Virus record (IMG/VR): IMGVR_UViG_3300032288_005212
Coordinates: 42,085 to 106,084 of that record
Reading direction: 5' to 3' (one strand)
Source: an uncultured virus (IMG/VR IMGVR_UViG_3300032288_005212)
Taxonomy: Duplodnaviria > Heunggongvirae > Uroviricota > Caudoviricetes
DNA: 64,000 nt
How positions within the stretch are numbered: position 1 is the first letter of the stretch; each line of letters starts with the position of its first letter. Both the position numbers and the translations under genes were made by a program. Of this stretch, positions 1 through 64,000 are shown in pieces. A model generated the notes under the pieces. That model worked only from the letters and a program-made list of their open reading frames with translations. It was not told where the DNA came from and ran no database searches.

Positions 1-577
1 AACACTCACACGACGCTTTTCAAAAAACTTTAGACGAGCCGTGCCAATCTTATCTACCAGCTTACCAAGTCGAGTACAAGCAAACTTCTCCCCAATCTCA
101 AAACGCCGGTCTTCCGAAAGAAAGAAAAAAACGCTATCAATCAACTGATACGGGCCGTACCAGTTCGTATACTTTCGAATTACGACTTTCATTGATTTGC
201 CTCTTTAGATCACGAATTTCGTCAGCAGCAAGAAACATAATTCCTGCGTAGATAGACATATTTGCCATACGAAGAAGTTTTTCTCCGTACTCTTCGAGTT
301 TACTCTCCATGATCCACCTCAAAACAAATATCCGTTTTGTCCAGATAGATACGAGTAACCACTTTATTTACATCAGGAAGCATAGTTCCAACAGCAATAA
401 AAGGGCCGCCAGAAGGATCTACAAAACCGAGTTCGTTGTAGTTGACAGTTTCTTGTCCTTCCTTACCGCCAAAACGAAAGTAGCTACCACCCTTCATTAC
501 ATAATGGTCACCTTCAGCATCAAAGGTAATTATTTCGCCATAACGATTTCGCATACATTCTCTCCCGTAAAGAAGAT

Positions 578-617
578 ATTATAAGGCTTTTTTAGTTGCA
601 AGTCAAGAACTATTTTT
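578..617 (-). promoter_or_regulatory. Sigma70-type early promoter with A-tract
   Basis: Minus strand AAAAATAGTTC-TTGACT-17 nt-TATAAT. Confidence 0.85.
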
Positions 618-870
618 CCCACCACTCGTAGACAGAGTTTGCAGTACGAAAACGCACATAATTTCTCACTTCGAGCAGTATCTCTTCAATTGGCGAAGTC
701 TGCCAGGCAAGGTTTTTTCCAATTGAAAGAGGGCCTACTCGCATACAGACCCCCACTCGAGGACTTGCGTGATATTGAATACACTCCTCTCGATTTTCGT
801 ACCATATAGCAGCAGAAAGCGGGCCACTAGAGCCCGCTCCATCACCAACCCTCTTCAGAAAGTAGGCCAT
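610..870 (-). CDS. Hypothetical protein, paralog of 1397-1666
   Basis: Start moved to MAYFLKR; shares DGAG.SG, VGV.MRVG, WQTS.I.EIL and NYVRFRT.NS.YEW with 1397-1666. Confidence 0.7.
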   Translation of the reverse strand: MAYFLKRVGDGAGSSGPLSAAIWYENREECIQYHASPRVGVCMRVGPLSIGKNLAWQTSPIEEILLEVRNYVRFRTANSVYEWWEK

Positions 871-1396
871 CTTTCCACTCCTGAAACTGACGAGGAGACA
901 TATAGAACTCCAGTACAGTTTCAAGTGCCGCAAGAAGTCGATGGTCGTTCTCTTTTATTACGTCATCATAGGCTTGAGCAAGCTCATTTCGAATAAGAGT
1001 AGCAATTTGCTCGTGCTCAATATCAATTTCAAATTTCATAGTGAACTCCAGTGTGAAAAGAAAAAATTAGCAATAATAAAAAGATTAGTAATCACTGATT
1101 GAACAATGAGAAAAGTACGAATCCAAGCAACTTTATCTGCTTCGGAATCGCTACCTACTTTCTCTCCGAGAGCTTTTGCCCACAGTGACCACATTTTCAT
1201 TCTTCGTCTTCGACTACAAAGTGAATTTCAGAACCTAACGCAGCTTGAAAAGCTGACTCAATATATGCCGTATCTTCGACATATTCCCAGCTATCATCCT
1301 TTTCAATATGCTTGATCCACTCTCCATCAGGACCACGCTCAAAAGTTCCGTTTTCTGTTTCCATCGTGTAAAAACGTCTTTCATAAATTGCAGTAA

Positions 1397-1666
1397 TCAT
1401 ATATGCTCCCACCACTCGTATATTGAGTTGCTTGTTCGAAATCGAACGTAGTTTTCAGACTCTTCGAGAATCTCTGTAATCAGAGATGTTTGCCACCAAT
1501 CCTGGTAACTATAGGTTCGTCCACCAATTGAACCCACTCGCATAGCAACGCCCACTACGGGGCGCGCTCCATGAGAGAGCTTAACTTGTCCATTTTCTAA
1601 CCAAAGTGCAAGAGACATTCCACCACTGTCGCCAGCCCCATCACTTTCTCGTCGAAGATTATACAT
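1397..1666 (-). CDS. Hypothetical protein, paralog of 610-870
   Basis: Direct alignment to 610-870. Confidence 0.7.
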   Translation of the reverse strand: MYNLRRESDGAGDSGGMSLALWLENGQVKLSHGARPVVGVAMRVGSIGGRTYSYQDWWQTSLITEILEESENYVRFRTSNSIYEWWEHI

Positions 1667-1937
1667 TCTGTTCCTCTATACTATTGTGCAGGTCAAGATA
1701 GCCTGCGCACTGTGCTTGAGCATATGCTTCTGGCCCAAAGCCAAAGGTATCATACAGCACGCCACGATAAGTTCGATTTTCAACTAGTTCTGCTTTATGT
1801 ATTCTTCGTACAACTGCACAAAATGCTTTTAGTTGATCCTCTTTTGAAAGAGAATTCCAAAATTCCTCTTGTTCTGCTTCTAGTGACTCCATTGCTTCCT
1901 TAAAGATTTTACTAAATTCTTCCAAAGCTTCAAGCAT
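1659..1937 (-). CDS. Hypothetical protein, paralog of 5740-6021
   Basis: Shares W.SLSKE.QL..FCAVVRRI, TYR..LYD.F.F and AG.L..HN. Confidence 0.7.
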   Translation of the reverse strand: MLEALEEFSKIFKEAMESLEAEQEEFWNSLSKEDQLKAFCAVVRRIHKAELVENRTYRGVLYDTFGFGPEAYAQAQCAGYLDLHNSIEEQNV

Positions 1938-2277
1938 GATTGTCGCACCTCGTTTTGAGCCAACCACCTTTTACGAAATTTTGCCCAGGTGATCCACAGA
2001 TTTCACAAACATTATTGCTCATGCACTCTGCCATTCCAATCGCACCTTCGATGAATTCGTCAGCATAATGAGAATAAACTCGAAGTCCACCAAACTTTTC
2101 TTTGATTTGAACAACTTCGAATACGCCATCAAGCGGAGTGCGAGCTACATGACAATTAATCGTATGCAAAAGATTTTTAATCAAAGAATGCCATCCTTTT
2201 CCTACTGCAAAAATGCAATCATGTGATAGAATATCTTCATATTTTTCTCGAAGATCGTTCATTTTTTCTTTTCCCAC
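1930..2277 (-). CDS. Conserved phage hypothetical protein with QIKEKFGGLR motif and C-terminal Zn-ribbon
   Basis: VQIKEKFGGLRVY, CEICGSPG, GWLKTRC..H; a recurrent phage family. Confidence 0.7.
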   Translation of the reverse strand: MGKEKMNDLREKYEDILSHDCIFAVGKGWHSLIKNLLHTINCHVARTPLDGVFEVVQIKEKFGGLRVYSHYADEFIEGAIGMAECMSNNVCEICGSPGQNFVKGGWLKTRCDNHA

Positions 2278-2914
2278 GCCCAGTTATCTGTTGCCCAATC
2301 AAGTATACAATCATTAAATGAATACTCTCCGTCCCCATACTTTCGGCACATCGCCTTATGCCAGAATGGAAAATAGTCACGACGAATATCTTCTTCGGTG
2401 ACAGTTACAATATGACCATCACCATATTCATCGTATGCGTCATATTGAAAATATCTCATTCGTCACCATCCCATTCAATACCGTTATTATAACACCATTC
2501 TTTAATAATGTCAATGCTTTTTTGCGCCTGGGCCTCTTCTGCATCCCAAGTTTCTTGAGTGTAGTTATCTCCGCCACAACCACAGTCACAGCCAAAACGC
2601 ACAGCCATACGAGTAGGACTCCAGAGAGCTTGCTCGTAGTTTGAAAACATATACTTGAGTTCAGAAAATTTCATTTCTTTTTTGCAGCCTTATTTGCCTA
2701 TTTAAGTCTTCCCAAAGATTGATAGCTTCTTCTCGCGTATCTGCAGTTATATTTATACCACATTCATCATCCAAGTCAGGACATCGAATAGTCCAACACC
2801 AGTTCGACTGGGGAGCTTCTGCGTTTGAAATATAAGTTTTGGTTCCATCTTCTTCAAGAACCCATGCTTCGCCAGTAGGCTCTGGCTTAAATATAGTACC
2901 ACATACAGGACATT

Positions 2915-3112
2915 TCATTTTTTAACTCCAAAGTGTTCCTTTATCTCATCACCAATAATATCAAGACCGTAGTCATCTACATGAACATCAATACATTCCT
3001 GAATAATCAACTGTACGAAATATTCAAGCTCATCATCAGTAAACACCCAAGCAGGAGCAGAGATGTTCTCTACAATGGCTTCCAGAGCCAGGTCTCTAAT
3101 TCGTATATTCAT
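2915..3112 (-). CDS. Hypothetical protein, MNxRIRELA...FAxLIIxEC family (paralogs 4142-4345, 4678-4881)
   Basis: Shared N-terminus, ELEYFVQLIIQEC and EHFG motifs. Confidence 0.65.
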   Translation of the reverse strand: MNIRIRDLALEAIVENISAPAWVFTDDELEYFVQLIIQECIDVHVDDYGLDIIGDEIKEHFGVKK

Positions 3113-3342
3113 GCTAGTCTCTCATCCAAGGTCTTGGAGCATACGCTGCCATCATTATTTCACGCATTAGCATATTTTCTTTTCGCAACTCTTCCACTTC
3201 TTTTTTCAGAGCTGCGTACTCACACGTTTGATGATGCGTCTTTGCATTTACGTTAAATTTGCAATGAGGGCACCACTGAGCATGAGTGAATATGTCAAAA
3301 CACTCACAGAGATCTATCGGAGAAAAGCACGTTCCGCAGACT

Positions 3343-3633
3343 TCACGATTCATGTTTACTCCTTGCGCGAATGGCGGCAGCTTTAATGTCAAGAAGCTCG
3401 ACACCTTCTTCACCACCAATGTATCCCCATATAGCGTCGCGGCGGTGTTCTTCATCTGGCTCTACCAACTTCGCACACGCTTCCCGCTCATGCGCTGCGA
3501 TGAGGGCGGCAAACTTCTCTAGCTGTACTATACCCATCATCCAGACTGTGTTCTGAGATGGCAGTGCAACTTCTGCGTAAGGCTCTTCTGAGATAGCCTT
3601 TCGTGCCATCTCAATTAGATTAAGACGATTCAT
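3343..3633 (-). CDS. Hypothetical protein, FAALxAAHEREACA family
   Basis: Start at GGAGTAAACATG; paralog of 3620-3880. Confidence 0.7.
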   Translation of the reverse strand: MNRLNLIEMARKAISEEPYAEVALPSQNTVWMMGIVQLEKFAALIAAHEREACAKLVEPDEEHRRDAIWGYIGGEEGVELLDIKAAAIRARSKHES

Positions 3634-3880
3634 GTTTACTCCTTGCGCGCATGGAGTCATAAATAACTTGTACTGGAGACTCACGTATGGCGGCGGCAAC
3701 CTCTGATAACGTTAAATAGTGTTCAGCGAGGATGCTATCTTCGCATACTCGTGCACACGCTTCTCGCTCATGCGCTGCGACAAGGGCGGCGAAGCGTTCA
3801 AGAAATGCAATATCACTTGAAGACATCGCCCAAGTGAAATTGACTTCACGTGCCATGCGGATGATATCATCACGATTCAT
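3620..3880 (-). CDS. Hypothetical protein, FAALxAAHEREACA family
   Basis: Paralog of 3343-3633; both end RARSKHES. Confidence 0.7.
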   Translation of the reverse strand: MNRDDIIRMAREVNFTWAMSSSDIAFLERFAALVAAHEREACARVCEDSILAEHYLTLSEVAAAIRESPVQVIYDSMRARSKHESS

Positions 3881-4141
3881 GTTGCCACCAGGTGATTTTT
3901 CCATGAACTTTTTCATACTCGGCGATCAACTCTTCGTATGGCATGACTTCTTCTGTTTCAAAGGTGTCCAGCCAGTTTGTCAGATTGCCCCAGTCTTGCC
4001 GATGCATCATGCTCAACGCATACTCCTCTGGGTACTCTGAGTCTGTGCCGTAGATGTCGATGCGACCAGTGGCCCAACAGTCGCCGTGTTTCTCGGTCCA
4101 GTCAAGAGATACAGGTCCCATCCAGTTGGTGCTATAGTGGA

Positions 4142-4345
4142 TCATCGCTTGAGTCCAAAACGATTGACTTTGAGCCAGTCTAATTGACTAACCGCTTCAT
4201 CATGTCCATGCCATGACAAATTATCCTGACATTCCCGAATCAATAACTCGGCGAATTTTTCAACATCCATCATTGCTGGAACTATACTGTCTCCCCACTC
4301 ACCTGCACCTGCCTGCAGGGCAAGTTCTCTAATTCGTTCGTTCAT
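4142..4345 (-). CDS. Hypothetical protein, MNERIRELA family
   Basis: MNERIRELALQAG...EKFAELLIREC. Confidence 0.65.
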   Translation of the reverse strand: MNERIRELALQAGAGEWGDSIVPAMMDVEKFAELLIRECQDNLSWHGHDEAVSQLDWLKVNRFGLKR

Positions 4346-4677
4346 ACCCGTTTCACCTGCCAGCAATGACTGCGACCTTTGACACCGTCATCATATTGTA
4401 ACTCCAAGTCGCCCCAGAAGGACTCTGGTCCATCGTAGTGACGAATCTGACGAATCACTGTGGCTTCCATTTTTGCGGGACCCACATATACACGATCCCC
4501 CGCCTGAAATGGTGCAGGCTTCTGAACGATATCATTCTCCATAATATACACCCTTTGGTAGATCAGGTCGATACTTCCACAGCCAAAAGTCTGCCATGGG
4601 CATATGCCTGCTGGGAAAGTACCAGACTTTTCGATAGCCCAGACTCTGCATGAATTTGTCAAAGTACCAGCGTATCA

Positions 4678-4881
4678 TCACTCAATACCAAAGTGTTCTC
4701 GCCAAGCAGCAGCAATATGGCGATTATAGAGTTCGTTGTCAACCAAAGCATTTGCACACTCCGAAATAATCAGACGAGCAAACTGCTCTAGTTCTGCATC
4801 GTAGAACTGCCACACAGGCGGAACGTGCTTTCGTGTGCCTGCGGCGTCTTCAGCAAGTTTACGCAAGAGCACATCATTCAT
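4678..4881 (-). CDS. Hypothetical protein, MNERIRELA family
   Basis: ELEQFARLIISEC...EHFGIE. Confidence 0.6.
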   Translation of the reverse strand: MNDVLLRKLAEDAAGTRKHVPPVWQFYDAELEQFARLIISECANALVDNELYNRHIAAAWREHFGIE

Positions 4882-5739
4882 TTCAGTATGCTCCCCAGTC
4901 CCCGCCGCTCAGTGCGGCTTCAACTCTTGTGACGATATAGCCGTCATTGCTGTAGTCGTGGATGTACCTTAGCAACTCCTCCAACTCCGCGATGCGGGCG
5001 CGGAGGTAGGCGATTTCTTCCGTGATGCTTTCCTGATCTCCAATGGTCAGACGAATATCACCCAAGCCGAGATGGAAGTCTTTATGATGCCGCCGCATCT
5101 CAAACATCGATTCAATGTCCATCATTCCCTCCCGCCGCTCAGGGCGGCTTTAGCGTTGCGGTATGTAGCCGATCCGAATCCGAGAGCGCGCCATGTTTTG
5201 TACTCGCTTTCTCCGTAGTCGCGTATATTATCTCTGAGAAACCAATACTCCATGTTATCTACTGCGCCGCGAAGAGCAGCCTCCAACTCCGCGATGCGGC
5301 GGTCCTTCGCAGCGTTCTCCGCGCGGAGGCGTTCAAGCTCAGCGGTTTGCTCTTGAGCGATATCGTCATCATGATTCATGTTTAATTCTCGCAAGAACAT
5401 TTAGAAGTTCAAATTCGCCATACGTCAAACTAAAATGCTTATCGTCAATAGTTACGTCAAACCCTTCGCCATTGTTCCACTCAGTAACTTCCATGAAAGA
5501 GTGATCTTTTGCCAAATGGCAGTACTCTTTCAAGGGTGCGAATACAGCTTTACGATTATAGAATTCCATCGTCATCCTCCAGGCAATATCCAATGCCAAT
5601 ATCAACGTAAGTTTGACCATTTTCATTATAGCGACGAACATTATAATTACCACGATAATGGTAACTACGAACGCCGTCACTAATCAAAATCTCTACGTCT
5701 CCAATATCAGCTTGGAGAAGTTGAAGTTCACTAATCATA

Positions 5740-6021
5740 TCACTGATTTTCATTTATCACCATTGCATTATGCATTTCAAGAAAGCCCGCATCCATTGCA
5801 CGAACATAGGAATTGAAATCAAACTCAAATACGTCGTAAAGAATGTGACGGTAAGTTCCTTTTACTACAAACTCTCCGTCACAAATCCGTCGCACTACGG
5901 CGCAAAATACATCAAGTTGTTGCTCTTTTGAAAGCGAACTCCAAGTTTCCTCTTCTCGAGCACGATATACTTTTCGAGCCTGTTCAAAAGCTCCCCGAAG
6001 TTCTTCAATCACTTCTTTCAT
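5740..6021 (-). CDS. Hypothetical protein, paralog of 1659-1937
   Basis: Direct alignment; first gene after the 6045-6073 promoter. Confidence 0.7.
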   Translation of the reverse strand: MKEVIEELRGAFEQARKVYRAREEETWSSLSKEQQLDVFCAVVRRICDGEFVVKGTYRHILYDVFEFDFNSYVRAMDAGFLEMHNAMVINENQ

Positions 6022-6044
6022 CTGTAACTTTCCAAAGAAGAATT

Positions 6045-6073
6045 ATTATAGTGCATAAAACTAAAAAAGTCAA
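6045..6073 (-). promoter_or_regulatory. Sigma70-type promoter
   Basis: TTGACT-17 nt-TATAAT on the minus strand. Confidence 0.85.
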
Positions 6074-6345
6074 CATTCATTCAGTCGTGCTTCTGCATAA
6101 AGAGCGGCGTATGCAATGAGATCTTCGCAACTATCAACGTGCCCTTTTTCTCTCTGCCTATCTCGTACCATTTTGAGTAGCGCAAGAATCAACATACCTT
6201 CAGCTTCGGTTAAATCTCTACCCGTAATTGCGTTAAAGGCCGCAATAGTGCGGCCCATGCTACGCTCTCCACTAGGAGAATCATACTGAAGCCCTCTTTC
6301 GGAAAGAAGGCACAGTGCGTTTTCTAGCAATGTTTCAACTTTCAT
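6070..6345 (-). CDS. DUF6378-like (dNTP diphosphohydrolase-like) helical protein
   Basis: ERGLQYD...ERSM...LK..R...H.DS..DL.AYAAL pattern. Confidence 0.6.
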   Translation of the reverse strand: MKVETLLENALCLLSERGLQYDSPSGERSMGRTIAAFNAITGRDLTEAEGMLILALLKMVRDRQREKGHVDSCEDLIAYAALYAEARLNEC

Positions 6346-6792
6346 GGCCAATCTCAAACATTTCATCAATGTTAAGCATTACGGATGCTACGATTGCATC
6401 AGTAATAGCTTCCATGCTTGGCTGATCGTTATGCTTATAAGCACGGCGATAGCCTGCCGTTACTCCGGCAGCGATAGCGTCTTCAATAAGATCACGAAGT
6501 GCGGTCGGTCGAATTTGCATCATTTTTAATAAACCTCAGTTTTTGTTCGGGCTTCCAGTTTTTGAGATAGTCTGACATTTCATCAAACTGTCGAATATAT
6601 TCGGCAGTAGTAACTTCTCGAGTAGAAGTAATAAGTTCATCAAGATGAGTTTGTCCAAACTCTTCTACTTCTTCGCAGGTTACATAGTCTTTTGCATACT
6701 CTGCTTTTTCACATTCAATCGCATAAGCGTGACGAAAAATCTGTACAGTTTCAACAATATAAAGTGGCATAATGGCCTCCTTGTGTAAAAAT

Positions 6793-6867
<75 letters not shown>

Positions 6868-6908
6868 AGTTGCTGCTCAATTTACCCTCGGAGTAGCAAA
6901 CGAGAATA

Positions 6909-6992
6909 TGGTACCGATGAGAAGACTCGAACTTCCACAACTTACGTCACTAGAACCTAAATCTAGCGTGTCTACCATTCCACCACATCGGC
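6909..6992 (-). tRNA. tRNA-Leu(TAG)
   Basis: GCCGATG/CATCGGT stem, CTAGA-TTTAGGT-TCTAG anticodon arm, long variable arm, CCA. Confidence 0.95.
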
Positions 6993-6997
6993 AAGTA

Positions 6998-7096
6998 CGG
7001 TTTTTATCTGCATCACACTCTCGGGTTACCCGTGCCGCAACTTAATCGGATGAAGGTAACTTGCCTCATGGCAGACCGGACAGCAACCGAAAACCG
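6998..7096 (-). ncRNA. Candidate structured small RNA of about 100 nt just upstream of tRNA-Leu
   Basis: Nested stems CGGUUUU/AAAACCG, GUCUGC/GCAGAU, GUUACC/GGUAAC, CCG/CGG; GC-rich, no ORF. Confidence 0.45.
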
Positions 7097-7101
7097 GTAA
7101 T

Positions 7102-7761
7102 TTAACTTAACGAAGAATTAGTCAAATACTTATTTTGAATAGGAAATTTAAGTGGCTCAGCACTGAGTCTTTTAGCTATTACATAAATAGAACACTCAGA
7201 ACTTGCTTGAAACCTTGCTGTTGGATGCACTTCAGAAGAATTTGATCCATTAGTTACTATCATAAGCTCTATTTTCCAGTTATTTTGAGTGTACAAATCA
7301 TGGTAAAAAGTAGGCTGTATACAATAAAACCCATGATTTAACATCGTTAATGGGGGAGTATGAAAAATGACTCCACCAGGTTTAACAGCATTTGCTGCAT
7401 TAATCGTAGCCTGCCAAATATTGGCACAATGTTCAGTAGTACCACAGTCTAAAACTATATCGTACTTTCCAAAATCTTGGGGTTGATTTAGGTCAAAAAT
7501 TTCTTCTCTACCACGACTAGCTACAATATCAACATATCGTATTGTATTAATACCCAACTTCCTGAATACTTCGTCTGTCTCTGGCAATCTGTGGTGTCTT
7601 CCATGCCATCTACCAAAATCAGTTTCTGCAGTAGTTTGAAAGCCTGTAATAGTTTTAAGCTCATCCTGTGACATAACCATGTCTGGATATGACAAAGATA
7701 GCAATGAATCGCAGGGCATAAATTTTTTGATATTGCTAAGCCCTAATGCATTAATTCCCAT
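7102..7761 (-). CDS. Class I SAM-dependent methyltransferase-like protein
   Basis: YVDI, DLNQP, YDIVLDCGTTEH, AVKPGGVIFH motifs. Confidence 0.7.
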   Translation of the reverse strand: MGINALGLSNIKKFMPCDSLLSLSYPDMVMSQDELKTITGFQTTAETDFGRWHGRHHRLPETDEVFRKLGINTIRYVDIVASRGREEIFDLNQPQDFGKYDIVLDCGTTEHCANIWQATINAANAVKPGGVIFHTPPLTMLNHGFYCIQPTFYHDLYTQNNWKIELMIVTNGSNSSEVHPTARFQASSECSIYVIAKRLSAEPLKFPIQNKYLTNSSLS

Positions 7762-7777
7762 AATTATTACCTGTTTA

Positions 7778-7851
7778 TGGAGCCCACACTCGGAATCGAA
7801 CCAAGGATAGATGATTACAAATCAACTGTTATACCATTTAACTATGCGGGC
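7778..7851 (-). tRNA. tRNA-Thr(TGT)
   Basis: GCCCGCA/TGTGGGC stem, TT-TGT-AA loop, GGTTCGATTCC, CCA. Confidence 0.93.
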
Positions 7852-7860
7852 AGAAAATAT

Positions 7861-7889
7861 ATTATCAATCCTGGCGAGTAAAAAGTCAA
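7861..7889 (-). promoter_or_regulatory. Promoter for the tRNA-Thr operon
   Basis: TTGACT-17 nt-GATAAT, about 10 nt upstream of the tRNA. Confidence 0.75.
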
Positions 7890-8025
7890 GAATTTTGTGG
7901 CCCTGTAGCAACAAATTTTCTACCGCCTTTATGTTCTCGCATAATTGATCGTTGATTTGCTTCGATTTTTTCGAGCAGGTTTGAAATTTTGCGAAGCGTA
8001 AAAAGAACTTCTTTCGCCCAAGTAA

Positions 8026-8412
8026 TCATAAATCACCTTTTGCACGATTTTCGCTACGAGCGACTTCAAATCCGTCAGGATAGCGAGCTTGTAGCTTTTC
8101 TACATTCATTTTTACGATCTCTTCAAGATTAACTGAAAGAGCGTTGGCAGCATTGGCGAGATACCAACATATATCTCCCAACTCACGTAGCATATGATAA
8201 TGAACGTCAGCATTATATTCTTTTCCTTGAAAAATAATTTTCTTTACAATTTCAGAGAATTCACCGCTCTCGCTAGCCAGTCCAACACTTGCCGTCAGCA
8301 AGAGTGGGACATTCACGTTCAGCGTAACAATGCGATCAATAAACTCACTCAGTCCTTTTGATTCCGCACTCGTTGTATACTTTACAAACTTCTGATATTC
8401 ATTTAAATCCAC
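8026..8412 (-). CDS. mazG: MazG-like nucleotide pyrophosphohydrolase
   Basis: GLASESGEFSEIVKK...ELGDICWY...N..KL.ARYPDGF. Confidence 0.9.
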   Translation of the reverse strand: MDLNEYQKFVKYTTSAESKGLSEFIDRIVTLNVNVPLLLTASVGLASESGEFSEIVKKIIFQGKEYNADVHYHMLRELGDICWYLANAANALSVNLEEIVKMNVEKLQARYPDGFEVARSENRAKGDL

Positions 8413-9023
8413 AGTTCAATTCCTTTTTCTTCCAAAGCGCGTTTACAGTCTTGAGCAACTTTCATATGCTCACGTTGAGTACCGTTTCCAGTACGAGTTT
8501 CAATATAATGCATCCAGGAACGTAGTGTTCCATTCATATAAATGCGCGAGAGTGTCATTCCTTCTGGAAGAACTGCTCGAGCCTGCTCTTTTGCAATTCC
8601 GTTGCTTAGCGCCCATTCATACATTTCACGAGCAACATCACTTACTTCTTTTTGGCGCTCTTCCCACTCAGTCACAAGGCTAGACATTCCATCAATTGGA
8701 AGACTATTTTGACGATTCTTCGTATCTTGAAGACGCGCTTCACGAGTAACAAACTCTTCTTTTACTTCCGCGTAACGCTGGCTAAACTCTTGAAAAGTAA
8801 AAGAGCGATGACGAAGAATTTGTCGAGCAATATCTCTCGTAGTTGTAATTTCAAGACAAGCATTTACCATCTCAAATGGAGAAAAATGTTTGTTTCGAAT
8901 CAAATATTTAATCAGTTGCGGAGCAGTAGTCATATTATACTGATTTGCAGGGTTTGATACCCTCGCACAGTATGCAACTGTTTCCATTGCTCCAGGTGTA
9001 ATCCATACTACTTTTACTGTCAT
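8403..9023 (-). CDS. thyX: FAD-dependent thymidylate synthase
   Basis: ARVS, HFSPFE, RQILRHRSFTFQEFSQRY (RHRx7S), EQAR.VLP. Confidence 0.96.
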   Translation of the reverse strand: MTVKVVWITPGAMETVAYCARVSNPANQYNMTTAPQLIKYLIRNKHFSPFEMVNACLEITTTRDIARQILRHRSFTFQEFSQRYAEVKEEFVTREARLQDTKNRQNSLPIDGMSSLVTEWEERQKEVSDVAREMYEWALSNGIAKEQARAVLPEGMTLSRIYMNGTLRSWMHYIETRTGNGTQREHMKVAQDCKRALEEKGIELWI

Positions 9024-9052
9024 ATTTTTCTCTCCTTAGTGGAATTTCACAT

Positions 9053-9147
9053 ATTATATCACTTATCTATGTAAAAAGTCAAGGTTTATTTTTCGAAGTA
9101 CCAATTAAAAAATAGTGCTTGACATAGTGTTCTAAACTTGTTACAAT
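9053..9147. promoter_or_regulatory. Divergent promoter pair (thyX leftward, phoH rightward)
   Basis: Minus TTGACT (9077-82) with TATAAT (9053-58); plus TTGACA (9119-24)-17-TACAAT (9142-47). Confidence 0.8.
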
Positions 9148-9167
9148 ATTAAAATAAGGAGTACTAA

Positions 9168-9860
9168 ATGGCAAAACATTATCAGCCTCAGCATTTTCAG
9201 CCAAAGTCATTCTCCCCAATAACAAGAAACCAGAGAAAAGTATTTGAGTACTTTCCACATAATCATCTTGTATTGCACGGAATGGCTGGAACTGGAAAAT
9301 CATTTCTTTCACTCTATCTATCTCTTCAAGCAGTTCTTGCTAAAAAATCACCGTATTTTAAAGTTATTGTGGTACGCAGTGCAGTGCCAACTCGAGATAT
9401 TGGATTTTTACCTGGTTCGCTAAAAGAAAAAATAGAGGCGTATGAAGAACCCTATAAAATAATTGTTGATGAAATTTTTGGTCGTGGAGATGCCTATGGT
9501 ATTCTCAAAAATAAAGGACAGATTGAATTTGTTACTACCTCCTATCTTCGAGGCGTGACTCTCGACGATTGCATTGTAATAGTAGATGAATTTCAAAACT
9601 GTACTTTCCAAGAATTAGATACTATTATAACGCGTATAGGCGAAAATGGCAAGATAATTTTCTGCGGAGACTATCGTCAAAGTGATCTTGACAAGAGTCG
9701 AGAGCGTAGAGGAATGATGAAATTTCTTGACATTCTCGAAAAAATGTACGAATTTGAGTTTGTAGAATTTGAAGCAGAAGATATTGTTCGAAGCGGCCTC
9801 GTAAAGTCCTACATTATAGCTAAGTCGGAACTTGAAGACCACTTAAAAAATAGTGCTTGA
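9168..9860 (+). CDS. phoH: PhoH-like ATPase
   Basis: GMAGTGKS, IGFLPG, YLRGVTL, DEFQN, TRIG, GDYRQSD, DIVRS. Confidence 0.95.
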   Translation: MAKHYQPQHFQPKSFSPITRNQRKVFEYFPHNHLVLHGMAGTGKSFLSLYLSLQAVLAKKSPYFKVIVVRSAVPTRDIGFLPGSLKEKIEAYEEPYKIIVDEIFGRGDAYGILKNKGQIEFVTTSYLRGVTLDDCIVIVDEFQNCTFQELDTIITRIGENGKIIFCGDYRQSDLDKSRERRGMMKFLDILEKMYEFEFVEFEAEDIVRSGLVKSYIIAKSELEDHLKNSA

Positions 9861-9885
9861 TTTTTTAGTTCACTCCTGTTATAAT
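9857..9885 (+). promoter_or_regulatory. Promoter for hsp20
   Basis: TTGATT-17 nt-TATAAT. Confidence 0.75.
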
Positions 9886-9957
9886 ATATGACAGTGTGAG
9901 GGTCTGCCCACACTGTTATAATAACGCTACCGAAAGGGGCAGCATAAGGAGAAACTT

Positions 9958-10329
9958 ATGAAACTTGATACTTTTTTTGTCGGCTTCGACAATTTTGCAC
10001 GAAATATTCCCGTTACCGACTATCCACGTTACAATACATTAAAAACTGATGACGATGGATATCTGCTTCAAGTAGCTCTTCCAGGCTGGGAGCCTGAGCA
10101 CGTTGAAGTATCCCTTCATAAAGGTGTACTTACAATTAAGGGTGAGAAGCAGCCAGAGAATGAGAATCTTCAGTGGATTCATAAAGGCATCTCTACTAAG
10201 AGCTTTGAGCGCAACTTTAAATTGGACACTGATCTCGAAGTGAAATCTGCAAAATTTCATAATGGTATGCTAGAGGTATATTTACAATATTCCTTTAACA
10301 GTAAGCCTATCAAGATCGAGGTACACTAA
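9958..10329 (+). CDS. Small heat-shock protein (Hsp20/IbpA family)
   Basis: FVGFD, YPRYN, ALPG, HKGISTKSFERNF, A.FHNGML. Confidence 0.93.
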   Translation: MKLDTFFVGFDNFARNIPVTDYPRYNTLKTDDDGYLLQVALPGWEPEHVEVSLHKGVLTIKGEKQPENENLQWIHKGISTKSFERNFKLDTDLEVKSAKFHNGMLEVYLQYSFNSKPIKIEVH

Positions 10330-10335
10330 AAAGCT

Positions 10336-10362
10336 AGGCCGCCTACGGGGCGGCCTTGTTCT
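10336..10362 (+). terminator. GC-rich hairpin after hsp20 (weak U-tract)
   Basis: AGGCCGCC-TACG-GGGCGGCCT followed by TGTTCTT. Confidence 0.6.
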
Positions 10363-10384
10363 TATTGTACATTGGAATAAACCA

Positions 10385-10747
10385 ATGCTACTACCTATAA
10401 TTGGAGGAGTTGTTGAGCTAGGGAAAACCTGGCTAGAAGGTAAGAATACAAAAATAAAAGCAAAGGCTGAAGCCGAGGCTACAGTTCTTGTTAAATCAGC
10501 TGAAAGTGAGGCAAACTGGGAAACTATAATGGCCCAAAATAGTGCTTCTTCTTGGAAAGATGAGTGGATTACAATTCTTTTTAGCATTCCTATGATACTA
10601 TGTTTCTTTCCCAGCACTGTTCAATATGTTAGAGATGGTTTTGCCGCTCTTGAAGGTATGCCGGACTGGTATCAGTATACTCTTTCAATAATTGTTGCGG
10701 CTTCATTTGGCGTTCGTTCTGCAATAGGATTTATGAAGAAAAAATGA
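10385..10747 (+). CDS. Holin (3TM/GTA-holin-like)
   Basis: SSWKDEW, hydrophobic helices, P.WY, ASFG.R, basic C-terminus; upstream of lysozyme. Confidence 0.75.
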   Translation: MLLPIIGGVVELGKTWLEGKNTKIKAKAEAEATVLVKSAESEANWETIMAQNSASSWKDEWITILFSIPMILCFFPSTVQYVRDGFAALEGMPDWYQYTLSIIVAASFGVRSAIGFMKKK

Positions 10748-10875
10748 AAGAAGTAAGCCTGATAGTAGATTCTACATCAAGAAAGTGGCGTAAAAAGTTA
10801 AAAAAGATTAGAAAAACCAAACAACGGCGCTACGATAGGGAGCTAGTGAATGGATTATCAAAAATTAAAAGATGA
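10744..10875 (+). CDS. 43-aa highly cationic peptide (not in ORF track)
   Basis: ATGA overlap with the holin stop; MKEVSLIVDSTSRKWRKKLKKIRKTKQRRYDRELVNGLSKIKR. Confidence 0.55.
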   Translation: MKEVSLIVDSTSRKWRKKLKKIRKTKQRRYDRELVNGLSKIKR

Positions 10876-11293
10876 GTTATCAGTAGATGAAGGATATAGA
10901 AATGAAATATATCTAGATCATCTTGGGTACCCAACAATAGGTATTGGACATTTAATTTTAAAAAGCGATCCAGAATACGGAAAGCCCGTAGGTACTTTAG
11001 TAAGTGGAGAAAGAATAACTGAACTATTTATAGCTGATGTTGAAAATTCAATAAAAGACGCTAAAAAATTATTTTCAAACTTTGATACTTGTTCTGACGA
11101 CATCCAAAGAGTTTTAGTAAATATGATGTTTAATCTTGGGTATACAAGGTTTTCAAAATTTAAAAAATTTAAAGCCGCAATAGAAGCTAGGAATTGGAAG
11201 CAGGCAGCAATAGAAGGTGCCGATTCTTTATGGTATAAACAAGTGCCTAATAGAGCACGCAGATTAATGGAAAGATTAAAAAATGGAGTATAA
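10850..11293 (+). CDS. Endolysin, GH24/T4-lysozyme family
   Basis: DEG...Y.DHLGYPTIGIGHL (E-x8-D-x5-T), NMMFNLG, S.WYKQVPNRA.RL. Confidence 0.95.
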   Translation: MDYQKLKDELSVDEGYRNEIYLDHLGYPTIGIGHLILKSDPEYGKPVGTLVSGERITELFIADVENSIKDAKKLFSNFDTCSDDIQRVLVNMMFNLGYTRFSKFKKFKAAIEARNWKQAAIEGADSLWYKQVPNRARRLMERLKNGV

Positions 11294-11897
11294 AATACCC
11301 CACAAACACAGAAACAAAAAATTTGTTCTTTGTGCAACTGGACCTTCTCTTACCCCTGAAGTAGTAGAAACTATCAGAAAGTATAAAACTGAGGATCACG
11401 TTATTTTTGGAATAAATGACAGTTATCGAATAATTGATTTCCTAGATGAACACTATGCTTGTGATGAAAAATGGTGGAGCACTTGGGGTAAAGACTTTAG
11501 AGAAAAATATCCATATCTTTCTGCGTGGGCTTATGGAGATAACGCAGCAGAATATGGTGTAAAAGTTGTAAAAGGATTTCATAATCCAGGACTTAGTTTA
11601 CGTCAAGATAAACTTCATTATGGCTCAAATTCAGGATATCAAGCATTAAATATTGCATTTTTAATGGGGGGTAGAAAGTTCATCCTTGTTGGCTACAATA
11701 TGAGAAGAGTTGAGCATAAAAGCCACTTTTTCGGAGACCACGTAGGAATGAATAATACCAGCCCATACGACATATTTATAAAAAATTATAGCACAATACA
11801 AGGATCTATAAAAGAACTCATAGTAAACTGTACAGAAAACTCTGCTTTAAATTGTTTTAGAATGGGAAATTTGGAAGAGGAACTTCAGCGTGATTAA
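11283..11897 (+). CDS. DUF115/Maf-like putative glycosyltransferase
   Basis: ATGPSL, FGIND, ACD..WW, GSNSGYQALNIA, LVGYNM, HFFG, IVNCT. Confidence 0.55.
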   Translation: MEYKIPHKHRNKKFVLCATGPSLTPEVVETIRKYKTEDHVIFGINDSYRIIDFLDEHYACDEKWWSTWGKDFREKYPYLSAWAYGDNAAEYGVKVVKGFHNPGLSLRQDKLHYGSNSGYQALNIAFLMGGRKFILVGYNMRRVEHKSHFFGDHVGMNNTSPYDIFIKNYSTIQGSIKELIVNCTENSALNCFRMGNLEEELQRD

Positions 11898-12519
11898 AAT
11901 TTTTGTAGGCACTTCTCAGAATGGGGAGGATGCTTTAGCAGAAAAAACTTTAGAATACTCTTTAAGAAAACATAGTTCTGAAGAGCTGGAAGTTATATTT
12001 ATGCGAAATAATGACTCGTATATGGGCTATTTCAATAACTCCACCTGGGCCACTCCATTCACCAACCTTCGCTGGACAATCCCGGAGTATTGTGGATTTA
12101 CTGGACGAGCCATTTATATGGATGTGGATCAACTCAACCTTCGAGATATTTCAGAACTTTATCATATTGATCTTCAAGGAAAACCATTTGCCTCTAGAGA
12201 AGATAGATTATGTGTTATGGTCATTGACTGTGAAGCAATGCAGCCGTTGCTGCAGCCAGTACCAGTCATTAAAAATACTCCAAACTACGGTAATAGTATT
12301 TACTGGGATATTGTGAAAAAAAGCCATCATTTTGATCCTCGCTGGAACTGTCTCGATGGGGAGGATCGTCCTATTTCAGATATATGGCATCTTCATTTTA
12401 CCTCTATGCCAACACAGCCCTGGAAACCTGCTTGGTTTCGCGGAATGCCAAGACCACATTGGAGACAGGATTTAGTTGACCTATGGGAAAAATATAAAAT
12501 AGAAGCCCATGCACGATGA
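11890..12519 (+). CDS. GT8-like glycosyltransferase
   Basis: T.FT.LRW.IP..CGF.GRAIYMDVD (DxD), WNCLD, HFT.M.TQPW. Confidence 0.85.
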   Translation: MIKIFVGTSQNGEDALAEKTLEYSLRKHSSEELEVIFMRNNDSYMGYFNNSTWATPFTNLRWTIPEYCGFTGRAIYMDVDQLNLRDISELYHIDLQGKPFASREDRLCVMVIDCEAMQPLLQPVPVIKNTPNYGNSIYWDIVKKSHHFDPRWNCLDGEDRPISDIWHLHFTSMPTQPWKPAWFRGMPRPHWRQDLVDLWEKYKIEAHAR

Positions 12520-13193
12520 AAATTAGTATTCTTCTTACAACCCACAATAGAGAGCAAGAAGCAATTTATTGTATATCTAATCTGCTTGAACAAATAACCA
12601 ATCATATAGAAGTTATATTGTTAGACGATTATCATATTTATAATCCAAACTTAAATACTTTTTGCAATGAAAATTCTATACAGTATGTCCATACGGGTAT
12701 ACAAAAGAATGGACAATACTTATGGAGAATGCCTGGGTATGCTTTAAATATTGGGGCAAAACTTGCTGGTGCTGATTATTTAATCATAGGTAATTGTGAA
12801 ATATTACATACAGATAAAGATTGTATAAATAAAATGTATGAGTTTAAAGATTCTGTATCCAGCCCTATTGTTCTTCGACAAAAAGAAAAAGGTAACTTTG
12901 AGTCTTTTAATTTAATGCCTAATCGTTTTCCATTTTTTTGGGGGCTACCAAAACATATGTACATAGATATAGGCGGATTTGACGAAGATTTTACAGGAAC
13001 AGCTTTTGATGATGCGGATTTTTCTGATCGAATTTTAAGTATGTTAAAGTTTACTGAAATAGATTCAAAAGTTATACATTTGTGGAATCCTGATGTTGGT
13101 GGGGGCGATCGATGGGTGCATAATAAAAATCTTTATGAGACCCGCAAAGGGATTATAAAAAGAAATGTTGATAGAGAGTGGGGAGTTTTATGA
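12516..13193 (+). CDS. GT2/GT7-like glycosyltransferase
   Basis: ISILLTTHNR, EVILLDD, LNIG.K.A, IGGFDEDF.G...DD.DF..R, HLW. Confidence 0.85.
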   Translation: MKISILLTTHNREQEAIYCISNLLEQITNHIEVILLDDYHIYNPNLNTFCNENSIQYVHTGIQKNGQYLWRMPGYALNIGAKLAGADYLIIGNCEILHTDKDCINKMYEFKDSVSSPIVLRQKEKGNFESFNLMPNRFPFFWGLPKHMYIDIGGFDEDFTGTAFDDADFSDRILSMLKFTEIDSKVIHLWNPDVGGGDRWVHNKNLYETRKGIIKRNVDREWGVL

Positions 13194-13969
13194 AATTTAT
13201 ATGTTTCGCACAGTTAAGAAATGAGCTAGAGAATGGAAATTTAGAGTTGTGGCTTCAACAACAGACTTCTCTATGCGATAAGATTTATGTGTACGATCAA
13301 AACTCAACCGATGGAAGCAAAGATTTATATAAAAAATATAAAAATCTTGAAGTAATCTACTCAGATAAAAATGATTTTGGAAATGAGATAGTTTGTAAAC
13401 ACCAGTTACTTCAACTACTGCAGAAAAATGAAGGCTATGATAATATCATTTTTTGGATAGACGGCGATACTTTTATTGATACAACTTTTGATAGACAAAA
13501 TATAGAAAATATTTTTGCACAAACCGAATTAACACACTTACGCTTACGACACTATAATCTATGGAGAAGCGATACATTTTATAGAACAGATGGAAAATAT
13601 CATAACTTATATAGAAATGGAGTAGTTGCTTTATGGAAAAACTCTCCTGATTTAAGTTTTAATCCTCGTTCTGGACTTCATACACAAGTAGCCCCAGATA
13701 GGTTAAATAGTCAAAATAACCATGGATTAATTGAAACCTCACTGATTCATCGTGGGTTTGCAACTGATTTTCAAATAATTAAAAGATATAAAACATATAA
13801 AAGTTTTGGTCAAACCGGATATAGATTAGAAATGCTATTAGATGAACAAAATTTATCTGTTACACAACTTGATATAAATTTGGTCCCAACATTTATACCA
13901 AAAAATTTAGACAGCCCCATAGGTAAAGAGTTAATTTTAGAAAAATATAGGAGAGGGTGCTTAGAATGA
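13178..13969 (+). CDS. GT2-like glycosyltransferase
   Basis: RNE, YDQNSTDGS, WIDGD (DxD), GLH...P, LIH.G. Confidence 0.75.
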   Translation: MGSFMKFICFAQLRNELENGNLELWLQQQTSLCDKIYVYDQNSTDGSKDLYKKYKNLEVIYSDKNDFGNEIVCKHQLLQLLQKNEGYDNIIFWIDGDTFIDTTFDRQNIENIFAQTELTHLRLRHYNLWRSDTFYRTDGKYHNLYRNGVVALWKNSPDLSFNPRSGLHTQVAPDRLNSQNNHGLIETSLIHRGFATDFQIIKRYKTYKSFGQTGYRLEMLLDEQNLSVTQLDINLVPTFIPKNLDSPIGKELILEKYRRGCLE

Positions 13970-14544
13970 GCGATTTTTGGGAAAATAAACACAGACTAGA
14001 AGACTCGTATTGGCTAACTGGATCCGGTGTTGATACTTATTCTTTTTATCATAATATTAATTGGGAATTTTTTAAGGGTAAAAAAATACTAGAGATAGGT
14101 ATCGGTACTGGAAAATTTTTAAATCAGTGTAATAATAATTTTTTATTGTATGCTTCTGATATATCTACTATAGCTTTAAATAAAATAAACCATTTAGTAA
14201 TTAATTCTTATTTATCTAAAAATATAAAGCAGTGCCCAGAAGTAGATTTAGCAATTTGTCATTTAGTTTTTCAACATAACAATATATCAGAAGTAGAAAG
14301 AATAATAAATGATGTTAACTTAACTACAACTGGTATATTTAGCTTTCAATATGCTGAGTGTACAGATTTTAAATTAGCAAAAGAGAAAGATCCCAATATG
14401 GTACTAAATGAAACTCATTTTTTTCACTCTTACGAAGATATTGAAAATGCCATAAACAATAGCAATAAAAAATTATTACAACATCATGGTAGAGTTAAAG
14501 TTAGTACGGGTATACATTGGAATATTTGTAGAGTGTGCATATGA
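13957..14544 (+). CDS. Class I SAM-dependent methyltransferase
   Basis: ILEIGIGTG, SDIS, DLAICHLVFQH. Confidence 0.85.
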   Translation: MLRMSDFWENKHRLEDSYWLTGSGVDTYSFYHNINWEFFKGKKILEIGIGTGKFLNQCNNNFLLYASDISTIALNKINHLVINSYLSKNIKQCPEVDLAICHLVFQHNNISEVERIINDVNLTTTGIFSFQYAECTDFKLAKEKDPNMVLNETHFFHSYEDIENAINNSNKKLLQHHGRVKVSTGIHWNICRVCI

Positions 14545-15263
14545 AAAATATAGAAGTCATATCCCTAATCTTTAAGTCTGTAGACTATTTAGATTTTATT
14601 GTTAATCAATTAAAAACAAACTGTAAAGCCGAAGGATGGGACGTAGGAGTACGCATTGTAGCTAATGATGCCAATGAAAAAGTTTTACATAGATTAAAAG
14701 ATAGCGATATACCTTATTCTATTTATAATGATCCATATCCAGATCAATATTACTTAAATAGAGTTTATAGATGCTGGAATTTTGCCGGTAAAAGTTCCGA
14801 GTATGATAACATATGTTTTGTAAATTCCGATATGGCGTTTAGCACTAATTGGCTAACTAACTTGCTAAAATTTCATGATGGAAAAAATATACCTACTAGC
14901 AGATTGGTTGAAAGCGGAAAAATGTTAAGTGGTATGCACGGCATTAGCTATGACTGTGGCAAACACCCTAAAATCTTTGATGCATCAAAGTGGGAATCTT
15001 ATGCTGAAGAAATCAAAGAAAATACTTGCCACAACGGTGGACTTTATATGCCATGTATATTTGAAAAATCAAGGTTTATAGAGAGCGGAATGTACCCTGA
15101 GGGAAACATATACGTTGATGGGGTTGGAACCTGTAACGGTAGAAAAATTTGTAGTGGCGATAGATGGTTTTTTAATAATTTAGAACAAAACTTTGGGATG
15201 AAACATATTACTGTGTTTAATTCTTTAGTGTATCATATACAGGAAGGTGAAATGGATGATTAA
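14535..15263 (+). CDS. GT-A fold glycosyltransferase, paralog of 15841-16611
   Basis: WNFA, FVNSDMAF..NWL.NL, MP, GD..FF, VYH. Confidence 0.75.
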   Translation: MHMKNIEVISLIFKSVDYLDFIVNQLKTNCKAEGWDVGVRIVANDANEKVLHRLKDSDIPYSIYNDPYPDQYYLNRVYRCWNFAGKSSEYDNICFVNSDMAFSTNWLTNLLKFHDGKNIPTSRLVESGKMLSGMHGISYDCGKHPKIFDASKWESYAEEIKENTCHNGGLYMPCIFEKSRFIESGMYPEGNIYVDGVGTCNGRKICSGDRWFFNNLEQNFGMKHITVFNSLVYHIQEGEMDD

Positions 15264-15840
15264 GTCAAACTGGGATGGAAGCAAAACTTTATCAATAGAC
15301 GGAACCGGTAGTCTTGCATCTGTGGACTGTAAAGTCGCACAAAACCTACATAAATTTATAGTTGATAATATCATAACAGAAGGTGCTATAATAGACTTTG
15401 GAGCAGGCCAAGGTTATTTTCAAAAATACTTTGAAGAAAATACTAATTTTGATGTGTGGTCTATCGAAGGTTATTCTGGATTGGATTTTAAAGCAAATAA
15501 AGATAAGTGGTTGCTCAGTAATCTCGGGACAAAGTTGACTCAGGAATATCACAAAAAATTTGACTTAGTAGTTTCTTTTGAATGTATAGAGCACATCCAT
15601 AAAACAGAGCAAGAAGTATTTTGGGAAAATGTATTTTTATGCTCTAATAAAGCTTTAATAGGAATACATACAGAAAATGAGGAACATGACGCCCATTGCT
15701 TTATAAGAAACACTGATTGGTGGGTGAATTTTTTTGAATCAAAAGGCTATAAGTACAAAATTCTTGGGCATTCTAAAGATTATTGGCCAGTTTGGCCAGA
15801 AGCACAGTGTTCTTTATTTGCATACTTAGAGGTACAATAA
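15247..15840 (+). CDS. Class I SAM-dependent methyltransferase
   Basis: IIDFGAGQG, FDLVVSFECIEHI, H......WW...F. Confidence 0.85.
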   Translation: MKWMIKSNWDGSKTLSIDGTGSLASVDCKVAQNLHKFIVDNIITEGAIIDFGAGQGYFQKYFEENTNFDVWSIEGYSGLDFKANKDKWLLSNLGTKLTQEYHKKFDLVVSFECIEHIHKTEQEVFWENVFLCSNKALIGIHTENEEHDAHCFIRNTDWWVNFFESKGYKYKILGHSKDYWPVWPEAQCSLFAYLEVQ

Positions 15841-16611
15841 GTGAAAAAGGTAGCTTTATACTGTCAAGTCGGCTCTGCAATTGATATGTTAGATTTTAGC
15901 ATAAATAATGCTATAAAAAATTCTGGCCTATCGAAGGAAGATTATGATATAATTTTTATATGCTGGAAAACTTCTGCGGAAGTTTATAGCTGGTTACATA
16001 AAAACAGTCATCACTATGAAGAAATGGACTATGATGAAGGAAAGGGGTTTTTATGGAACCTGTACAAAGGCTGGAATTTTGGATATGAAGTTGGTTATAA
16101 GTATTCAGATACAGTGTGCCCTATAGCTACTGACCACGCTTTTTATACTAATTGGTTAGCAAATTTATTAAAGCATCGACAAAATAATAGAATAGTTAAT
16201 TGCAAGTTGATAGAACCAGGCACCTTACCTTCTTTACACACAACTAAAAATTTTGGATTAACTACTAATACCGATTTTAAAGAGGAAGAATTTTTAAAAT
16301 TTTGTTCTACGATAAGTCAAGATAAATTAATTTTTGAGGATAATCTAGAGCCTTATTGGAAAAATAGAGGTGTAGGTGGTTCATACGGACATAGGCTTGA
16401 TGCTATGCCATTTATATGTCCAAAAGATGTTTGGGAAAGATTTGGGCCAATGCTACAAACAAAAAATTCTCATAGCGTAACAGGAGATACGGATTTTTTT
16501 GATAGGTGCAAAGCGGGTGGCGTAGAGGTAACTAAATCTTTAGATGCAATTAGTTATCATTGCGGCGGTATAGAGACAAAAAGAAATATGTCTAATAATA
16601 TTTACACTTGA
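15841..16611 (+). CDS. GT-A fold glycosyltransferase, paralog of 14535-15263
   Basis: WNFG, TDHAFYTNWLANLL, MPF, GDTDFF, SYH. Confidence 0.7.
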   Translation: MKKVALYCQVGSAIDMLDFSINNAIKNSGLSKEDYDIIFICWKTSAEVYSWLHKNSHHYEEMDYDEGKGFLWNLYKGWNFGYEVGYKYSDTVCPIATDHAFYTNWLANLLKHRQNNRIVNCKLIEPGTLPSLHTTKNFGLTTNTDFKEEEFLKFCSTISQDKLIFEDNLEPYWKNRGVGGSYGHRLDAMPFICPKDVWERFGPMLQTKNSHSVTGDTDFFDRCKAGGVEVTKSLDAISYHCGGIETKRNMSNNIYT

Positions 16612-16618
16612 GGCTATT

Positions 16619-17416
16619 ATGATAAAAATAGGTATAATAGGTTTAGGCGTAATAGGTTCGGCGTGTAAGTACGGTTTTGAAAAGCTAGGGCATACAGTAT
16701 TAGTGCACGATATAAAACTCCAAACTAAATTGGAGGATTTAATTATCTGCGATATTATATATGTATGTGTTCCCACCCCCTCAGATTACTTGGGTAATTG
16801 CAATACGTCTATAGTGGAACAAGTAGTATATGCTTTAAAAAATTTAAATTACCAGAATATAGTTGCTATAAAATCTACGGTTAAACCAACTACAACACAG
16901 AAACTTATTGATGACACTAATTTATCTATTTGTTTTGTTCCAGAGTTTTTAAGAGAAAGATGCGCTATAGCCGATTTCACGGAAAACCACGACTTATTAG
17001 CAATTGGAACAGAAGATAACGATGTATTCAATAGAGTAAAAGAATGTCATGGATTTTTTCCAAGGAATATTATAAAGTTAACCCCAACAGAAGCAGAAAT
17101 ATTAAAGTACTACTCTAACACCTTTAATGCCTTAAAAGTTATTTTTGCTAATGAGATGTATGAAGTCTGTAAAAAAATAGGCGCTAACTACACAAAAGTT
17201 AAAGATACTTATATTTTACGAAATACTACTAAAGATATGTATTTAGATGTGAATGATAATTTTAGAGGCTACGCTGGAGTATGTCTACCAAAAGATACAA
17301 AAGCACTCAGTATGTTTATTAAGGATCTCGGCCTAGACTTAAAATTGTTTGAAACTTTAGAGCAAGAAAATGAGAAATTTAAAAAGACAGTGTTTGATGG
17401 TATGAGGCTAGAATGA
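16619..17416 (+). CDS. ugd: UDP-glucose/NDP-sugar 6-dehydrogenase (short form)
   Basis: GLGVIG, CVPTP, IKSTV.P, PEFLRE, AE..KY..N.F.A.KV.FANE, GYAGVCLPKD. Confidence 0.9.
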   Translation: MIKIGIIGLGVIGSACKYGFEKLGHTVLVHDIKLQTKLEDLIICDIIYVCVPTPSDYLGNCNTSIVEQVVYALKNLNYQNIVAIKSTVKPTTTQKLIDDTNLSICFVPEFLRERCAIADFTENHDLLAIGTEDNDVFNRVKECHGFFPRNIIKLTPTEAEILKYYSNTFNALKVIFANEMYEVCKKIGANYTKVKDTYILRNTTKDMYLDVNDNFRGYAGVCLPKDTKALSMFIKDLGLDLKLFETLEQENEKFKKTVFDGMRLE

Positions 17417-18441
17417 AAAAAGTTCTGTTAACTGGTAGTGAAGGATTTATTGGTTCTTATATATGTAATGAATTATTGGATTACAACTATGTTGTAGTTG
17501 GGGTTGATAACTATTCTAAATATGGAAAAATTATTAGGCCACATAATTCCCATAAAAACTTTAAATTATATAATGAAGATATACTGTCTAGCAATTTCCT
17601 AAAAATAGTTAACAATGAAAAACCGGATATTATTATAGCTGGGGCAGCTATGATAGGCGGAATTTCCTATTTTCATAAATATGCTTATGACCTGTTAGCT
17701 ACAAATGAAAGAATACTAGCACAAACTTTTGATGCCGCAATATGTGGGCATAAAGAAGGCTGGCTCGAAAGAATAATTGTTATGTCTAGTTCTATGGTTT
17801 TTGAAGAGACGTCAATTTATCCTACCCCAGAAACAGAAATAAAGAAATGTCCCCCGCCTTCCTCTACTTATGGGTTTCAGAAGCTGGCATCCGAATATTT
17901 TGCAAAAGGGGCGTTTGAGCAATACGGATTACCTTATACAATACTTAGGCCTTTTAATTGTGTTGGTATTGGAGAGGAAGATTCAATATCAGAACATGAG
18001 GTTACATCTGGTAATATTAAATTATTGATGTCGCACGTTCTCCCAGATTTAGTTAATAAAATATTAAAAAAACAGTACCCATTACACATATTAGGAGACG
18101 GAGGCCAGGTTAGGTGTTACACTAATGGTGTAGACCTAGCAAGAGGCGTTAGGCTCGCTATTGAGTCTGATAAAGCCATAAATAATGATTTTAATTTATC
18201 TACAGAAGTATCTACTAGCGTCCTAGAATTGGCGGAGTTAATTTGGGAATTGATTAATCCAGAAAAACCTTTTAAATATGTTTCTGACGCTGCTTTTGAT
18301 TATGATGTTCAAAAAAGAATTCCAGACGTAAGCAAGGCTAGAGATATTTTAAATTTTGAGGCTAAAGTTTCCTTGGAGGAATCCGTTATAGAAGTTATAA
18401 ATTATATGAGTAAGAAGCATGAAAGAAATACAGTTATGTAA
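17413..18441 (+). CDS. NAD-dependent NDP-sugar epimerase/dehydratase (extended SDR)
   Basis: TGSEGFIG, AAMIGGI, SSSMVF, YGFQK, RPFN..G, GDG.Q.R. Confidence 0.92.
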   Translation: MKKVLLTGSEGFIGSYICNELLDYNYVVVGVDNYSKYGKIIRPHNSHKNFKLYNEDILSSNFLKIVNNEKPDIIIAGAAMIGGISYFHKYAYDLLATNERILAQTFDAAICGHKEGWLERIIVMSSSMVFEETSIYPTPETEIKKCPPPSSTYGFQKLASEYFAKGAFEQYGLPYTILRPFNCVGIGEEDSISEHEVTSGNIKLLMSHVLPDLVNKILKKQYPLHILGDGGQVRCYTNGVDLARGVRLAIESDKAINNDFNLSTEVSTSVLELAELIWELINPEKPFKYVSDAAFDYDVQKRIPDVSKARDILNFEAKVSLEESVIEVINYMSKKHERNTVM

Positions 18442-19078
18442 ATCAAAAATAAACGCTATAGACCTATACAGTATATACTGTCAAGTTGATACAGAAGGTA
18501 AATGGGCAGACGGCTGGAATAAATTTTTGAATGCTAAATCAGGGGAATGGCACGGCCACTATAAACTTTTAGCTTATTTATCAACTTTTTTTAGCCCAGG
18601 AGACACTTTATTAGATATAGGAACATTAACAGGAGCGTCTAGTCTAGCGCTGTCTTTTAACGAAACTGTAAAAGTTTATTCTTTTGATCTTGCCAAGCAA
18701 ACTTTTCATTCAGGAAACCCTGGTGATAGTAGGTACATTTATGAATCAGATGAGCAAGTGTTAGCAAAAAATACAAGAGAAAATATTACCTATATTGTAG
18801 GAGATTGTCTACAACATGGTAAATTATTACTAAACTCATCTTTAATATACGTCGATATAGACCATAGCGGAGAAATAGAGGCCAATATTTTGAATTTCTT
18901 GCACAGTAATAATTGGAGAGGTATAGTAATATTAGATGATATTTATTGGACAACTATGCAACCTCTTTGGAGCAGTATTCCTGAAAAAATGAAACTAGAC
19001 ATTAGTATCTACGGCAATGGCAAGGACGGAACAGGGCTCATTAACTTTGGAAATATTTATTCGGTGACCTATGAATAA
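18419..19078 (+). CDS. Class I SAM-dependent methyltransferase
   Basis: HYKLLAYLS, LLDIGT..GAS, YVDIDH, GIVILDDI. Confidence 0.8.
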   Translation: MKEIQLCKSKINAIDLYSIYCQVDTEGKWADGWNKFLNAKSGEWHGHYKLLAYLSTFFSPGDTLLDIGTLTGASSLALSFNETVKVYSFDLAKQTFHSGNPGDSRYIYESDEQVLAKNTRENITYIVGDCLQHGKLLLNSSLIYVDIDHSGEIEANILNFLHSNNWRGIVILDDIYWTTMQPLWSSIPEKMKLDISIYGNGKDGTGLINFGNIYSVTYE

Positions 19079-19427
19079 TATAAGCTATCTAATAGAACAA
19101 ATAATATTAAATTCTATACAAGAATATGACGGTACTTACGACTCTGACAATTCTTTTAAAGAACTAGTTTCGATAGGCGAATTGGTAGATAGATTGTCCA
19201 TAGTAAATTTTAAACTTTATAAATTAAAAGATGAAGTAATGATGAGACCAGAGGATACGAACTTTAAAGCGTGGGCGTCCACAGAAGATGTAAAATTAGT
19301 TATTGAAAGGTCAAGACTAAAAAAGTGCATAGATGAGAAATTAATTTTTATGATACACAAAATTTATAATAATGATTTTTTGGCAGGCTTTAACTCCGAA
19401 GTTAAAAAATACGGTAATCAAATATGA
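19071..19427 (+). CDS. Small helical protein of glycan gene clusters (DUF4254/DUF6165-like)
   Basis: SIGELVDRLSI...KL, ERS.LK..ID, EVK.YG. Confidence 0.5.
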   Translation: MNNISYLIEQIILNSIQEYDGTYDSDNSFKELVSIGELVDRLSIVNFKLYKLKDEVMMRPEDTNFKAWASTEDVKLVIERSRLKKCIDEKLIFMIHKIYNNDFLAGFNSEVKKYGNQI

Positions 19428-20449
19428 AGTGCTTAGTTATATTGGGGACTAGACCCGAAGCAATAAGGTTATACCATACTATAAAAGAACTTAATCCTTA
19501 CAAAATATTTTGGACAGGCCAAAATTTTTCCAAGAATTTAAGTACAGATATTATTCAAGATCCTAGATTTGATAATATTTATAAAGATATGGTATTGTCT
19601 TCTATAGAAGAAACAGATTTTTTTCAACAATTTACAAAAATGTTGTTAAATATCGATAGTTTTATAAAACAATGTAGCCCAGACAAAATTTTAATTCTAG
19701 GAGATACTAACTCTAGTTTAGCCGCTGCTTTAGCTGCTAAAAAGAATGATATTCCGTTATACCATATGGAAGCTGGGAATAGATGTTATAACCCCAAATC
19801 TCCGGAAGAGATTAATAGGAGAATGATAGATAGTATCGCTGACGTACATTTATGCTATACTAAATTCGCTAAACAAAACTTATTAAATGAAGGTGTGCCG
19901 CTAAATAAAATTCATGTAATTGGTAACCCAATGGCCGAGTTTCCAGAACTCCATTCATATGATACAAAAGAAAAAAGTCAGGTACTGGTTACTTTACATA
20001 GAAAAGAGAATGAAGAGTATTTACCGAATTTACTTAATTTTTTTAATAGTTTAAATTCTAAAGTCAAAGTTAAATTAGTATTACATCCAAGATATTATAA
20101 ATTTTTTACTGAAAAATTTACCGATGTGGTTCCAAGCGTAAACTTTTCTGATTTTGTAAAGTTACAGCAAGAGTCGAGCTTAATAATAACAGATTCTGGT
20201 ACCGTATGTGAAGAAGCCGCTATTCTTAAAAAACCTTGCCTAATAATAAGAGAAACAACAGAGAGACCAGAACTTTTAGAGTTAGGTAGCACAATTTTGG
20301 GGGATATAAAAAACACAGATAATCTATTAAGCAGCTCAGACGCTTTATTAAATTTAACACGAGACTGGGACTTACCAGATGAGTACAAGTATCAAAAAGT
20401 TTCTAAGAAAGTAAAAACTATTCTATTAAGTAAGCAAAACTATATATGA
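19424..20449 (+). CDS. Non-hydrolysing UDP-HexNAc 2-epimerase (WecB/FnlC/WbvD-like)
   Basis: GTRPEAI, TGQN, LGDTNS, HMEAGNR, PEEINR, TLHR.EN, TDSGTV.EE, TERPE. Confidence 0.93.
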   Translation: MKCLVILGTRPEAIRLYHTIKELNPYKIFWTGQNFSKNLSTDIIQDPRFDNIYKDMVLSSIEETDFFQQFTKMLLNIDSFIKQCSPDKILILGDTNSSLAAALAAKKNDIPLYHMEAGNRCYNPKSPEEINRRMIDSIADVHLCYTKFAKQNLLNEGVPLNKIHVIGNPMAEFPELHSYDTKEKSQVLVTLHRKENEEYLPNLLNFFNSLNSKVKVKLVLHPRYYKFFTEKFTDVVPSVNFSDFVKLQQESSLIITDSGTVCEEAAILKKPCLIIRETTERPELLELGSTILGDIKNTDNLLSSSDALLNLTRDWDLPDEYKYQKVSKKVKTILLSKQNYI

Positions 20450-21165
20450 TAAATTTACAAAAGTTAAGCCTAGAAGAACTTAGAGATAGTTTTACAACCT
20501 CTTACCCATTTAATTATTTGGTTCTGGATAATTTTCTTGAGGAGAAAATAGCGGACAGCATATTAAACGATTTAAATACTGATGACTATTCGACTTGGGA
20601 TAAGAGAGCCGATGCTGGAGTACAAGTAAAAGATCGTTCCAATTGGAAGAATGATGCGGATGTGCCGCAGTCTACAAGAAATTTAATTCAGTACTTAAAC
20701 TCAGGAGATTTTTTACGGTGGCTATCAGAAGCCACAGGCATTCAAGGAATTATTCCAGACCCGTATCTTACCGGAGGAGGGTTTAATAAAATTAATAGGG
20801 GCGGCACTCTTGCTATACACGCTGACGGTAATTGGCATGATTTGATGGCAGTACACCGCAGGCTTAATTTAATTATATACCTAAATAAAAATTGGTTGCC
20901 AGAATGGGGCGGCAATCTTGAGCTATGGTCTAATAAAGATAGTAGGCCAGATAAATGTGAAAAAGAAATTGAGCCTTATTTTAATAGGCTGGTATTATTT
21001 AAAACTGATGATTACAGTTTTCATGGCCACCCAAAGCAACTAAACTGCCCAGAAAATGTTTCAAGAAAATCTTTGATATTGTATTATTATACAAGCACCA
21101 GACCCAGTACAGAAGTTGAGTCTTTAGAGAATAAGCACAGAGCTATATTTCATAAATCCGTATAA
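20446..21165 (+). CDS. 2OG-Fe(II) oxygenase, prolyl-4-hydroxylase-like
   Basis: PF..LV.DNFL, GGG, HAD, RRLN..IYLN..W..EWGG.LELW, P.FNR.V.F, HGHP, RKS....YY. Confidence 0.9.
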   Translation: MINLQKLSLEELRDSFTTSYPFNYLVLDNFLEEKIADSILNDLNTDDYSTWDKRADAGVQVKDRSNWKNDADVPQSTRNLIQYLNSGDFLRWLSEATGIQGIIPDPYLTGGGFNKINRGGTLAIHADGNWHDLMAVHRRLNLIIYLNKNWLPEWGGNLELWSNKDSRPDKCEKEIEPYFNRLVLFKTDDYSFHGHPKQLNCPENVSRKSLILYYYTSTRPSTEVESLENKHRAIFHKSV

Positions 21166-21176
21166 GAGGAAAAATA

Positions 21177-22157
21177 ATGTTTAATAATTCTACTGTATTA
21201 ATAACTGGCGGCACTGGTTCTTGGGGTCAAACACTAACCACAAAATTAATTGAACTATATAGCCCTAAAAAAATTATTATATTTTCTAGGGGAGAATTAC
21301 AACAAGTATTAATGCAAAGAAAGTTTAATAATCCTATTATCCAATATATAATAGGAGACGTAAGAGACTATGAAGCTATAAAATTTGCTACACTTGGCGT
21401 AGATTATGTTTTTCACCTGGCTGCATTGAAACACGTTCCAATATGTGAAAATCAACCACAAGAAGCTATAAAAACTAATATAACAGGCACTACAAATGTT
21501 ATCAATGCAGCAATACTTAATAAAGTAAAAAAAGTAATAGATGTATCTACAGATAAAGCAGTAGACCCTATTAATTTATATGGTATGACAAAGGCTGTAG
21601 GAGAAAAAGCAATAATTCAAGCAAACGACCTCAGCTCGCATACAAAATTTGTATGCGTGCGCGGAGGAAACGTAATGGGATCAAACGGTAGTGTGATTCC
21701 ATTTTTCATAGAGCAGATTAAATCTGGCGGACCAATTACTATCACAGACTCCAATATGACTAGATTTTTCTTAACTTTAAATGAAGCTATTGGATTATTA
21801 TTTAAAGCAGCAGAAGATAGCATTGGAGGAGAAACATTTGTTATGAAAATGCCTTCTTGCTACATAGAAGATATCGCGTCTATCCTAATGCAAAAATACG
21901 GTATAGTGCCTATAAAGGATATCGGTATGAGGCCAGGGGAAAAGCTAGATGAAGTACTAATCTCAAAAAATGAGGCTAATCTATCTTACTGCTATGATGA
22001 TAATTACTATGTTATTCTACCAAATGTTTATAATAATTTGTTAAATGAGAAGTATTCTAACTTAGAAGTATTCCCTTACGAAGAATTTTCGTCAAGCACA
22101 TTTATCATGAACGACGAAGAAATCTCTTCTATGTTGTCTAAGGGAGGATTCCTGTGA
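21177..22157 (+). CDS. UDP-GlcNAc 4,6-dehydratase/5-epimerase (PseB/FnlA/CapE-like)
   Basis: TGGTGSWG, FSR.E..Q, GDVRD, HLAALKHVP, STDKA, YGMTK, R.GNV.GS.GSVIP, MTRF, G.RPGEKL.E. Confidence 0.93.
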   Translation: MFNNSTVLITGGTGSWGQTLTTKLIELYSPKKIIIFSRGELQQVLMQRKFNNPIIQYIIGDVRDYEAIKFATLGVDYVFHLAALKHVPICENQPQEAIKTNITGTTNVINAAILNKVKKVIDVSTDKAVDPINLYGMTKAVGEKAIIQANDLSSHTKFVCVRGGNVMGSNGSVIPFFIEQIKSGGPITITDSNMTRFFLTLNEAIGLLFKAAEDSIGGETFVMKMPSCYIEDIASILMQKYGIVPIKDIGMRPGEKLDEVLISKNEANLSYCYDDNYYVILPNVYNNLLNEKYSNLEVFPYEEFSSSTFIMNDEEISSMLSKGGFL

Positions 22158-22933
22158 GCATTTTAGTGTTGGGCGGGGAAGGTATGGCAGGTTGGATGAT
22201 CGGAAATTTCCTGTCTAGAAAACACTCTGTATTAGTAACTACACGAGCAGATTTTGATGTTGAGAAAAGTTTAAAGCTTCCTGCAGGGTTTGATTACATA
22301 GTAAATTGTATAGGACTACTTTTGAACGACTCTAAAATTAACCCTGCAAAAACAATGTATGTTAATTCCTATTTTCCAAAATACCTGGAAAGGTTCTATA
22401 GAGATAGCAATACTAAAATAATACATTTATCTACAGATTGTGTATTTAACGGTACCAAAGGAAATTATCTAGAAACAGATTTGCCAAATGAGCTTGGAGT
22501 ATATGGTTTGTCGAAGTCTCTAGGTGAGATAGATAATAATAAAGATTTAACTCTAAGGGTTAGCATTATAGGCCCAGAGATAAGGCATCCAAGCAAAAGA
22601 AGCGGGCTTTTAAATTGGATACTTACTACAAAAGAAACACAACTAAACGGCTGGGTAAATGCACATTGGAATGGGATTACAACTTTAGAATTAGCTAAGT
22701 GTATAGACCAGTTTATAAAAAACCCAATAATTAGTGGAATATATCACCCAACTAATGAAACTATAACTAAGTACGAATTGCTAAATAAAATAAATTATAA
22801 ATATAATTTGGGAAAAGTTATAGTAAAATCTAATGCAGAAAAAAATATTGATAAAACTTTGCGGAATACAAAAGGATTTTTTAACGTATCATCTTATGAT
22901 ACACAGTTGGAAGAATTAAGAGCGTATATATGA
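22154..22933 (+). CDS. RmlD-like NDP-4-keto-6-deoxyhexose reductase (WbvR-like)
   Basis: LG..GM.G, NCIG, HLSTDCVF.G..G.Y.E, YG.SK..GE, R.SIIG.E, W.G.TTLELA; no C-terminal cupin. Confidence 0.88.
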   Translation: MSILVLGGEGMAGWMIGNFLSRKHSVLVTTRADFDVEKSLKLPAGFDYIVNCIGLLLNDSKINPAKTMYVNSYFPKYLERFYRDSNTKIIHLSTDCVFNGTKGNYLETDLPNELGVYGLSKSLGEIDNNKDLTLRVSIIGPEIRHPSKRSGLLNWILTTKETQLNGWVNAHWNGITTLELAKCIDQFIKNPIISGIYHPTNETITKYELLNKINYKYNLGKVIVKSNAEKNIDKTLRNTKGFFNVSSYDTQLEELRAYI

Positions 22934-23613
22934 AAAAACTATGTACTGTTTGCGATAGCGTGTATTTTAATGAACACGCAATAAAATTAATTAATTCTGT
23001 GGAGAACTTACAAGCGACGTCTTTGATAGCTATAGTCGTTAATCCTAATTTGGATGATATAGCTACGATGAAAAAAATAAATTCATCTGCTAAAAATACG
23101 GTATGTAATTATGTTGTAGATAGTAGAGATACAAAAACTTTTTTTGCTTCTGCTAGATACATTTATTCTGCTGATATTGTAAGAGAGTACGAGTTAGAGG
23201 GTATTATGTTCCTAGACTCAGATTCTTTAGTTCTAAAAGAAGTAGAGTACCCTAGTACAGACTTTGGGCTATTTTTAAGAGAACCATTTCCGAATACGAC
23301 CGGAGTAGTAAAAGAAGGATCCTATGTACTTGGATCCAGCGTTTATATATCAAAAACTGGGATAGAGTTTGCGGAATATCTTCGGCAAGAGTTAAACTCT
23401 TATACTCTTGATACCTGGTATCTAGATCAGGTTGCATTATGGAGAGGGTATCAACTTTATAAAGATAAATTAAGTTTTACACAGTTAGATAAAAGTTACT
23501 TAGATTGGGATTTTGATGTAAACAGTACGATATGGAACGCAAAAGGCCCTAGAAAATATAGTGATAAAAATTACATACTAAAATCCAGACAATTTCATAA
23601 TTCTCCTTTCTGA
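22930..23613 (+). CDS. Nucleotide-diphospho-sugar transferase (GT-A)
   Basis: CDSVYF, FFASARY, FLDSDS (DxD), WYLDQVAL, W.AKG.RK. Confidence 0.7.
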   Translation: MKKLCTVCDSVYFNEHAIKLINSVENLQATSLIAIVVNPNLDDIATMKKINSSAKNTVCNYVVDSRDTKTFFASARYIYSADIVREYELEGIMFLDSDSLVLKEVEYPSTDFGLFLREPFPNTTGVVKEGSYVLGSSVYISKTGIEFAEYLRQELNSYTLDTWYLDQVALWRGYQLYKDKLSFTQLDKSYLDWDFDVNSTIWNAKGPRKYSDKNYILKSRQFHNSPF

Positions 23614-23625
23614 GGTAAAAATAGT

Positions 23626-23654
23626 TTGACATATTTTGCTTAACCGTATATAAT
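23626..23654 (+). promoter_or_regulatory. Sigma70 consensus promoter
   Basis: TTGACA-17 nt-TATAAT with upstream A-tract. Confidence 0.9.
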
Positions 23655-23679
23655 ATGTTTTTCGCAAAGTATACTTACC

Positions 23680-24270
23680 ATGAATTTATTTTATCTTGAT
23701 GAAGACCTCGATAAGTGCGCCGAGTACCATGTTGACAAGCACGTCAATAAAATGCAGCTAGAAACTGCACAAATGATTTGTACAAATCTTTGGATTGATA
23801 GACTACTCGGCTATGTGCCTCGCGCACTTAATAAGGAAGAGAATAGAGTTCTTACGCAAGCAAGACTTGCTGAGAAGGATCTTCCTATTGAAGAGAGAAC
23901 TATTCCATATCTTCCAACTATGCAGAATCATCCCTGCACTATTTGGATGCGTACATCTCTCGATAACTTTGAGTGGTCGCACTGCTATGCCAACGCGCTC
24001 AGTTCCGAGCAACATTATCGCTACGGCACTACGCACAAGTCTATTCTGATTATCAATGCATTGCCAGACCCAAAAAATATTCCGAGCATCGGCTTTACAA
24101 CATTTGGACTCGCAATGCCAGACTCTCTCAAAAATTATGACGATCCGATCGGATCTTATCGAATGTACTATATGCTAGATAAAGGTACATTTGCTTCTTG
24201 GAAAAAGCGATCAAAGCCACCCTGGTGGGATGAAAACATCGCAGACTATGAAAAAAGGATTACAAGATGA
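23680..24270 (+). CDS. Pyrimidine-dimer DNA glycosylase/endonuclease V-like family protein
   Basis: MNLFYLD....CA.YHVDKHV.KM.LE.AQM, NHPCTIW.R, Y.YRYG..H, F..AMP, YR.YY. Confidence 0.8.
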   Translation: MNLFYLDEDLDKCAEYHVDKHVNKMQLETAQMICTNLWIDRLLGYVPRALNKEENRVLTQARLAEKDLPIEERTIPYLPTMQNHPCTIWMRTSLDNFEWSHCYANALSSEQHYRYGTTHKSILIINALPDPKNIPSIGFTTFGLAMPDSLKNYDDPIGSYRMYYMLDKGTFASWKKRSKPPWWDENIADYEKRITR

Positions 24271-24485
24271 TTTGCAAGAATTGTGGAGAAGATCTTTCTG
24301 GTGATGGAGAAAAGATACCTTTTCATTGTATAAACCTTTCCGAAGAAGATTGGTGGTATGAACCACCAGATTCCGGCCCCTATTATTGTGACCAGTATCT
24401 TGATGATACTGATGATGGATTTGCATTAGCTTCTGCCGGTTTCGGAACTGATGAAGACTACGGCTATTTTGGCGATTATGACTAA
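24267..24485 (+). CDS. Hypothetical protein, acidic C-terminus
   Basis: CxxC N-terminus; ALASAGFGTDEDYG motif. Confidence 0.55.
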   Translation: MICKNCGEDLSGDGEKIPFHCINLSEEDWWYEPPDSGPYYCDQYLDDTDDGFALASAGFGTDEDYGYFGDYD

Positions 24486-24637
24486 TCTTATTTTGGAAAA
24501 GGGAAAGTATAAACTTTACTGCTTTTACCATCCAGAAAGACATTTCGCTATCTATGAAAAAGATATTGCAGTATTTTTAACAAAATACGAAAAAGAAGCA
24601 ATACGAGTTTTTTCACAACTTACAAAAGGAAAATAAT

Positions 24638-25294
24638 GTGGCTAGAGTAAAAGCAAAAGATTACGAAGATCTCAGCGATTCGAATATTCGTAAAGTAATT
24701 GCAGCGCTTAACGCTTCTCCGCCTATCTCAAAAAAAGAAGCGTGCGAAGCTCTTAAAATTTCTTATAATACTAGCCGTCTCTCGAAAATTATCGAAGAGT
24801 TTACTGCAACTCAAGAAAATAAAAAACGTCTTCGAGATAAAAAAAGAGGACTACCTGCTACAAATGGTGAAATTCAATATATTATAAAAGACTACATTAA
24901 TGGAGTCCCTCTTTATAAAATTTCTGAAGATCTTTATCGACCAACGAACTTTATAAAAGCAGTTGTAGATAAAATCGGCGTTCCAGAAAGAGAGCCTAGC
25001 TTTAGTCGTTTGAAAGCACAACTTCTTCCTGATAACTGCCAAGCCATTGATTTTGAAGAAGGAGAGATTGCATGGTCCGCTACTGAAAGAGCAAAATGCA
25101 AAATTCTCAAAAGACTAGACGATGATAAGTACATTCCAAAATATGGAGTACCGTGCTATAACATTTTTGTATTTGAGCAATCTGATGATTCCTACTACTC
25201 AAAGAGTAAAGGATTTTATGCTGCTGCTCTCGCCTATGACCTGGGCAAGCTGACTCATCTTGAGCAGTATGGAATAAATTTAAATGATCTTTGA
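24638..25294 (+). CDS. T5 D2-like protein
   Basis: PISKKEACE.L.ISYNT.RL..II; position upstream of D3 as in T5. Confidence 0.65.
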   Translation: MARVKAKDYEDLSDSNIRKVIAALNASPPISKKEACEALKISYNTSRLSKIIEEFTATQENKKRLRDKKRGLPATNGEIQYIIKDYINGVPLYKISEDLYRPTNFIKAVVDKIGVPEREPSFSRLKAQLLPDNCQAIDFEEGEIAWSATERAKCKILKRLDDDKYIPKYGVPCYNIFVFEQSDDSYYSKSKGFYAAALAYDLGKLTHLEQYGINLNDL

Positions 25295-25529
25295 GTATTA
25301 CCTTATATTTTCGATAACAACGGGATTATGTATTGTCTGGTTAAATAGACAGGCGAAGATTCAAAGCGGAATTGAACATTCTACTTTTATATTCTACATT
25401 GTCTCTTTTTTAATAGCATTTTTATTTGCGCCTGTATTTTTTCTAATCTTTTTATTTTACTCGACGGGATATAGAAGCGGGATTTTAGAAGCAATGAAAA
25501 ACACTTATAACGAGAAAAATAGTTCTTGA
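25284..25529 (+). CDS. Small membrane protein
   Basis: Two hydrophobic segments; lies between D2 and D3. Confidence 0.6.
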   Translation: MIFEYYLIFSITTGLCIVWLNRQAKIQSGIEHSTFIFYIVSFLIAFLFAPVFFLIFLFYSTGYRSGILEAMKNTYNEKNSS

Positions 25530-25554
25530 CTTTGAAGCTCAAATATCTTATAAT
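25515..25554 (+). promoter_or_regulatory. Early promoter
   Basis: AAAAATAGTTC-TTGACT-17 nt-TATAAT. Confidence 0.88.
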
Positions 25555-25581
25555 ATCTTTCATACGGTGAGGGAAAGATAG

Positions 25582-26034
25582 ATGGGCGATAGATTTTACC
25601 GTCAACAGATTAAAGCTACCGGGAGCTGTCCCGGATTCAACAAACCTAAAAAAGGAAATCGCAAAATGGCATGGGATGATGATAAGCGCGCTGCAGCAGT
25701 AGAAGCCTACGAGAAGGCAAACCCTACTCCTGAGAACTCGATGGAGATCGTTAAGCAGATCGCTGACGATATGGGAGAGTCAGCTAATGGTGTTCGTATG
25801 GTTCTGACGAAGGCTGGCGTTTATATTAAGAAAAGCGAAGGGTCTGCTTCTAGCAGTTCTTCTTCGAAGGCTGCTGCTTCTGGTGGTACTCGCGTATCTA
25901 AGGCAGCAGCCCAGGATGCAATCACCGCAGCTCTTCGTGATGCTGGTCAGGAGATTGACGAAGACGTTGTTGGAAAACTTACTGGCAAAGCTGCCATGTA
26001 TTTTGCTAACATTATCAATAAGCTGAATAAGTAA
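25582..26034 (+). CDS. T5 D3-like DNA-binding protein (second in-frame start at 25666)
   Basis: PTPENSMEIVKQIA....S.NGVRM.LTKAGVY, SK..AQ, KLTGKAA.YF; T5 synteny. Confidence 0.75.
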   Translation: MGDRFYRQQIKATGSCPGFNKPKKGNRKMAWDDDKRAAAVEAYEKANPTPENSMEIVKQIADDMGESANGVRMVLTKAGVYIKKSEGSASSSSSSKAAASGGTRVSKAAAQDAITAALRDAGQEIDEDVVGKLTGKAAMYFANIINKLNK

Positions 26035-26047
26035 TGTAGTGTCTTTG

Positions 26048-26081
26048 AAAACCCCGATAGTTTTCCGCTATCGGGGTTTTT
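26048..26081. terminator. Intrinsic terminator
   Basis: AAAACCCCGATAG-loop-CTATCGGGGTTTTT. Confidence 0.9.
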
Positions 26082-26143
26082 CCGCATCTCGACATATTAG
26101 CAACGAGGAAAGAGGTTTCTTACAATGCAATATGGAGTAATAT

Positions 26144-26407
26144 GTGGACAAAGAAGAACTCAGAAAATTAATAGAGGATGCGGGCGATGCGATTATAACG
26201 TATAAAAGCCCGAACTCTAAAAAGGTAAAGTATAATGTTTGTACAGTAGACTTTACCACGCCCTATATACGAGATAAAAGTAATAGGGCAAAAGAAGATG
26301 ATGATACGCTTCTCATGTTTTGTTGGGATACGGATTCGTTTCGCCTAATGAAACCTGATAACGTCAAGTCTGTCGTTCCTTTAGCGGCAGTGCTAAAGAA
26401 TGAATGA
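26144..26407 (+). CDS. Conserved T5-like hypothetical protein
   Basis: KYNVCT.DF...YI, FCWDTDS.R; T5 synteny. Confidence 0.7.
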   Translation: MDKEELRKLIEDAGDAIITYKSPNSKKVKYNVCTVDFTTPYIRDKSNRAKEDDDTLLMFCWDTDSFRLMKPDNVKSVVPLAAVLKNE

Positions 26408-26681
26408 CATATATAGTAGAATAATAACTAATGATGGTTTTAAACAAGTTCGGTTATACATAAATGAATTTCGAGAGCAAGAATATCTTCACATTCGTGA
26501 GTATTATCTCGATTTTGACGAAGAATGGAAACCTACACCGAAAGGAATATCTATTCCACTTGAGATAGAAACATCAAAAGAATTATTCATTGCAATATCA
26601 GAAATTCTTTCGCTAGCCGAAAGTAAGAAAGTTGTCGAAGAGGTATTTGGCGACTTAATAAAGAGCATATATACTTCATGA
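26400..26681 (+). CDS. PC4/p15-like ssDNA-binding transcriptional coactivator
   Basis: QVRL.INEFR..EYLHIR.YY.D...EWKPT.KGISIP. Confidence 0.8.
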   Translation: MNDIYSRIITNDGFKQVRLYINEFREQEYLHIREYYLDFDEEWKPTPKGISIPLEIETSKELFIAISEILSLAESKKVVEEVFGDLIKSIYTS

Positions 26682-26831
26682 CAGCATTATATGTTTTAGG
26701 TGGCCTCATAGTTTTGTTAATTGCATTTCGACTTATGCTAGGAATGGTCAATTATTTTGTTAACGAACTAGAAAAATAAACTTGACAAATTTGTTATTAT
26801 CCTTCAAAATATCTTTTTTCGAGAAATTTAA

Positions 26832-27749
26832 ATGAAAGATTTTCTAGATCGGGCAGCCAAAGCGTATTATGATGGTAATCCAATCATCAGCGACGAAGAG
26901 TTTGACGCTCTTTCGGCAGCATATCAGTATGAAGATGTGGGAACTTCTGATGGAGAAGTACCACATCTTTTTCCTATGTATAGCCTTCAAAAAGTATTTG
27001 AAGGAGAAGATGCTCCAACTATTTTCAGCGAACACGATATCGTAGTAACGCCCAAGCTAGATGGAGCAGCAGTTGCGCTCGTCTATGAAAATGGACTTTT
27101 TATTCGTGGGCTTACTCGTGGCAATGGTAAAAAAGGTCGAGTAGTTACTCATCTTCTCCGCCATCTCGTCCCCGCGAGAATCTCGAGAAGTGGGATTGTT
27201 CAGATAACTGGAGAAGTAGTCGCTCCGAAAGAAATTCCAAATGCTAGAAACTATGCTTCTGGCGCGCTCAATCTCAAAAGCGAGGAAGAGTTTCGTACTC
27301 GTGATCTTACATTTATTGCGTATGATATTCTTCCAAAGACTGATACTCATTGGTCGGAAGAAATGTATGAACTTCAAGAATTTCATACTGTAATGCAATC
27401 CGACTGGACTCAGTTTCCAGACGATGGAAAAGTGTTTCGTATTGATTCAAATGCTGAATTTGAGAGAGCTGGCTATACAGCTCACCATCCTCGTGGTGCT
27501 TTTGCGCTCAAGCGTAAGGCACCTGGAGTAGTTACTAAACTATTGAACGTAATTTGGAATGTTGGAAAGTCTGGAGTAATCTCCCCAGTAGCTATTCTCG
27601 AGCCAGTCAAGATTGGAGAAGCTACGGTATCAAAAGCTACTCTTCACAATATTCGATTTATCGAAGATATGAATCTTGAGATTGGTTGTATGGTAGAAGT
27701 AATTCGTTCAGGGGAAATCATTCCCAAGATTGTGAGGAGAGTTTCGTGA
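26832..27749 (+). CDS. ligA: NAD-dependent DNA ligase subunit A (adenylation and OB domains)
   Basis: YY.G.PIISD.EFD, KLDG, TRG.G..G, GEV, RN.ASG, DG.V, SGEIIP. Confidence 0.93.
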   Translation: MKDFLDRAAKAYYDGNPIISDEEFDALSAAYQYEDVGTSDGEVPHLFPMYSLQKVFEGEDAPTIFSEHDIVVTPKLDGAAVALVYENGLFIRGLTRGNGKKGRVVTHLLRHLVPARISRSGIVQITGEVVAPKEIPNARNYASGALNLKSEEEFRTRDLTFIAYDILPKTDTHWSEEMYELQEFHTVMQSDWTQFPDDGKVFRIDSNAEFERAGYTAHHPRGAFALKRKAPGVVTKLLNVIWNVGKSGVISPVAILEPVKIGEATVSKATLHNIRFIEDMNLEIGCMVEVIRSGEIIPKIVRRVS

Positions 27750-28030
27750 TTGATGACAGCAATATGTTTGGCTATCAAGGAATTCTTGATAGAAAAACAC
27801 ACTATGTTCCAGCAATTGGAATATTTGACCACTTTTGGGCTCTTCGTCAACCTACACGAGACAAAATCATCGAAGGATGGATAGCCACTCTTCAAGTTAT
27901 TCTTGAAAATAAAGAGTTCGAGCCCGAAGAAATTTCTGGTAGTGTTCTCATGTTTACGAATGAGAGCGTTGTAGAAGAAAAAGAATCAGATAATGTAGTT
28001 CAATTTCCAAAGATTACAAAATCTCTGTGA
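27746..28030 (+). CDS. Hypothetical protein
   Basis: GTGA overlap with ligA; ends in NVVQFP motif. Confidence 0.55.
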   Translation: MIDDSNMFGYQGILDRKTHYVPAIGIFDHFWALRQPTRDKIIEGWIATLQVILENKEFEPEEISGSVLMFTNESVVEEKESDNVVQFPKITKSL

Positions 28031-28389
28031 GTGGAATTTATAATGAAACTTTTTTTCGAAATCATCCCGATGAAGCAAACGGGCCAGGCGTGCTTTACTG
28101 TGTAATTTTAGTCAATAAGAAAACTCTCGAGCGAGAGTGTATTAAGATTGGAATTGCTTATGGAAAAAACTGGAAAGACGTTCTTCGTCGCAGTCGCGGA
28201 TTTACTGGTTACGAAATACGAATTCAAAAAGTAGTTCATAGCACTCTTTATAATTGCTGGAAACTAGAACAAGAACTTCATGCGAAGTTTTCTCATTTGC
28301 ACTTTAGCCCAAATTCAAAGTTTGGTGGGTATACAGAATGTTTTCAAATAGACAACGATATAATCCGTGCAGTGCCAAAGAAAATATGA
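28027..28389 (+). CDS. GIY-YIG/T5orf172-like nuclease-domain protein
   Basis: GVLY, IKIGIA, R, LEQELH, FGGYTECF. Confidence 0.6.
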   Translation: MSGIYNETFFRNHPDEANGPGVLYCVILVNKKTLERECIKIGIAYGKNWKDVLRRSRGFTGYEIRIQKVVHSTLYNCWKLEQELHAKFSHLHFSPNSKFGGYTECFQIDNDIIRAVPKKI

Positions 28390-28400
28390 GTCAACTTGAA

Positions 28401-28440
28401 AAAAATAGTTCTTGACTTTTAAGGTGAAATCATCTATAAT
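28401..28440 (+). promoter_or_regulatory. Early promoter for ligB-D5
   Basis: AAAAATAGTTC-TTGACT-17 nt-TATAAT. Confidence 0.88.
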
Positions 28441-28468
28441 ATTCCTTCAATAGATCGAGAAAGCTGTT

Positions 28469-29212
28469 GTGAAAATAAGTGTGCCAACTAACTGTCCAAG
28501 CTGCGAGTCTCCCCTCGTCTGGAAAAATGACCTTCTTTATTGTGTCAACGAAGATTGCGGCAGCAGGGCTTTTAAGCGCATTCAACACTTTGCACAGACT
28601 TTGAAAATCAAAGGCCTGGGGCCTTCATCAATCCAGAAACTTGACATACAAGATATTCATGATATTTATCATATGTCAGAAGAACAGATTGCAGAAGGAC
28701 TTCAGTCTGAGAAACTGGGCGGAAAACTTGTAGAGGAAATTGAGAAATCAAAATCAGTTTCTCTCGAACAACTTCTTCCTGCATTTTCTATTCCTCTTAT
28801 CGGTAAAACTGCGGCAGAGAAACTCTGCAAGGTTATTAACCATATTTCAGAAGTTACTGTAGAGGTTTGTGAAAAGGCTGGGCTTGGCCCGAAAGCAACA
28901 GAAAACCTGTTGAATTGGTATGAGAGCGAGTTTGTTGGTATTCTTGACTCTCTTCCGTTTTCTTTCGCTACTACTGGTAGTATAAAACCAACTAAAGGTA
29001 TTGTTTGTATTACAGGCAAACTGAAATCATTCAAAACCAAAGCGGAAGCCGAAAAGATTTTGCTAGATTTGGGATACGGTATCAAATCCTCCCTTACAAA
29101 AGAAGTCACAATTCTAGTTAATGAAAGCGGCATTGAATCTGCAAAAACCCAAAAAGCTAGAGACGCTGGTGTCTCTATTGTTACTAACCTTCTTGAAATG
29201 ATAGGAAATTGA
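28469..29212 (+). CDS. ligB: NAD-dependent DNA ligase subunit B (Zn finger, HhH, BRCT)
   Basis: CPSC...C.N..C, IKGLG, IPLIG..AA, VCITGKL, KA...GV.I. Confidence 0.92.
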   Translation: MKISVPTNCPSCESPLVWKNDLLYCVNEDCGSRAFKRIQHFAQTLKIKGLGPSSIQKLDIQDIHDIYHMSEEQIAEGLQSEKLGGKLVEEIEKSKSVSLEQLLPAFSIPLIGKTAAEKLCKVINHISEVTVEVCEKAGLGPKATENLLNWYESEFVGILDSLPFSFATTGSIKPTKGIVCITGKLKSFKTKAEAEKILLDLGYGIKSSLTKEVTILVNESGIESAKTQKARDAGVSIVTNLLEMIGN

Positions 29213-29214
29213 AA

Positions 29215-29946
29215 ATGACGAAACAGAAATGGACTGATGAGCGCACGGACGCTCTTGCAAAATTCGTTGGTGATGAGGCTCCGGTCTCGCACGCAACTGT
29301 AGTAGCTGCTGCTGACGAGATGGATGCTTCCCCTCGTTCGGTAGCTTCTAAGCTCCGCAAAATGGGTTATGAAGTTGAGTCGTCTGCTACTGCAACGACA
29401 AAGGCTTTTTCGGACAGCGAAGAAGCTACGCTTCGTACGTTTGTTGCCGATAACTCTGGCGAATACACCTATGGTGAAATCGCTGCTGCATTCGCTGGTG
29501 GTAAGTTCTCCGCCAAGCAAGTACAGGGTAAACTCCTGTCGATGCAACTGACGGAGCACGTTAAGCCGACTCCGAAAGCCGAAGTAGCGCGTTCGTTCTC
29601 GAGCGCAGAAGAGCAGAAGTTTATTGCTCTGGCTGCTAAGGGCGCTTTCCTCGAAGATATTGCTGACGCTCTTGATCGCAATGTCAACCAAATTCGTGGT
29701 AAGGCACTTTCACTTCTGCGTTCGGGTGCTATTGATGCGATCCCGGCTCAGAAAGAGAGCCACGCTTCCGCCAAGGCCGATCCTCTGGAAGGCGTTGACG
29801 TAGCGAAGATGACTGTTGAAGAGATTGCTGAGCAAATCGGCAAGACGGCTCGTGGTGTTAAGACCATGCTTACCCGTCGCGGCCTCCAGGCTGCTAACTA
29901 TGACGGCGCTGCTAAGGCTGCAAAAGCTGCCGAAGCTAACGGCTAA
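29215..29946 (+). CDS. T5 D5-like DNA-binding regulator
   Basis: RSVASKLRKMG, GKLLSM.LT, IRGKALSLLR, RGVKTMLTRRG; follows ligB. Confidence 0.85.
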   Translation: MTKQKWTDERTDALAKFVGDEAPVSHATVVAAADEMDASPRSVASKLRKMGYEVESSATATTKAFSDSEEATLRTFVADNSGEYTYGEIAAAFAGGKFSAKQVQGKLLSMQLTEHVKPTPKAEVARSFSSAEEQKFIALAAKGAFLEDIADALDRNVNQIRGKALSLLRSGAIDAIPAQKESHASAKADPLEGVDVAKMTVEEIAEQIGKTARGVKTMLTRRGLQAANYDGAAKAAKAAEANG

Positions 29947-29970
29947 TTCTTAAAATTTAAGAATACGGCT

Positions 29971-30008
29971 AGACTGGGAAGGAGTTCGCTCCTTCTCAGT
30001 TTTTTCTT
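29971..30008 (+). terminator. Intrinsic terminator
   Basis: GACTGGGAAGGAG-TTCG-CTCCTTCTCAGTT plus T-tract. Confidence 0.88.
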
Positions 30009-30037
30009 TGCATATTTATTATTACGGGGGATGATAG

Positions 30038-31375
30038 GTGAATCTGGCTAGTATTCTTCTCAAGTCTGTAATCGCGAACAGCGATATAGACACTTGGGCG
30101 GAATGCCAGTATCATTACTTTCCATCCGAATATTCCGAGATTTGGAAGGTAATAGATAAATATGTGCAGACACATGGCGTTCTTCCCTCTTTTGACTCAA
30201 TCAATCTATCTCTTCGTGATGGTCTTCTTCGTGAGCGTTTCTTTTCGCTAGAAAAAGCCGAAGATGTAGATATTGATGGAAAAACACTTCTTGAGTATCT
30301 CAAGAACGAATACACACAAATAGAAATTATGTCGCAACTAGAAAAGTATCTGGAAGATACTATTGCAATCGAATCTGCGGCTGAGAATATTGAAGCTCTT
30401 CAGAACATTGTTTTGAGCGTTGAAGATAAGGTTGATCTGAAGGGTGCTAGTGAAAATATGAGAAAGATGGAACTCTTTGAACCAGAAGAGGATCTTAATC
30501 GTCATATTCCACTTGGTTTGAATTCTGATTATGATAGACTGCAGTCTTTTGCTCCTTCTGAGCTTATTTTGATTGGTGGTCGTCGTGGTGCTGGTAAATC
30601 TACTACTTGTGCAAACATTGCTGCAAATGCTTTTGCAAACGGTAATTCTGTTATGTACTTTACGATCGAGATGACAGCACGAAGCATTATGCAGCGTTGC
30701 TGTTCTGTTGCTACGGGTATTCCGCACACTGCTATTCGAAATAGAAATCTTTCTCTTGGTGAATGGCAGCTTGTAGCAGAGTGGTGGGCTACCAGATTTG
30801 AAGATGGTGAGAGGTCGTACAATAGTTATCTTTCTCATCGAGATTTCAGCAAGTTTCATAAAGAACTAACTCTAAAGCCACTTCGACAAAAACAGTTGGA
30901 TATTGTATATAATCCTTCACTTACTCTAGCGAATATTCGAACGGAGCTAGATAAAAAGATGAGTAAGCTAGAGCCTCGAGTTGTTATTGTAGACTATATC
31001 AACCAAGTAAAGCGCGGAGTAATTACTCGAAATAGAATGGGTCAGTATGACTGGACTGAGCAAATTGAGATTAGTAAGGCTTTAAAAAGTTATGCTCAAG
31101 ATTATAACGTAATTATGATTTCTCCATATCAAATTGATGCAACTGGAGAAGCTCGTTTTGCGAAGGGTATTCTTGATGCAGCAGACGCTGCATTTACTCT
31201 AGACACACATGATAAGGCAGATAACATCATTACATTTAATTGTGTGAAGATGAGAAATAGTGAAGAAGTATCTTTTACATCTACAATGGACTGGGTATCG
31301 TTGAAAATTGGCCCTTGTACTGGGGAGATCCCAAAAAAGGGTGAAGTCACAGAAGATGTTTATGAGGCTGTGTAA
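30038..31375 (+). CDS. DnaB-like replicative helicase
   Basis: Walker A GRRGAGKS, FTIEM, IVDYIN, SPYQ, KMR. Confidence 0.9.
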   Translation: MNLASILLKSVIANSDIDTWAECQYHYFPSEYSEIWKVIDKYVQTHGVLPSFDSINLSLRDGLLRERFFSLEKAEDVDIDGKTLLEYLKNEYTQIEIMSQLEKYLEDTIAIESAAENIEALQNIVLSVEDKVDLKGASENMRKMELFEPEEDLNRHIPLGLNSDYDRLQSFAPSELILIGGRRGAGKSTTCANIAANAFANGNSVMYFTIEMTARSIMQRCCSVATGIPHTAIRNRNLSLGEWQLVAEWWATRFEDGERSYNSYLSHRDFSKFHKELTLKPLRQKQLDIVYNPSLTLANIRTELDKKMSKLEPRVVIVDYINQVKRGVITRNRMGQYDWTEQIEISKALKSYAQDYNVIMISPYQIDATGEARFAKGILDAADAAFTLDTHDKADNIITFNCVKMRNSEEVSFTSTMDWVSLKIGPCTGEIPKKGEVTEDVYEAV

Positions 31376-32202
31376 TGAGCAGTGTAGAGCAAGTTCTTGA
31401 TGAAAAAGGTATTCCATACAGGCAGTCTGGAAAAGATTTGCTTATACGATGCCTAAATCCAGACCATGATGATAGTAACCCATCAATGCGAGTTGACCGA
31501 GTTCTTGGAATTTTTAATTGTTTTGCTTGTGGCCATAAAGGTAATCTTTTTAAGCACTATAAAGTAGAGGTTAGTGAGACTGGAATAAGACGAGAGAAGA
31601 TACGAAGAATAATGGATAATCTTCGTAGTTCTGGAGTAGGTCTATCAATGCCGGAAGGCTACCAACCATTTGAAAGAGATTGGAGAGGTATAAAAGCAGA
31701 TACTTATAAAAAGTTTTCAGCATTTTATCATATAGCTCCAAACTATTCTGGTCGTGTTAACTTTCCTATTCGTAGTCCAAGCGGTAGAATAGTTGCTTTT
31801 CAAGGCCGTGATGAGAGTAGCACACTTCAAAATAAATATATGTTTACTCCTCACGGAGCAAAGCTACCGCTCTACCCACTAGCAAAACCAATACAGGGAA
31901 GAGTTATTTTAGTAGAGGGTATATTCGATATGCTTAACCTACATGATAAGGGGCTTGATAATGCCGTTTGTTGTTTTGGAGTGAATAACTTCAATGAAGA
32001 TAAACTTACTATATTAAAAATTTCTGGCGTCTCTGGAATTGATATTATATTCGATGCCGATGACGCAGGAAAAGCCGGGGCGGAAAAGATAAAGAAAATA
32101 GCTGGAGAGTTTCCTTCAAGAGTAGTAAATTTAAAAGCTGGGGATCCTGGCTCTTTATCTGAAAAACAAGTAGCTGGATTAAGAAAAAGGCTATATGGTT
32201 GA
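31375..32202 (+). CDS. DNA primase
   Basis: CLNPDH...CFAC zinc finger; TOPRIM VEGIFD, FDADDAG. Confidence 0.92.
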   Translation: MSSVEQVLDEKGIPYRQSGKDLLIRCLNPDHDDSNPSMRVDRVLGIFNCFACGHKGNLFKHYKVEVSETGIRREKIRRIMDNLRSSGVGLSMPEGYQPFERDWRGIKADTYKKFSAFYHIAPNYSGRVNFPIRSPSGRIVAFQGRDESSTLQNKYMFTPHGAKLPLYPLAKPIQGRVILVEGIFDMLNLHDKGLDNAVCCFGVNNFNEDKLTILKISGVSGIDIIFDADDAGKAGAEKIKKIAGEFPSRVVNLKAGDPGSLSEKQVAGLRKRLYG

Positions 32203-32207
32203 TTTTT

Positions 32208-32292
32208 GCCCGTATGGCGGAATAGGTAGACGCAACGGACTTAAAATCCGTTTTCTTTGGAAGTGCCGGTTCGAGTCCGGCTACGGGTACCA
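32208..32292 (+). tRNA. tRNA-Leu(TAA)
   Basis: GCCCGTA/TACGGGT, ACGGA-CTTAAAA-TCCGT, long variable arm, CCA. Confidence 0.95.
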
Positions 32293-32459
32293 ATTATGAA
32301 TGAATGTGGAAAACAAGTAGTTGAGCGAGTTATTTATAACGAGCAAAAAGCATATAAAGTTACAGAAACAATTGGATCTTATGTAGGAAATGTACAAGTA
32401 ATTGTAACTCACTATACTCGCAGTCACCCAATATTTGATTATACGCTTGAAAATGTGAT

Positions 32460-32714
32460 ATGAAAACAATAAAGGATTTAGTACCAGAAATTGAAGATTC
32501 TCTATTAGAGAGATTTTATCCACATATTGCCAAAAATATTATAGATTTTTGGGGTACTACTTATTTTAATGACTATATGGATCGTTTATCCGTAGACGAT
32601 AGAGGTTCGAGAGAAGGATTTCCATTTAGTGTGCTAATGGAATTACAAAAAATACTAGAGGCACATACAAATAAGTTCCCTCATTATAAAAGAGTACATA
32701 CAGTATGGGTATAA
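32460..32714 (+). CDS. Hypothetical protein, YPHI...WGT...DDRG.R.GFP family
   Basis: Motif resembles a domain I recall from betaproteobacterial proteins. Confidence 0.6.
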   Translation: MKTIKDLVPEIEDSLLERFYPHIAKNIIDFWGTTYFNDYMDRLSVDDRGSREGFPFSVLMELQKILEAHTNKFPHYKRVHTVWV

Positions 32715-32881
32715 GAGAATCTACTATAGAACAAAGAGAGGAATCTTTTATAGTAAGACTATATGATAAAGTCTTAGTAAAAGTTATAGAAGTATATTCT
32801 ATTCATGAAGCTCAATTTATTAGTAGATGCTGGGACTCTGGTATGTTTACAAAAGACGAGTTTCGAGATTCGGGCCTTTAG
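32705..32881 (+). CDS. 58-aa hypothetical ORF whose stop codon lies inside tRNA-Ile2 (not in track)
   Basis: ATG at 32705 overlapping the upstream gene, TAG at 32879-81. Confidence 0.45.
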   Translation: MGIRESTIEQREESFIVRLYDKVLVKVIEVYSIHEAQFISRCWDSGMFTKDEFRDSGL

Positions 32882-32947
32882 CTTAATGGTCAAAGCAGCG
32901 ACCTCATAAGTCGTTGAGTGTAGGTTCAACTCCTACAAGGCCCACCA
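32872..32947 (+). tRNA. tRNA-CAT, probably Ile2 (lysidine type)
   Basis: GGGCCTT/AAGGCCC, CT-CAT-AA loop; paired 1-72 and no 3 G-C pairs in the anticodon stem, so not initiator; overall like bacterial Ile2. Confidence 0.85.
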
Positions 32948-32952
32948 AGCAA

Positions 32953-33028
32953 GTTCCGATAGCTCAGGGGATAGAGCAGTAACCTTCTAAGTTACTGGTC
33001 GGGGGTTCAAATCCCTCTCGGAACGCCA
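32953..33028 (+). tRNA. tRNA-Arg(TCT)
   Basis: GTTCCGA/TCGGAAC, GTAAC-CTTCTAA-GTTAC, CCA. Confidence 0.95.
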
Positions 33029-33116
33029 GGAAAGATGGCAGAGTGGTTGAATGCAACGGTCTTGAAAACCGTCGAAGAGAAATCTTCCGTGAGTTCGAAT
33101 CTCACTCTTTCCACCA
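33029..33116 (+). tRNA. tRNA-Ser(TGA)
   Basis: GGAAAGA/TCTTTCC, ACGGT-CTTGAAA-ACCGT, long variable arm, CCA; abuts tRNA-Arg with no spacer. Confidence 0.95.
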
Positions 33117-33125
33117 AAATTTTTA

Positions 33126-33154
33126 TTGACATATTCACTTTAATGCAGTATAAT
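33126..33154 (+). promoter_or_regulatory. Sigma70 consensus promoter
   Basis: TTGACA-17 nt-TATAAT. Confidence 0.9.
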
Positions 33155-33161
33155 ACACTTT

Positions 33162-33329
33162 ATGAAAACAACACTAGAAGTATTTGAAATGGACGACGAT
33201 CTCTACCTTCAACTGCCAGATGAGTTTGTAAAAGAACTTGGATGGAACGAGGGTGATACCCTCGTCTGGACTGAAAACGATGATGGGTCTTTTACCCTCA
33301 GAAAAGAAGAGATTTATGCAGAAAATTGA
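33162..33329 (+). CDS. AbrB/MazE/SpoVT-like small DNA-binding protein, 55 aa (not in track)
   Basis: LYLQLPDEFVKELGWNEGDTLVW. Confidence 0.7.
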   Translation: MKTTLEVFEMDDDLYLQLPDEFVKELGWNEGDTLVWTENDDGSFTLRKEEIYAEN

Positions 33330-33424
33330 TAAATACGTTAGTTGCGCTAGTAATTTTATAGAATTCAGTATAATAGTATCAATGATTGGCGTTTGTGTCG
33401 CATCAATACTATTTATGTAATTCG

Positions 33425-33765
33425 TTGATGTAGTGTGAGAGATTTTTGGACGGCGGTTCAATTCCGCCCACCTCCACCTAAGCACATTCGGCTCCAAATG
33501 CTTAGCCGGCGTTTTAGCGGGTTTCATGCTTGAGTTAGGCGCTCAACTGTTAACGGATGTGTTTAGTTGGGGGTGTTTAGGATTTGACAGGAATCAGCAG
33601 CACTGCGGAGAATCGGCAATGTGAAAGTCGTTAGGATTGGGATTACCCGGTCGAAGAAGCAAAAAAAAGTAAACGCAAACGATGACGTTTATTTTGAGGA
33701 TATTCGCCTAGCGGCGTAACATTCTCGGGGTTTTAGGTTATCCTGGCAACAGAAAACCTTTTTAT
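33425..33765 (+). ncRNA. ssrA: Circularly permuted (two-piece) tmRNA; tag ANDDVYFEDIRLAA
   Basis: Acceptor piece comes first (T-arm GGCGGTTCAATTCCGCC, CACCTCC-ACC to 33478), then a 90-nt intervening segment, then GGGGGTG...GGATTTGAC (from 33569) with a G3.U pair; tag frame 33675-33719; terminator 33735-33765. Confidence 0.92.
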
Positions 33766-33800
33766 TACAGCATCTACTGGTGCAGGCTTTAGGAGTATAT

Positions 33801-34148
33801 ATGAAACTCAAGGCTTTTATTTTAAGCAGTTTAATTGCTTTTAATGCTACTGCAGCAGATGCAGTTCTTAGTTGGACATATCCAACTACTTATGAAGATG
33901 GTACAGCTCTCCCAGTATCGGAAATAAGTACCGTTACTATTTATTACGGTTCTACCACAGGATCTTCTGCTTACAAAGTAACTGTAGCTCCTCCTGCAAC
34001 TACATACACTATAACTAACCTTGCAAAAGGTACTTGGTACTTTACTGCTACAGTAACTGCTACAAACGGTTTAGAGTCTGTAAGAAGTGTAGAAGTAAAC
34101 AAATCATTACTTGGCAGCTCAAAGCCAAAAGCCCCAACATTGCGTTAG
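33801..34148 (+). CDS. Secreted fibronectin type III domain protein
   Basis: AGGAG SD; signal peptide ending ATA-A; LSW..P, Y, YTITNL..GTWYF..T. Confidence 0.8.
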   Translation: MKLKAFILSSLIAFNATAADAVLSWTYPTTYEDGTALPVSEISTVTIYYGSTTGSSAYKVTVAPPATTYTITNLAKGTWYFTATVTATNGLESVRSVEVNKSLLGSSKPKAPTLR

Positions 34149-34159
34149 AGTACTAAAAA

Positions 34160-34531
34160 ATGACACTTGTACACAAACACCTAATTATTCGAGCAGAGGT
34201 TGACCGTGCCCCAAATAATCGTATTTGGGCCGAGGAGTGGCTGAAGCAACTTGTAGAAAAAATTGGCATGAAAGTTTGCGCGGGCCCAATCTCAGAATAT
34301 GTAGATATGCCTGGAAATCGTGGACTAACTGCTGTTGTTATTATTGAAACATCCCACATCGCCCTTCATTGCTGGGATGAGCCTACACCAAATCTTCTTC
34401 AGTTTGACGTTTATTCCTGTGGAGAGTTTGATGTAGCCGAGATTCTAAGAGAGCTAGAACAGTTCGGTCTACTAAAAGTAGAATATAAGTTTCTCGATAG
34501 AGAACATGGGTTAACAGAAATTGCAATTTAA
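34160..34531 (+). CDS. speD: Pyruvoyl-dependent S-adenosylmethionine decarboxylase family
   Basis: HKHLII, GLTAVVIIETSHIALH.W, DVYSC. Confidence 0.88.
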   Translation: MTLVHKHLIIRAEVDRAPNNRIWAEEWLKQLVEKIGMKVCAGPISEYVDMPGNRGLTAVVIIETSHIALHCWDEPTPNLLQFDVYSCGEFDVAEILRELEQFGLLKVEYKFLDREHGLTEIAI

Positions 34532-34943
34532 TCACTCTGAAGAAAGAGACGATCTAAGTAAGCCAAATTTATTGCCTTACGGCATTACGCCGTCTGCTCC
34601 AGCAATAATTCTTCCAGACGTTGAACTCTTCAAAAGAAATAAATCGCAAACAGTAAAAAATCACTTTCAAACAAAGTTTGAAGAAATTAAAGCCGAGTAC
34701 CAAAAATTGCTTGACCAAGTATGTATAAATGACTTATTATATAAGTCTAGATACAGTTTTACACCATTAGTTGGTAAAACATACTATCTATATAGGGTAG
34801 CAGAAGAAGACTATATTTTGAGCCTTATCGAACCAGAAAGGTGGAATAAATATGAGTTTATTGGAGCTTTTAGACTTTCATCAAATGATGTTTGGGTGCA
34901 GGAAACATATGAATATAGCAGTGTCAGTAGCACAGGACTATAA
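34521..34943 (+). CDS. DUF2452-like protein
   Basis: LLPY....APAI, YSF.P.VGKTYYLY, LSLI.P..W, G.FRL...W. Confidence 0.7.
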   Translation: MQFNHSEERDDLSKPNLLPYGITPSAPAIILPDVELFKRNKSQTVKNHFQTKFEEIKAEYQKLLDQVCINDLLYKSRYSFTPLVGKTYYLYRVAEEDYILSLIEPERWNKYEFIGAFRLSSNDVWVQETYEYSSVSSTGL

Positions 34944-35247
34944 AGACTGGGAAACTTTTCAATCTGTAATGGATTCTTTTTTAGAACTTCACGATATGGA
35001 TTTTTTAGTTACAGCAAAACCTCACCAGCTTATCTCTCTTTACTGTAAAATTGATATTGTACCATGCTATGTCAACTCTCTCCGTGAACGAGATAAGTAC
35101 GACATGGGTCTGGTATTCTCAACGGCAAAATCGCCTATGAGTGATGAGTGCGAAGTAATGTGCTATGGACACAAGCCGTATTACATATATCATACGGATA
35201 AAGATGAATTTAGTTATATCCACCTTCAAAGTCCCGGAACGACTTAA
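34909..35247 (+). CDS. Hypothetical protein
   Basis: Overlaps the upstream gene; in operon. Confidence 0.5.
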   Translation: MNIAVSVAQDYKDWETFQSVMDSFLELHDMDFLVTAKPHQLISLYCKIDIVPCYVNSLRERDKYDMGLVFSTAKSPMSDECEVMCYGHKPYYIYHTDKDEFSYIHLQSPGTT

Positions 35248-35268
35248 ATCTTGCCCTGGTCGGAGTGA

Positions 35269-35463
35269 ATGATTTATCCTAATTATGAGCGTTGTTGCCA
35301 AAGATGCAAAAACTGGTTTACTTCCCATGAAACCAGTACGCTTACAACAATTTGTATAGAATGTGAACTGGGATTAGCACAGCCTGGTAGTGCGTCTGCT
35401 TTGGGTGCAGAAGGTCGTGTGTTCGAGTCACACATCCCAGACCAAATTAAAGTGCCAATCTGA
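35269..35463 (+). CDS. Putative Zn-ribbon mini-protein whose frame reads through tRNA-Pro
   Basis: GGAG SD, CxxC...CxxC, no stop before the tRNA. Confidence 0.4.
   Translation: MIYPNYERCCQRCKNWFTSHETSTLTTICIECELGLAQPGSASALGAEGRVFESHIPDQIKVPI
35368..35444 (+). tRNA. tRNA-Pro(TGG)
   Basis: CTGGGAT/ATCCCAG, TCTGC-TTTGGGT-GCAGA, CCA. Confidence 0.93.
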
Positions 35464-35490
35464 GATTAAATTCTCTACTTTGAGGTTATT

Positions 35491-37770
35491 ATGGCCAATG
35501 TAGCTATTATTGAAGCGAAACCTTCGAAAACTAATTTTAAGCAATATTTTAAATTTGATTTTGATAGGTTTGCGTTGTCTTCGGACCCCACAATTAAAAA
35601 GGTTCTGAAAAAAGACGTCGACCTTAATTTTAACCCAGATGGCTATACCTGGGTTATTCTTGTTGGTTCTGAGCCACTGAAGTACTTTACTAAAGTAACT
35701 CAGGTAACTCAGTACGCAGGAACCGTGATTGATAATAAGTTTCTTCCTATTATCAATCCGAGTATGCTCACGTTTAAAGCCGAAGCTAAGAAACTCTGGG
35801 ATGATTCTCTTGAGAGTATTCTTGGCTATATTTCTGGCGACAAGAAAAAGGCTGACGTGTCTGACGAGAAGTTTCTCGGCATTCGAGATACAAACGAAGC
35901 AATTGCGTATATTCAAAAGTGCATTGATTCTCCAGAGGATTTCGTAGGCATTGACTCCGAAACAACTGGTCTGTATCCTCGCAATGCTCATATGCTTGGC
36001 ATTAGTCTTTCTTATAAGAAAGATGCTGGTGCGTATATTGATGCAGATTGCATTGATGAAAAAGCAGAGGCTAAGTTGCAGGAACTTTTCGACAAAAAGC
36101 GTATGGTCTTTCATAATGCAAAATTTGATATTCCAATGTTCGAATATCATTTCAGTCTTCGGGTTCGAAACTTTGAAGACACAATGCTTATGCACTATAT
36201 GATTGACGAAAATCCGGGTACTCATGGCTTGAAAATGCTTGCCATGAAGTATACGGAGTACGGCGACTACGAAAAACCAATGTATAATTGGATTGAGCAG
36301 TACCGTAAAGATCATAAAGTTTTGAAAGACGATTTTCGCTGGGAGTGGATTCCGTTTGAAGTAATGAAGACTTACGCAGCTATCGACGCTGCTGTAACTT
36401 TTATTCTTTTTGCGAAGTTTGAGAACGCACTCAAGCGGGGAAATCCGCAATTGATGCGCGTCTATAAGACTATTCTACTTCCAGCGTCTCGCTTTTTGAT
36501 GGATGTACAGGATAACGGTGTTCCGTTTAATGTTGACCGACTTATTGCTAGCCAAGGTCTTATGTCAAAGGAGATCGAAGAGGCAGTAGTCGAACTTCGA
36601 AAGCATGAAAGCATTGTAAAGTTTGAAAAAGAGCAGGAGAAGGAGTTCAATCCGAATAGCGTAATGCAGCTTCGAAAGTTGCTTTTCGATTATGTTGGTC
36701 TTGAGCCTACTGGAATTGTAACTGAAAAAGGTGAGCATTCTACGAATTCTGAAGTTCTCGAAAAACTTGCACTGCAACATGAGATTCCGAAGCTGATTCT
36801 TGAAATTCGTAAAAAGACGAAGATTAAGAATACTTATCTCGATAAAATTATTCCTCAGCTAGATTCTGATGGAAGACTTCGTACGAACTTTAACCTTCAT
36901 GGTACCACTTCTGGACGACTGTCTTCGAGTGGAAAGTTAAATATGCAGCAGCTTCCTCGAGATAATCCGATTGTAAAAGGTTGTATTAAAGCTCGGGATG
37001 GTCACAAGATTGTATCAATGGACTTGCAGACTGCTGAAGTTTATGTAGCCTCTGTTCTTGCAGACGATCTTGAGCTTCAAGATGTGTTCAGGTCTGGGGG
37101 AAACTTTCACTCTACAATTGCGAAAAAAGTATTTCGTCTCAATTGTCCTGTGGAAGAAGTTGCAGAAAAATATAAGGAAGTTCGTCAGGCTGCAAAAGCC
37201 GTAACGTTCGGAATTATGTATGGCGCTGGACCACAAAAGATTAGTGAGCAAGTAACCAAAGACGGCGGAAGACTTTCCGTAGGCGAAGCAAAAGATATTA
37301 TTAAAGAATATTTTAGTGCTTTCTGGAAACTGGAGGAGTGGATTAATGAGCAAAAAGCATTCATCGAGAAAAACGGTCACGTCTATTCCATCTTTGGAAG
37401 AAAGCGTAGACTCGACGCAGCCAAAGACAAAGAAAACAAGGGAGTCCAAGGACACGCAGTCCGCTCCGGCCTTAACTTTCTTGTACAGTCTGCGGCATCG
37501 GATATTAACTTGATTGGTGCAATTGAAGTTAATAACGTAATCAAGCAGCGTGGAATGAAAGCTAAAATCTTCGCACTTGTGCACGACTCGATTCTTGCTG
37601 AAGTTCCAAATGACGAAGTTGAGGATTACAAAGCTATTCTTTCAGCTGAGATTCAAAAAGACAGGGGTATTAGTATCCCAGGTTGCCCAATCGGTATCGA
37701 TATTGACGTAGGCGATGACTACTCAATGGGCAAATTTGAAGATAAATATGCTGGTTCCATTAAACTTTAA
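35491..37770 (+). CDS. T5-like family A DNA polymerase with 3'-5' exonuclease
   Basis: DSETTGL, HNAKFD, YAAID, TTSGRLSS, D...AE, RQAAKAVTFGIMYG, VHDS. Confidence 0.97.
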   Translation: MANVAIIEAKPSKTNFKQYFKFDFDRFALSSDPTIKKVLKKDVDLNFNPDGYTWVILVGSEPLKYFTKVTQVTQYAGTVIDNKFLPIINPSMLTFKAEAKKLWDDSLESILGYISGDKKKADVSDEKFLGIRDTNEAIAYIQKCIDSPEDFVGIDSETTGLYPRNAHMLGISLSYKKDAGAYIDADCIDEKAEAKLQELFDKKRMVFHNAKFDIPMFEYHFSLRVRNFEDTMLMHYMIDENPGTHGLKMLAMKYTEYGDYEKPMYNWIEQYRKDHKVLKDDFRWEWIPFEVMKTYAAIDAAVTFILFAKFENALKRGNPQLMRVYKTILLPASRFLMDVQDNGVPFNVDRLIASQGLMSKEIEEAVVELRKHESIVKFEKEQEKEFNPNSVMQLRKLLFDYVGLEPTGIVTEKGEHSTNSEVLEKLALQHEIPKLILEIRKKTKIKNTYLDKIIPQLDSDGRLRTNFNLHGTTSGRLSSSGKLNMQQLPRDNPIVKGCIKARDGHKIVSMDLQTAEVYVASVLADDLELQDVFRSGGNFHSTIAKKVFRLNCPVEEVAEKYKEVRQAAKAVTFGIMYGAGPQKISEQVTKDGGRLSVGEAKDIIKEYFSAFWKLEEWINEQKAFIEKNGHVYSIFGRKRRLDAAKDKENKGVQGHAVRSGLNFLVQSAASDINLIGAIEVNNVIKQRGMKAKIFALVHDSILAEVPNDEVEDYKAILSAEIQKDRGISIPGCPIGIDIDVGDDYSMGKFEDKYAGSIKL

Positions 37771-38245
37771 ACAGATAAATAGAGCTGTTAAGTTTCCTGT
37801 ATATGAAATCCCGTCAGAGGATTTATACTCCTCTGATGGGCTTCTTTTTATTAACGGAAAAGTGCTAGACGATAAAAACCAAAGCGGTAAAACTCTCGGA
37901 GAGAGAAGATTAAAAACTTCTCAGCTAAAAGCTCCGTTGGTAAAATCGTATCATTCCTTTATCGATTTAGTAAAGTCTACACATTCATTATTTATTGATA
38001 GCCGCGGTGTTCCGTTTCGCTATGAAAGAGGTAAGGTTTGTACTGTAGAGTCTCGTAAAATCAAAAAGAAAATGTCTCGAAATACTTATACAGTTATTTA
38101 TGTGGAAAAAGTAAATAGTTTATTTTCAATGTCACGGTATCCAGCAGCAGAAGAATGGGCGCAGATATTATATCTAGATAAGATGCCGTGGCTTTTATAT
38201 GGCGTATCTGAGATGGAACTAAAATCTTTTCGAAAGACAATATGA
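37748..38245 (+). CDS. Conserved T5-like hypothetical protein between pol and D10
   Basis: LDDKN..G.TLG.RRL, FIDS.G; synteny. Confidence 0.7.
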   Translation: MLVPLNFKQINRAVKFPVYEIPSEDLYSSDGLLFINGKVLDDKNQSGKTLGERRLKTSQLKAPLVKSYHSFIDLVKSTHSLFIDSRGVPFRYERGKVCTVESRKIKKKMSRNTYTVIYVEKVNSLFSMSRYPAAEEWAQILYLDKMPWLLYGVSEMELKSFRKTI

Positions 38246-39534
38246 AAGCAATAATATCAAATAGAATATATCTTAATGCTCGAGATCCATCTCATATTGT
38301 TGAGATGGAAAAAGCTTTAACTTATAAGATTGATTCCTATAAGGAAGATGCTCCCCCAATAATCATTAAGAATATTCGAAAGATACGAGACAACCTTTAT
38401 TCTATTCCAGTTGGAAGAACTGATCTTATTCCAAAGGGTTACGAAATAGTAGATAAGAGACTAGAAGTTCCAGTAGAGTTTCCAGAGTTTCGATTTGATC
38501 TTCGAGACAGTCAAAAGGAAATCTACGATAAAATTGAAGGAAATGCAGTAATTAATGCTTTTGTATCGTGGGGCAAGACTTTTACAGCACTTGCAATTGC
38601 AGCAAAGTTTTCTCAGAAAACCTTGATTGTTACTCACACAATTGCACTAAGAACTCAGTGGGAAGCTGAGATTAAAAAAGTATTTGGAATTACTCCAGGA
38701 GTAATTGGAAGTGGAGTTTTTAATATTGCTCCTCCAATAGTTGTTGGAAACGTACAAACGCTTTATAAAAAGCGTGGAGAGATAGAAAAGACATTTGGTA
38801 CTTTGATTATAGACGAGTGCCATCACATCCCAGCTAATACTTTTAATCGTCTTGTCGATGCTAGTTATGCCAAGTATAAAATTGGACTGACTGGAACAGT
38901 AGAAAGAAAGGATGGACGACACGTACTTCTTCCAGACTACTTTGGCACCACCAAGTTCACGCCTCCGCGTGAAAATTATATGGTTCCTACAGTTGATGTT
39001 ATCCAATCAAAAGTGCGATTTATGGATGGAGCTAAAATTCCTTGGGCGATTCGAGTAAACGATCTTGTAGCTCAGGAAGGTTATGGAGAGCTAATCGCAC
39101 TGCTTGCAGCAGCTTATCGAAAACAAGGTCATAAAGTTCTTCTTCTTTCTGATCGAGTTTACTTTCTCAAACGTATTGCTGCAACGCTTGGAGACCATTG
39201 TGAGATTATTACAGGAGAAAACTCTACAGAAGATCGAGAAGCAAAGATTCGCAAAATCAATGCTGGTGAAGTAGATATTCTTCTTGGAACACAAAGTATC
39301 TTCTCTGAGGGTATTAGCGTGAATCCACTTAGTTGTCTTATTCTCGCATCTCCTGTAAATAATACTCCGCTACTCACACAGCTTATTGGTCGAGTAGTAC
39401 GAGAGTATCCAAATAAAAAATCTCCGGTTATCGTTGATATTAATCTCAAAGGAAAGACAGCTGAAAAACAAGCTCAATTTCGTCTCGGGCACTATATCAA
39501 GGAAGGATACCAAGTGAACTTTATACCTGTTTGA
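38242..39534 (+). CDS. T5 D10-like SF2 helicase
   Basis: WGKT, DECH, GLTGT..RKDG, EGIS, QLIGRV.R. Confidence 0.92.
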   Translation: MKAIISNRIYLNARDPSHIVEMEKALTYKIDSYKEDAPPIIIKNIRKIRDNLYSIPVGRTDLIPKGYEIVDKRLEVPVEFPEFRFDLRDSQKEIYDKIEGNAVINAFVSWGKTFTALAIAAKFSQKTLIVTHTIALRTQWEAEIKKVFGITPGVIGSGVFNIAPPIVVGNVQTLYKKRGEIEKTFGTLIIDECHHIPANTFNRLVDASYAKYKIGLTGTVERKDGRHVLLPDYFGTTKFTPPRENYMVPTVDVIQSKVRFMDGAKIPWAIRVNDLVAQEGYGELIALLAAAYRKQGHKVLLLSDRVYFLKRIAATLGDHCEIITGENSTEDREAKIRKINAGEVDILLGTQSIFSEGISVNPLSCLILASPVNNTPLLTQLIGRVVREYPNKKSPVIVDINLKGKTAEKQAQFRLGHYIKEGYQVNFIPV

Positions 39535-39544
39535 AAAATTGTTC

Positions 39545-39573
39545 TTGACTTTTTTTGTTCAATACGGTATAAT
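39545..39573 (+). promoter_or_regulatory. Early promoter
   Basis: TTGACT-17 nt-TATAAT. Confidence 0.88.
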
Positions 39574-39596
39574 ATCTTTTTTGGGAGTAATTATAA

Positions 39597-39989
39597 ATGA
39601 TTTTTTTCGATTGGCCTACAGTATTTATTCAGTCTGAAGGGCTGCCTAGTAAAATACTGGATATCGTTGCGTATCTTACTTTTAAGCCAATTCCAAAGAA
39701 TAATTATGATGCTCACATTAAAAAGATGGCAGCAATAAATTGGATGGGCCACTCTTATCTTCTTAACCCCAAAAAGGTTATTACGGCAAGAGAAACTTTT
39801 CCAGCCGAAAAACTTGCAGAATATGTGGCGCTAGCAAGTTTTCGTAATTATAATCAATACAAAGTCACAAAACAAGCTACTCTGTCGGTATATGAATGTC
39901 CTATATCGGTGGAGTCTTTACAAAGCAATAAACTACTTTCCATACAAAATGACCAAATATATTTTTGTTGGGAAGAAGTTCTTCACTAA
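39597..39989 (+). CDS. Conserved T5-like hypothetical protein
   Basis: FFDW, G.S.LLNP, EY..LAS.R.Y; upstream of D11. Confidence 0.7.
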   Translation: MIFFDWPTVFIQSEGLPSKILDIVAYLTFKPIPKNNYDAHIKKMAAINWMGHSYLLNPKKVITARETFPAEKLAEYVALASFRNYNQYKVTKQATLSVYECPISVESLQSNKLLSIQNDQIYFCWEEVLH

Positions 39990-39998
39990 GGAAAAACA

Positions 39999-40640
39999 AT
40001 GGGTATTAAATTTACGACTTCTTCTGGTTCTGCCAAGAAAAACAATCTTGACCAGTATGCTTACAAAAACGGCGACAACTGTGTTCGTCTGATTGGTGAC
40101 CTTCTTCCTCGGTATATTTACTGGGTAAAAGGTGATAAGGATAAGAACATTCCAATGGAGTGTCTGTCTTTTGATCGCGCCTCTGAGCGTTTTACAAATT
40201 CAGAAAAAGATTGGGTGAAGGAATACTATCCCGATCTCAAGTGCTCCTGGGCATATTCCATTCAGTGTATCGATCCCGCTGATGGAAAGGTAAAAATCTT
40301 CAATCTGAAGAAAAAGCTGATGGATCAGATTCGTGTAGCTGCCGAAGACCTTGGCGATCCTACCGATCCCGAAAATGGCTGGGAAGTACACTTTAAGCGT
40401 GTAAAGAACGGCCCAAATGTTTATAACGTAGAGTACACTCTACAGACTCTCAAGTGCCAGAAGAGCATTCGCCCTCTGACTACTGAAGAGCGTGAAGCTG
40501 TTGAAGCATCTGCGTCGATTGACGAGCTTCTTCCACGTCCGACGCCCGATCAGCAGAAAGAGTACCTCGAGCGCATGATGACTGGTGCTACTGAGTCGAA
40601 TACCGACGAATCTATTAGCGACGAATTCGATGTAGAATGA
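39999..40640 (+). CDS. T5 D11-like ssDNA-binding protein
   Basis: LPRY.YW, ECL.FDR, LKKKL..QI...AEDLGDPTD, acidic tail. Confidence 0.85.
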   Translation: MGIKFTTSSGSAKKNNLDQYAYKNGDNCVRLIGDLLPRYIYWVKGDKDKNIPMECLSFDRASERFTNSEKDWVKEYYPDLKCSWAYSIQCIDPADGKVKIFNLKKKLMDQIRVAAEDLGDPTDPENGWEVHFKRVKNGPNVYNVEYTLQTLKCQKSIRPLTTEEREAVEASASIDELLPRPTPDQQKEYLERMMTGATESNTDESISDEFDVE

Positions 40641-41590
40641 GAATATTATTTTCAGCAGACTGGCATATCAAGCTAGGACAGAAGAACGTGCCCACTAGCT
40701 GGGCTCGTTCAAGATACCTCTCCTTCTTCGATAAGCTAAAAGAGCTGGAAGAGAATGTAGATTTACATATAATTGGTGGAGATATTTTTGATAGGGTTCC
40801 AACTCTTGATGAGTTGGAGCTCTATTTTTCGTTTGTAAAAAGCACAAAAATAGAGACAATTATATATGATGGCAATCATGAAGCGACAAAGAAGAATAGT
40901 AGTTTTTTAACTGTTCTTGCAGATGTAACTTCAAATCTGAATGAGAGAGTAACTGTGATTACTTCTAGTTATGAAGATTCTCGAGGCTTCTCGATTCTTC
41001 CATACTGTGAACTTCATAAGAAAGATTCCATTGAAAAACTAAACTCATCTCTTCCGTTGTTTACTCATGTAAGAGGAGAAATACCACCACACGTTACGCC
41101 AGAAGTTGATCTTGAAAGGTTTAGTAATTTTCCAATTGTTTTTGCAGGCGATTTACACGCTCACTCAAACTCTCAGAGAAATATTGTTTACCCAGGTAGT
41201 CCAATGACTACATCTTTTCATAGATCAAAAGTAAATACAGGGCTTGTACTCATTGATAACTGGAACTGGAGTTGGATTGATCTCGATCTTCCTCAACTTA
41301 TTCGAAAGACAGTTACAGATACAAATGAGATGATTCCAGGTATAAAAGATCATATCATTTACGAACTAGAAGGTGATATGCGAGATCTGGCAAAAGTAGC
41401 AAATACAGAGCTTCTTGACAAAAAAGTAGTGAAACGAAACATTGAAACTTCTCTCGTACTCGACAAGAGTATGACTCTCGCAGAAGAGCTTGTTGAGTAT
41501 CTAACCTACATCTTAGAAATTTCGGACGATAAAATACCTAGTATTGTAGGGTTGTTTAATGATTACACTAAAAACATTGAAATGGGATAA
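40637..41590 (+). CDS. T5 D12, SbcD/Mre11-like nuclease
   Basis: ADWH, GGDIFD, GNHE, GDLH, YPGSP. Confidence 0.92.
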   Translation: MRILFSADWHIKLGQKNVPTSWARSRYLSFFDKLKELEENVDLHIIGGDIFDRVPTLDELELYFSFVKSTKIETIIYDGNHEATKKNSSFLTVLADVTSNLNERVTVITSSYEDSRGFSILPYCELHKKDSIEKLNSSLPLFTHVRGEIPPHVTPEVDLERFSNFPIVFAGDLHAHSNSQRNIVYPGSPMTTSFHRSKVNTGLVLIDNWNWSWIDLDLPQLIRKTVTDTNEMIPGIKDHIIYELEGDMRDLAKVANTELLDKKVVKRNIETSLVLDKSMTLAEELVEYLTYILEISDDKIPSIVGLFNDYTKNIEMG

Positions 41591-43358
41591 TTGCTTTTCT
41601 TATGGAGAAGGCAATATTCTTGATCTTTCTGAGAATAAGATAACTCAGATTTTAGGCACAAATGGAGTTGGAAAATCCTCTATTCCGCTAATTCTTGAAG
41701 AAGTTTTGTTTAACAAAAACTCAAAAGGAATTAAAAAAGCGGATATTCAAAACAGGTTGATTGAAAAAGGGTACAATATCGAGCTGTCTTTTTCCAAAGA
41801 TGCCGACGAGTATGAAATCAATCTTGTTCGACGTGCAGCTACTATTAAAGTCAAACTGTTTAAAAACGGAGATGACATTAGTAGCCATACGGCAACAAAT
41901 ACCTATAAAACCATAGAGGATATACTTGGTATTGATTTTCGAACCTTTTCTCAAGTCGTATATCAAAATACCAACTCCAGCCTTAATTTTCTTACAGCTA
42001 CTGATGCAAATAGAAAGAAATTTCTTATTGACCTTCTTGGTCTTGAGCAGTATGTTGAACTATTTGAAGTATTTAAAAATGCTTCAAAAGATGTTGAGCA
42101 AGAATTCTCAAAGTTAGAAGGAAAGATTGTAACTATCGAAAGATGGCTAGAATCAAATAAGTTGTTTGATACAACTCCAAAAGAAATTCAACCACTTCCT
42201 ACTATTTCAGCTAACGATCAGGAGGAGATGAATCGTCTTGCTATTGAATTAAATAATATTTCGACCACTAATAGAGAGATTGCAAAGAATAATCAATTAA
42301 AAGATCTTCTTAGGCAAATTCCGATAGCGTCTATAAGAGAGATGCCTGAAGATCAAGTGGAATCCTATGATGTGTACCAAGCACAACTAGGCGAAATTAA
42401 AAGCATAGTTGGATCTGCCAAAAAACTCATAGGTAAGATGGAGGATCTAGGAAATGTATGCCCAACTTGTGAACAATCAGTGCCAGAGCAATTCAAGCTC
42501 GATCACATACACAAAGAAAAAGAAAAGATTACTGAGCAAGAAGGAAAATACAAAGATATTCAGGCGAGAATTAAGGAAATTCAAGAAAAGAATGAGAGGG
42601 CTGTTCTAAAAAATAGAAAGCTAAAAGAGTGGGAAGACCTTTATCGATCTATTAAACACGATATGCCCACTAAACTCATTAATGAAGATGAGTTAAAGGA
42701 AAAATTAAGTGCTCTCAGAACACGTATCAAAGATACAGAAACTCTGATTGCAAAAATTAGCAGAGAGAATAATGACCGCGCTAGCCACAATGCCAAGATT
42801 TCTGTCATTCAAGAACAGACTGAGAATTTCAAATCTCAGTTAGCAACTCTTCAGGTTGATTATGAAACCTGTAATTCAAAGAGAGCTAATCTTGAAGTGC
42901 TTAAAAAAGCATTTAGTACAAATGGTCTTGTAGCTTACAAGATCGAAAACTTGGTAAAAGAGCTAGAAGAACTTACTAGCAACTATCTATCTGAACTATC
43001 AGATGGTAGATTCACTTTGAATTTTACTGTTAGTAACGATAAACTAAATGTGGAAATTACAGATAATGGTAACGTGATAGATATTCTTGCACTTTCTTCT
43101 GGAGAGTTGGCTCGAGTAAATATTGCAACACTACTTGGTATTCGAAAACTAATGAGTAGTCTATCTTCTAGTAAAATCAACGTATTATTTCTTGACGAAG
43201 TAATGAACGTTCTTGATGAGCTAGGAAGAGAGAAGTTAGTTGATGTTCTACTCAATGAAGAACTAAATACCTATATCGTAAGCCACCAATGGTCTCATCC
43301 TCTTTTAAATAAGATTGAGGTTCAAAAAACCCGAGGCATTAGTGGAATTATTGTCTAA
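41559..43358 (+). CDS. T5 D13, SbcC/Rad50-like ATPase
   Basis: GTNGVGKS, coiled coil with CPTC hook, LSSGE, LFLDE, SH. Confidence 0.93.
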   Translation: MITLKTLKWDNCFSYGEGNILDLSENKITQILGTNGVGKSSIPLILEEVLFNKNSKGIKKADIQNRLIEKGYNIELSFSKDADEYEINLVRRAATIKVKLFKNGDDISSHTATNTYKTIEDILGIDFRTFSQVVYQNTNSSLNFLTATDANRKKFLIDLLGLEQYVELFEVFKNASKDVEQEFSKLEGKIVTIERWLESNKLFDTTPKEIQPLPTISANDQEEMNRLAIELNNISTTNREIAKNNQLKDLLRQIPIASIREMPEDQVESYDVYQAQLGEIKSIVGSAKKLIGKMEDLGNVCPTCEQSVPEQFKLDHIHKEKEKITEQEGKYKDIQARIKEIQEKNERAVLKNRKLKEWEDLYRSIKHDMPTKLINEDELKEKLSALRTRIKDTETLIAKISRENNDRASHNAKISVIQEQTENFKSQLATLQVDYETCNSKRANLEVLKKAFSTNGLVAYKIENLVKELEELTSNYLSELSDGRFTLNFTVSNDKLNVEITDNGNVIDILALSSGELARVNIATLLGIRKLMSSLSSSKINVLFLDEVMNVLDELGREKLVDVLLNEELNTYIVSHQWSHPLLNKIEVQKTRGISGIIV

Positions 43359-43795
43359 TGGTAGATTCAAGAATGAAAGGACAACGTGGAGAATACTTAG
43401 TAAGAGACTTGTTGAGAGACGCAACAGGACTTACTTTTGAGAGAGTGCCCAGTTCGGGCGCTCTTTCTTATCTCAAAGGAGACTTATACATACCAGATGC
43501 AAAAAATGTATATTGCATTGAAGTAAAGAATTATGATAGCAGTCCTTTGAATGATAAGATATTTACAAACAAAACTAACTATTTGTCTAACTGGTGGGAG
43601 AAAATTGTACAACAGGCTGGACTCAAATTACAAAAACCACTTCTATTTTTTAAATACACAAGATCAAAAATTTATGTAGTTACATCAGAAAAGCCAGTCA
43701 ATACAAAGTATATGCACATATCCTGGCTAGACTGTTATGTAATGCTCGCAGAAGAATGGCTCAAACAAGAAACGCTGGAGTTTGTTCGTGATTAA
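43358..43795 (+). CDS. T5 D14, Holliday-junction-resolvase-like nuclease
   Basis: SR.KG.RGE, RVP.SGA, KGD, IEVK. Confidence 0.85.
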   Translation: MVDSRMKGQRGEYLVRDLLRDATGLTFERVPSSGALSYLKGDLYIPDAKNVYCIEVKNYDSSPLNDKIFTNKTNYLSNWWEKIVQQAGLKLQKPLLFFKYTRSKIYVVTSEKPVNTKYMHISWLDCYVMLAEEWLKQETLEFVRD

Positions 43796-44645
43796 ATTTA
43801 AAGAAACAATGCTAGATAAGAATAACAATGTTCTTATCGTTGATGCTATGAACCTAGCGTTTCGATGGAAGCATCAAGGTAAAACGGACTTTGAAGATGA
43901 GTATATTCGTACAGTTCAAAGTCTAGCCCAATCTTATAAGTGCAGCAATATCATTATCGCTGCAGATCAGGGAAATAGCTACTATCGTAAGTCTATTTGC
44001 CCAGAATATAAAGAAAATAGAAAAGAAAGATACGAGAACCAGACGGACGAAGAAAAAGAAGCAATGGAAGAATTTTTTCAGGAGTACGAAAGAACTCTTG
44101 AAGCTCTTTCAGAAAAGTTTCTTGTTCTTCGATATAAAGGTGTAGAGGCAGATGACTTAGCTGCTTTTATTGTTAAGTATCGAGAGTCGCTAAATATTGA
44201 AGATATTTGGTTAATCTCAAGTGATAGAGACTGGGATCTTCTTGTAAATGATAATGTTTCAAGATTCTCCACAGTAACTAGAAAAGAAACTACAGTTCAT
44301 AATTGGGATGAGTTTTTTGAGTTTCCGAGAGAAGAGTATATCAGCTACAAAGTTCTAATGGGCGATAAAGGAGATAATATCTCAGGCGTTCCAGGAATTG
44401 GTCCAAAGCGAGCAACAGATTTAATAAATCAATACGGCTCTGCTTTCGATATTTACGATATGCTACCGCTACAAGGAAAATACAAATACATCCAAACGCT
44501 GAATGAAAATGCGGAACTATTGCTAAAGAATTATATGCTGATGGATCTACTCAGCTATTGTGAAGAAGCAATAACTTTTCCAAAGCACTCAATCGAAGAG
44601 ATAGAGACGAAGATAAAGGAATTTTTGAATGAAGTTGAATTATAA
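43788..44645 (+). CDS. T5 D15-like flap endonuclease/5'-3' exonuclease
   Basis: VDAMNLAFR, YK.NR, GVEADD, SSDRDW, GDKGDN..GVPGIGPKRA. Confidence 0.95.
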   Translation: MIKFKETMLDKNNNVLIVDAMNLAFRWKHQGKTDFEDEYIRTVQSLAQSYKCSNIIIAADQGNSYYRKSICPEYKENRKERYENQTDEEKEAMEEFFQEYERTLEALSEKFLVLRYKGVEADDLAAFIVKYRESLNIEDIWLISSDRDWDLLVNDNVSRFSTVTRKETTVHNWDEFFEFPREEYISYKVLMGDKGDNISGVPGIGPKRATDLINQYGSAFDIYDMLPLQGKYKYIQTLNENAELLLKNYMLMDLLSYCEEAITFPKHSIEEIETKIKEFLNEVEL

Positions 44646-46398
44646 GCTGGATTTTCTACTATCCGAATTTGGGGTAAAAACTCTTCAAGATAGATACATG
44701 ATCGCAGGCGAAAACTCGCCTCAAGATGCTTTCGCACGTGCGGCGAGAGCCTTTGCCGACGATGAAGAGCATGCACAGAGACTATATAACTATGCAAGTA
44801 ACCTCTGGTTTATGTTCAGTACACCAATACTGTCAAATGGTGGGACTACTCGAGGTCTCCCTATTAGTTGCTTTCTTAACTATGTTGATGACTCTCGAGG
44901 GGGAATTACCGGACATTACACTGAAAACGCTTTTCTTTCTTCTGTTGGTGGCGGGATTGGTGGATGTTGGAATGATGTTCGTTCTGTAGGAAGTAAAACT
45001 TCCTCTGGTTCGGAAAGTACAGGAGTAATTCCGTTTCTCAAAGTTGTCGATGCAGAAATGCTTGCGTTTTCACAAGGCGTGACACGTCGTGGAAGCTACG
45101 CTGCATATCTTCATATGTCGCATCCAGAGATCGAAGAGTTTCTCGATGTACGAAAACCGACTGGTGGAGACATTAATCGAAAGTCGACAAATCTTCATCA
45201 CGCCGTTATTATTCCAGATGCCTTTATGAAACTCATAGAAGGAGCTACAAAGGAAGAAGGTTTTGACGATTCTTGGCCTCTTATCGACCCACACAGTGGA
45301 AAGGTAACAAAGACAGTTCCAGCTAAAACTCTTTGGGTAAAACTTATTCAAAACCGAGTTGAAACTGGTGAACCATATATTATGTTTGAAGATACGGTAA
45401 ACGAAGCACTTCCAGAGTCACAAAAGAATCTTGGGCTTCGCGTACATCATTCAAATCTTTGTAGTGAGATTACTCTTCCAACAAACGAATATCGAACTGC
45501 AGTTTGCTGCCTTTCAAGTGTAAATCTTGAAGAGTATGACTCCTGGTCAAAGTGCGATCAATTCATTCCCGATCTTATAAGAATGCTTGACAATGTTCTT
45601 ACATATTTTATTGATAATGCTCCGCCTGAGCTAGAGAAAGCAGTATTTAGTGCTACTCGAGAGCGCAGCATCGGTCTTGGAGCGATGGGATTTCATGCGT
45701 ACCTTCAGAGACATCACTTACCGTTTGAAAGTGCTCTTGCAAAAGGCAGAAACATGGCGATGTTCAAGCATATTAAGCAAAAAGCAGTGGAAGCCAGCCG
45801 ACAGCTCGCTATTGAGCGTGGCGAAGCACCTGATGCCGAAGGCACTGGAATGCGTAATTGCCATTTGCTGGCTATTGCTCCTAATGCTAGTAGCAGCATT
45901 ATATGTGGTAATACTAGCCCTAGCATCGAGCCTTATCGTGCTAATGCGTTTGTTCAAAAAACTAAGAGCGGCACTAGCCTTCTGAAGAACGAATATCTTG
46001 AATCTGTTCTTCAGGATCTTGACCAGGATACTGACGAAGTCTGGAAAAGCATCATGATGAATGAAGGCTCTGTACAGCATCTTGACTTTCTTGATGACTA
46101 TACAAAGGATGTATTTAAGACTGGAGTAGAAATCGATCAGCGTTGGATTATTGATCTTGCGGCAGATCGACAGCAGTATATCTGCCAAAGCCAGTCTCTC
46201 AATGTTTTCTTTCCGGCAAACGTTTCAAAGCAAGAACTTCACGCTATTCATATGATGGCATGGAAGAAAAAAGTAAAGACTCTTTATTATCTTCGAAGTG
46301 AAGCATACAAGAGAGCAGAAAAAATCTCTGATGAAGCTCTTCGACAACTTGTTGTTGAAAGCACAGATGAAAACGCTTGTCTTGCTTGCCAGGGATAA
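44629..46398 (+). other.  Confidence 0.
44629..46398 (+). CDS. nrdA: Class I ribonucleotide reductase alpha subunit (no ATP cone)
   Basis: STP.L.N, ISCF, QG..RRG, GEPY, SNLCSEI, APNASSS, C-terminal CLAC. Confidence 0.96.
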   Translation: MKLNYKLDFLLSEFGVKTLQDRYMIAGENSPQDAFARAARAFADDEEHAQRLYNYASNLWFMFSTPILSNGGTTRGLPISCFLNYVDDSRGGITGHYTENAFLSSVGGGIGGCWNDVRSVGSKTSSGSESTGVIPFLKVVDAEMLAFSQGVTRRGSYAAYLHMSHPEIEEFLDVRKPTGGDINRKSTNLHHAVIIPDAFMKLIEGATKEEGFDDSWPLIDPHSGKVTKTVPAKTLWVKLIQNRVETGEPYIMFEDTVNEALPESQKNLGLRVHHSNLCSEITLPTNEYRTAVCCLSSVNLEEYDSWSKCDQFIPDLIRMLDNVLTYFIDNAPPELEKAVFSATRERSIGLGAMGFHAYLQRHHLPFESALAKGRNMAMFKHIKQKAVEASRQLAIERGEAPDAEGTGMRNCHLLAIAPNASSSIICGNTSPSIEPYRANAFVQKTKSGTSLLKNEYLESVLQDLDQDTDEVWKSIMMNEGSVQHLDFLDDYTKDVFKTGVEIDQRWIIDLAADRQQYICQSQSLNVFFPANVSKQELHAIHMMAWKKKVKTLYYLRSEAYKRAEKISDEALRQLVVESTDENACLACQG

Positions 46399-46401
46399 TT
46401 T

Positions 46402-47016
46402 ATGACGAGCGTACTTAATCTCTACGCTGGAGTAGGCGGAAATAGAAAGCTCTGGGAGGATGTGGACGTTGTAGCAGTTGAGTTAGATCCAAAGATCGCT
46501 GCGGTGTATGAGAAACTATATCCAAATGACTCAATGTTTGTAGAAGACGCTCACAAGCTACTTCCAGAAGTATACGATCAATTTGATTTTATTTGGAGTA
46601 GCCCTCCTTGCCAGTCTCATAGTAGAATGGCAAGGGCAAACTCTCGAACAGCTCCAAAGTATCCAGAAATGGATTTGTATCAACAAATTATCTTTCTAAA
46701 AACATACTTTAAGGGCGGCTGGATCGTAGAAAATGTAAAGCCATACTATACACCACTTATTCCACCTACAAAAATAATAGGACGACATTATTTCTGGGCA
46801 AACTTTGACTTCGAAGCTGAAGACATAGCTCGCCCAGATAATTTTATAAATAACGGTACTTTGAAAGGACGAGAAGCACTGCAAGACTGGTTAGATATTC
46901 ATTTTGAAGAAAAACTTTATTATGGAACTAATCATTGCCCTGCTCAGGTACTTCGAAATTGTGTACATCCTATTATAGGAAAGCAAATCTTTGATTTTTG
47001 GAAACAAACTAAATGA
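46402..47016 (+). CDS. Short C5-cytosine DNA methyltransferase
   Basis: LYAGVGG (motif I), SSPPCQSHS (IV), VENV (VI), RN.V (X). Confidence 0.85.
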   Translation: MTSVLNLYAGVGGNRKLWEDVDVVAVELDPKIAAVYEKLYPNDSMFVEDAHKLLPEVYDQFDFIWSSPPCQSHSRMARANSRTAPKYPEMDLYQQIIFLKTYFKGGWIVENVKPYYTPLIPPTKIIGRHYFWANFDFEAEDIARPDNFINNGTLKGREALQDWLDIHFEEKLYYGTNHCPAQVLRNCVHPIIGKQIFDFWKQTK

Positions 47017-47972
47017 GCCTACTTACAGAACGCGAATACTACAAACCCTTTAACTACCCGTGGGCTTTTGAGCACTATAAAACTCAACAGCATATGCATT
47101 GGCTGCCTGGTGAAGTAAATCTTGCAGACGATCTTCGTGACTATCGAGATAAGCTGAGTCCAGTGAATAAAAAACTTCTGAGTTCAATCTTTCGATTCTT
47201 TACTCAGGCTGATGTTGATGTTTGCTGCGGTTATGCTAAGCATTACCTTCCAACGTTTAAGCAACCAGAAGTGCGAATGATGCTTGCATCTTTTGCAGCA
47301 ATGGAAGCTGTCCATCAAGAAGCATATTCCCTTCTGCTTGAAACTCTCGGTTTTAGTGATGATGAATATGTAAAGTTTATGGAGCATAAAGCAATGCTCG
47401 ATAAGCACGAGTATCTTTCCAACTTTGGAATGGAAACAAAACTAGATATTGCTAAAACAATGGCAATTTATAGTGGATTTACGGAAGGTGTTCAGCTTTT
47501 TAGTAGCTTTGCTATTCTACTGAACTTTCCTCGCCATAATTTGATGAAAGGAATGGGGCAGATTGTAACGTGGAGTATTCGAGACGAGAGTCTTCATGTT
47601 GAAGGAATGTCTCAGTTGTTTCGCACATTTATTCAGGAGAACCCTGAACTGTGGACGGACGATCTGAAGTACGAAGTCTACTGTGCAGCAGAGCGTACAG
47701 TTGAGCTTGAAGATGCTTTTATTGATCTTTGCTTCGAAGGTGCGGAAGTTCCCGATCTTACTTCGGCTGAAGTAAAAGAATATATTCGCTATATTGCGGA
47801 TCGTCGACTTCTTGGACTAGGAATGAAGAAAATCTTTAAGAGCGATAAAAATCCCCTTCCTTGGATTGACTACATGGTAAATGCTGTTGAGCATACCAAC
47901 TTCTTTGAAAATCGTGCAACAGAATATGCTCGAGCCTCCACTACTGGAAATTGGCAAGACATATTTAAATAA
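47013..47972 (+). CDS. nrdB: Class I ribonucleotide reductase beta subunit
   Basis: FFTQAD, EAVH..AY, EG..LFSSF, DESLH, NFFE. Confidence 0.96.
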   Translation: MSLLTEREYYKPFNYPWAFEHYKTQQHMHWLPGEVNLADDLRDYRDKLSPVNKKLLSSIFRFFTQADVDVCCGYAKHYLPTFKQPEVRMMLASFAAMEAVHQEAYSLLLETLGFSDDEYVKFMEHKAMLDKHEYLSNFGMETKLDIAKTMAIYSGFTEGVQLFSSFAILLNFPRHNLMKGMGQIVTWSIRDESLHVEGMSQLFRTFIQENPELWTDDLKYEVYCAAERTVELEDAFIDLCFEGAEVPDLTSAEVKEYIRYIADRRLLGLGMKKIFKSDKNPLPWIDYMVNAVEHTNFFENRATEYARASTTGNWQDIFK

Positions 47973-47973
47973 G

Positions 47974-48000
47974 AGAAAGGGGCGTAAAGCCCCTTTTTTA
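47974..48000. terminator. Bidirectional terminator between the convergent early and late blocks
   Basis: AAAGGGGC-GTAAA-GCCCCTTTTTT. Confidence 0.9.
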
Positions 48001-48156
48001 TATCGTAATTTCCTCAACTTGGTCGAGTGTTACCGATATACTTTCATCGCTAAGTGTTACAGGTATTTCCTGCACCACTAATCTTTTTGAAGGTACGGTC
48101 GTATCTGATTTTTTAATTATAATTACAGTTGATTTTTTTACTAATATGTTCGCCAT
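47998..48156 (-). CDS. 52-aa ORF MANILVKKSTV... (not in track)
   Basis: Overlaps the fibre gene stop and ends at the terminator. Confidence 0.45.
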   Translation of the reverse strand: MANILVKKSTVIIIKKSDTTVPSKRLVVQEIPVTLSDESISVTLDQVEEITI

Positions 48157-51100
48157 GTTGTACCATTCCATATCTTAATTGGTTTTGTAACCCAAGCTGT
48201 ACCATTCCATACTTTGAGAGGCTTTAATACCCAAGCCGAACCTGTCCAAACTTTTATCAATCCTCTTGCGGTTGTAATATTTGTTAACTGTCCAGTTAGT
48301 GTATATGTAACTGTTGAAAGTGATAATTTTCTTCCGTACAGAATTTGTATTGAAGTAGAAACATAGCCAGGCTCTACATATCCACCTTCTACATATCCAG
48401 ATAGTTCGATTGCTTTTGTAGTCGCTGTCAGTACATATGTGCGACGGAAAGCTAGTGTTCCGCCAGTTAAATTGTACTGGGCAGTGTCGAGCGGTAATTT
48501 TTCTCCCCCAATTAAACTTGCATCATTTCTAGTGAGAGTATAGGCTCCAGTATCTGCAACGAGTCTCTTATTCGCTGACAGGTTTGCTGGTTGCAGATTT
48601 TCGTTATAAGTCTGTGTATCCGTAATAAGTCGACGATTTCTGAGCAAATTCGCGGACTGTAAATTTTCTGAGAAAGTTCCGGTTTCTGCAATTAATCTAC
48701 GATTTCTAAGTAGATTGGCTGGCTGTAAGTTTTCGTTATAAGTTTGGCTATCTAGACTTAATTTACGATCTACTCTTAAAACAGTATCATTTATCGTAAT
48801 AGTATAGGCGCGGCTATTTGCAATTATATTACCAGCACTTGCAAAGTTGAGTGCATTTCCTATCAGAGAATAGTTTTGAGTAGTCGCACTAAGGAAACGA
48901 GCTACTCGTAGGTTTGCGGGCTGAAGATTTTCATTGTAAGTTTGCGTGTCTGCGACAAGTCGACGGTTTCTAAGTACATTTGCTGGCTGTAGATTTTCGT
49001 TATAAGTCTGTGTATCTGCTACAAGGCGACGAGAAACTCTTAAATTCGCAGGCTGCAGATTTTCTGCAAAAGTTCCGCTTTCTGCTACTAATCTTTTTCC
49101 AGTATTAATATTTGCTGGCTGAAGATTTTCATTGTAAGTTTGAGTATCTGCAACTAATCTACTATTACGGAGTACATTTGCAGGCTGTAAATTTTCATTA
49201 TAAGTTTGAGTATCAGCTACTAATCTACGATTGCGTAGTATGTTAGCAGCTTTTAAATCATCATTGTAAGTCTGTACATCAGCTACTAATCTACGATTAC
49301 GCAGTATATTTGCTGACTGAAGATTTTCGTTATAAGTTTGAGATTCTGCTATTAATTTACGATTGCGTAGTATGTTAGCAGGCTGTAAATTTTCATTATA
49401 AGTTTGTACAGCGGCAAGTAATTTACGAGCTACAAAAAGATTTGCAGGTTGTAGATTTTCATTATAAGTCTGTACGTCAGCAACTATTCGACGTCCGCGA
49501 AGTAGGTTTGCTGGTTGTAAATTTTCGTTATAAGTCTGAGAGTCTGACGTTAATCTACGAGAAACTATTAAAGTTGCATCGTTTCGAGTAAGAGTGTAAC
49601 TACGAGTATCAGTTTTGAGTACGTTTGCAGATACAAAAGAAAGTACTTTTCCGCTTAAAGTATAAGTTTGAGTAGTTGCAATAACTACTCGACTATATTT
49701 AAATGTCGCGTCGTTTCGAGTAAGAATGAGAGCTCTCGTATCTGCGACTAATCTACGATTGCGTAGTATGTTTGCAGGTTGTAGATTTTCATTATAAGTT
49801 TGAGTATCTGCAACTAATCTACGATTTCTCAGTAGATTGGCTGGTTGTAAATTCTCGTTATAAGTCTGTGTATCAGCTACTAATCTACGGTTTCTCAGTA
49901 TATTCGCAGGTTGTAAATTCTCGTTATAAGTCTGTGTATCAGCTACTAATCTACGGTTTCTCAGTATATTCGCAGGTTGTAAATTCTCGTTATAAGTTTG
50001 AGTATCTGCTACTAATCTACGATTGCGTAGTATGTTTGCAGCTTTTAAATCTTCGTTATAAGTCTGTGTATCAGCTACTAATCTACGATTGCGTAGTATG
50101 TTCGCTGGCTGTAATGTCTCAGTATACGCTCGAGTATCAGCTACTAATCTACGGTTTCTCAGTAGATTGGCTGGTTGTAAATTCTCGTTATAAGTCTGTG
50201 TATCAGCTACTAATCTACGATTGCGTAGTATGTTCGCTGGCTGTAATGTCTCAGTATACGCTCGAGTATCAGCTACTAATCTACGGTTTCTCAGTAGATT
50301 GGCTGGCTGAAGATTTTCATTATAAGTTTGAGTTGTAGCTACTAATCTACGATTGCGTAGTATGTTCGCTGGCTGTAAATTAAGCGCAAAAGAACGAGAG
50401 TCAGCAACTAAGGTGCGACTCTGTGTTATTGTAGTATAAGTTAATTCCGCAGACCAAGTGCCCGCAGACCAAATATAATATTTAAATGTATCAGGACCAG
50501 CTGCACTTACAATACCAGTCGAGTTAATCGAAACTGGATATGAGTTTGTAACAGTGGTAGTTCTATAAAGTATTTGGTCTCCGACCTGTATGGCTGGAGA
50601 TTGCCCATTATAAATGCAAGTTGAAAGCGCCGCCTGAGAAATATCAGTTACGACATGAAGAGCATATCCTGCAGGTGCTTCAATTGTTATTTGCTTACTG
50701 GCAAGTATTCCAATTATTGTAGTAGGTGGGCCAGTAAGCGTAAAGGCTTGCGCTGTAATTGGAATATTTAATCCACGAAAGAAGAATAAATTTTGTCCTG
50801 CTACGGTAAAAGTGCCTTTTTCTGCGGTGAGCGTTTTTTGCGAAGAAGTTTTTGTTAAAGTAGCATCATTGCCAGTAAACGTATAAGCGCGAACATCCGC
50901 AGTTAGCTTTCTGTTATATTTTATCCCTATTGAATCTTCAACAATAGAATATGCTACAAAGTTATCCCCACGACTTGTATTTACATTAGTTCTATTGTAA
51001 TATATGCCAGGTTGACCAGTTGAATAAGTGTTATCAGTTACAGTATCTATTAATACATTATTTATGTACGCAGATATTTGATTACCTACTACTCTTAATG

Positions 51101-52934
51101 TTAAAGTATCCCCGACTACAGGAACTATCGGTACTGTGCCTATTATAGTACCATTAGTGCCATCTATTCGTAGTATTGCTCTACCGCCATCATTAAAACC
51201 ATCAATACTTAGTGCATACCCTCCAGAAGAAGTGAGCCTTACACCAGGCCCTATTCTATCACCTACGTTTAAAGCTGTAATTAATATTTCTGATTCATGA
51301 TTGTCTAAAAAGTCATAGACAGAAGTTGAAACCGCCGCATAACTTCTAGTGGAGCCGTCGGTTTCGTAAAATTCTCCATTAAAAATATCTATGTCATTTA
51401 ATAAATTTGTCCAGTTTCCAGAACTTACTGTTGCTAATTCTCCATTCGAATAATTAAACGTGTCACGATACTTTAACTGGTCCGATAGTCTAAATAGCCC
51501 TAGATTTCCAAATACTCTTCTTCCAACTTTTAAATTTACAGAATCAACTCCGACGGTATAGCCAACGAAGTTATCGCCTCTTGAGGCATTTATATTACCA
51601 CGATTATAATAAATTCCAGGTTGTCCAGTACTATAGGTATTATCTGTAACTGTTTCTATCAATATTCCATTTTTATAAGCAGAAATTTGATTCCCAACAG
51701 CACGAATTTTGAGAGTATCTCCATTAATTGGAGCAATTGTAAGAGTACCTATTTTTACACGAGTAGTGCCATCCAGCCTATAAATACTTCGTGATGGATC
51801 ATTTGTTCCATCAGCATGAATAATATAGGCCCCGGAAGCAGTCACTCTTACCGCAGGGCCAGGATAGTCTCCTGACCCTAGTAGACTAACCAATATCTCT
51901 GCTTCTTGATTGTCATGGAAATCATATGTTGAAGTATTTAATTCAGCATAGCTATTTGAGCCCAAACTTTCATAAAATCGTCCATTTAATATATCAATTG
52001 AGCCATTTCTATCTACCCAAACTCCTGAGCTTACTGTAGATAATACGCCGTTTGAGTAATCAAACGTATCGCGATACTTTAACTGATCTGACACCGTAAG
52101 TTGGCAGGTATTTCCATAAACATATCTACTACGCGATAAGTTTGCATCTCGTAGTGTCTCATTATACGTCTGTGTATCCGCCGTAAGAGTACGCTGTAGA
52201 GCAGCTTCTCGAATTCGAAGCAAAGCAAGCGGGCCACGAACGTTTGTAGTTGTTCCACCAGCAGTTGCCGTAATTGTTGGTGCAGCACTCGCTGTTCCAC
52301 TTGTTACAGAAGCGTATGCAGTAAAACCACCAATATCGTTTCCAGCATTACTGTCTGGCTCATTTAATTCTGTTGCAGTTGCAAAAACTGCACCAGTTGC
52401 GCTAATTACGTGTGCGGAAAACTGTGTTGGTGTGGTAACGTCAGTCGGAATAGACATAGCCCAAATCGCAAGATCTCCAGTTTGAAGACCTGGGTTTGCA
52501 GCAAGAGTTACTGAAACGTTTCCACCAGTAGTATCTTGTCCGTCAGAGGCACCATAAGAAATTGTTCCTCCACCCGTAGGAATTCGAACTATAAAGGCAA
52601 AAGATACATCATTTCCACCAAGTGTAACTGATAAAGTTCCGCTTTGGTTTGCAACTGGGCTATTCCAGCTATATATTCTTATATTTGTATCACCCTGATC
52701 CGCTGCAACTGGAGAGCCGGCTGCAGCATATCCGCCACCACCAATACGCTCCTCTTGAAGAGTCCAGCCAGTTGGGGTTGTAACCGTACCTCCACCATTA
52801 GTTGTAGGTTTTTGACCGACAAAAAGCAAAACGACATCAGTCGCTGCAATATTTGCAGGATATGCTGGTGCAACAGTCGTTCCTCCGGATGCGGAGTAAG
52901 CTGTTGCTGCTGCGACTGGTGTACCTAAAGCCAT
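48141..52934 (-). CDS. Large fibre/adhesin-like virion protein with two lectin-like domains and about 30 tandem 22-aa repeats
   Basis: Duplicated SDQLKYRDTF domains about 200 aa apart; RRLVADTQTYNENLQPANILRN repeats; three C-terminal KVWxGxxW units. Confidence 0.8.
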   Translation of the reverse strand: MALGTPVAAATAYSASGGTTVAPAYPANIAATDVVLLFVGQKPTTNGGGTVTTPTGWTLQEERIGGGGYAAAGSPVAADQGDTNIRIYSWNSPVANQSGTLSVTLGGNDVSFAFIVRIPTGGGTISYGASDGQDTTGGNVSVTLAANPGLQTGDLAIWAMSIPTDVTTPTQFSAHVISATGAVFATATELNEPDSNAGNDIGGFTAYASVTSGTASAAPTITATAGGTTTNVRGPLALLRIREAALQRTLTADTQTYNETLRDANLSRSRYVYGNTCQLTVSDQLKYRDTFDYSNGVLSTVSSGVWVDRNGSIDILNGRFYESLGSNSYAELNTSTYDFHDNQEAEILVSLLGSGDYPGPAVRVTASGAYIIHADGTNDPSRSIYRLDGTTRVKIGTLTIAPINGDTLKIRAVGNQISAYKNGILIETVTDNTYSTGQPGIYYNRGNINASRGDNFVGYTVGVDSVNLKVGRRVFGNLGLFRLSDQLKYRDTFNYSNGELATVSSGNWTNLLNDIDIFNGEFYETDGSTRSYAAVSTSVYDFLDNHESEILITALNVGDRIGPGVRLTSSGGYALSIDGFNDGGRAILRIDGTNGTIIGTVPIVPVVGDTLTLRVVGNQISAYINNVLIDTVTDNTYSTGQPGIYYNRTNVNTSRGDNFVAYSIVEDSIGIKYNRKLTADVRAYTFTGNDATLTKTSSQKTLTAEKGTFTVAGQNLFFFRGLNIPITAQAFTLTGPPTTIIGILASKQITIEAPAGYALHVVTDISQAALSTCIYNGQSPAIQVGDQILYRTTTVTNSYPVSINSTGIVSAAGPDTFKYYIWSAGTWSAELTYTTITQSRTLVADSRSFALNLQPANILRNRRLVATTQTYNENLQPANLLRNRRLVADTRAYTETLQPANILRNRRLVADTQTYNENLQPANLLRNRRLVADTRAYTETLQPANILRNRRLVADTQTYNEDLKAANILRNRRLVADTQTYNENLQPANILRNRRLVADTQTYNENLQPANILRNRRLVADTQTYNENLQPANLLRNRRLVADTQTYNENLQPANILRNRRLVADTRALILTRNDATFKYSRVVIATTQTYTLSGKVLSFVSANVLKTDTRSYTLTRNDATLIVSRRLTSDSQTYNENLQPANLLRGRRIVADVQTYNENLQPANLFVARKLLAAVQTYNENLQPANILRNRKLIAESQTYNENLQSANILRNRRLVADVQTYNDDLKAANILRNRRLVADTQTYNENLQPANVLRNSRLVADTQTYNENLQPANINTGKRLVAESGTFAENLQPANLRVSRRLVADTQTYNENLQPANVLRNRRLVADTQTYNENLQPANLRVARFLSATTQNYSLIGNALNFASAGNIIANSRAYTITINDTVLRVDRKLSLDSQTYNENLQPANLLRNRRLIAETGTFSENLQSANLLRNRRLITDTQTYNENLQPANLSANKRLVADTGAYTLTRNDASLIGGEKLPLDTAQYNLTGGTLAFRRTYVLTATTKAIELSGYVEGGYVEPGYVSTSIQILYGRKLSLSTVTYTLTGQLTNITTARGLIKVWTGSAWVLKPLKVWNGTAWVTKPIKIWNGTTWRTY
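48438..50417 (-). repeat. Coding tandem repeat, 66-bp unit, about 30 copies
   Basis: For example taagtctgtgtatcagctactaatctacg at 49861 and 49927. Confidence 0.92.
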
Positions 52935-52942
52935 CTCAACTC

Positions 52943-53545
52943 CTAGCTATATGGAGGCGTAATAGTCGCCTGTCCAAACTTATTTCTTTGATAGTAAAAG
53001 TCAACGCCAATTAAAAATGCAGGATCTGGAAATGTATCTTCAATGGAAGCACCGTCTCGAAAAATACGCATTAAAAATCTCATATTTGGTTCTGCTTGAT
53101 TTCCAGGAAATGGAGTACTGACAACTTGAAGATGCTTATACGCAACGCCATCCGCAGTTGCATTATAATATTCTGTAATTGGCGCAAAGAACGTACCATT
53201 TACAGTGGCTCCAATATAATCAATTCCCCAGCGTACTGTACCTGTTGCGGTGCTGTTGCCTGGAGACCAGTGAAAGGCCAAATAAAGATCCGTTCCAGTC
53301 GCCCAATCAAATGGAACATCCCAGTTTGTAAAACTTTCCATTGGTGCGTTTGACACATAAGAGTAGGCAACAAGATTTCCATAAAAAGGAGTTAATTCTG
53401 CGGGATTTCCAGAACCGTCACGAACAGAGGGTTCAAGACCGTCCATCATCCAAGCCGTATCTGTACGCCCTTTTAGATCGAGAAAGTTTCCATCAAGTTC
53501 CGCATATGTGAGAGCGGATCCTTTGCTTGCGCGTGTAATTATCAT
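52943..53545 (-). CDS. Virion fibre-associated protein
   Basis: N-terminal TRASKGSALTYAELDGNF motif typical of phage fibre proteins. Confidence 0.6.
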   Translation of the reverse strand: MIITRASKGSALTYAELDGNFLDLKGRTDTAWMMDGLEPSVRDGSGNPAELTPFYGNLVAYSYVSNAPMESFTNWDVPFDWATGTDLYLAFHWSPGNSTATGTVRWGIDYIGATVNGTFFAPITEYYNATADGVAYKHLQVVSTPFPGNQAEPNMRFLMRIFRDGASIEDTFPDPAFLIGVDFYYQRNKFGQATITPPYS

Positions 53546-54255
53546 ACTGCCCTCATTATATCAAACGAAACTGTTCCCAATGGCATTCCAGAGGAAAGAA
53601 AAGTTGAAAGATTTGGAATTGTAAATGTTGGAGAGACTGACGGACTGTAGGTCTGCATATTCAAAGTATAAGAAGATTTTCGAATTCTTGCAGATGTTCC
53701 GTTATTGAGATTGTAGCCAGAGACGGCTACTGCAGCTTGAGATGGAGATATTGAGTCATCTCCATCTACATTAATTATTTGATCTACGTTGCCAGTAAGC
53801 TCATTTGACCATGCGCCGAACGAATATGTACGATACTTAAAAGTTGCTGTTCCGTACGAACTTGTAATAAAGGTTCCATTCGAAAGACCAGTTACAATTT
53901 GACTATCAGTTGCAACTTTTTCCCACGTAATCTGCTCAATTGGGAAATTTGTAGTATCAATATAATCCCATCCAGTTTGAGGAGCGAGAGCAATTTCAAA
54001 CGTAGCTCTTGTATCAGTTTTTGTAAGAGTTGCGTTATTTCTTGTAAGGCTAAGATTTCGAGGCGCTAAATCAATTGCGTATGTTACAGGATCATTAATC
54101 GTAATCGAAAAAGCGCGAGTTTCAGCGGTTAATTTTCTTGTTGGTTTAAATGCAACAATTTTAAAATAATCAGACGCAAGAGTATTTACTAATGAATTAT
54201 CATTAGCAAGTAGAGATATTAATCTTCCACTAGTCTTACGATATCTGAATTTCAT
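53542..54255 (-). CDS. Putative virion protein with degenerate copies of the 22-aa repeat
   Basis: RKLTAETRAFSITIND and LSLTRNNATL match fibre repeat variants. Confidence 0.55.
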   Translation of the reverse strand: MKFRYRKTSGRLISLLANDNSLVNTLASDYFKIVAFKPTRKLTAETRAFSITINDPVTYAIDLAPRNLSLTRNNATLTKTDTRATFEIALAPQTGWDYIDTTNFPIEQITWEKVATDSQIVTGLSNGTFITSSYGTATFKYRTYSFGAWSNELTGNVDQIINVDGDDSISPSQAAVAVSGYNLNNGTSARIRKSSYTLNMQTYSPSVSPTFTIPNLSTFLSSGMPLGTVSFDIMRAV

Positions 54256-55061
54256 CCGTTAATTATATCAAATTCGAGATAAGGAGTTCCCGAAGACGTG
54301 CCATCTGGCTGTGATACCATCCAAAGAGCAGAATCAGCATAAATTTGTGGTGCGCCCATAATATCCCAACCTTGGGTATCTTGAGCATTTGCAACTCGAA
54401 TATCAAATCGTGCAAGTCGGCGAGCAATAATAATATTAAATGCTCCAGCAGATGCAACTGTACCGCCTACGGTTACAGATTCAATTTTTTGTACTCCACG
54501 ATCTCCCGCAGCAAGTGGAAGAGCAATAATTCTTGGAGTTGTAAATCCGTTTACTGATTGGGCGACTGGAACACTTCGACCAGTTGTTCCAGCTTCATTT
54601 GTATATGTTGCAGTGATTGTAGTTGCAGTTGCGGAAACAGTAGTCGTAAGTTCAATTAAAATTTCTACAAGCTCATAATCTGTTGCTGGAAGCCGGGCGG
54701 CAATTGAAGGCTGAGAAGAAAATGTAGTCGTTGCGAGAGTTGTAAGCGAGATTGCACCTGCACCCCAAATACGATCATATAGAATCATTCCTCCAGCCCT
54801 ATCATTAGAGAATTTCCCATTTGCAAGATAACCAGTTGCTCCGCCACCAAAAGCATTAATAGTTGGGCAACCAGCAGTTGCATCGGTAAATAATACACCT
54901 GTTGTGGTGTTGCCAACTGCAAGAGTACCTGCACCAGGGTTTCCGTTTGCTGCAAATAAGCTAAAAGGCTGAGCGGCAACAGTAGTCACCGTACCGGTTT
55001 TTAGCATTAATACTCTTTGTTTTGAGGCTGCAAACCATCCGTCAACTGAACTAATCGCCAT
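54252..55061 (-). CDS. Putative virion structural protein (beta-rich)
   Basis: LYDRIW, TYTN.AGT.GR, PL.AGD.GV..I.S; in the late operon. Confidence 0.6.
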   Translation of the reverse strand: MAISSVDGWFAASKQRVLMLKTGTVTTVAAQPFSLFAANGNPGAGTLAVGNTTTGVLFTDATAGCPTINAFGGGATGYLANGKFSNDRAGGMILYDRIWGAGAISLTTLATTTFSSQPSIAARLPATDYELVEILIELTTTVSATATTITATYTNEAGTTGRSVPVAQSVNGFTTPRIIALPLAAGDRGVQKIESVTVGGTVASAGAFNIIIARRLARFDIRVANAQDTQGWDIMGAPQIYADSALWMVSQPDGTSSGTPYLEFDIING

Positions 55062-57489
55062 TGAAATTCTCCGTTAGATCTAAATTAACCGTACCAAATT
55101 TGATACCGCTTGAATAAAGTTGTGAAGGTGATGGAGCACTGAATGTTCCATTTGAATAAGTAATCATAGTAAATTTTGAACCCTGCCGTAGCTTTGCTCC
55201 AGTAATTGGAGAAAGGGCGAGGCCTGATATATTTAATCCTGTCTGATTAAGAGAAGCGTTAGAAGCAGAGATTATTTCTGGCCCTTGTTGCTGTAATATA
55301 TCTGGGTCACTTTGTACAATACTATTATTTGCGTAAAATTTATTTTTTTGATTTGTTGCAATATTTCGAAGCGTAATATTATCTAAATTTACTGTACCAG
55401 GCTGTTTAAGAGATAAAAATAGTTGATTATTTGCACCTACAATAAAATTAGCCGGACTAGAGCTATTATAAATATCAAAAGAATCTATATCAATTTTTTC
55501 TGTATTTGCAGCACTTACACTGCTAAAAAATAATTCTGTTTGTACAGGGTTTAATGGGTCACAATAAATTTTTATAGATCTAATTTTATTAGGGTATTCC
55601 CCTACTCTAGCTCTATATCCATCAAATTTTGTACGAGGCGAAACAATTAATTCAAAACTACCTAATGGTGAAACAGCAGTACTATTTATTGAATTACTAA
55701 CAGAACCTATTGCGATATTTGGACAAGTTATAAGAGTAGACGTCCCATAATCAACTGAGTAAAATCCTATATTAGTAGCGCCCTTAATAGTTGAATTACC
55801 TAAAATAGCATTAGTACCAGTGCCAAAACTTAAACTCGATTCGCAAAGAATATTATAATTATTAGTATATACATTTATAATATTAGAAGTTCTTGGAGAA
55901 AGGTTAAAATCATTATATACTGTAATTGAAGTAGAGCTTGATGGGCCTTGAGCGTTTATGTCTGATTGTAAATGTAAATCTGAAATTAAATTTGCTTTAA
56001 AATTATAAATTTTCATATTATTTAGATTTACATAGTGAGGAGATACTGCGGTATTTAAATAACCAGCAGCATCATGTAACGCAATAAAATCAAAACCAAT
56101 TGATCCAACAAAGGATAGTCCTGATAAATCAATATTACCTCCATAGACGCCACCACCAAGACTGAGTGAATACCAAAATTTTGTGCGATTTTGAGTATAT
56201 AAATTTTTACAAGACAAATAACCCAAATCAAAAAATAAATCGCCATCATAACTATTGTCATCAATAATTACAGTGTCATTATTATTTGGAAAATTTTCTC
56301 TATTTGGAGACCCGCCGGACGATAGGGCCCAAATATTATTAAGTTGCCATACTTCTCCACTAGAGTTTGGAGAAGCAACAAGATATACTGTTCTTGGGGA
56401 ATAAATAAAATTAACATTATCCGGCGGCTCGAATGAAGTATCTACATATCTATTATCTATACCGGAAAATTGATTTGGAGAAGTTGTATATACCCATGCA
56501 TACCGTATGTCTAAATGATTAAAATTTGAAATATTATTAACTTGTGTGGGATATGAACCAGTTAACTCAACATTTATTCTTTTATCATAATCTGTACCAA
56601 TAAAATTTAAATTAGTTATGATTGGAGACTGTGAAGTATCGTGGTAAAAAGTTGTAATGCTTCCATCAGGATCGTCCTGATAAGCGTATACATTTAAGTT
56701 ATTATTTATAGTTGTGGTAGTTCCAATATACCTTTCAAAATAGGCAAAAGAAGTTACGGGTTTTAAATTGATTTCTTTAAATGGGTTAGTATTGCCGCCC
56801 CAGTCTAAGTAATAACCTCCACTTAAATTTAATATAGGACTTCCAGTATAATTAGTGCCGTAATGTCTAAAAAATTGATCATTTATTGCGGCAGCGCTCA
56901 TAGGGCTCATAGTTATTGTAGAAGATCCAAAATTATAAAACCCGCTATTAAGATTACCTAGTTCAAGAGACTCCGACACTTCTATATTAAAATTATTAGT
57001 ATTTACAGTAGGGCTGCCATATATTGACATAGAGCCGCATCTTACATCGCTCAATAAATTTATTACCGATAGCGGGCTACCAGAATCAATTGCTATATAA
57101 TCTATATAGCAATTATTAAGTGATAGCTCTGGAGATGTAATAGATAAAGGATCTACGTCTAGTTTACTAATATTAGTTTCAAATAAATGTGGTGATGGGC
57201 ATAAAAATGATCCTACAACAAAAGTTCTTGGAATACCTCCGGTATTATTAGTAGTATAAGTTTCTAAACTTAACTTTTTATCTACAGCAGACGCATGAAA
57301 TAATCTTACTGTTTTTATTCCAAGACCCATTGACACAACAAAAGGCGACCCGGTATCAGAATTTGCATCAAAATAAACATCATCAGGGCTGGTCGGCACT
57401 GATGCGCCTCCAGCCCCGCCTGAAGTTGTTGACCATTTTAACGGATCATCCCAATTTCCTGATCCGCCAACCCAATACCTGTCAGCCAT
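55051..57489 (-). CDS. Putative beta-helix adhesin/tail-spike-like protein
   Basis: MADRYWVGGSGNW...WS..SGG.GGASVP...DDV.FD.NS N-terminus with a second internal copy; N/S/T-rich. Confidence 0.65.
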   Translation of the reverse strand: MADRYWVGGSGNWDDPLKWSTTSGGAGGASVPTSPDDVYFDANSDTGSPFVVSMGLGIKTVRLFHASAVDKKLSLETYTTNNTGGIPRTFVVGSFLCPSPHLFETNISKLDVDPLSITSPELSLNNCYIDYIAIDSGSPLSVINLLSDVRCGSMSIYGSPTVNTNNFNIEVSESLELGNLNSGFYNFGSSTITMSPMSAAAINDQFFRHYGTNYTGSPILNLSGGYYLDWGGNTNPFKEINLKPVTSFAYFERYIGTTTTINNNLNVYAYQDDPDGSITTFYHDTSQSPIITNLNFIGTDYDKRINVELTGSYPTQVNNISNFNHLDIRYAWVYTTSPNQFSGIDNRYVDTSFEPPDNVNFIYSPRTVYLVASPNSSGEVWQLNNIWALSSGGSPNRENFPNNNDTVIIDDNSYDGDLFFDLGYLSCKNLYTQNRTKFWYSLSLGGGVYGGNIDLSGLSFVGSIGFDFIALHDAAGYLNTAVSPHYVNLNNMKIYNFKANLISDLHLQSDINAQGPSSSTSITVYNDFNLSPRTSNIINVYTNNYNILCESSLSFGTGTNAILGNSTIKGATNIGFYSVDYGTSTLITCPNIAIGSVSNSINSTAVSPLGSFELIVSPRTKFDGYRARVGEYPNKIRSIKIYCDPLNPVQTELFFSSVSAANTEKIDIDSFDIYNSSSPANFIVGANNQLFLSLKQPGTVNLDNITLRNIATNQKNKFYANNSIVQSDPDILQQQGPEIISASNASLNQTGLNISGLALSPITGAKLRQGSKFTMITYSNGTFSAPSPSQLYSSGIKFGTVNLDLTENFNGD

Positions 57490-57490
57490 T

Positions 57491-57919
57491 TTAAGCCAGA
57501 GTTAACAAACCATTTGCCTGATCAAAGTCAAGAGTTAATGTTTCGCCAGTTGCAAGAGTAATGGAAGAGCCATAATCGTACCAGCCAATTAATGCATCAA
57601 CTGGTGAAACTGCTGTATCGTTGTATATTACAACATATCTGAACGGCCCCACAGAACCGTTAGCCGCAGTAATTGTATTGTCACCAACTGTTAATTTATA
57701 TGTACCAGAAGTTTGTGCAGAGCTTGAAGGTGAAAGAATTAGACTCGAAGTAGGGGAAACGTTAGTAGTGGAAACTACTGTTAAATCAGCCAACACACTA
57801 TTTGTAGCAAGAGGCGCTGGAGACTCAACAAGAGCAACTCTTAGTGTGTCAGAGCCAAGATTATGTGTTTTTTCTGCAAGATGCTCTACGAAAGCATTAA
57901 ATTTATTAAATGTAGCCAT
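57491..57919 (-). CDS. Small virion/fibre subunit
   Basis: MATFNKFNAF...HNLGSDTL.VAL, GPFRYVVIYND, LIGWYDYG..ITL..GE. Confidence 0.65.
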   Translation of the reverse strand: MATFNKFNAFVEHLAEKTHNLGSDTLRVALVESPAPLATNSVLADLTVVSTTNVSPTSSLILSPSSSAQTSGTYKLTVGDNTITAANGSVGPFRYVVIYNDTAVSPVDALIGWYDYGSSITLATGETLTLDFDQANGLLTLA

Positions 57920-57929
57920 TTATATCTCC

Positions 57930-59459
57930 TTAGGTTGTATCTACCCAAAGTGCACCAATAGAAGGACTCGTAGGTGCCGTTGAGCTTACTGTGATTATTG
58001 AATATCTTCCATCAAGATTTACTGTCGCTCCAGCAGAGCCAACACCACTTAGAGTAAGATTTCCTGTCGATGAGTTAAAACTACCAGTATTAATATAAGA
58101 GTCAGACCCTGATTCTAATAAAGTGGTAGCAGTTGATTGACGTGAATATATTTCACTTACTGAAATAATATGAACTTTTGCATTGTTTGCATACCCGTTT
58201 TGAGTCTGTAATACAATTTTATACATTGGAACCATTTCGGGAAATGGTAATCCATAATTTACAAAAGTTTCAGCAAGAGCATCTTTTTCTGTCGCGTGCT
58301 CTACAGAACCCATTAATAACTTAATGGGATACTGGCTATCATTTGTAGCCAATAACCAGTATGATACAAACTTTCCATTTCCTACTTCTACTAAACTTCC
58401 ACTTCCAGAAGTAATTGAGTTATAAGCCGCTCGGCTTCCTATACTTGCTGGAACCCATGGATCAGAAGAAGGAGTACTTTGTGTATAGTTTGTACCGGTT
58501 AAATAAAGAACAGGTATTACTGCATTTGAATTTATTATCTGCTGATAATGCCCTGCCGGACTCGCTGCATGAGTAATCGAATGAACTAAATCCTCATCCG
58601 CTACTGTAATGTTTGATAGGCCAAGAGATACTGTATTACTATTGAGTGTATAGCTAATATCTCCGCCGTTTCTCCACACAGCTCCAATATTAAGATGCTG
58701 TGCAAGATGCCAATTTGTATCCCTCGAAGAAGAATGTCTCTCATCTCCAAGTATAATTGCCGAAGACCCATTCCAATAAACATATGCAACTAAAAGATCA
58801 TCGATTATTGATGGAGTTGCTCCAACCACTCCTTCCTCTAAAAGGTAAGTAGTTGGATTAAACTTGATATATCTCCCGCCAGGCGTATTTGTAATTACAA
58901 GAGTCTTTGTTGTATCTGTAGTAATTCGCTTTCCGCGATAATATACATTAAAGCTAGTACCTGTTGGAAAAAGAGAAAAAGTTCTAGTGCCGGCATTAAA
59001 AGAATAATCCGAATCAACTAGATTCGGAAATCCTGTCATATCTTTGGTAATGTCTCCTACAGTCTCTCTTGAATAATTATCAACAGCTCCTCCCGAAAAA
59101 GGTGCTGTTATAGTTACATCTTTTACTACCTTTACTTTTCCGATAAGTAGTGTAGTAACTTCATTTGCAGCATTTACTTCTTGAAGATCGTAAAAGTAAG
59201 TTTTCGATTCAAGAGTTATGGTCTCTTCTGGAGCGACCATAATTGTAAGAATACCCAAAGCAGCATTTGGAGAACCTGCAGTTGCTGGTCCAATTTGAAG
59301 TGCTGCATCAGCATCTGTATCATCTATGTTCGACTTAAGAGTAAGCCAGTATTCGTTTCCTGTAATATTTTCGGGTGCGCCAGCGGAAGTCTGAATATTA
59401 AATGTTAATATCCAGGTATCTCCGCGTACTTGATTATCAAGATTTTTTTCCGTATACAT
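57930..59459 (-). CDS. Fibre/baseplate protein with N-terminal adaptor (BppU/collar-like) domain
   Basis: RGDT...TLK...YFYDLQ...GKVKVVKDVT; C-terminal VSSTAP.SP..G.LWVDT. Confidence 0.6.
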   Translation of the reverse strand: MYTEKNLDNQVRGDTWILTFNIQTSAGAPENITGNEYWLTLKSNIDDTDADAALQIGPATAGSPNAALGILTIMVAPEETITLESKTYFYDLQEVNAANEVTTLLIGKVKVVKDVTITAPFSGGAVDNYSRETVGDITKDMTGFPNLVDSDYSFNAGTRTFSLFPTGTSFNVYYRGKRITTDTTKTLVITNTPGGRYIKFNPTTYLLEEGVVGATPSIIDDLLVAYVYWNGSSAIILGDERHSSSRDTNWHLAQHLNIGAVWRNGGDISYTLNSNTVSLGLSNITVADEDLVHSITHAASPAGHYQQIINSNAVIPVLYLTGTNYTQSTPSSDPWVPASIGSRAAYNSITSGSGSLVEVGNGKFVSYWLLATNDSQYPIKLLMGSVEHATEKDALAETFVNYGLPFPEMVPMYKIVLQTQNGYANNAKVHIISVSEIYSRQSTATTLLESGSDSYINTGSFNSSTGNLTLSGVGSAGATVNLDGRYSIITVSSTAPTSPSIGALWVDTT

Positions 59460-59815
59460 TAGGTACTTCTAGTCACATCTTTTACTACCTTTACTTTTCC
59501 AAGTAAAATGGTTTTAATAATTGGTGGAGAAGATGTATCTGCCTGCTGAACATCATAGTTATATGTTTGAGCAGTGATGTTTGTAGAGGCGTGCGGTACG
59601 TTAATGTAAACGATACCATTTGTGGCATTAACTCCAGAAGCTACAGTACTAACCTGTAGCTGACCTGGGTCTGAAGAATCTATATCACTTTTTAGTGTAA
59701 ACCAATAAGTATAATTAGTGATATTTACTATTGAATTGTTTTCTGTGACGGTAAGTTTTATTGACCAGTCATCTCCGCGAACTAGCGGATTTAAATCTTT
59801 TGCTGTATAAGACAT
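59459..59815 (-). CDS. Collar/adaptor protein, paralog of the 57930-59459 N-terminus
   Basis: RGDDW...TLKS.ID..D...Y.YDVQ...GKVKVVKDVT; position of T5 p132. Confidence 0.6.
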   Translation of the reverse strand: MSYTAKDLNPLVRGDDWSIKLTVTENNSIVNITNYTYWFTLKSDIDSSDPGQLQVSTVASGVNATNGIVYINVPHASTNITAQTYNYDVQQADTSSPPIIKTILLGKVKVVKDVTRST

Positions 59816-59864
59816 AGATTTTCCTATCTAGCTCGCTCAAATCGTAGAGCTTTAAATTATACAA

Positions 59865-59893
59865 ATTATATCAGTCGAGGACCAAATTGTCAA
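59865..59893 (-). promoter_or_regulatory. Promoter for the fibre cassette
   Basis: TTGACA-17 nt-TATAAT on the minus strand. Confidence 0.88.
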
Positions 59894-59910
59894 GTTTTAT
59901 TTTTTGGAGG

Positions 59911-60330
59911 TTAACTGGTACAAAAATTATGCTGATCTATTCGAATAGTGCGCTTACAAAAAGTCTTTTTCCAGAATGGATTTGCTTTTCGTGGATTATA
60001 ATAATAATAAGAATCCTTTACGAGATTTTGGTACTTTCCGAGTAGTACATTTTTTGCCACTTCTTCACTGATTTTCCATTCTTCGAGATCGATTGGTTTT
60101 GTAGAAGTACAAGACCAACTAAACTGGCAGGTCTCATAAACAACTTCACAAATAGTTTTTGGAAAGTCAGGATGTTGCAGTCGATTAAGAGTAACATAAC
60201 CAACTGCAATTTTTCCTGCTTCCATCTCTCCTCTTGCTTCGTGATAGATATTCTGCGTGAGGCAGAAAGTTTGAAATTTGTCCGAAGCATTTACAGAAAT
60301 TGAAAATAATAAAAGAAATAATAATCTCAT
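59911..60330 (-). CDS. SleB-like cell wall hydrolase with signal peptide
   Basis: CL..NIYHEARGE...G..AV..V..NR...FP.TICEVV....QFSW, H.F. Confidence 0.92.
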   Translation of the reverse strand: MRLLFLLLFSISVNASDKFQTFCLTQNIYHEARGEMEAGKIAVGYVTLNRLQHPDFPKTICEVVYETCQFSWSCTSTKPIDLEEWKISEEVAKNVLLGKYQNLVKDSYYYYNPRKANPFWKKTFCKRTIRIDQHNFCTS

Positions 60331-63300
60331 GCAAGATTTCCTAAACGTACACGAAGAACACCTGCTGCATATATATCAATTCTATTGTTAGTGGCATCCA
60401 TAAATATTCCAGAAACTCCACCAGCTGGGCTTGCTTTAAGGCTAGATATTGCTAATTGAGTAGTAGTTATAGCATTTGCGGCAATTACCCCAGTCTTTAA
60501 GTAACTTGTTTCTTGTATCCAAGCAGTCGAAGCAGGACTATACCTCCAAGCTGTTTGAGACGGAGTTGCAGCACTATTTTCTACTATAGCACTATAACCT
60601 AATTCGGGACTAACGACTTCACCACTACTTGGAGGCCCTAAGTTTGCCCCAGCAGTACCTGTCCCAGTCCCCGTTCCTGATCTTTTAAAGAAATAAAATC
60701 CTGGACCACCCTGAGGTCCGGTGGCGCCGTCTGTGCCATCAATACCATCAATACCATTAGTACCACTTTTTGATTTAGAAAATTTTTGTGTTTTTGTTAA
60801 AGAAAAAGAAGTGCCAGTACTTGTTTTTCCCGTTATAGTAAATGTAGCTGTAGAAGTATCAGTACCAGAAGCCACCCCAGCTGTATAATTATAACTTACA
60901 TAAGTTGTAAAGTTATTTAAAGTTGGAATAGTTATATTAGTTCCTACAGCAGATACAGTCCAAGTACCAGCAGTAGTTCCTAAACCATTATAAGTTAATA
61001 AGTTTGCACCTTCATATACACGTATTTCTGTTCCAGAATTTGTATAAGTGCTAACAGCTCCTGTACTGCTTGCTGGAAACACATGAGATTCATTTGATAA
61101 AGTAGCAACTACAGCATTTGAAGCAGAGTTTACAACTGCCACTCCCTGCTCATCTAATTTAGTAGTAAATCCTCCAGCAGCATATAATTCTGCTTTTATA
61201 GAAGTACACCCAGAAGTAGGAGTATACACAGTACTAGATTCATTAACACTACTTGCGTATGATTCCGTGCCAGAACCGTTTTCGTATATTTTAAATCTTC
61301 CTGCATATGCTGATGCAGCGGCTATTCCTACCTGTGAAAAAGAAGAAAAAGTTACCGAAGTTGGAGTAAAAGTATTTGCATCATTTTTAGCTAAAGCAGC
61401 TACACTAGATGTTAGCCAATAGGAAGTAGATGAAGCTCCGTCCTGTGCAATTAATCTTGCTGGACTTGTCCATTCTCCAATTGGTATAAAGTCTGTTGGA
61501 CTATTTTGTGCTGCAGTAGCTTGAATTGCCCATAAATAAGCTCCTCCAGTAATAGGAACTTCTGGACTCCAAGCAGAAGGTTGATTAGTAATAGCTCCGG
61601 TACTAAAAGTATAAGTAGCAGTAGCAGGAGTTGTACCTACTGCTGGAGCTGTTGAAGTACCTGTTCTTTGATATAGAAGAACTGTAGCTACGTTTAAGCC
61701 ATTTGTACCATCATTTCCATTCTGAGATAATAATACCGGTGAAGTCCATTCAGTACTTAATACTTGATCAGTATTAGTAGTTGAACTAGCAGTAGCTACA
61801 GTTACATATAATGGGCTTGTTCCAGTTGGAATAGTTTTAGACCATCCATTAGACAATGTTGTAGTAATAGAAGGAGTGGGGGAGAAACTATAATCTACCG
61901 TTCCTGGATTATCTGTTGGTGCTACGTTAACTCTTTTATAGGCATATATTTGGGCTGTATTGGCACCAGAAGTACCAGAAGTACCATCCTGTGCTATTAA
62001 TCTTGCTGGGCTTGCCCACTCTCCTATGCCAATAGTATCTGTTGGACTATTTTGTGCTGCGGTAGCTTGAATTGCCCATAAATAAGCTCCTCCAGTAATA
62101 GGAACTTGAGGACTCCACCCAGAAGGAGGATTTGCTACATCTCCACTACTAAAAGTATAAGTAGCAGTAGCAGGAGTTGTACCTACTGCTGGAGCTGTTG
62201 AAGTACCTGTTCTTTGATATAAAAATACTGTAGCAGTATTTAATCCATTAATTCCATTAGTACCATCGGTACCGGACAGCAAAACAGGGCTACTCCATTC
62301 ACCACTAGATATTTGATCTGTAAGGCTAGTTGAAAGTGCGGAAGCTACAGTTACATACAGCGGACTAGTCCCGCTTGGAATAGTTTTAGACCAACCGTTT
62401 GATAAAGTAACTGGTGAAGTTATAGATGATGAAGAAAAAGTATATTCTATATTTCCAGGATTATCTGTAGGGGCTATATTTACTCTCTTATAAGCGTATA
62501 CTTGAGCATTATTTGACCCTGCAGCACCAGCAGCACCATTTTGAGATATTAACCTAGCTGGGCTTGCCCATTCACCAACATTTATTACATCCGTTGGAGA
62601 GTTTGAAGCAGCTGTAGCTTGAATTGCCCATAAATAATCTCCACCACTGATAGGCACTGAAGTTGTCCACCCTGTGGGAGGACTTGCAATATTACCACTA
62701 GCAAAAGTATATATAGTATTAGCAGGACTTGTACCTACTGCTGGAACTATACTATTAGTTGTTCTCTGGTACAATAATACTGTAGCAGTATTTAAACCAT
62801 CAAGACCACTTTGACTTAATAATACTGGAGAAGACCATTCTGTACTTAATATTTGATCTGTATTAGTTGATGACAAAGCGGAAGCTATTGTAACATATAA
62901 TGGACTTGTTCCAGTTGGAATAGTTTTAGACCAGCCATTTGATAAAGTAACTGGTGAAGTTATTGAGGGTGTCGGAGAAAAAGAATACTCTACATTTCCT
63001 GGGTTATCTGTAGGAGCTGAACTTACTCTTTTGTAGGCATATACTTGAGTAATATTATTTCCACTAACTCCTGGGGTTCCATTTTGAGATATTAGTCTTG
63101 CTGGGCTTGCCCACTCTCCTATGCCAATAGTGTCTGTTGGACTATTTTGTGCTGCAGTAGCTTGAATTGCCCATAAATAATCTCCACCAGAAATAGGAAT
63201 AGTAGAACTCCAACCACTTGGTTCATTAGTAACAACCCCACTACTAAAAGTATAAGTAGCAGTAGCAGGAGTTGTACCTACTGCTGGAGCTGTTGAAGTA

Positions 63301-64000
63301 GTAGTTCTTTGATATAAAAATACTGTAGCACTATTTAAGCCATCTAAACCATTTTGAGTTAGCAATACTGGAGAAGACCATTCTGTACTTAATATTTGAT
63401 CTGTTGGAGTATCTGATAATGCTGTTGCTATTGTTACATATAGCGGATTAGTGCCGCTTGGAATAGTTTTAGACCAATTATTTGCTAAAGTAACTGGGGA
63501 AACAATTGTAGCGGTAGGAGAAAAAGAATACTCTACATTACCTGGGTTATCTGTAGGAGCTGGACTTACTCTTTTGTAGGCATATACTTGTGCAATATTT
63601 TTACCGGAAGCACCTACCGGACCAGCCTGAGCTATTAATTTAGCAGGACTTGCCCACTCTCCTATAGCTATAATATCGGTAGGTGAGGAAGAAATAGCTG
63701 TGGCTTGAGTAGCCCATAAATAATCTCCACCAGAAGCAGGAATACCTGGACTCCAACCAGTAGGTGGGCTTCCTAAAACACCAGTTGAAAAAGTATAAGT
63801 AGCAGTAGTTGGTGTAGAACCAATTGGTGGTGGAGTAGAGCTAGAAGTTTTTTGATATAAAAATACTGTGGCAGTACTTAATCCATCCAATCCATTTTGA
63901 GCTAGTAATACTGGTGTTGACCATTCTGTACTTAATATTTGATCCGTATTTGTAGTAGAATAAGCAGTAGCTGCAGTAACATATAATGGGTTACTCCCAC
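60327..64000 (-). CDS. Central tail fibre/host-specificity protein, 5' end beyond the window
   Basis: Frame stays open to 64000; alternating ~90-aa A/B repeats with Gly-X-Y linkers; gpJ-like C-terminus IDIYAAGVLRVRLGNL. Confidence 0.8.
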   Translation of the reverse strand, partial: GSNPLYVTAATAYSTTNTDQILSTEWSTPVLLAQNGLDGLSTATVFLYQKTSSSTPPPIGSTPTTATYTFSTGVLGSPPTGWSPGIPASGGDYLWATQATAISSSPTDIIAIGEWASPAKLIAQAGPVGASGKNIAQVYAYKRVSPAPTDNPGNVEYSFSPTATIVSPVTLANNWSKTIPSGTNPLYVTIATALSDTPTDQILSTEWSSPVLLTQNGLDGLNSATVFLYQRTTTSTAPAVGTTPATATYTFSSGVVTNEPSGWSSTIPISGGDYLWAIQATAAQNSPTDTIGIGEWASPARLISQNGTPGVSGNNITQVYAYKRVSSAPTDNPGNVEYSFSPTPSITSPVTLSNGWSKTIPTGTSPLYVTIASALSSTNTDQILSTEWSSPVLLSQSGLDGLNTATVLLYQRTTNSIVPAVGTSPANTIYTFASGNIASPPTGWTTSVPISGGDYLWAIQATAASNSPTDVINVGEWASPARLISQNGAAGAAGSNNAQVYAYKRVNIAPTDNPGNIEYTFSSSSITSPVTLSNGWSKTIPSGTSPLYVTVASALSTSLTDQISSGEWSSPVLLSGTDGTNGINGLNTATVFLYQRTGTSTAPAVGTTPATATYTFSSGDVANPPSGWSPQVPITGGAYLWAIQATAAQNSPTDTIGIGEWASPARLIAQDGTSGTSGANTAQIYAYKRVNVAPTDNPGTVDYSFSPTPSITTTLSNGWSKTIPTGTSPLYVTVATASSTTNTDQVLSTEWTSPVLLSQNGNDGTNGLNVATVLLYQRTGTSTAPAVGTTPATATYTFSTGAITNQPSAWSPEVPITGGAYLWAIQATAAQNSPTDFIPIGEWTSPARLIAQDGASSTSYWLTSSVAALAKNDANTFTPTSVTFSSFSQVGIAAASAYAGRFKIYENGSGTESYASSVNESSTVYTPTSGCTSIKAELYAAGGFTTKLDEQGVAVVNSASNAVVATLSNESHVFPASSTGAVSTYTNSGTEIRVYEGANLLTYNGLGTTAGTWTVSAVGTNITIPTLNNFTTYVSYNYTAGVASGTDTSTATFTITGKTSTGTSFSLTKTQKFSKSKSGTNGIDGIDGTDGATGPQGGPGFYFFKRSGTGTGTGTAGANLGPPSSGEVVSPELGYSAIVENSAATPSQTAWRYSPASTAWIQETSYLKTGVIAANAITTTQLAISSLKASPAGGVSGIFMDATNNRIDIYAAGVLRVRLGNLA

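Follow-up and report, generated by a model that had tools for sequence, protein, structure and literature searches.

At positions 11283-23613 of the window, by which we mean the whole 64,000-nucleotide stretch of DNA that was analysed, 17 ORFs are packed on the + strand (ORF listing). Thirteen of the 16 junctions between them overlap by 4-23 nt, while the remaining three are gaps of 0, 7, and 11 nt, and all 17 ORFs are intact and free of frameshifts. The ORFs and their families confirm the co-directional glycan operon of the original prediction as well as its tight, mostly overlapping packing, although the gene count of 16 omitted the 118-aa ORF at 19071-19427 (g12). Seven of the products are glycosyltransferase (GT)-like (g01, g02, g03, g04, g06, g08, and g17) and three are methyltransferase-like. 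A dehydratase, a reductase, and a 2-epimerase form a UDP-GlcNAc trio (g15/g16/g13), and the other four are a prolyl-hydroxylase-like oxygenase, an SDR, a Ugd-like protein that is truncated, and the small g12. The features of the locus are as follows.

10336..10356, + strand: terminator-like hairpin, 3' of the Hsp20 gene and upstream of the lysis/glycan unit; 9-pair stem with 7 GC pairs
10385..10747, + strand: small membrane protein, holin-like (phrog_2524), with a single hydrophobic segment of KD 1.87; 91% identity in the closest relatives
10850..11293, + strand: phage lysozyme (endolysin); PF00959, 3.4e-9; endolysin and tail-lysozyme PHROGs; 3' end overlaps g01 by 11 nt
11283..11897, + strand: g01, stand-alone Maf-type (DUF115/MptE-like, sialyltransferase-like) catalytic domain, 204 aa; phrog_4603, 1.9e-28
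11890..12519, + strand: g02, GT8-like retaining GT-A glycosyltransferase with DxD motif; PF01501, 27.2 bits (cut-off 24.3)
12516..13193, + strand: g03, GT2 glycosyltransferase; PF00535 29.3 bits and PF10111 32 bits, both above cut-off
13178..13969, + strand: g04, GT2_4-type glycosyltransferase; PF13704, 33.3 bits (cut-off 27.5)
13957..14544, + strand: g05, class I SAM methyltransferase-like, below threshold; PF13649, 18.7 bits (cut-off 27); glycine-rich motif in the translation
14535..15263, + strand: g06, GT-A glycosyltransferase, GT2-like, viral family; TM 0.91 between its Atlas structure and GT2 clusters
15247..15840, + strand: g07, SAM methyltransferase; PF13489, 36.7 bits (cut-off 27)
15841..16611, + strand: g08, g06 paralogue, presumed GT2-like glycosyltransferase; BLASTP against g06, 29% identity over 133 aa, E 3e-12
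16619..17416, + strand: g09, UDP-glucose/GDP-mannose dehydrogenase-like (Ugd-like), truncated; PF03721 and PF00984, N-terminal and central domains only
17413..18441, + strand: g10, SDR NAD-dependent epimerase/dehydratase; PF01370, 4.1e-34
18419..19078, + strand: g11, Methyltransf_24-like O-methyltransferase, below threshold; PF13578, 21.1 bits (cut-off 26.3)
19071..19427, + strand: g12, small helical protein, 118 aa, viral family, weakly DUF4254-like; PF14063, 19.3 bits, below cut-off
19424..20449, + strand: g13, non-hydrolysing UDP-HexNAc 2-epimerase (WecB/FnlC/Mg536 type); PF02350, 4e-67
20446..21165, + strand: g14, 2OG-Fe(II) oxygenase, prolyl-hydroxylase/Tpa1/OGFOD1 type; PF13640, 1.9e-16
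21177..22157, + strand: g15, inverting UDP-GlcNAc 4,6-dehydratase (PseB/FnlA/CapE/Mg534 type); PF02719, 4.5e-96
22154..22933, + strand: g16, RmlD-like C4 reductase, 259 aa, without cupin domain; PF04321, 3.3e-18; 2ggs, 1.1e-17
22930..23613, + strand: g17, retaining GT-A glycosyltransferase with GT8/GT24-like fold; model pLDDT 94.9
23626..23654, + strand: sigma-70 consensus promoter of the next gene (phrog_624 DNA-binding protein), 12/12 matches; 3' edge of the insertion site

Both edges of the block fall where the original prediction placed them: g01 starts 11 nt inside the lysozyme gene, and a perfect TTGACA-17-TATAAT lies between the g17 stop and the following gene. This promoter is kept in 7/7 aligned relatives, whether the island is present or not. 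The product of 10385..10747 is probably a holin, judging from gene position, and its gene would be the first of the unit if the unit begins after the terminator at 10336..10356. The island is situated beside the lysis genes and outside the structural module, and the replication genes follow it directly on the same strand. Because of this position and strand, and because no dated promoter was found for the island, its linkage to lysis is no proof of late timing, and the earlier argument to that effect is weak.

The island has a GC content of 0.328, compared to 0.391 in the remainder of the window, and its codon usage is shifted relative to the replication genes, with TTA making up 0.48 versus 0.09 of Leu codons, ATA 0.55 versus 0.19 of Ile codons, and AGA 0.60 versus 0.30 of Arg codons. 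The AT-richness described earlier is thus real, but it does not begin at 12.5 kb: the lysozyme gene already shows it, and g02 is an exception (GC 0.40). The TTA/ATA/AGA signature is common to the island, lysozyme, tail, and fibre genes, and the phage genome encodes tRNA-Leu(UAA) and tRNA-Arg(UCU). This combination is compatible with use of the island alongside the tail genes, while horizontal origin accounts for the codon signature equally well. The head genes, which are also virion genes, lack the signature, and this counts against the co-use argument.

Among the glycosyltransferases, the predicted model of g01 (pLDDT 92) is closest to Maf (5mu5, Z 16.0 over 187 aligned residues; next match 11.7), with the CstI/CstII sialyltransferases ranking after Maf among its GT fold matches and a score against PF01973 (24.9 bits) that is under the cut-off of 34.6. 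Unlike the solved Maf chain, which has 632 residues and flanking domains, g01 consists of 204 aa without those domains, and no flagellin-binding domains are present in it. We regard g01 as a candidate priming transferase. Members of its family are located within or next to the head-gene module of 7/7 other uncultured phages (annotated non-T5 IMG/VR loci), a count that took in 7 of 8 such loci, with terminase, portal, protease, major head, or adaptor genes as neighbours; a methyltransferase is near the g01-family gene in 3 of the 7. In Pseudomonas phage phi_D3, the family member is found between the major head protein and head-tail adaptor, and the P1 member, pmgO, belongs to a block that opens with an annotated late promoter and also has pmgQ, an annotated glycosyltransferase. 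The g01 relatives behind this context argument share only 26-39% identity.

The g02 protein has an invariant D78 and D80 across 31 sequences and a profile match to GlyE (5gvv, E 1.1e-3). Its virome family is very large, with 1225 clusters at E<=1e-10, and is named 'lipopolysaccharide biosynthesis glycosyltransferase' by JGI; the protein is 40-91% identical across phages of unrelated backbone. The g17 model matches the UGGT catalytic domain, glycogenin, LARGE1, and GlyE at E 1e-9 to 5e-8, and its D96 and D98 are likewise invariant. It accompanies g02 in 55/91 locus rows and is directly downstream of g02 in the loci with coordinates examined. In non-T5 phages, g02/g17 adjoin a KpsS/KpsC-type gene (PF05159), a Bax1-I membrane protein, and an outer-membrane beta-barrel gene, a neighbourhood that looks envelope-directed; GT8 fold likeness itself cannot tell protein-directed from LPS-directed enzymes. 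For the remaining GT2-type proteins, g04 has no sequence match in the PDB, and a g06 homologue (54% identical) occurs in a jumbo-phage locus. All three of the predicted SAM methyltransferases are methyltransferase-like, but the Pfam cut-off is passed by g07 only, and the family of g11 recurs in sister islands. The nearest Atlas clusters of g12 are viral.

The predicted sugar-nucleotide enzymes and 2OG oxygenase were also recovered. Of the trio, g15 matches FlaA1 (2gn4, 1.2e-79) and scores 343.6 bits with the PseB model and 269 bits with the FnlA model, both below equivalog cut-offs; g16 pairs with g15 in 25/27 viral loci; and g13 scores 190.8 bits against TIGR00236 (cut-off 210). Their domain make-up is that of pathways from host UDP-GlcNAc to UDP-2-acetamido-2,6-dideoxy-L-hexoses, and because the reductase is short, RmlD-like, and without a cupin domain, the products are probably of the L-RhaNAc/L-QuiNAc type. 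The same enzyme trio is described for Megavirus, in an account of fibril-sugar synthesis where L-RhaNAc/L-QuiNAc and their 3-O-methyl forms are made (PMC4691112). The top model match of g10 is GalE at 88.8 bits, far under the cut-off of 262, and we therefore leave its specificity at the SDR level. The predicted Ugd proves to be a Ugd-like g09 that aligns to residues 93-315 of a 444-aa UGDH and keeps the catalytic Cys-x-x-Lys-Asp motif in its translation; the UDP-binding C-terminal domain is absent, and part of the island may therefore be decaying. The oxygenase g14 matches OGFOD1 at 8e-6 and P4H at 1.2e-4, and has 486 homologues (JGI name 'Tpa1-like proline 4-hydroxylase'), one of them 95% identical on another, 90.8-kb contig. 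It is likely accessory, as it is absent from 2/4 annotated sister islands.

The island site, from the lysozyme stop to the conserved promoter, proves to be a hot spot among aquatic T5-like relatives. Both flanks are found on 45 distinct contigs (49 rows, 4 of them repeat fetches) with 60 to 8744 nt between them, and g01+g02 are in the gap of 9/45 and missing from the gap in 36/45. The four annotated sister islands differ in the genes downstream of g01+g02. In the closest relatives (flank gene 88% identical), g01 is kept at 77% and g02 at 91%, and all downstream genes are swapped for a set consisting of a GT2, a GT29-like protein, an MT_24, a nucleotidyltransferase, a DHQ-synthase-like protein, and an SDR; other sister islands have GT25, polysaccharide pyruvyl transferase, and FkbM/RfbT-like methyltransferases. 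The conserved core at this site consists of g01 and g02, which g17 joins in some relatives, and the genes in between are swapped as cassettes. Islands of this kind thus occur beyond the present phage, at the same site in aquatic T5-like relatives, and homology searches are consistent with the earlier statement that T5 has no such locus. An assembly chimera was rejected, as both junctions are seen again in independent assemblies; nor is the block a chimeric host insert, as had been considered, given these recurring junctions and the merely 54-64% identity of the best cellular g15 homologues.

As predicted, none of the 17 island proteins contains a membrane segment (top 19-residue Kyte-Doolittle mean <1.4), and no look-alikes of a polytopic flippase, polymerase, or phosphoglycosyl transferase are seen among the 160 ORFs of the 106-kb genome, in which a ligase or ABC-transporter component was likewise not found. 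The gene inventory supports the proposed self-contained cytoplasmic glycan system, and the block is best explained as an island with which the phage assembles a glycan entirely in the cytoplasm, situated at a recombination hot spot of an aquatic T5-like phage lineage. The initial observation is confirmed, while the interpretation built on it is partly supported: of the two acceptors proposed, virion proteins gain support and DNA does not.

We tentatively favour virion proteins of the phage itself, one or several, as the acceptor (probability roughly 0.45). The Maf fold of g01 argues for such a target, Maf being a flagellin (protein) O-glycosyltransferase, as do the head-module setting of its family in other phages, the late-promoter block of pmgO in P1, and the resemblance of g02/g17 to GT8/GT24 enzymes that include the protein-directed UGGT, glycogenin, and GlyE. 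The fibril sugars of Megavirus provide a precedent. Against it, the g01 gene is here outside the structural module and without the Maf flanking domains, and no CMP-sugar pathway is encoded by the phage. In addition, the 40-91% identity of g02 across unrelated backbones suggests an acceptor common to phages (sugar, lipid, or DNA) rather than one virion protein, an objection that loses its force if g02 is the second enzyme and takes a sugar as its substrate. In such a scheme, the acceptor would be primed by g01, with a CMP-ulosonic acid made by the host as a possible donor; g02 and g17 would then add inner-core, retaining-linked sugars, and the cassette enzymes would attach and O-methylate outer sugars, such that virion proteins would be glycosylated in the cytoplasm before lysis. 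The accessory g14 may hydroxylate the acceptor or a sugar.

A somewhat unlikely alternative is that the soluble enzymes extend lipid-linked intermediates of the host (Und-PP O-units, lipid A-core, or a phosphatidylglycerol-Kdo primer), and that host flippases or ABC transporters export the product and alter the infected cell surface, for example to block superinfection or keep progeny off debris. Soluble GTs are able to act on such intermediates, the island's gene families are those usually found in loci for LPS and capsule, and the JGI label of g02, the envelope-type neighbours of g02/g17, and the sister-island GT25, pyruvyl transferase, and FkbM/RfbT-like genes point the same way; conservation of g02 across unrelated phages also fits a shared host acceptor. 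Lacking in the genome, however, are an initiating phosphoglycosyl transferase, flippase, polymerase, ligase, and ABC-transporter component, and the g01 family resides in head modules elsewhere. The backbone is moreover that of a virulent T5-like phage, for which, after T5, a short infection time is expected. For comparable clusters, a cyanomyovirus paper proposes the host-envelope reading (PMC12801897).

We consider it highly improbable that the GTs decorate a hydroxylated base of phage DNA with an oligosaccharide that protects it from restriction. GT-A enzymes, including GT8-like secondary transferases, are described as glycosylating 5hmC in phage gene clusters (bioRxiv 10.1101/2023.12.21.572611), the island adjoins replication genes and contains a 2OG oxygenase, the phage has a short C5-cytosine methylase-like ORF at 46402-47016, and diverse cassettes would suit an arms race with restriction systems. 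But TET/JBP (PF12851) and ThyA (PF00303) have no match in the genome (CheckV 100% complete), whose thymidylate synthase is ThyX, and this disfavours DNA as the acceptor. Furthermore, g14 resembles prolyl-hydroxylase-type enzymes rather than 5-methylpyrimidine dioxygenases and is absent from two of the four annotated sister islands, and the methylase-like ORF is 23 kb away from the island. DNA glycans in the sources consulted, PMC13326640 among them, reach three sugars, versus seven GTs and three methyltransferases here. Also improbable, to a lesser degree, is that the island glycosylates host proteins (such as flagellin or pilin, with receptor masking) or a small molecule, or that it is partly decayed cargo without present function. 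Flagellin is a substrate of Maf-type enzymes, and g01 is closest in fold to the solved Maf, yet it has no flagellin-binding domains. The missing domain of g09 and a composition departing from the backbone are further points in favour, whereas the intact, overlapping ORFs without frameshift argue for selection, and g14 at 95% identity on another contig and core genes conserved at up to 91% also speak against this reading.

What is new here is the location of the hot spot, between the lysozyme and a conserved promoter, with exchangeable sugar cassettes in aquatic T5-like relatives. If virion proteins are indeed the acceptor, these phages would have particles coated with a methylated glycan that varies between strains.

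The island comprises 17 ORFs on the + strand (window 11283-23613), the first of which begins 11 nt inside the lysozyme gene, and 13 of its 16 ORF junctions overlap by 4-23 nt. A perfect TTGACA-17-TATAAT promoter lies 3′ of the last island stop codon. The original prediction had described a block of 16 genes; the block and its gene types are borne out, with a corrected count of 17. The Ugd named there corresponds to a UGDH-like protein, g09, which is truncated: the three-domain architecture of UDP-glucose/GDP-mannose 6-dehydrogenases is incomplete in it, with the C-terminal UDP-binding domain missing. Among the three methyltransferases named, g07 is over the Pfam cut-off, while g05 and g11 fall below it.

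Predicted products of the island genes (all + strand; GT, glycosyltransferase)
g01: Maf-like GT; phrog_4603, 1.9e-28; fold Z 16.0 to Maf 5mu5
g02: GT8; PF01501, over cut-off
g03, g04: GT2 and GT2_4; Pfam
g05, g07, g11: methyltransferase-like; Pfam cut-off passed by g07 only
g06: GT2-like; Atlas TM 0.91
g08: paralogue of g06; E 3e-12
g09: UGDH-like; PF03721 and PF00984 only; C-terminus corresponds to residue 315 of 444
g10: SDR, no specificity call
g12: small helical protein of a viral family
g13, g14, g15, g16: 2-epimerase, 2OG oxygenase, dehydratase and reductase (see text)
g17: retaining GT-A fold; model pLDDT 94.9; matches UGGT catalytic domain, glycogenin, LARGE1 and GlyE

The absence of transmembrane segments and of Wzx/Wzy, both part of the original prediction, holds at larger scale. 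No island protein has a hydrophobic segment, and a hydropathy scan of the 160 genome ORFs detects no polytopic membrane protein. The Pfam scan of the 17 island proteins yields no initiating phosphoglycosyl transferase, Wzx/Wzy or ABC transporter, and no flippase-, polymerase- or phosphoglycosyl transferase-like ORF is present in the whole genome. The AT-richness noted earlier is likewise evident, with a GC content of 0.328 in the island versus 0.391 in the rest of the window and strong enrichment of TTA, ATA and AGA codons relative to the neighbouring replication genes. This codon signature is common to the lysozyme, tail and fibre genes and is not found in the replication or head genes, a distribution compatible both with late use of these genes together and with a common pool of horizontally mobile genes, two readings that it does not separate. 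Eight tRNA genes (window 6793-7851 and 32208-35444) include Leu(UAA), Arg(UCU) and one tRNA with a CAU anticodon. We found no convincing promoter for the lysis/glycan unit, and none that would date its transcript.

The window covers the final 64 kb of an IMG/VR record of 106,084 bp that CheckV rates as 100% complete. The replication genes identify this phage as a T5-like siphovirus, if a distant one. Its DNA polymerase shares 43% identity with the enzymes of Demerecviridae-type phages that infect Aeromonas, Providencia, Salmonella and Escherichia, and PHROGs matches include an NAD-dependent ligase, a DnaB-like helicase, an SbcC-like nuclease and a ribonucleotide reductase. Tail structural genes of the lambda/T5 type lie on the strand opposite to the island. 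In megablast, neither the island nor the 11 kb upstream of it matched any of 50,697 phage records, and there was no close relative among them. From the T5-like backbone, the host looks Gram-negative. Four further features of this backbone are as follows.

window 8026-9023 (-): adjacent genes for ThyX (flavin-dependent thymidylate synthase) and a MazG-like pyrophosphatase, in a genome without ThyA
window 33420-33719 (+): permuted (two-piece) tmRNA gene, within the tRNA region
window 34160-34531 (+): speD-like S-adenosylmethionine decarboxylase gene, early region
window 59911-60330 (-): second lysin-like ORF (phrog_938 endolysin, 5e-21), among large tail/fibre genes

The tmRNA scores 93.7 bits against Rfam RF04321 (gathering score 47) and is also called by ARAGORN, with a tag peptide that ends in -LAA. 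Such permuted genes are known from Alphaproteobacteria, some Betaproteobacteria and cyanobacteria, and this one may be a hint to the host. The speD family also appears near g02/g17 in unrelated phage contigs (L102 and L114, both non-T5 loci). The lysin-like ORF may encode a virion-associated lysin.

The site of the island is variable across the lineage. Used as a query against IMG/VR, the gene immediately 3′ of the island gives 47 loci of the same backbone, and when all fetched loci are pooled (49 rows, including 4 repeat fetches), both flanks are found on 45 distinct contigs. In these contigs, 60 nt to 8.7 kb separate the lysis/Hsp20 genes from the downstream gene, versus 12.4 kb here. The g01/g02 pair is missing from the site in 36 of the 45; in the other nine, an island begins at its 5′ end with g01 and g02. 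In the closest relatives (flank gene 88% identical, g01 77%, g02 91%), the downstream set consists of GT2, GT29-like and MT_24 genes, three unknowns, a nucleotidyltransferase, another unknown, a DHQ-synthase-like gene and an SDR. The locus of the closest relative (L032:2475-9943), with its DHQ-synthase-like protein, sugar nucleotidyltransferase, SDR, GT29-like sialyltransferase-type protein and MT_24, is predicted to hold a different, unusual sugar pathway at the same site. In one more distant relative, a second Maf-like gene is accompanied by a pyruvyl-transferase-like gene and a 2OG oxygenase of 30% identity; in another, the island is minimal, consisting of g01 and g02 with one FkbM methyltransferase gene and one g17-like gene; and other distant relatives have GT25, FkbM and MT_24 genes. 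All seven aligned relatives (7/7) keep the sigma-70 promoter that bounds the site on its 3′ side, with or without an island. Given the variable contents in these relatives and the conserved 3′ promoter, the island is cargo inserted between the lysozyme stop and the sigma-70 promoter, in which the core is conserved and the cassettes are exchanged.

The original prediction had named assembly evidence for a chimeric host insert as a result that would speak against it. Such a chimera is unlikely because both island junctions are present in independent assemblies, a 95% identical g14 occurs on another contig of 90.8 kb, and g15 is closer to viral contigs (identity up to 72%) than to its best cellular homologues (54-64%, in Patescibacteria, Clostridia and Paenibacillus). 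The scan of cellular genomes with g15 gives no clue to a donor or host. In tblastn against the 50,697 phage records, g15 matches 71 records, none of them T5-like among the 30 listed; the top matches among those listed are unannotated “Staphylococcus” and “Listeria” phage records, which we suspect to be host DNA.

The best-defined enzymes of the island are the products of g15, g16 and g13. The first has the profile of an inverting UDP-GlcNAc 4,6-dehydratase/5-epimerase of the Polysacc_synt_2 type (PF02719, 321.9 bits). Its PDB matches are FlaA1 (1.2e-79), WbjB/FnlA (2.3e-74), CapE (3.2e-68) and 4tqg (1.5e-48), which we take to be Mg534 of Megavirus, and it is thus nearer to bacterial PseB/FlaA1 than to 4tqg. 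We make no subfamily call because g15 does not reach the NCBIfam equivalog cut-offs for PseB and FnlA. Overlapping the g15 stop, g16 encodes an RmlD-like reductase (PF04321, 66.2 bits), as expected of a C4 (or C3/C4) reductase beside the dehydratase, and g13 has the features of a non-hydrolysing 2-epimerase (PF02350, 227 bits; TIGR00236, 190.8 bits, just under the cut-off of 210). Together, dehydratase, reductase and 2-epimerase have the make-up of pathways from UDP-GlcNAc to a 2-acetamido-2,6-dideoxy-L-hexose (FnlABC/CapEFG, WbvBRD, Mg534-536), and we infer such a pathway here. The favoured predictions for its product are L-RhaNAc/L-QuiNAc because g16 is short and RmlD-like. The g15-g16 pair occurs together in 25 of 27 viral loci, including contigs of 188-208 kb, and g13 is present in eight of the 27. 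Among the viral loci in which g15 has 53-72% identity are large phage contigs that carry clusters of a similar kind, such as a 197-kb contig with an 11-kb island that contains a Maf-like gene, g06 (54%) and g14 (58%) and has the same 2OG-dehydratase-reductase gene order.

The first gene of the core, g01, superimposes on the catalytic domain of Magnetospirillum Maf (5mu5, chain residues 261-513) with a VIA-align Z of 16.0 over 187 residues (rmsd 3.4 Å; next match, 11.7), and Foldseek gives E 4.9e-5 and TM 0.64. Like Maf, it has a sialyltransferase-like nucleotide-binding start. It is not a full-length Maf, having 204 aa and no flanking domains versus a solved chain of 632 residues. Its MptE-like PF01973 score of 24.9 bits is under the gathering cut-off of 34.6, and the homologue in locus L133 reaches 38.6 bits. 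Unlike the Maf flagellin nonulosonic-acid O-glycosyltransferases, g01 is not beside a flagellin gene, and the 106-kb genome has no PF03102 or PF02348 match for CMP-nonulosonate synthesis (NeuB/PseI type, CMP-synthetase). Distant members of the g01 family (30-39% identical) lie beside head-module genes in all seven non-T5 IMG/VR loci annotated (7/7), their neighbours being terminase, portal, protease, and major head or adaptor genes, with a methyltransferase nearby in three of the seven. In Pseudomonas phage phi_D3, a family member is flanked by the genes for the major head protein and the head-tail adaptor. The P1 member, pmgO, belongs to a block that opens with an annotated late promoter and also has pmgQ, an annotated glycosyltransferase.

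The second core gene, g02, belongs to a family with 113 viral loci and at least 1225 metagenome clusters at E<=1e-10; among 50,697 phage genome records, its single match is weak and partial. A g17-like gene accompanies g02 in 55 of 91 locus rows, directly 3′ of it where coordinates were inspected, whereas in the present phage the two bracket 14 variable genes. Two annotated non-T5 phages (L102:9268-14107 and L114:9285-13505, on contigs of roughly 50-157 kb) have the pair side by side, with a Bax1-I membrane protein, a KpsS/KpsC-type (PF05159) gene, speD and an outer-membrane beta-barrel gene as neighbours. Both proteins have GT8-like features; the profile-profile comparison of g02 with g17 gives a probability of 0.2, and there is therefore no sequence evidence for paralogy. 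Against the PDB, the g17 profile and g04 each return 0 matches, and g03 has generic GT2 matches only.

The remaining enzyme of note, g14, is a prolyl-hydroxylase/Tpa1/OGFOD1-type 2OG oxygenase by profile (PF13640, 61.2 bits, cut-off 27; PDB matches OGFOD1, 8e-6, and P4H, 1.2e-4), with the H-A-D and distal H motifs of the iron triad (His-x-Asp...His) visible in its translation. We considered g14 as the creator of an essential acceptor site and rejected this role because the islands of two relatives (L032 and L099) are without it.

What the island glycosylates is less certain than what it encodes. Virion proteins, the acceptor proposed in the original prediction, are the best supported of the readings, at a probability of about 0.45, because of the Maf-type g01, the head-module context of its family and the precedent of giant viruses. 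The support is circumstantial: the g01-family relatives in head modules are remote. Here g01 is beside lysis and replication genes: the island lies between lysozyme and replication genes, and its glycosyltransferase genes are neither in nor next to the structural module. The host envelope is a weaker candidate, with rather long odds, in which the soluble glycosyltransferases would act on host intermediates. The surroundings of g02/g17 in other phages do look envelope-related, yet this phage is without export or initiation genes. Phage DNA is improbable as the acceptor. A short C5-methylase-like ORF 23 kb from the island speaks for it, but the whole genome has no match at E<=1 to PF00303 (ThyA) or PF12851 (TET/JBP), its thymidylate synthase being ThyX (PF02511), and g14 is of the prolyl-hydroxylase type. 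The known DNA-glycosylation routes, as far as excerpts of two sources describe them, require a ThyA homologue or a TET/JBP dioxygenase (PMC13326640; bioRxiv 10.1101/2023.12.21.572611). The following features bear on the acceptor question.

window 46402-47016 (+): C5-cytosine DNA methylase-like ORF, 204 aa, between the large and small ribonucleotide reductase subunits; covers only the N-terminal third of PF00145
window 48141-52934 (-): fibre-like protein, 1597 aa, among tail/fibre genes; roughly 25 tandem 23-residue repeats
whole genome, G000:C1:15102-16304 (-), outside the window (L029): major tail (tube) protein with a Ser/Pro-rich low-complexity loop at about residues 121-160

The fibre repeat is rich in Asn, Thr, Arg and Leu, with one Pro each, and the PHROG matches of the protein are short and of no known function only. 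In the tail-tube homologue (404 aa) of a 91.8-kb island-bearing relative (G001), the sequence at the position of the loop is different and not Ser/Pro-rich, a single comparison (n=1) that gives no correlation. The tail-tube loop, as an O-glycosylation site, and the fibre repeats are possible acceptors, as candidates only. Two more candidate virion proteins are a 651-aa head protein (whole genome, 18877-20835) and the fibre protein at window 60327-63890.

Taking virion proteins as the acceptor, we tentatively propose, with more doubt than belief, that T5-like aquatic phages carry a “virion serotype” locus, a viral counterpart of the O-antigen locus. A primer set of g01 and g02 (with g17 in some relatives) would anchor a glycan on virion proteins, and the cassettes between the conserved ends would set its outer sugars, here a methylated 6-deoxy-L-HexNAc and in the closest relatives the product of the DHQ-synthase/nucleotidyltransferase pathway, such that closely related phages would wear differing sugar coats. 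In this phage, g14 and the Ser/Pro-rich loop of the tail tube might add hydroxyproline- or serine-linked glycans.

Among known systems, Megavirus chilensis offers the closest parallel in sugar synthesis. According to excerpts of one report, Mg534-Mg536 form a UDP-L-RhaNAc/UDP-L-QuiNAc route, and the fibril glycans also contain 3-O-methyl derivatives (PMC4691112). The same types of dehydratase, reductase and 2-epimerase are clustered with glycosyltransferases in a viral genome in both cases, and the 3-O-methyl sugars described there match the methyltransferases of the island. Megavirus, however, is a giant virus of amoebae, whereas this is a tailed phage with a predicted sugar and a putative acceptor. 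Mycobacteriophages use their own soluble glycosyltransferases to decorate the C-termini of capsid and tail-tube subunits (Freeman et al. 2023, Cell Host Microbe, as cited in part of PMC12619734). Unlike those systems, the present putative one has 17 genes, with predicted de novo rare-sugar synthesis among their functions, and lies beside lysis/replication genes of a T5-like phage. The cyanomyoviruses P-SSM2, S-SCSM1 and S-SCSM2R carry glycosyltransferase/NDP-sugar epimerase sets for “cell-wall synthesis and modification”, of unproven function in the sections consulted (PMC12801897). These resemble the island, going by those sections, in being large sets of soluble glycosyltransferases and NDP-sugar epimerases in virulent aquatic phages, but they belong to T4-like myoviruses, whereas here we observe a T5-like siphovirus whose cluster occupies a defined hot spot and has g01/g02 as its conserved core.

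DNA-glycosylating phages, in the parts of the sources seen, include those with T-even glucosylation, with arabinosyl-5hoC (RB69/DLP3) and with MT/5mYOX/GT clusters (PMC13326640; bioRxiv 10.1101/2023.12.21.572611). As in the island, their glycosyltransferases (some GT-A, GT8-like) lie near replication genes, sometimes with sugar-nucleotide genes, but the island genome is without a ThyA homologue or TET-type dioxygenase to make the hydroxyl acceptor. Bacterial O-antigen and capsule loci share with the island nucleotide-sugar genes, several glycosyltransferases, modifying enzymes and cassette replacement between conserved flanks; unlike them, the island has no initiating transferase, Wzx/Wzy, ABC transporter, ligase or membrane segment. 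Our literature searches on DUF115 in phages, on sialyltransferase/capsid/Yuavirus and on T5-like freshwater glycosyltransferases did not find an island of this kind. Phage and giant-virus glycan clusters are already known. The new elements are that the phage is T5-like, that its island occupies a defined hot spot where cassettes are swapped and a g01/g02 core is conserved, that a siphovirus has a predicted de novo 6-deoxy-L-HexNAc pathway, and that g02 and g17 are linked, bracketing the island here and lying side by side in other phages.

The g01 and g02 families are abundant, uncharacterised phage enzymes for which the island offers concrete, testable roles, and the g15/g16/g13 trio, if the predicted pathway is true, would be a phage source of rare 6-deoxy-L-HexNAc nucleotide sugars. 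Mycobacteriophages are the only documented case of phage virion glycosylation that we met (as cited in part of PMC12619734). If virion proteins are indeed what the island decorates, virion glycosylation would extend to a widespread aquatic T5-like lineage, in which the phage sugar coat would diversify by cassette exchange, like bacterial surface antigens, with a bearing on phage adsorption, resistance to proteases and grazers, and recognition by host defences.

Follow-up and report, generated by a model that had tools for sequence, protein, structure and literature searches.

The window, that is, the whole stretch of 64,000 nt analysed here, comes from the genome of an uncultured freshwater T5-like phage, which we label G000. 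It contains an island of about 12 kb (11283-23613) in which phage-encoded glycosyltransferases (a GT8, two GT2 and an MptE-like protein) are found together with sugar-nucleotide enzymes, as well as genes for virion proteins in which Ser is followed by Pro (SP) far more often than expected. A further SP-rich gene lies elsewhere in the same genome. The features on which the analysis draws are as follows.

11283..11897, plus strand: first gene of the island, a candidate glycosyltransferase of MptE/Maf/WaaZ-like fold, conserved in relatives (PF01973, E = 2e-5; at 24.9 bits the match is below the 34.6-bit cut-off and covers residues 8-50 only)
11890..12519, plus strand: GT8-family glycosyltransferase, encoded by the island's best conserved gene (PF01501, E = 3.6e-6)
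12516..19427, plus strand: variable middle of the island, with two GT2 genes, methyltransferases, a UDP-sugar dehydrogenase, an epimerase and unknowns (Pfam)
19424..22933, plus strand: four-gene cassette for a UDP-GlcNAc 2-epimerase-like protein, a 2OG-Fe(II) oxygenase, a Polysacc_synt_2 dehydratase and an RmlD-like reductase (Pfam)
20446-21165, plus strand: the 2OG-Fe(II) oxygenase of this cassette (PF13640, E = 1.9e-16)
53542..54255, minus strand: 237-aa virion-module protein with a weak and non-significant excess (3 SP against 1.1 expected, P = 0.08)
55051..57489, minus strand: 812-aa beta-rich protein, a candidate tail fibre or receptor-binding protein, in which 20 of 41 prolines follow Ser and Thr-Pro is absent
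57491..57919, minus strand: 142-aa protein (phrog_644) encoded directly upstream of the 812-aa gene, in which four of six prolines follow Ser
60327..64000, minus strand: central-fibre-like protein whose frame is still open where the window ends; most of its 33 SP fall in five tandem repeats of about 181 aa
26194-27729 of the genome, minus strand, outside the window: 511-aa ORF with 20 SP among 36 prolines, against 4.4 expected

An earlier note on this DNA had counted SP by hand in the 812-aa, 142-aa and fibre ORFs and in the DNA polymerase (759 aa, 26 prolines, one SP), and all of these counts were reproduced. The observed/expected statistics which it had proposed for each ORF were calculated with 2000 shuffles per ORF for the 147 ORFs of at least 60 aa in the genome; they confirm the excess and extend it beyond the window. 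Four ORFs have P < 0.005 for SP: the 812-aa ORF (100 serines, 41 prolines, 20 SP against 5.05 expected; P <= 0.0005), the 142-aa ORF (6 prolines, 4 SP against 0.68; P = 0.0035), the 1187-aa fibre ORF (33 SP against 11; P <= 0.0005) and the 511-aa ORF. The excess is four- to six-fold. When the 812-, 142- and 511-aa proteins are pooled, 44 SP are observed against 10.2 expected (z = 10.6), such that 44 of 83 prolines are preceded by Ser, and SP ranks first among about 400 dipeptides, with the runner-up reaching a z of only 3.4. In the same pool TP is the most depleted dipeptide (1 against 9.6 expected), and the reverse order, PS, is not enriched (8 against 10.2). The remaining 141 ORFs of the genome have no excess (80 SP against 70.5 expected, rank 68 of 400). 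Expressed as observed/expected ratios for the residue before Pro, Ser stands at 4.34 and Thr at 0.11 in the SP-rich proteins, and both at 1.13 in the rest of the proteome. LP, IP, VP and AP are depleted alongside TP in the SP-rich proteins, which, together with the gain of SP, is consistent with SP having arisen from other X-Pro sites. Ser-Gly, checked as an alternative motif, is raised mildly (1.3- to 1.7-fold) in some proteins.

A mutational, compositional or repeat artefact is an extremely improbable explanation of these figures. The earlier note had placed the bias at the level of the protein and not of a DNA repeat, and this assignment holds: the serines of SP are encoded by TCT, TCA, TCG, TCC, AGC and AGT at roughly the usage of all serines, all four Pro codons, CCC only rarely, occur at SP sites across the six proteins examined, and PS, as noted above, is flat. 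An artefact of composition is further opposed by the 141 remaining ORFs of the genome, whose SP content is normal. For the 511-aa protein, shuffling within predicted loops and strands gave 5.0 SP on average and never more than 13, against the 20 observed. What speaks for such an artefact is the fibre, as 30 of its 33 SP lie inside the tandem repeats and are thus not independent; the earlier figure of about 33 SP in 1187 aa is correct as a count but not as a number of independent occurrences. Single repeat units are nevertheless significant when taken alone, as are the non-repetitive proteins: where about 2 SP would be expected, the three complete units tested have 5, 7 and 6 (P = 0.04, 0.001 and 0.005 respectively). 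The 315-aa non-repeat C-terminus of the fibre is not enriched (3 SP against 1.4). The fibre frame stays open across the join of the contig end to its start, yielding an ORF of 1516 aa with 44 SP which begins with M right after the stop of the gene for a J-like protein.

We found that the SP excess is confined to virion proteins. It affects the beta-rich 812-aa fibre candidate and its 142-aa partner, the repeat fibre and the 511-aa protein; in the J-like hub it is found in the C-terminal part, and in the tail tube in the variable loops. The J-like protein has 18 SP and its 58%-identical homolog 20, of which seven are common to both. Among 12 aligned tail tubes, SP is concentrated in hypervariable inserted loops; the tail tube of the present phage has a Ser/Pro-rich insert with five SP, which is the only SP cluster, SP being dispersed singly elsewhere.

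Homologs of these proteins in other phages differ in this respect. The six phage homologs of the 142-aa protein (28-58% identity) have 0-1 SP each, and three of its four SP are lineage-specific gains, two of which replace a conserved GNGYTxGG loop. For the 812-aa protein, which matched no Pfam or PHROG family and for which no close relatives were found in viral contigs, the 119 distant homologs have a median SP observed/expected ratio of 1.0 and fewer prolines; the homolog in phage DC31 has SP at 5 of 31 prolines. In the T5-like coliphage saus132, SP accounts for 0 of 15 prolines in the tail tube protein pb6, 1 of 34 in the baseplate hub pb3 and 2 of 35 in the straight fibre pb4. The 511-aa protein has ten close homologs, all ten of which are SP-rich; five same-locus homologs at 25-30% identity all have ratios of about 1, and for two more distant homologs, P0134 and P0135, the ratios are 1.45 and 1.03. 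Searches for close relatives of this family gave none in viral contigs, and two contigs of about 2 kb among metagenome contigs. When five of the six phage records carrying homologs of the 142-aa protein were searched with PF01973, none matched. The earlier note had asked whether homologs in phages without the sugar genes are equally rich in SP; those homologs are SP-poor, and its proposal was not refuted on this count. The SP pattern is real, selected and lineage-specific, and at the protein level it is both directional and specific to Ser. The comparisons of homologs show that SP was gained in the G000 lineage in proteins of different folds.

The 511-aa protein allows the position and persistence of SP sites to be considered together. 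Sequence search of solved structures gave no match for it or for the 142-aa protein. A structure model of the 511-aa protein (pLDDT 69.9) yielded Foldseek matches to strings of fibronectin type III domains and to GhpA (E about 1e-7), and on this model the protein is predicted to be a chain of FN3/Ig-like beta sandwiches. In the model 18 of the 20 SP are in loops, and 11 of the 20 are placed 0-3 residues ahead of a strand. The AF2 model of the 812-aa protein is of poor quality (pLDDT 54.5), and where it is better, in the N-terminal part, SP occupies short inter-strand turns that precede strands. The 11 members of the 511-aa family have 11-21 SP apiece, distributed over 44 distinct sites of which 18 are found in a single member, 26 in one or two members, and three are invariant. 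The number of SP sites is maintained while their positions turn over. Eleven sites are retained in at least eight of the 11 members, and conservation of the Ser in SP is 0.62, against 0.34 for other Ser.

These observations bear on an alternative that we consider possible and rank second, namely that SP is a turn- or strand-capping dipeptide which has become fixed as a structural habit in the loops of beta-rich tail proteins, without any modification; it might serve loop stiffening or protease resistance, for example. SP is common at the domain borders of FN3/Ig-like sandwiches, the fold predicted for the 511-aa chain, and the J-like protein and its homolog have domain-level motifs in common, such as VSPxITGQ. 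Both the SP sites kept in at least eight of 11 members and the placement of SP 0-3 residues before a strand fit a structural cap and argue against modification. A generic turn preference, however, fails as an explanation, as the other turn-capping dipeptides are not enriched (observed/expected ratios of 1.23 for Asp-Pro and 0.81 for Asn-Pro) and Thr-Pro is depleted. It is also difficult to reconcile a structural habit with homologs of the same fold that have no excess, with the 26 of 44 family sites that occur in one or two members only, or with a simultaneous rise of SP in unrelated folds of one phage. That unrelated folds of one phage gained SP at once points instead to a shared cause outside the proteins themselves.

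The earlier note had sought this cause in the glycan operon, with SP as its acceptor motif. The first gene of the island, for which an atlas structure model matched PF01973 clusters at a TM of 0.83, has a product that is 51-78% identical in five related contigs (G001, G007, G008, G009 and G011), and the GT8 product is 75% identical in G001 and 68-92% identical in G007-G011. The middle of the island has no match in G001, and only scattered single-gene matches in the jumbo-phage contig G005. The relatives were obtained by searches with the DNA polymerase, terminase and GT8, and are mostly short contigs; the comparison of co-occurrence rests on G001 (91.8 kb) and G007 (58 kb), the only two that contain a sugar block plus tail genes, with ORFs in the relatives defined by a crude longest-ORF rule. 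These searches yielded no relative that had its tail genes but was free of a sugar block. In G007, where the MptE-like gene is 59.5% and the GT8 67.6% identical, seven tail proteins have 19 SP against 13.0 expected, and none is individually significant. In G001 the MptE/GT8 pair is likewise present, and an approximately two-fold SP excess is found in two proteins only, in a different context (G-S-P-D/E). These two relatives keep the transferase pair yet have an SP excess that is absent or weak, and they do not support the link to the operon. The earlier proposal is thus supported in part, in that SP is a protein-level, directional and Ser-specific motif gained in this lineage.

A variant of that proposal, in which the glycan is linked to hydroxyproline, fares worse, and we consider it very unlikely. 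The PF13640 oxygenase within the island would hydroxylate the proline of SP, upon which the transferases would build a Hyp-linked glycan, in the manner of the SP glycomodules of plants and algae and of Skp1. The oxygenase has eight matches at E up to 1 among solved structures, four of them at E < 0.05, and seven of the eight are prolyl or putative hydroxylases (OGFOD1, a putative hydroxylase, P4H alpha, HIF-PHD, EGLN1/2 and one uncharacterised), the eighth being unrelated (E = 0.95); even the best matches are weak (8e-6 for OGFOD1 and 1.2e-4 for P4H alpha), and the prolyl hydroxylases span E values from 8e-6 to 0.6. The island carries GT8 and GT2 enzymes, and enzymes of these two families are used by the Skp1 pathway, which is cytoplasmic. 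Two reports describe (SP)n modules that are both hydroxylated and O-glycosylated in plants and in Chlamydomonas (PMC6523594, PMC5552477).

Against this route, the oxygenase belongs to the 2-epimerase/4,6-dehydratase/reductase cassette, whose four genes recur in identical order in two unrelated jumbo-phage contigs (G005 and G006; 35-73% identity, with the oxygenase 58-60% identical). This recurrence suggests that the oxygenase has a role in a nucleotide-sugar pathway. The proteomes of these two cassette-bearing phages (72% and 80% complete) have 206 SP against 221 expected and 117 against 121, and no ORF in either is enriched. In G007, two PF13640 ORFs are present without a significant excess. 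PF13640 is absent from G001 and G008, yet two proteins of G001 have an SP excess, and in a fibre fragment of G008 seven of nine prolines follow Ser. Thus, SP excess and PF13640 do not co-occur. A Pfam scan of 20 proteins of the island and its flanks, several of which had no match at all, returned no known Hyp-glycosyltransferase family.

The finding that the SP pattern does not follow the conserved genes of the island would fit a factor from outside it, possibly derived from the host. Such an SP-specific trans-acting cause is unlikely, although less so than the hydroxyproline route; candidates are a host cytoplasmic modifier, a prolyl isomerase or chaperone for fibre folding, and selection against a host or environmental protease specific for Thr-Pro or hydrophobic-Pro. 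The excess is lineage-wide and affects several folds, as would be expected of a cause of this kind, and the strong avoidance of TP, LP and IP could mean avoidance as much as attraction.

We consider that SP is best explained as a motif under positive selection, specific to this clade, in surface loops of its outer virion proteins. Our first-ranked reading, with a probability of roughly 0.36, is that SP is a Ser-specific modification motif, most plausibly for O-glycosylation; it is placed ahead of the structural turn habit, which in turn is placed ahead of the hydroxyproline route. Under Ser-specific modification, Ser followed by Pro would be recognised during cytoplasmic assembly by a Ser-specific trans-acting modifying enzyme, for which an O-glycosyltransferase from the phage's own 12-kb island of soluble sugar enzymes is the most plausible candidate. 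The glycan would coat the tail. We infer all three of the trans-acting reader of SP, its being a glycosyltransferase, and its gene. We propose only tentatively the more specific form of this reading, in which the phage clade has a Ser-specific cytoplasmic glycosylation system that uses SP as its acceptor sequon and coats fibres, tail tube and Ig-like decoration proteins; the sites would come and go like the glycan-shield sequons of animal viruses. The Pfam tables of the island list no membrane or export genes. Two further considerations weigh against modification: the capsid-module ORFs are not enriched in SP (0 SP in the 475-aa ORF and 2 in the 652-aa ORF), and most known O-glycosyltransferases accept Thr too, which counts against glycosylation of Ser only.

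The sequon reading, if true, would give bacteriophages their first defined glycosylation sequon. If SP marks modification, phage virion glycosylation would reach past actinobacteriophages to abundant freshwater phages, a simple searchable sequon would make glycan-coated tails predictable from sequence, and the masking or tuning of receptor-binding organelles by phages would become easier to study. Should SP be purely structural, it would still be a clear example of one lineage reshaping the loops of many unrelated virion proteins at the same time, and a warning against taking dipeptide biases for sequons. Either way, there is a direct prediction for mass spectrometry on small proteins, namely the 142-aa protein and the loop of the tail tube. 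A literature search returned no paper on a Ser-Pro sequon or on hydroxyproline glycosylation in phage.

Three known systems offer points of comparison. As described in the relevant papers (PMC6523594, PMC5552477, PMC11252719), Hyp-O-glycosylation in plants and green algae also has SP as its unit, and in the present phage a gene that may belong to the prolyl-4-hydroxylase family adjoins the sugar enzymes. In the plant and algal system, however, SP occurs in clustered or contiguous repeats of secreted, extended proteins, whereas the SP of G000 are single, lie in loops of folded beta-domains and belong to proteins assembled in the cytoplasm. A further difference is the separate occurrence, described above, of the oxygenase and the SP excess.

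Maf proteins glycosylate Ser and Thr of flagellin in the cytoplasm, prior to export, according to two papers (PMC4065374, PMC3426422). The first island gene has a putative MptE/Maf fold, and in both cases exposed parts of a polymerising structural protein, with many Ser/Thr sites in flagellin, would be concerned. The phage gene falls under the Pfam cut-off, and among the Pfam matches of the 20 island and flank proteins there is no NeuB-type synthase or CMP-transferase family, that is, no match to nonulosonic-acid synthesis or CMP-activation genes. The flagellin sites, as far as these sources describe them, include Thr and follow no Ser-Pro rule, unlike the SP of G000.

Virion O-glycosylation is reported for the mycobacteriophages Che8, Corndog and Myrna (Freeman et al. 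2023, Cell Host Microbe, cited in PMC12619734). According to PMC12619734, the mycobacteriophage glycans are proven chemically and decorate capsid and tube subunits at their C-termini, whereas in G000 a glycan is predicted from sequence; in G000, moreover, the capsid module is unenriched, the candidate sites are in internal loops and the signal is a strict Ser-Pro dipeptide. What the two have in common is phage-encoded soluble glycosyltransferases with outer virion proteins as their presumed targets; the tail tube of G000, too, bears lineage-specific, Ser-rich exposed segments.

A single virus contig, 106,084 bp long, has the window as its terminal 64 kb; its DNA polymerase is about 43% identical to T5-like phage polymerases. 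The late genes follow the T5-like order (large terminase, portal, major tail protein, tape measure, J-like hub), and the major tail protein, which matches phrog_3575, occupies a T5 pb6-like position. The Ser-Pro (SP) finding lies in the distal tail module, listed here with one further protein encoded outside the window.

window 48141-52934, minus: 1597-aa protein
minus: ORFs of 200, 237 and 269 aa
minus: 812-aa protein
minus: 142-aa protein, phrog_644
minus: pair of 509-aa and 118-aa proteins, phrog_1084
minus: endolysin
window 60327-64000, minus: large repeat protein (central-fibre-like, 1187-aa ORF), extending past the window end
genome 26194-27729, outside the window: 511-aa protein, with Ser before 20 of 36 prolines

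Joining the two ends of the contig (the start being genome 1-906) leaves the fibre frame uninterrupted and yields a 1516-aa ORF with 44 SP, whose M start comes directly behind the J-like stop codon. Probably, then, the TTG at 63890 is not the true fibre start, and the contig is a circular permutation with its cut inside the fibre gene.

An earlier note had described an SP excess in the virion proteins, and all of its counts were reproduced. We compared each of the 147 ORFs of the whole genome with 2000 shuffles, and found that four have an excess at P < 0.005: those encoding the 812-, 142-, 1187- and 511-aa proteins. Two further proteins show weaker excesses: the J-like hub, with 18 observed versus 11.0 expected (P = 0.02), and the tail tube, with 6 versus 3.1; the remaining 141 ORFs contain 80 SP versus 70.5 expected. 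The 1597-aa protein, which has weak, below-cut-off Pfam matches to an NLPC_P60 N-terminal stabilising domain and a TcdB middle/C-terminal region (E = 0.0046), shows no enrichment (3 versus 3.3). When the three non-repetitive proteins (812, 142 and 511 aa) are pooled, SP occurs 44 times versus 10.2 expected (z = 10.6); the second-ranked dipeptide has z = 3.4, PS, with the order reversed, is at expectation (8 versus 10.2), and the strongest depletion is that of TP (1 versus 9.6). The observed/expected ratio (O/E) for the residue before proline is 4.34 for Ser and 0.11 for Thr, while both are at 1.13 in the remaining proteome. SP sites draw on all six Ser codons, with frequencies near overall Ser usage, which upholds the note's claim that the bias is at the protein level and is not a DNA repeat. 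Shuffling the 511-aa protein only within its predicted loops or strands yielded 5.0 SP on average and never more than 13, far below the 20 observed; thus, the gathering of both residues in loops is no explanation. An artefact was excluded by controls. For the fibre, the earlier count of 33 SP is correct, but 30 of these are repeat copies; each of three complete repeat units tested has 5-7 SP where about 2 are expected, and the C-terminus beyond the repeats shows no enrichment.

Comparison among homologous sequences indicates that the SP excess is a trait of the lineage and not of the fold. The 812-aa protein resembles 119 retrieved relatives in an N-terminal motif and, locally, over longer segments; among these relatives SP O/E has a median of 1.0 and a maximum of 2.76; relatives of similar length have about half as many prolines. 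Its only cultured-phage homolog, in Limnohabitans phage DC31, has SP at 5 of 31 prolines, and TSADD in place of TSPDD. The 142-aa protein has six homologs at 28-58% identity, in EBPR siphovirus 2, Pseudanabaena phage Pam1 and four spring-water phages, each with 0-1 SP; relative to these, three of its four SP have been gained, and two supplant a conserved GNGYTxGG loop. In a T5-like coliphage, Ser precedes 0/15 prolines in pb6 (tail tube), 1/34 in pb3 (baseplate hub) and 2/35 in pb4 (straight fibre).

Full-length homologs of the 511-aa protein at 51-65% identity are all SP-rich (10/10, O/E 3.7-6.5), and two more-distant homologs have O/E 1.0 and 1.45. Five homologs at the same locus in related contigs, 25-30% identical, have O/E of about 1; the related contigs are mostly short fragments, and their ORFs were called simply by taking the longest open frame. 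The 11 sequences of the SP-rich clade present 44 distinct sites, of which 18 are seen once, eight twice and three are invariant; sites shift in position but their number is maintained. The J-like protein (18 SP) and a 58%-identical homolog (related contig L003; 20 SP) have seven SP in common. Next to this homolog in L003 is a fibre fragment of different architecture, in which Ser nonetheless precedes 9 of 25 prolines.

Many long beta-strand-repeat proteins begin with a stretch 55-79% identical to the first ~40 aa of the 812-aa protein (window 57370-57489). Several are annotated as T9SS-sorted in Bacteroidota (Agriterribacter, Pedobacter, Saprospirales), and this shared motif may be a hint of module exchange or of the host. 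In MW202742 (L006, 1360-1785) and three sister spring-water records, homologs of the 142-aa protein are annotated 'general glycosylation pathway protein', a name for which we saw no basis. These homologs lie directly upstream of a pectate-lyase-like tailspike, matching the position upstream of the 812-aa protein.

The model of the 511-aa protein (pLDDT 69.9) is a chain of FN3/Ig-like sandwiches, with 18 of 20 SP in loops and 11 no more than three residues ahead of a strand. The model of the 812-aa protein is a poor one (pLDDT 54.5); in its better N-terminal third SP fall in short inter-strand turns. Exposure was read solely from predicted secondary structure. Since SP are located where a strand cap would be, and one quarter of the sites are conserved, a structural role as strand cap or turn stays a close second among the readings, possible if tentative. 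In an alignment of 12 tail tubes of the lineage, SP are nearly confined to four hypervariable inserted regions, and the conserved core is almost without SP; in the present genome (G000) five of the six SP of the tube (genome 15102-16304, outside the window) lie within one Ser/Pro-rich inserted loop. The four hypervariable loops also occur in relatives including L074, L079 and L089, and in G000, L074 and L079 one loop is of Ser/Pro/Gly-rich low complexity, with 3-5 SP.

The earlier note had read the SP sites as acceptors, through Ser-O-glycan or hydroxyproline, for a glycan operon.

window 11283-23613: glycan island, with MptE/Maf-fold protein, GT8, two GT2, methyltransferases, UDP-sugar dehydrogenase, epimerases and a four-gene cassette
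window 19424-22933: the cassette, with UDP-GlcNAc 2-epimerase-like protein, PF13640 2OG oxygenase, Polysacc_synt_2 4,6-dehydratase and RmlD-like reductase

A 2OG oxygenase inside a nucleotide-sugar pathway is an unusual arrangement. The solved structures closest to the oxygenase of the island are of protein prolyl hydroxylases, with weak E-values, which initially seemed to speak for modification through hydroxyproline. However, among 14 viral contigs with oxygenase homologs at 58-60% identity, the two examined whole, both jumbo phage (197.6 and 281.7 kb; 72% and 80% complete), carry the cassette in identical four-gene order at 35-73% identity (G005 64416-70908, G006 16627-20247) and have no SP-enriched ORFs (117 versus 121; 206 versus 221). 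This contradicts the oxygenase link and makes the hydroxyproline variant very improbable.

Among T5-like relatives, G001 (91.8 kb; polymerase 76% identical) has only the MptE-like (52%) and GT8 (75%) genes in common with the island and is without PF13640; SP is in excess in its 4794-aa tail protein (35 versus 17.5) and tube (5 versus 1.6), mostly in the context G-S-P-D/E, compared with hydrophobic-S-P in G000. The 4794-aa ORF (23867-38251, minus) stands in place of the separate hub and fibre genes of G000. G007 (58 kb) has the MptE-like and GT8 pair and two PF13640 ORFs, and its seven tail proteins have 19 SP versus 13.0, none significant. In G008, which is without PF13640 within its 36 kb, a partial 415-aa fibre ORF (3-1250, plus) is 20% Ser, with Ser before 7/9 prolines. 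Of the six SP-poor homologs of the 142-aa protein, five come from phage records that were searched for PF01973, with no match (0/5). When SP-rich homologs were sought in phages without glycan genes, the acceptor idea was not refuted, but no positive link to any island gene emerged. L079 (terminase 93% identical; tube with 6 SP versus 2.6) and the island-bearing L156 (GT8 91% identical, without PF13640) have a common sample code (3300031758) and similar divergence, and may both derive from one phage, which would then be SP-enriched without the oxygenase.

Because many unrelated virion proteins of one lineage are affected regardless of fold, the cause would most simply be a trans-acting factor reading Ser-Pro across them. 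Sequon-like selection for SP number fits the Ser specificity, the purge of TP and hydrophobic-Pro, the turnover of sites, and the absence of any enrichment of Asp-Pro or Asn-Pro. A host factor or protease-avoidance pressure is also a candidate cause, which we consider unlikely. The literature searched describes neither a Ser-Pro sequon nor glycosylation through hydroxyproline for a phage; phage virion glycosylation is already known from mycobacteriophages, according to work cited in PMC12619734. We rank first, at a probability of about 0.36, that Ser before Pro would be O-glycosylated by a soluble transferase of the phage, by analogy with the Maf enzymes: these glycosylate flagellin in the cytoplasm, as PMC4065374 describes, and have their fold in common with one of the soluble transferases of this phage.
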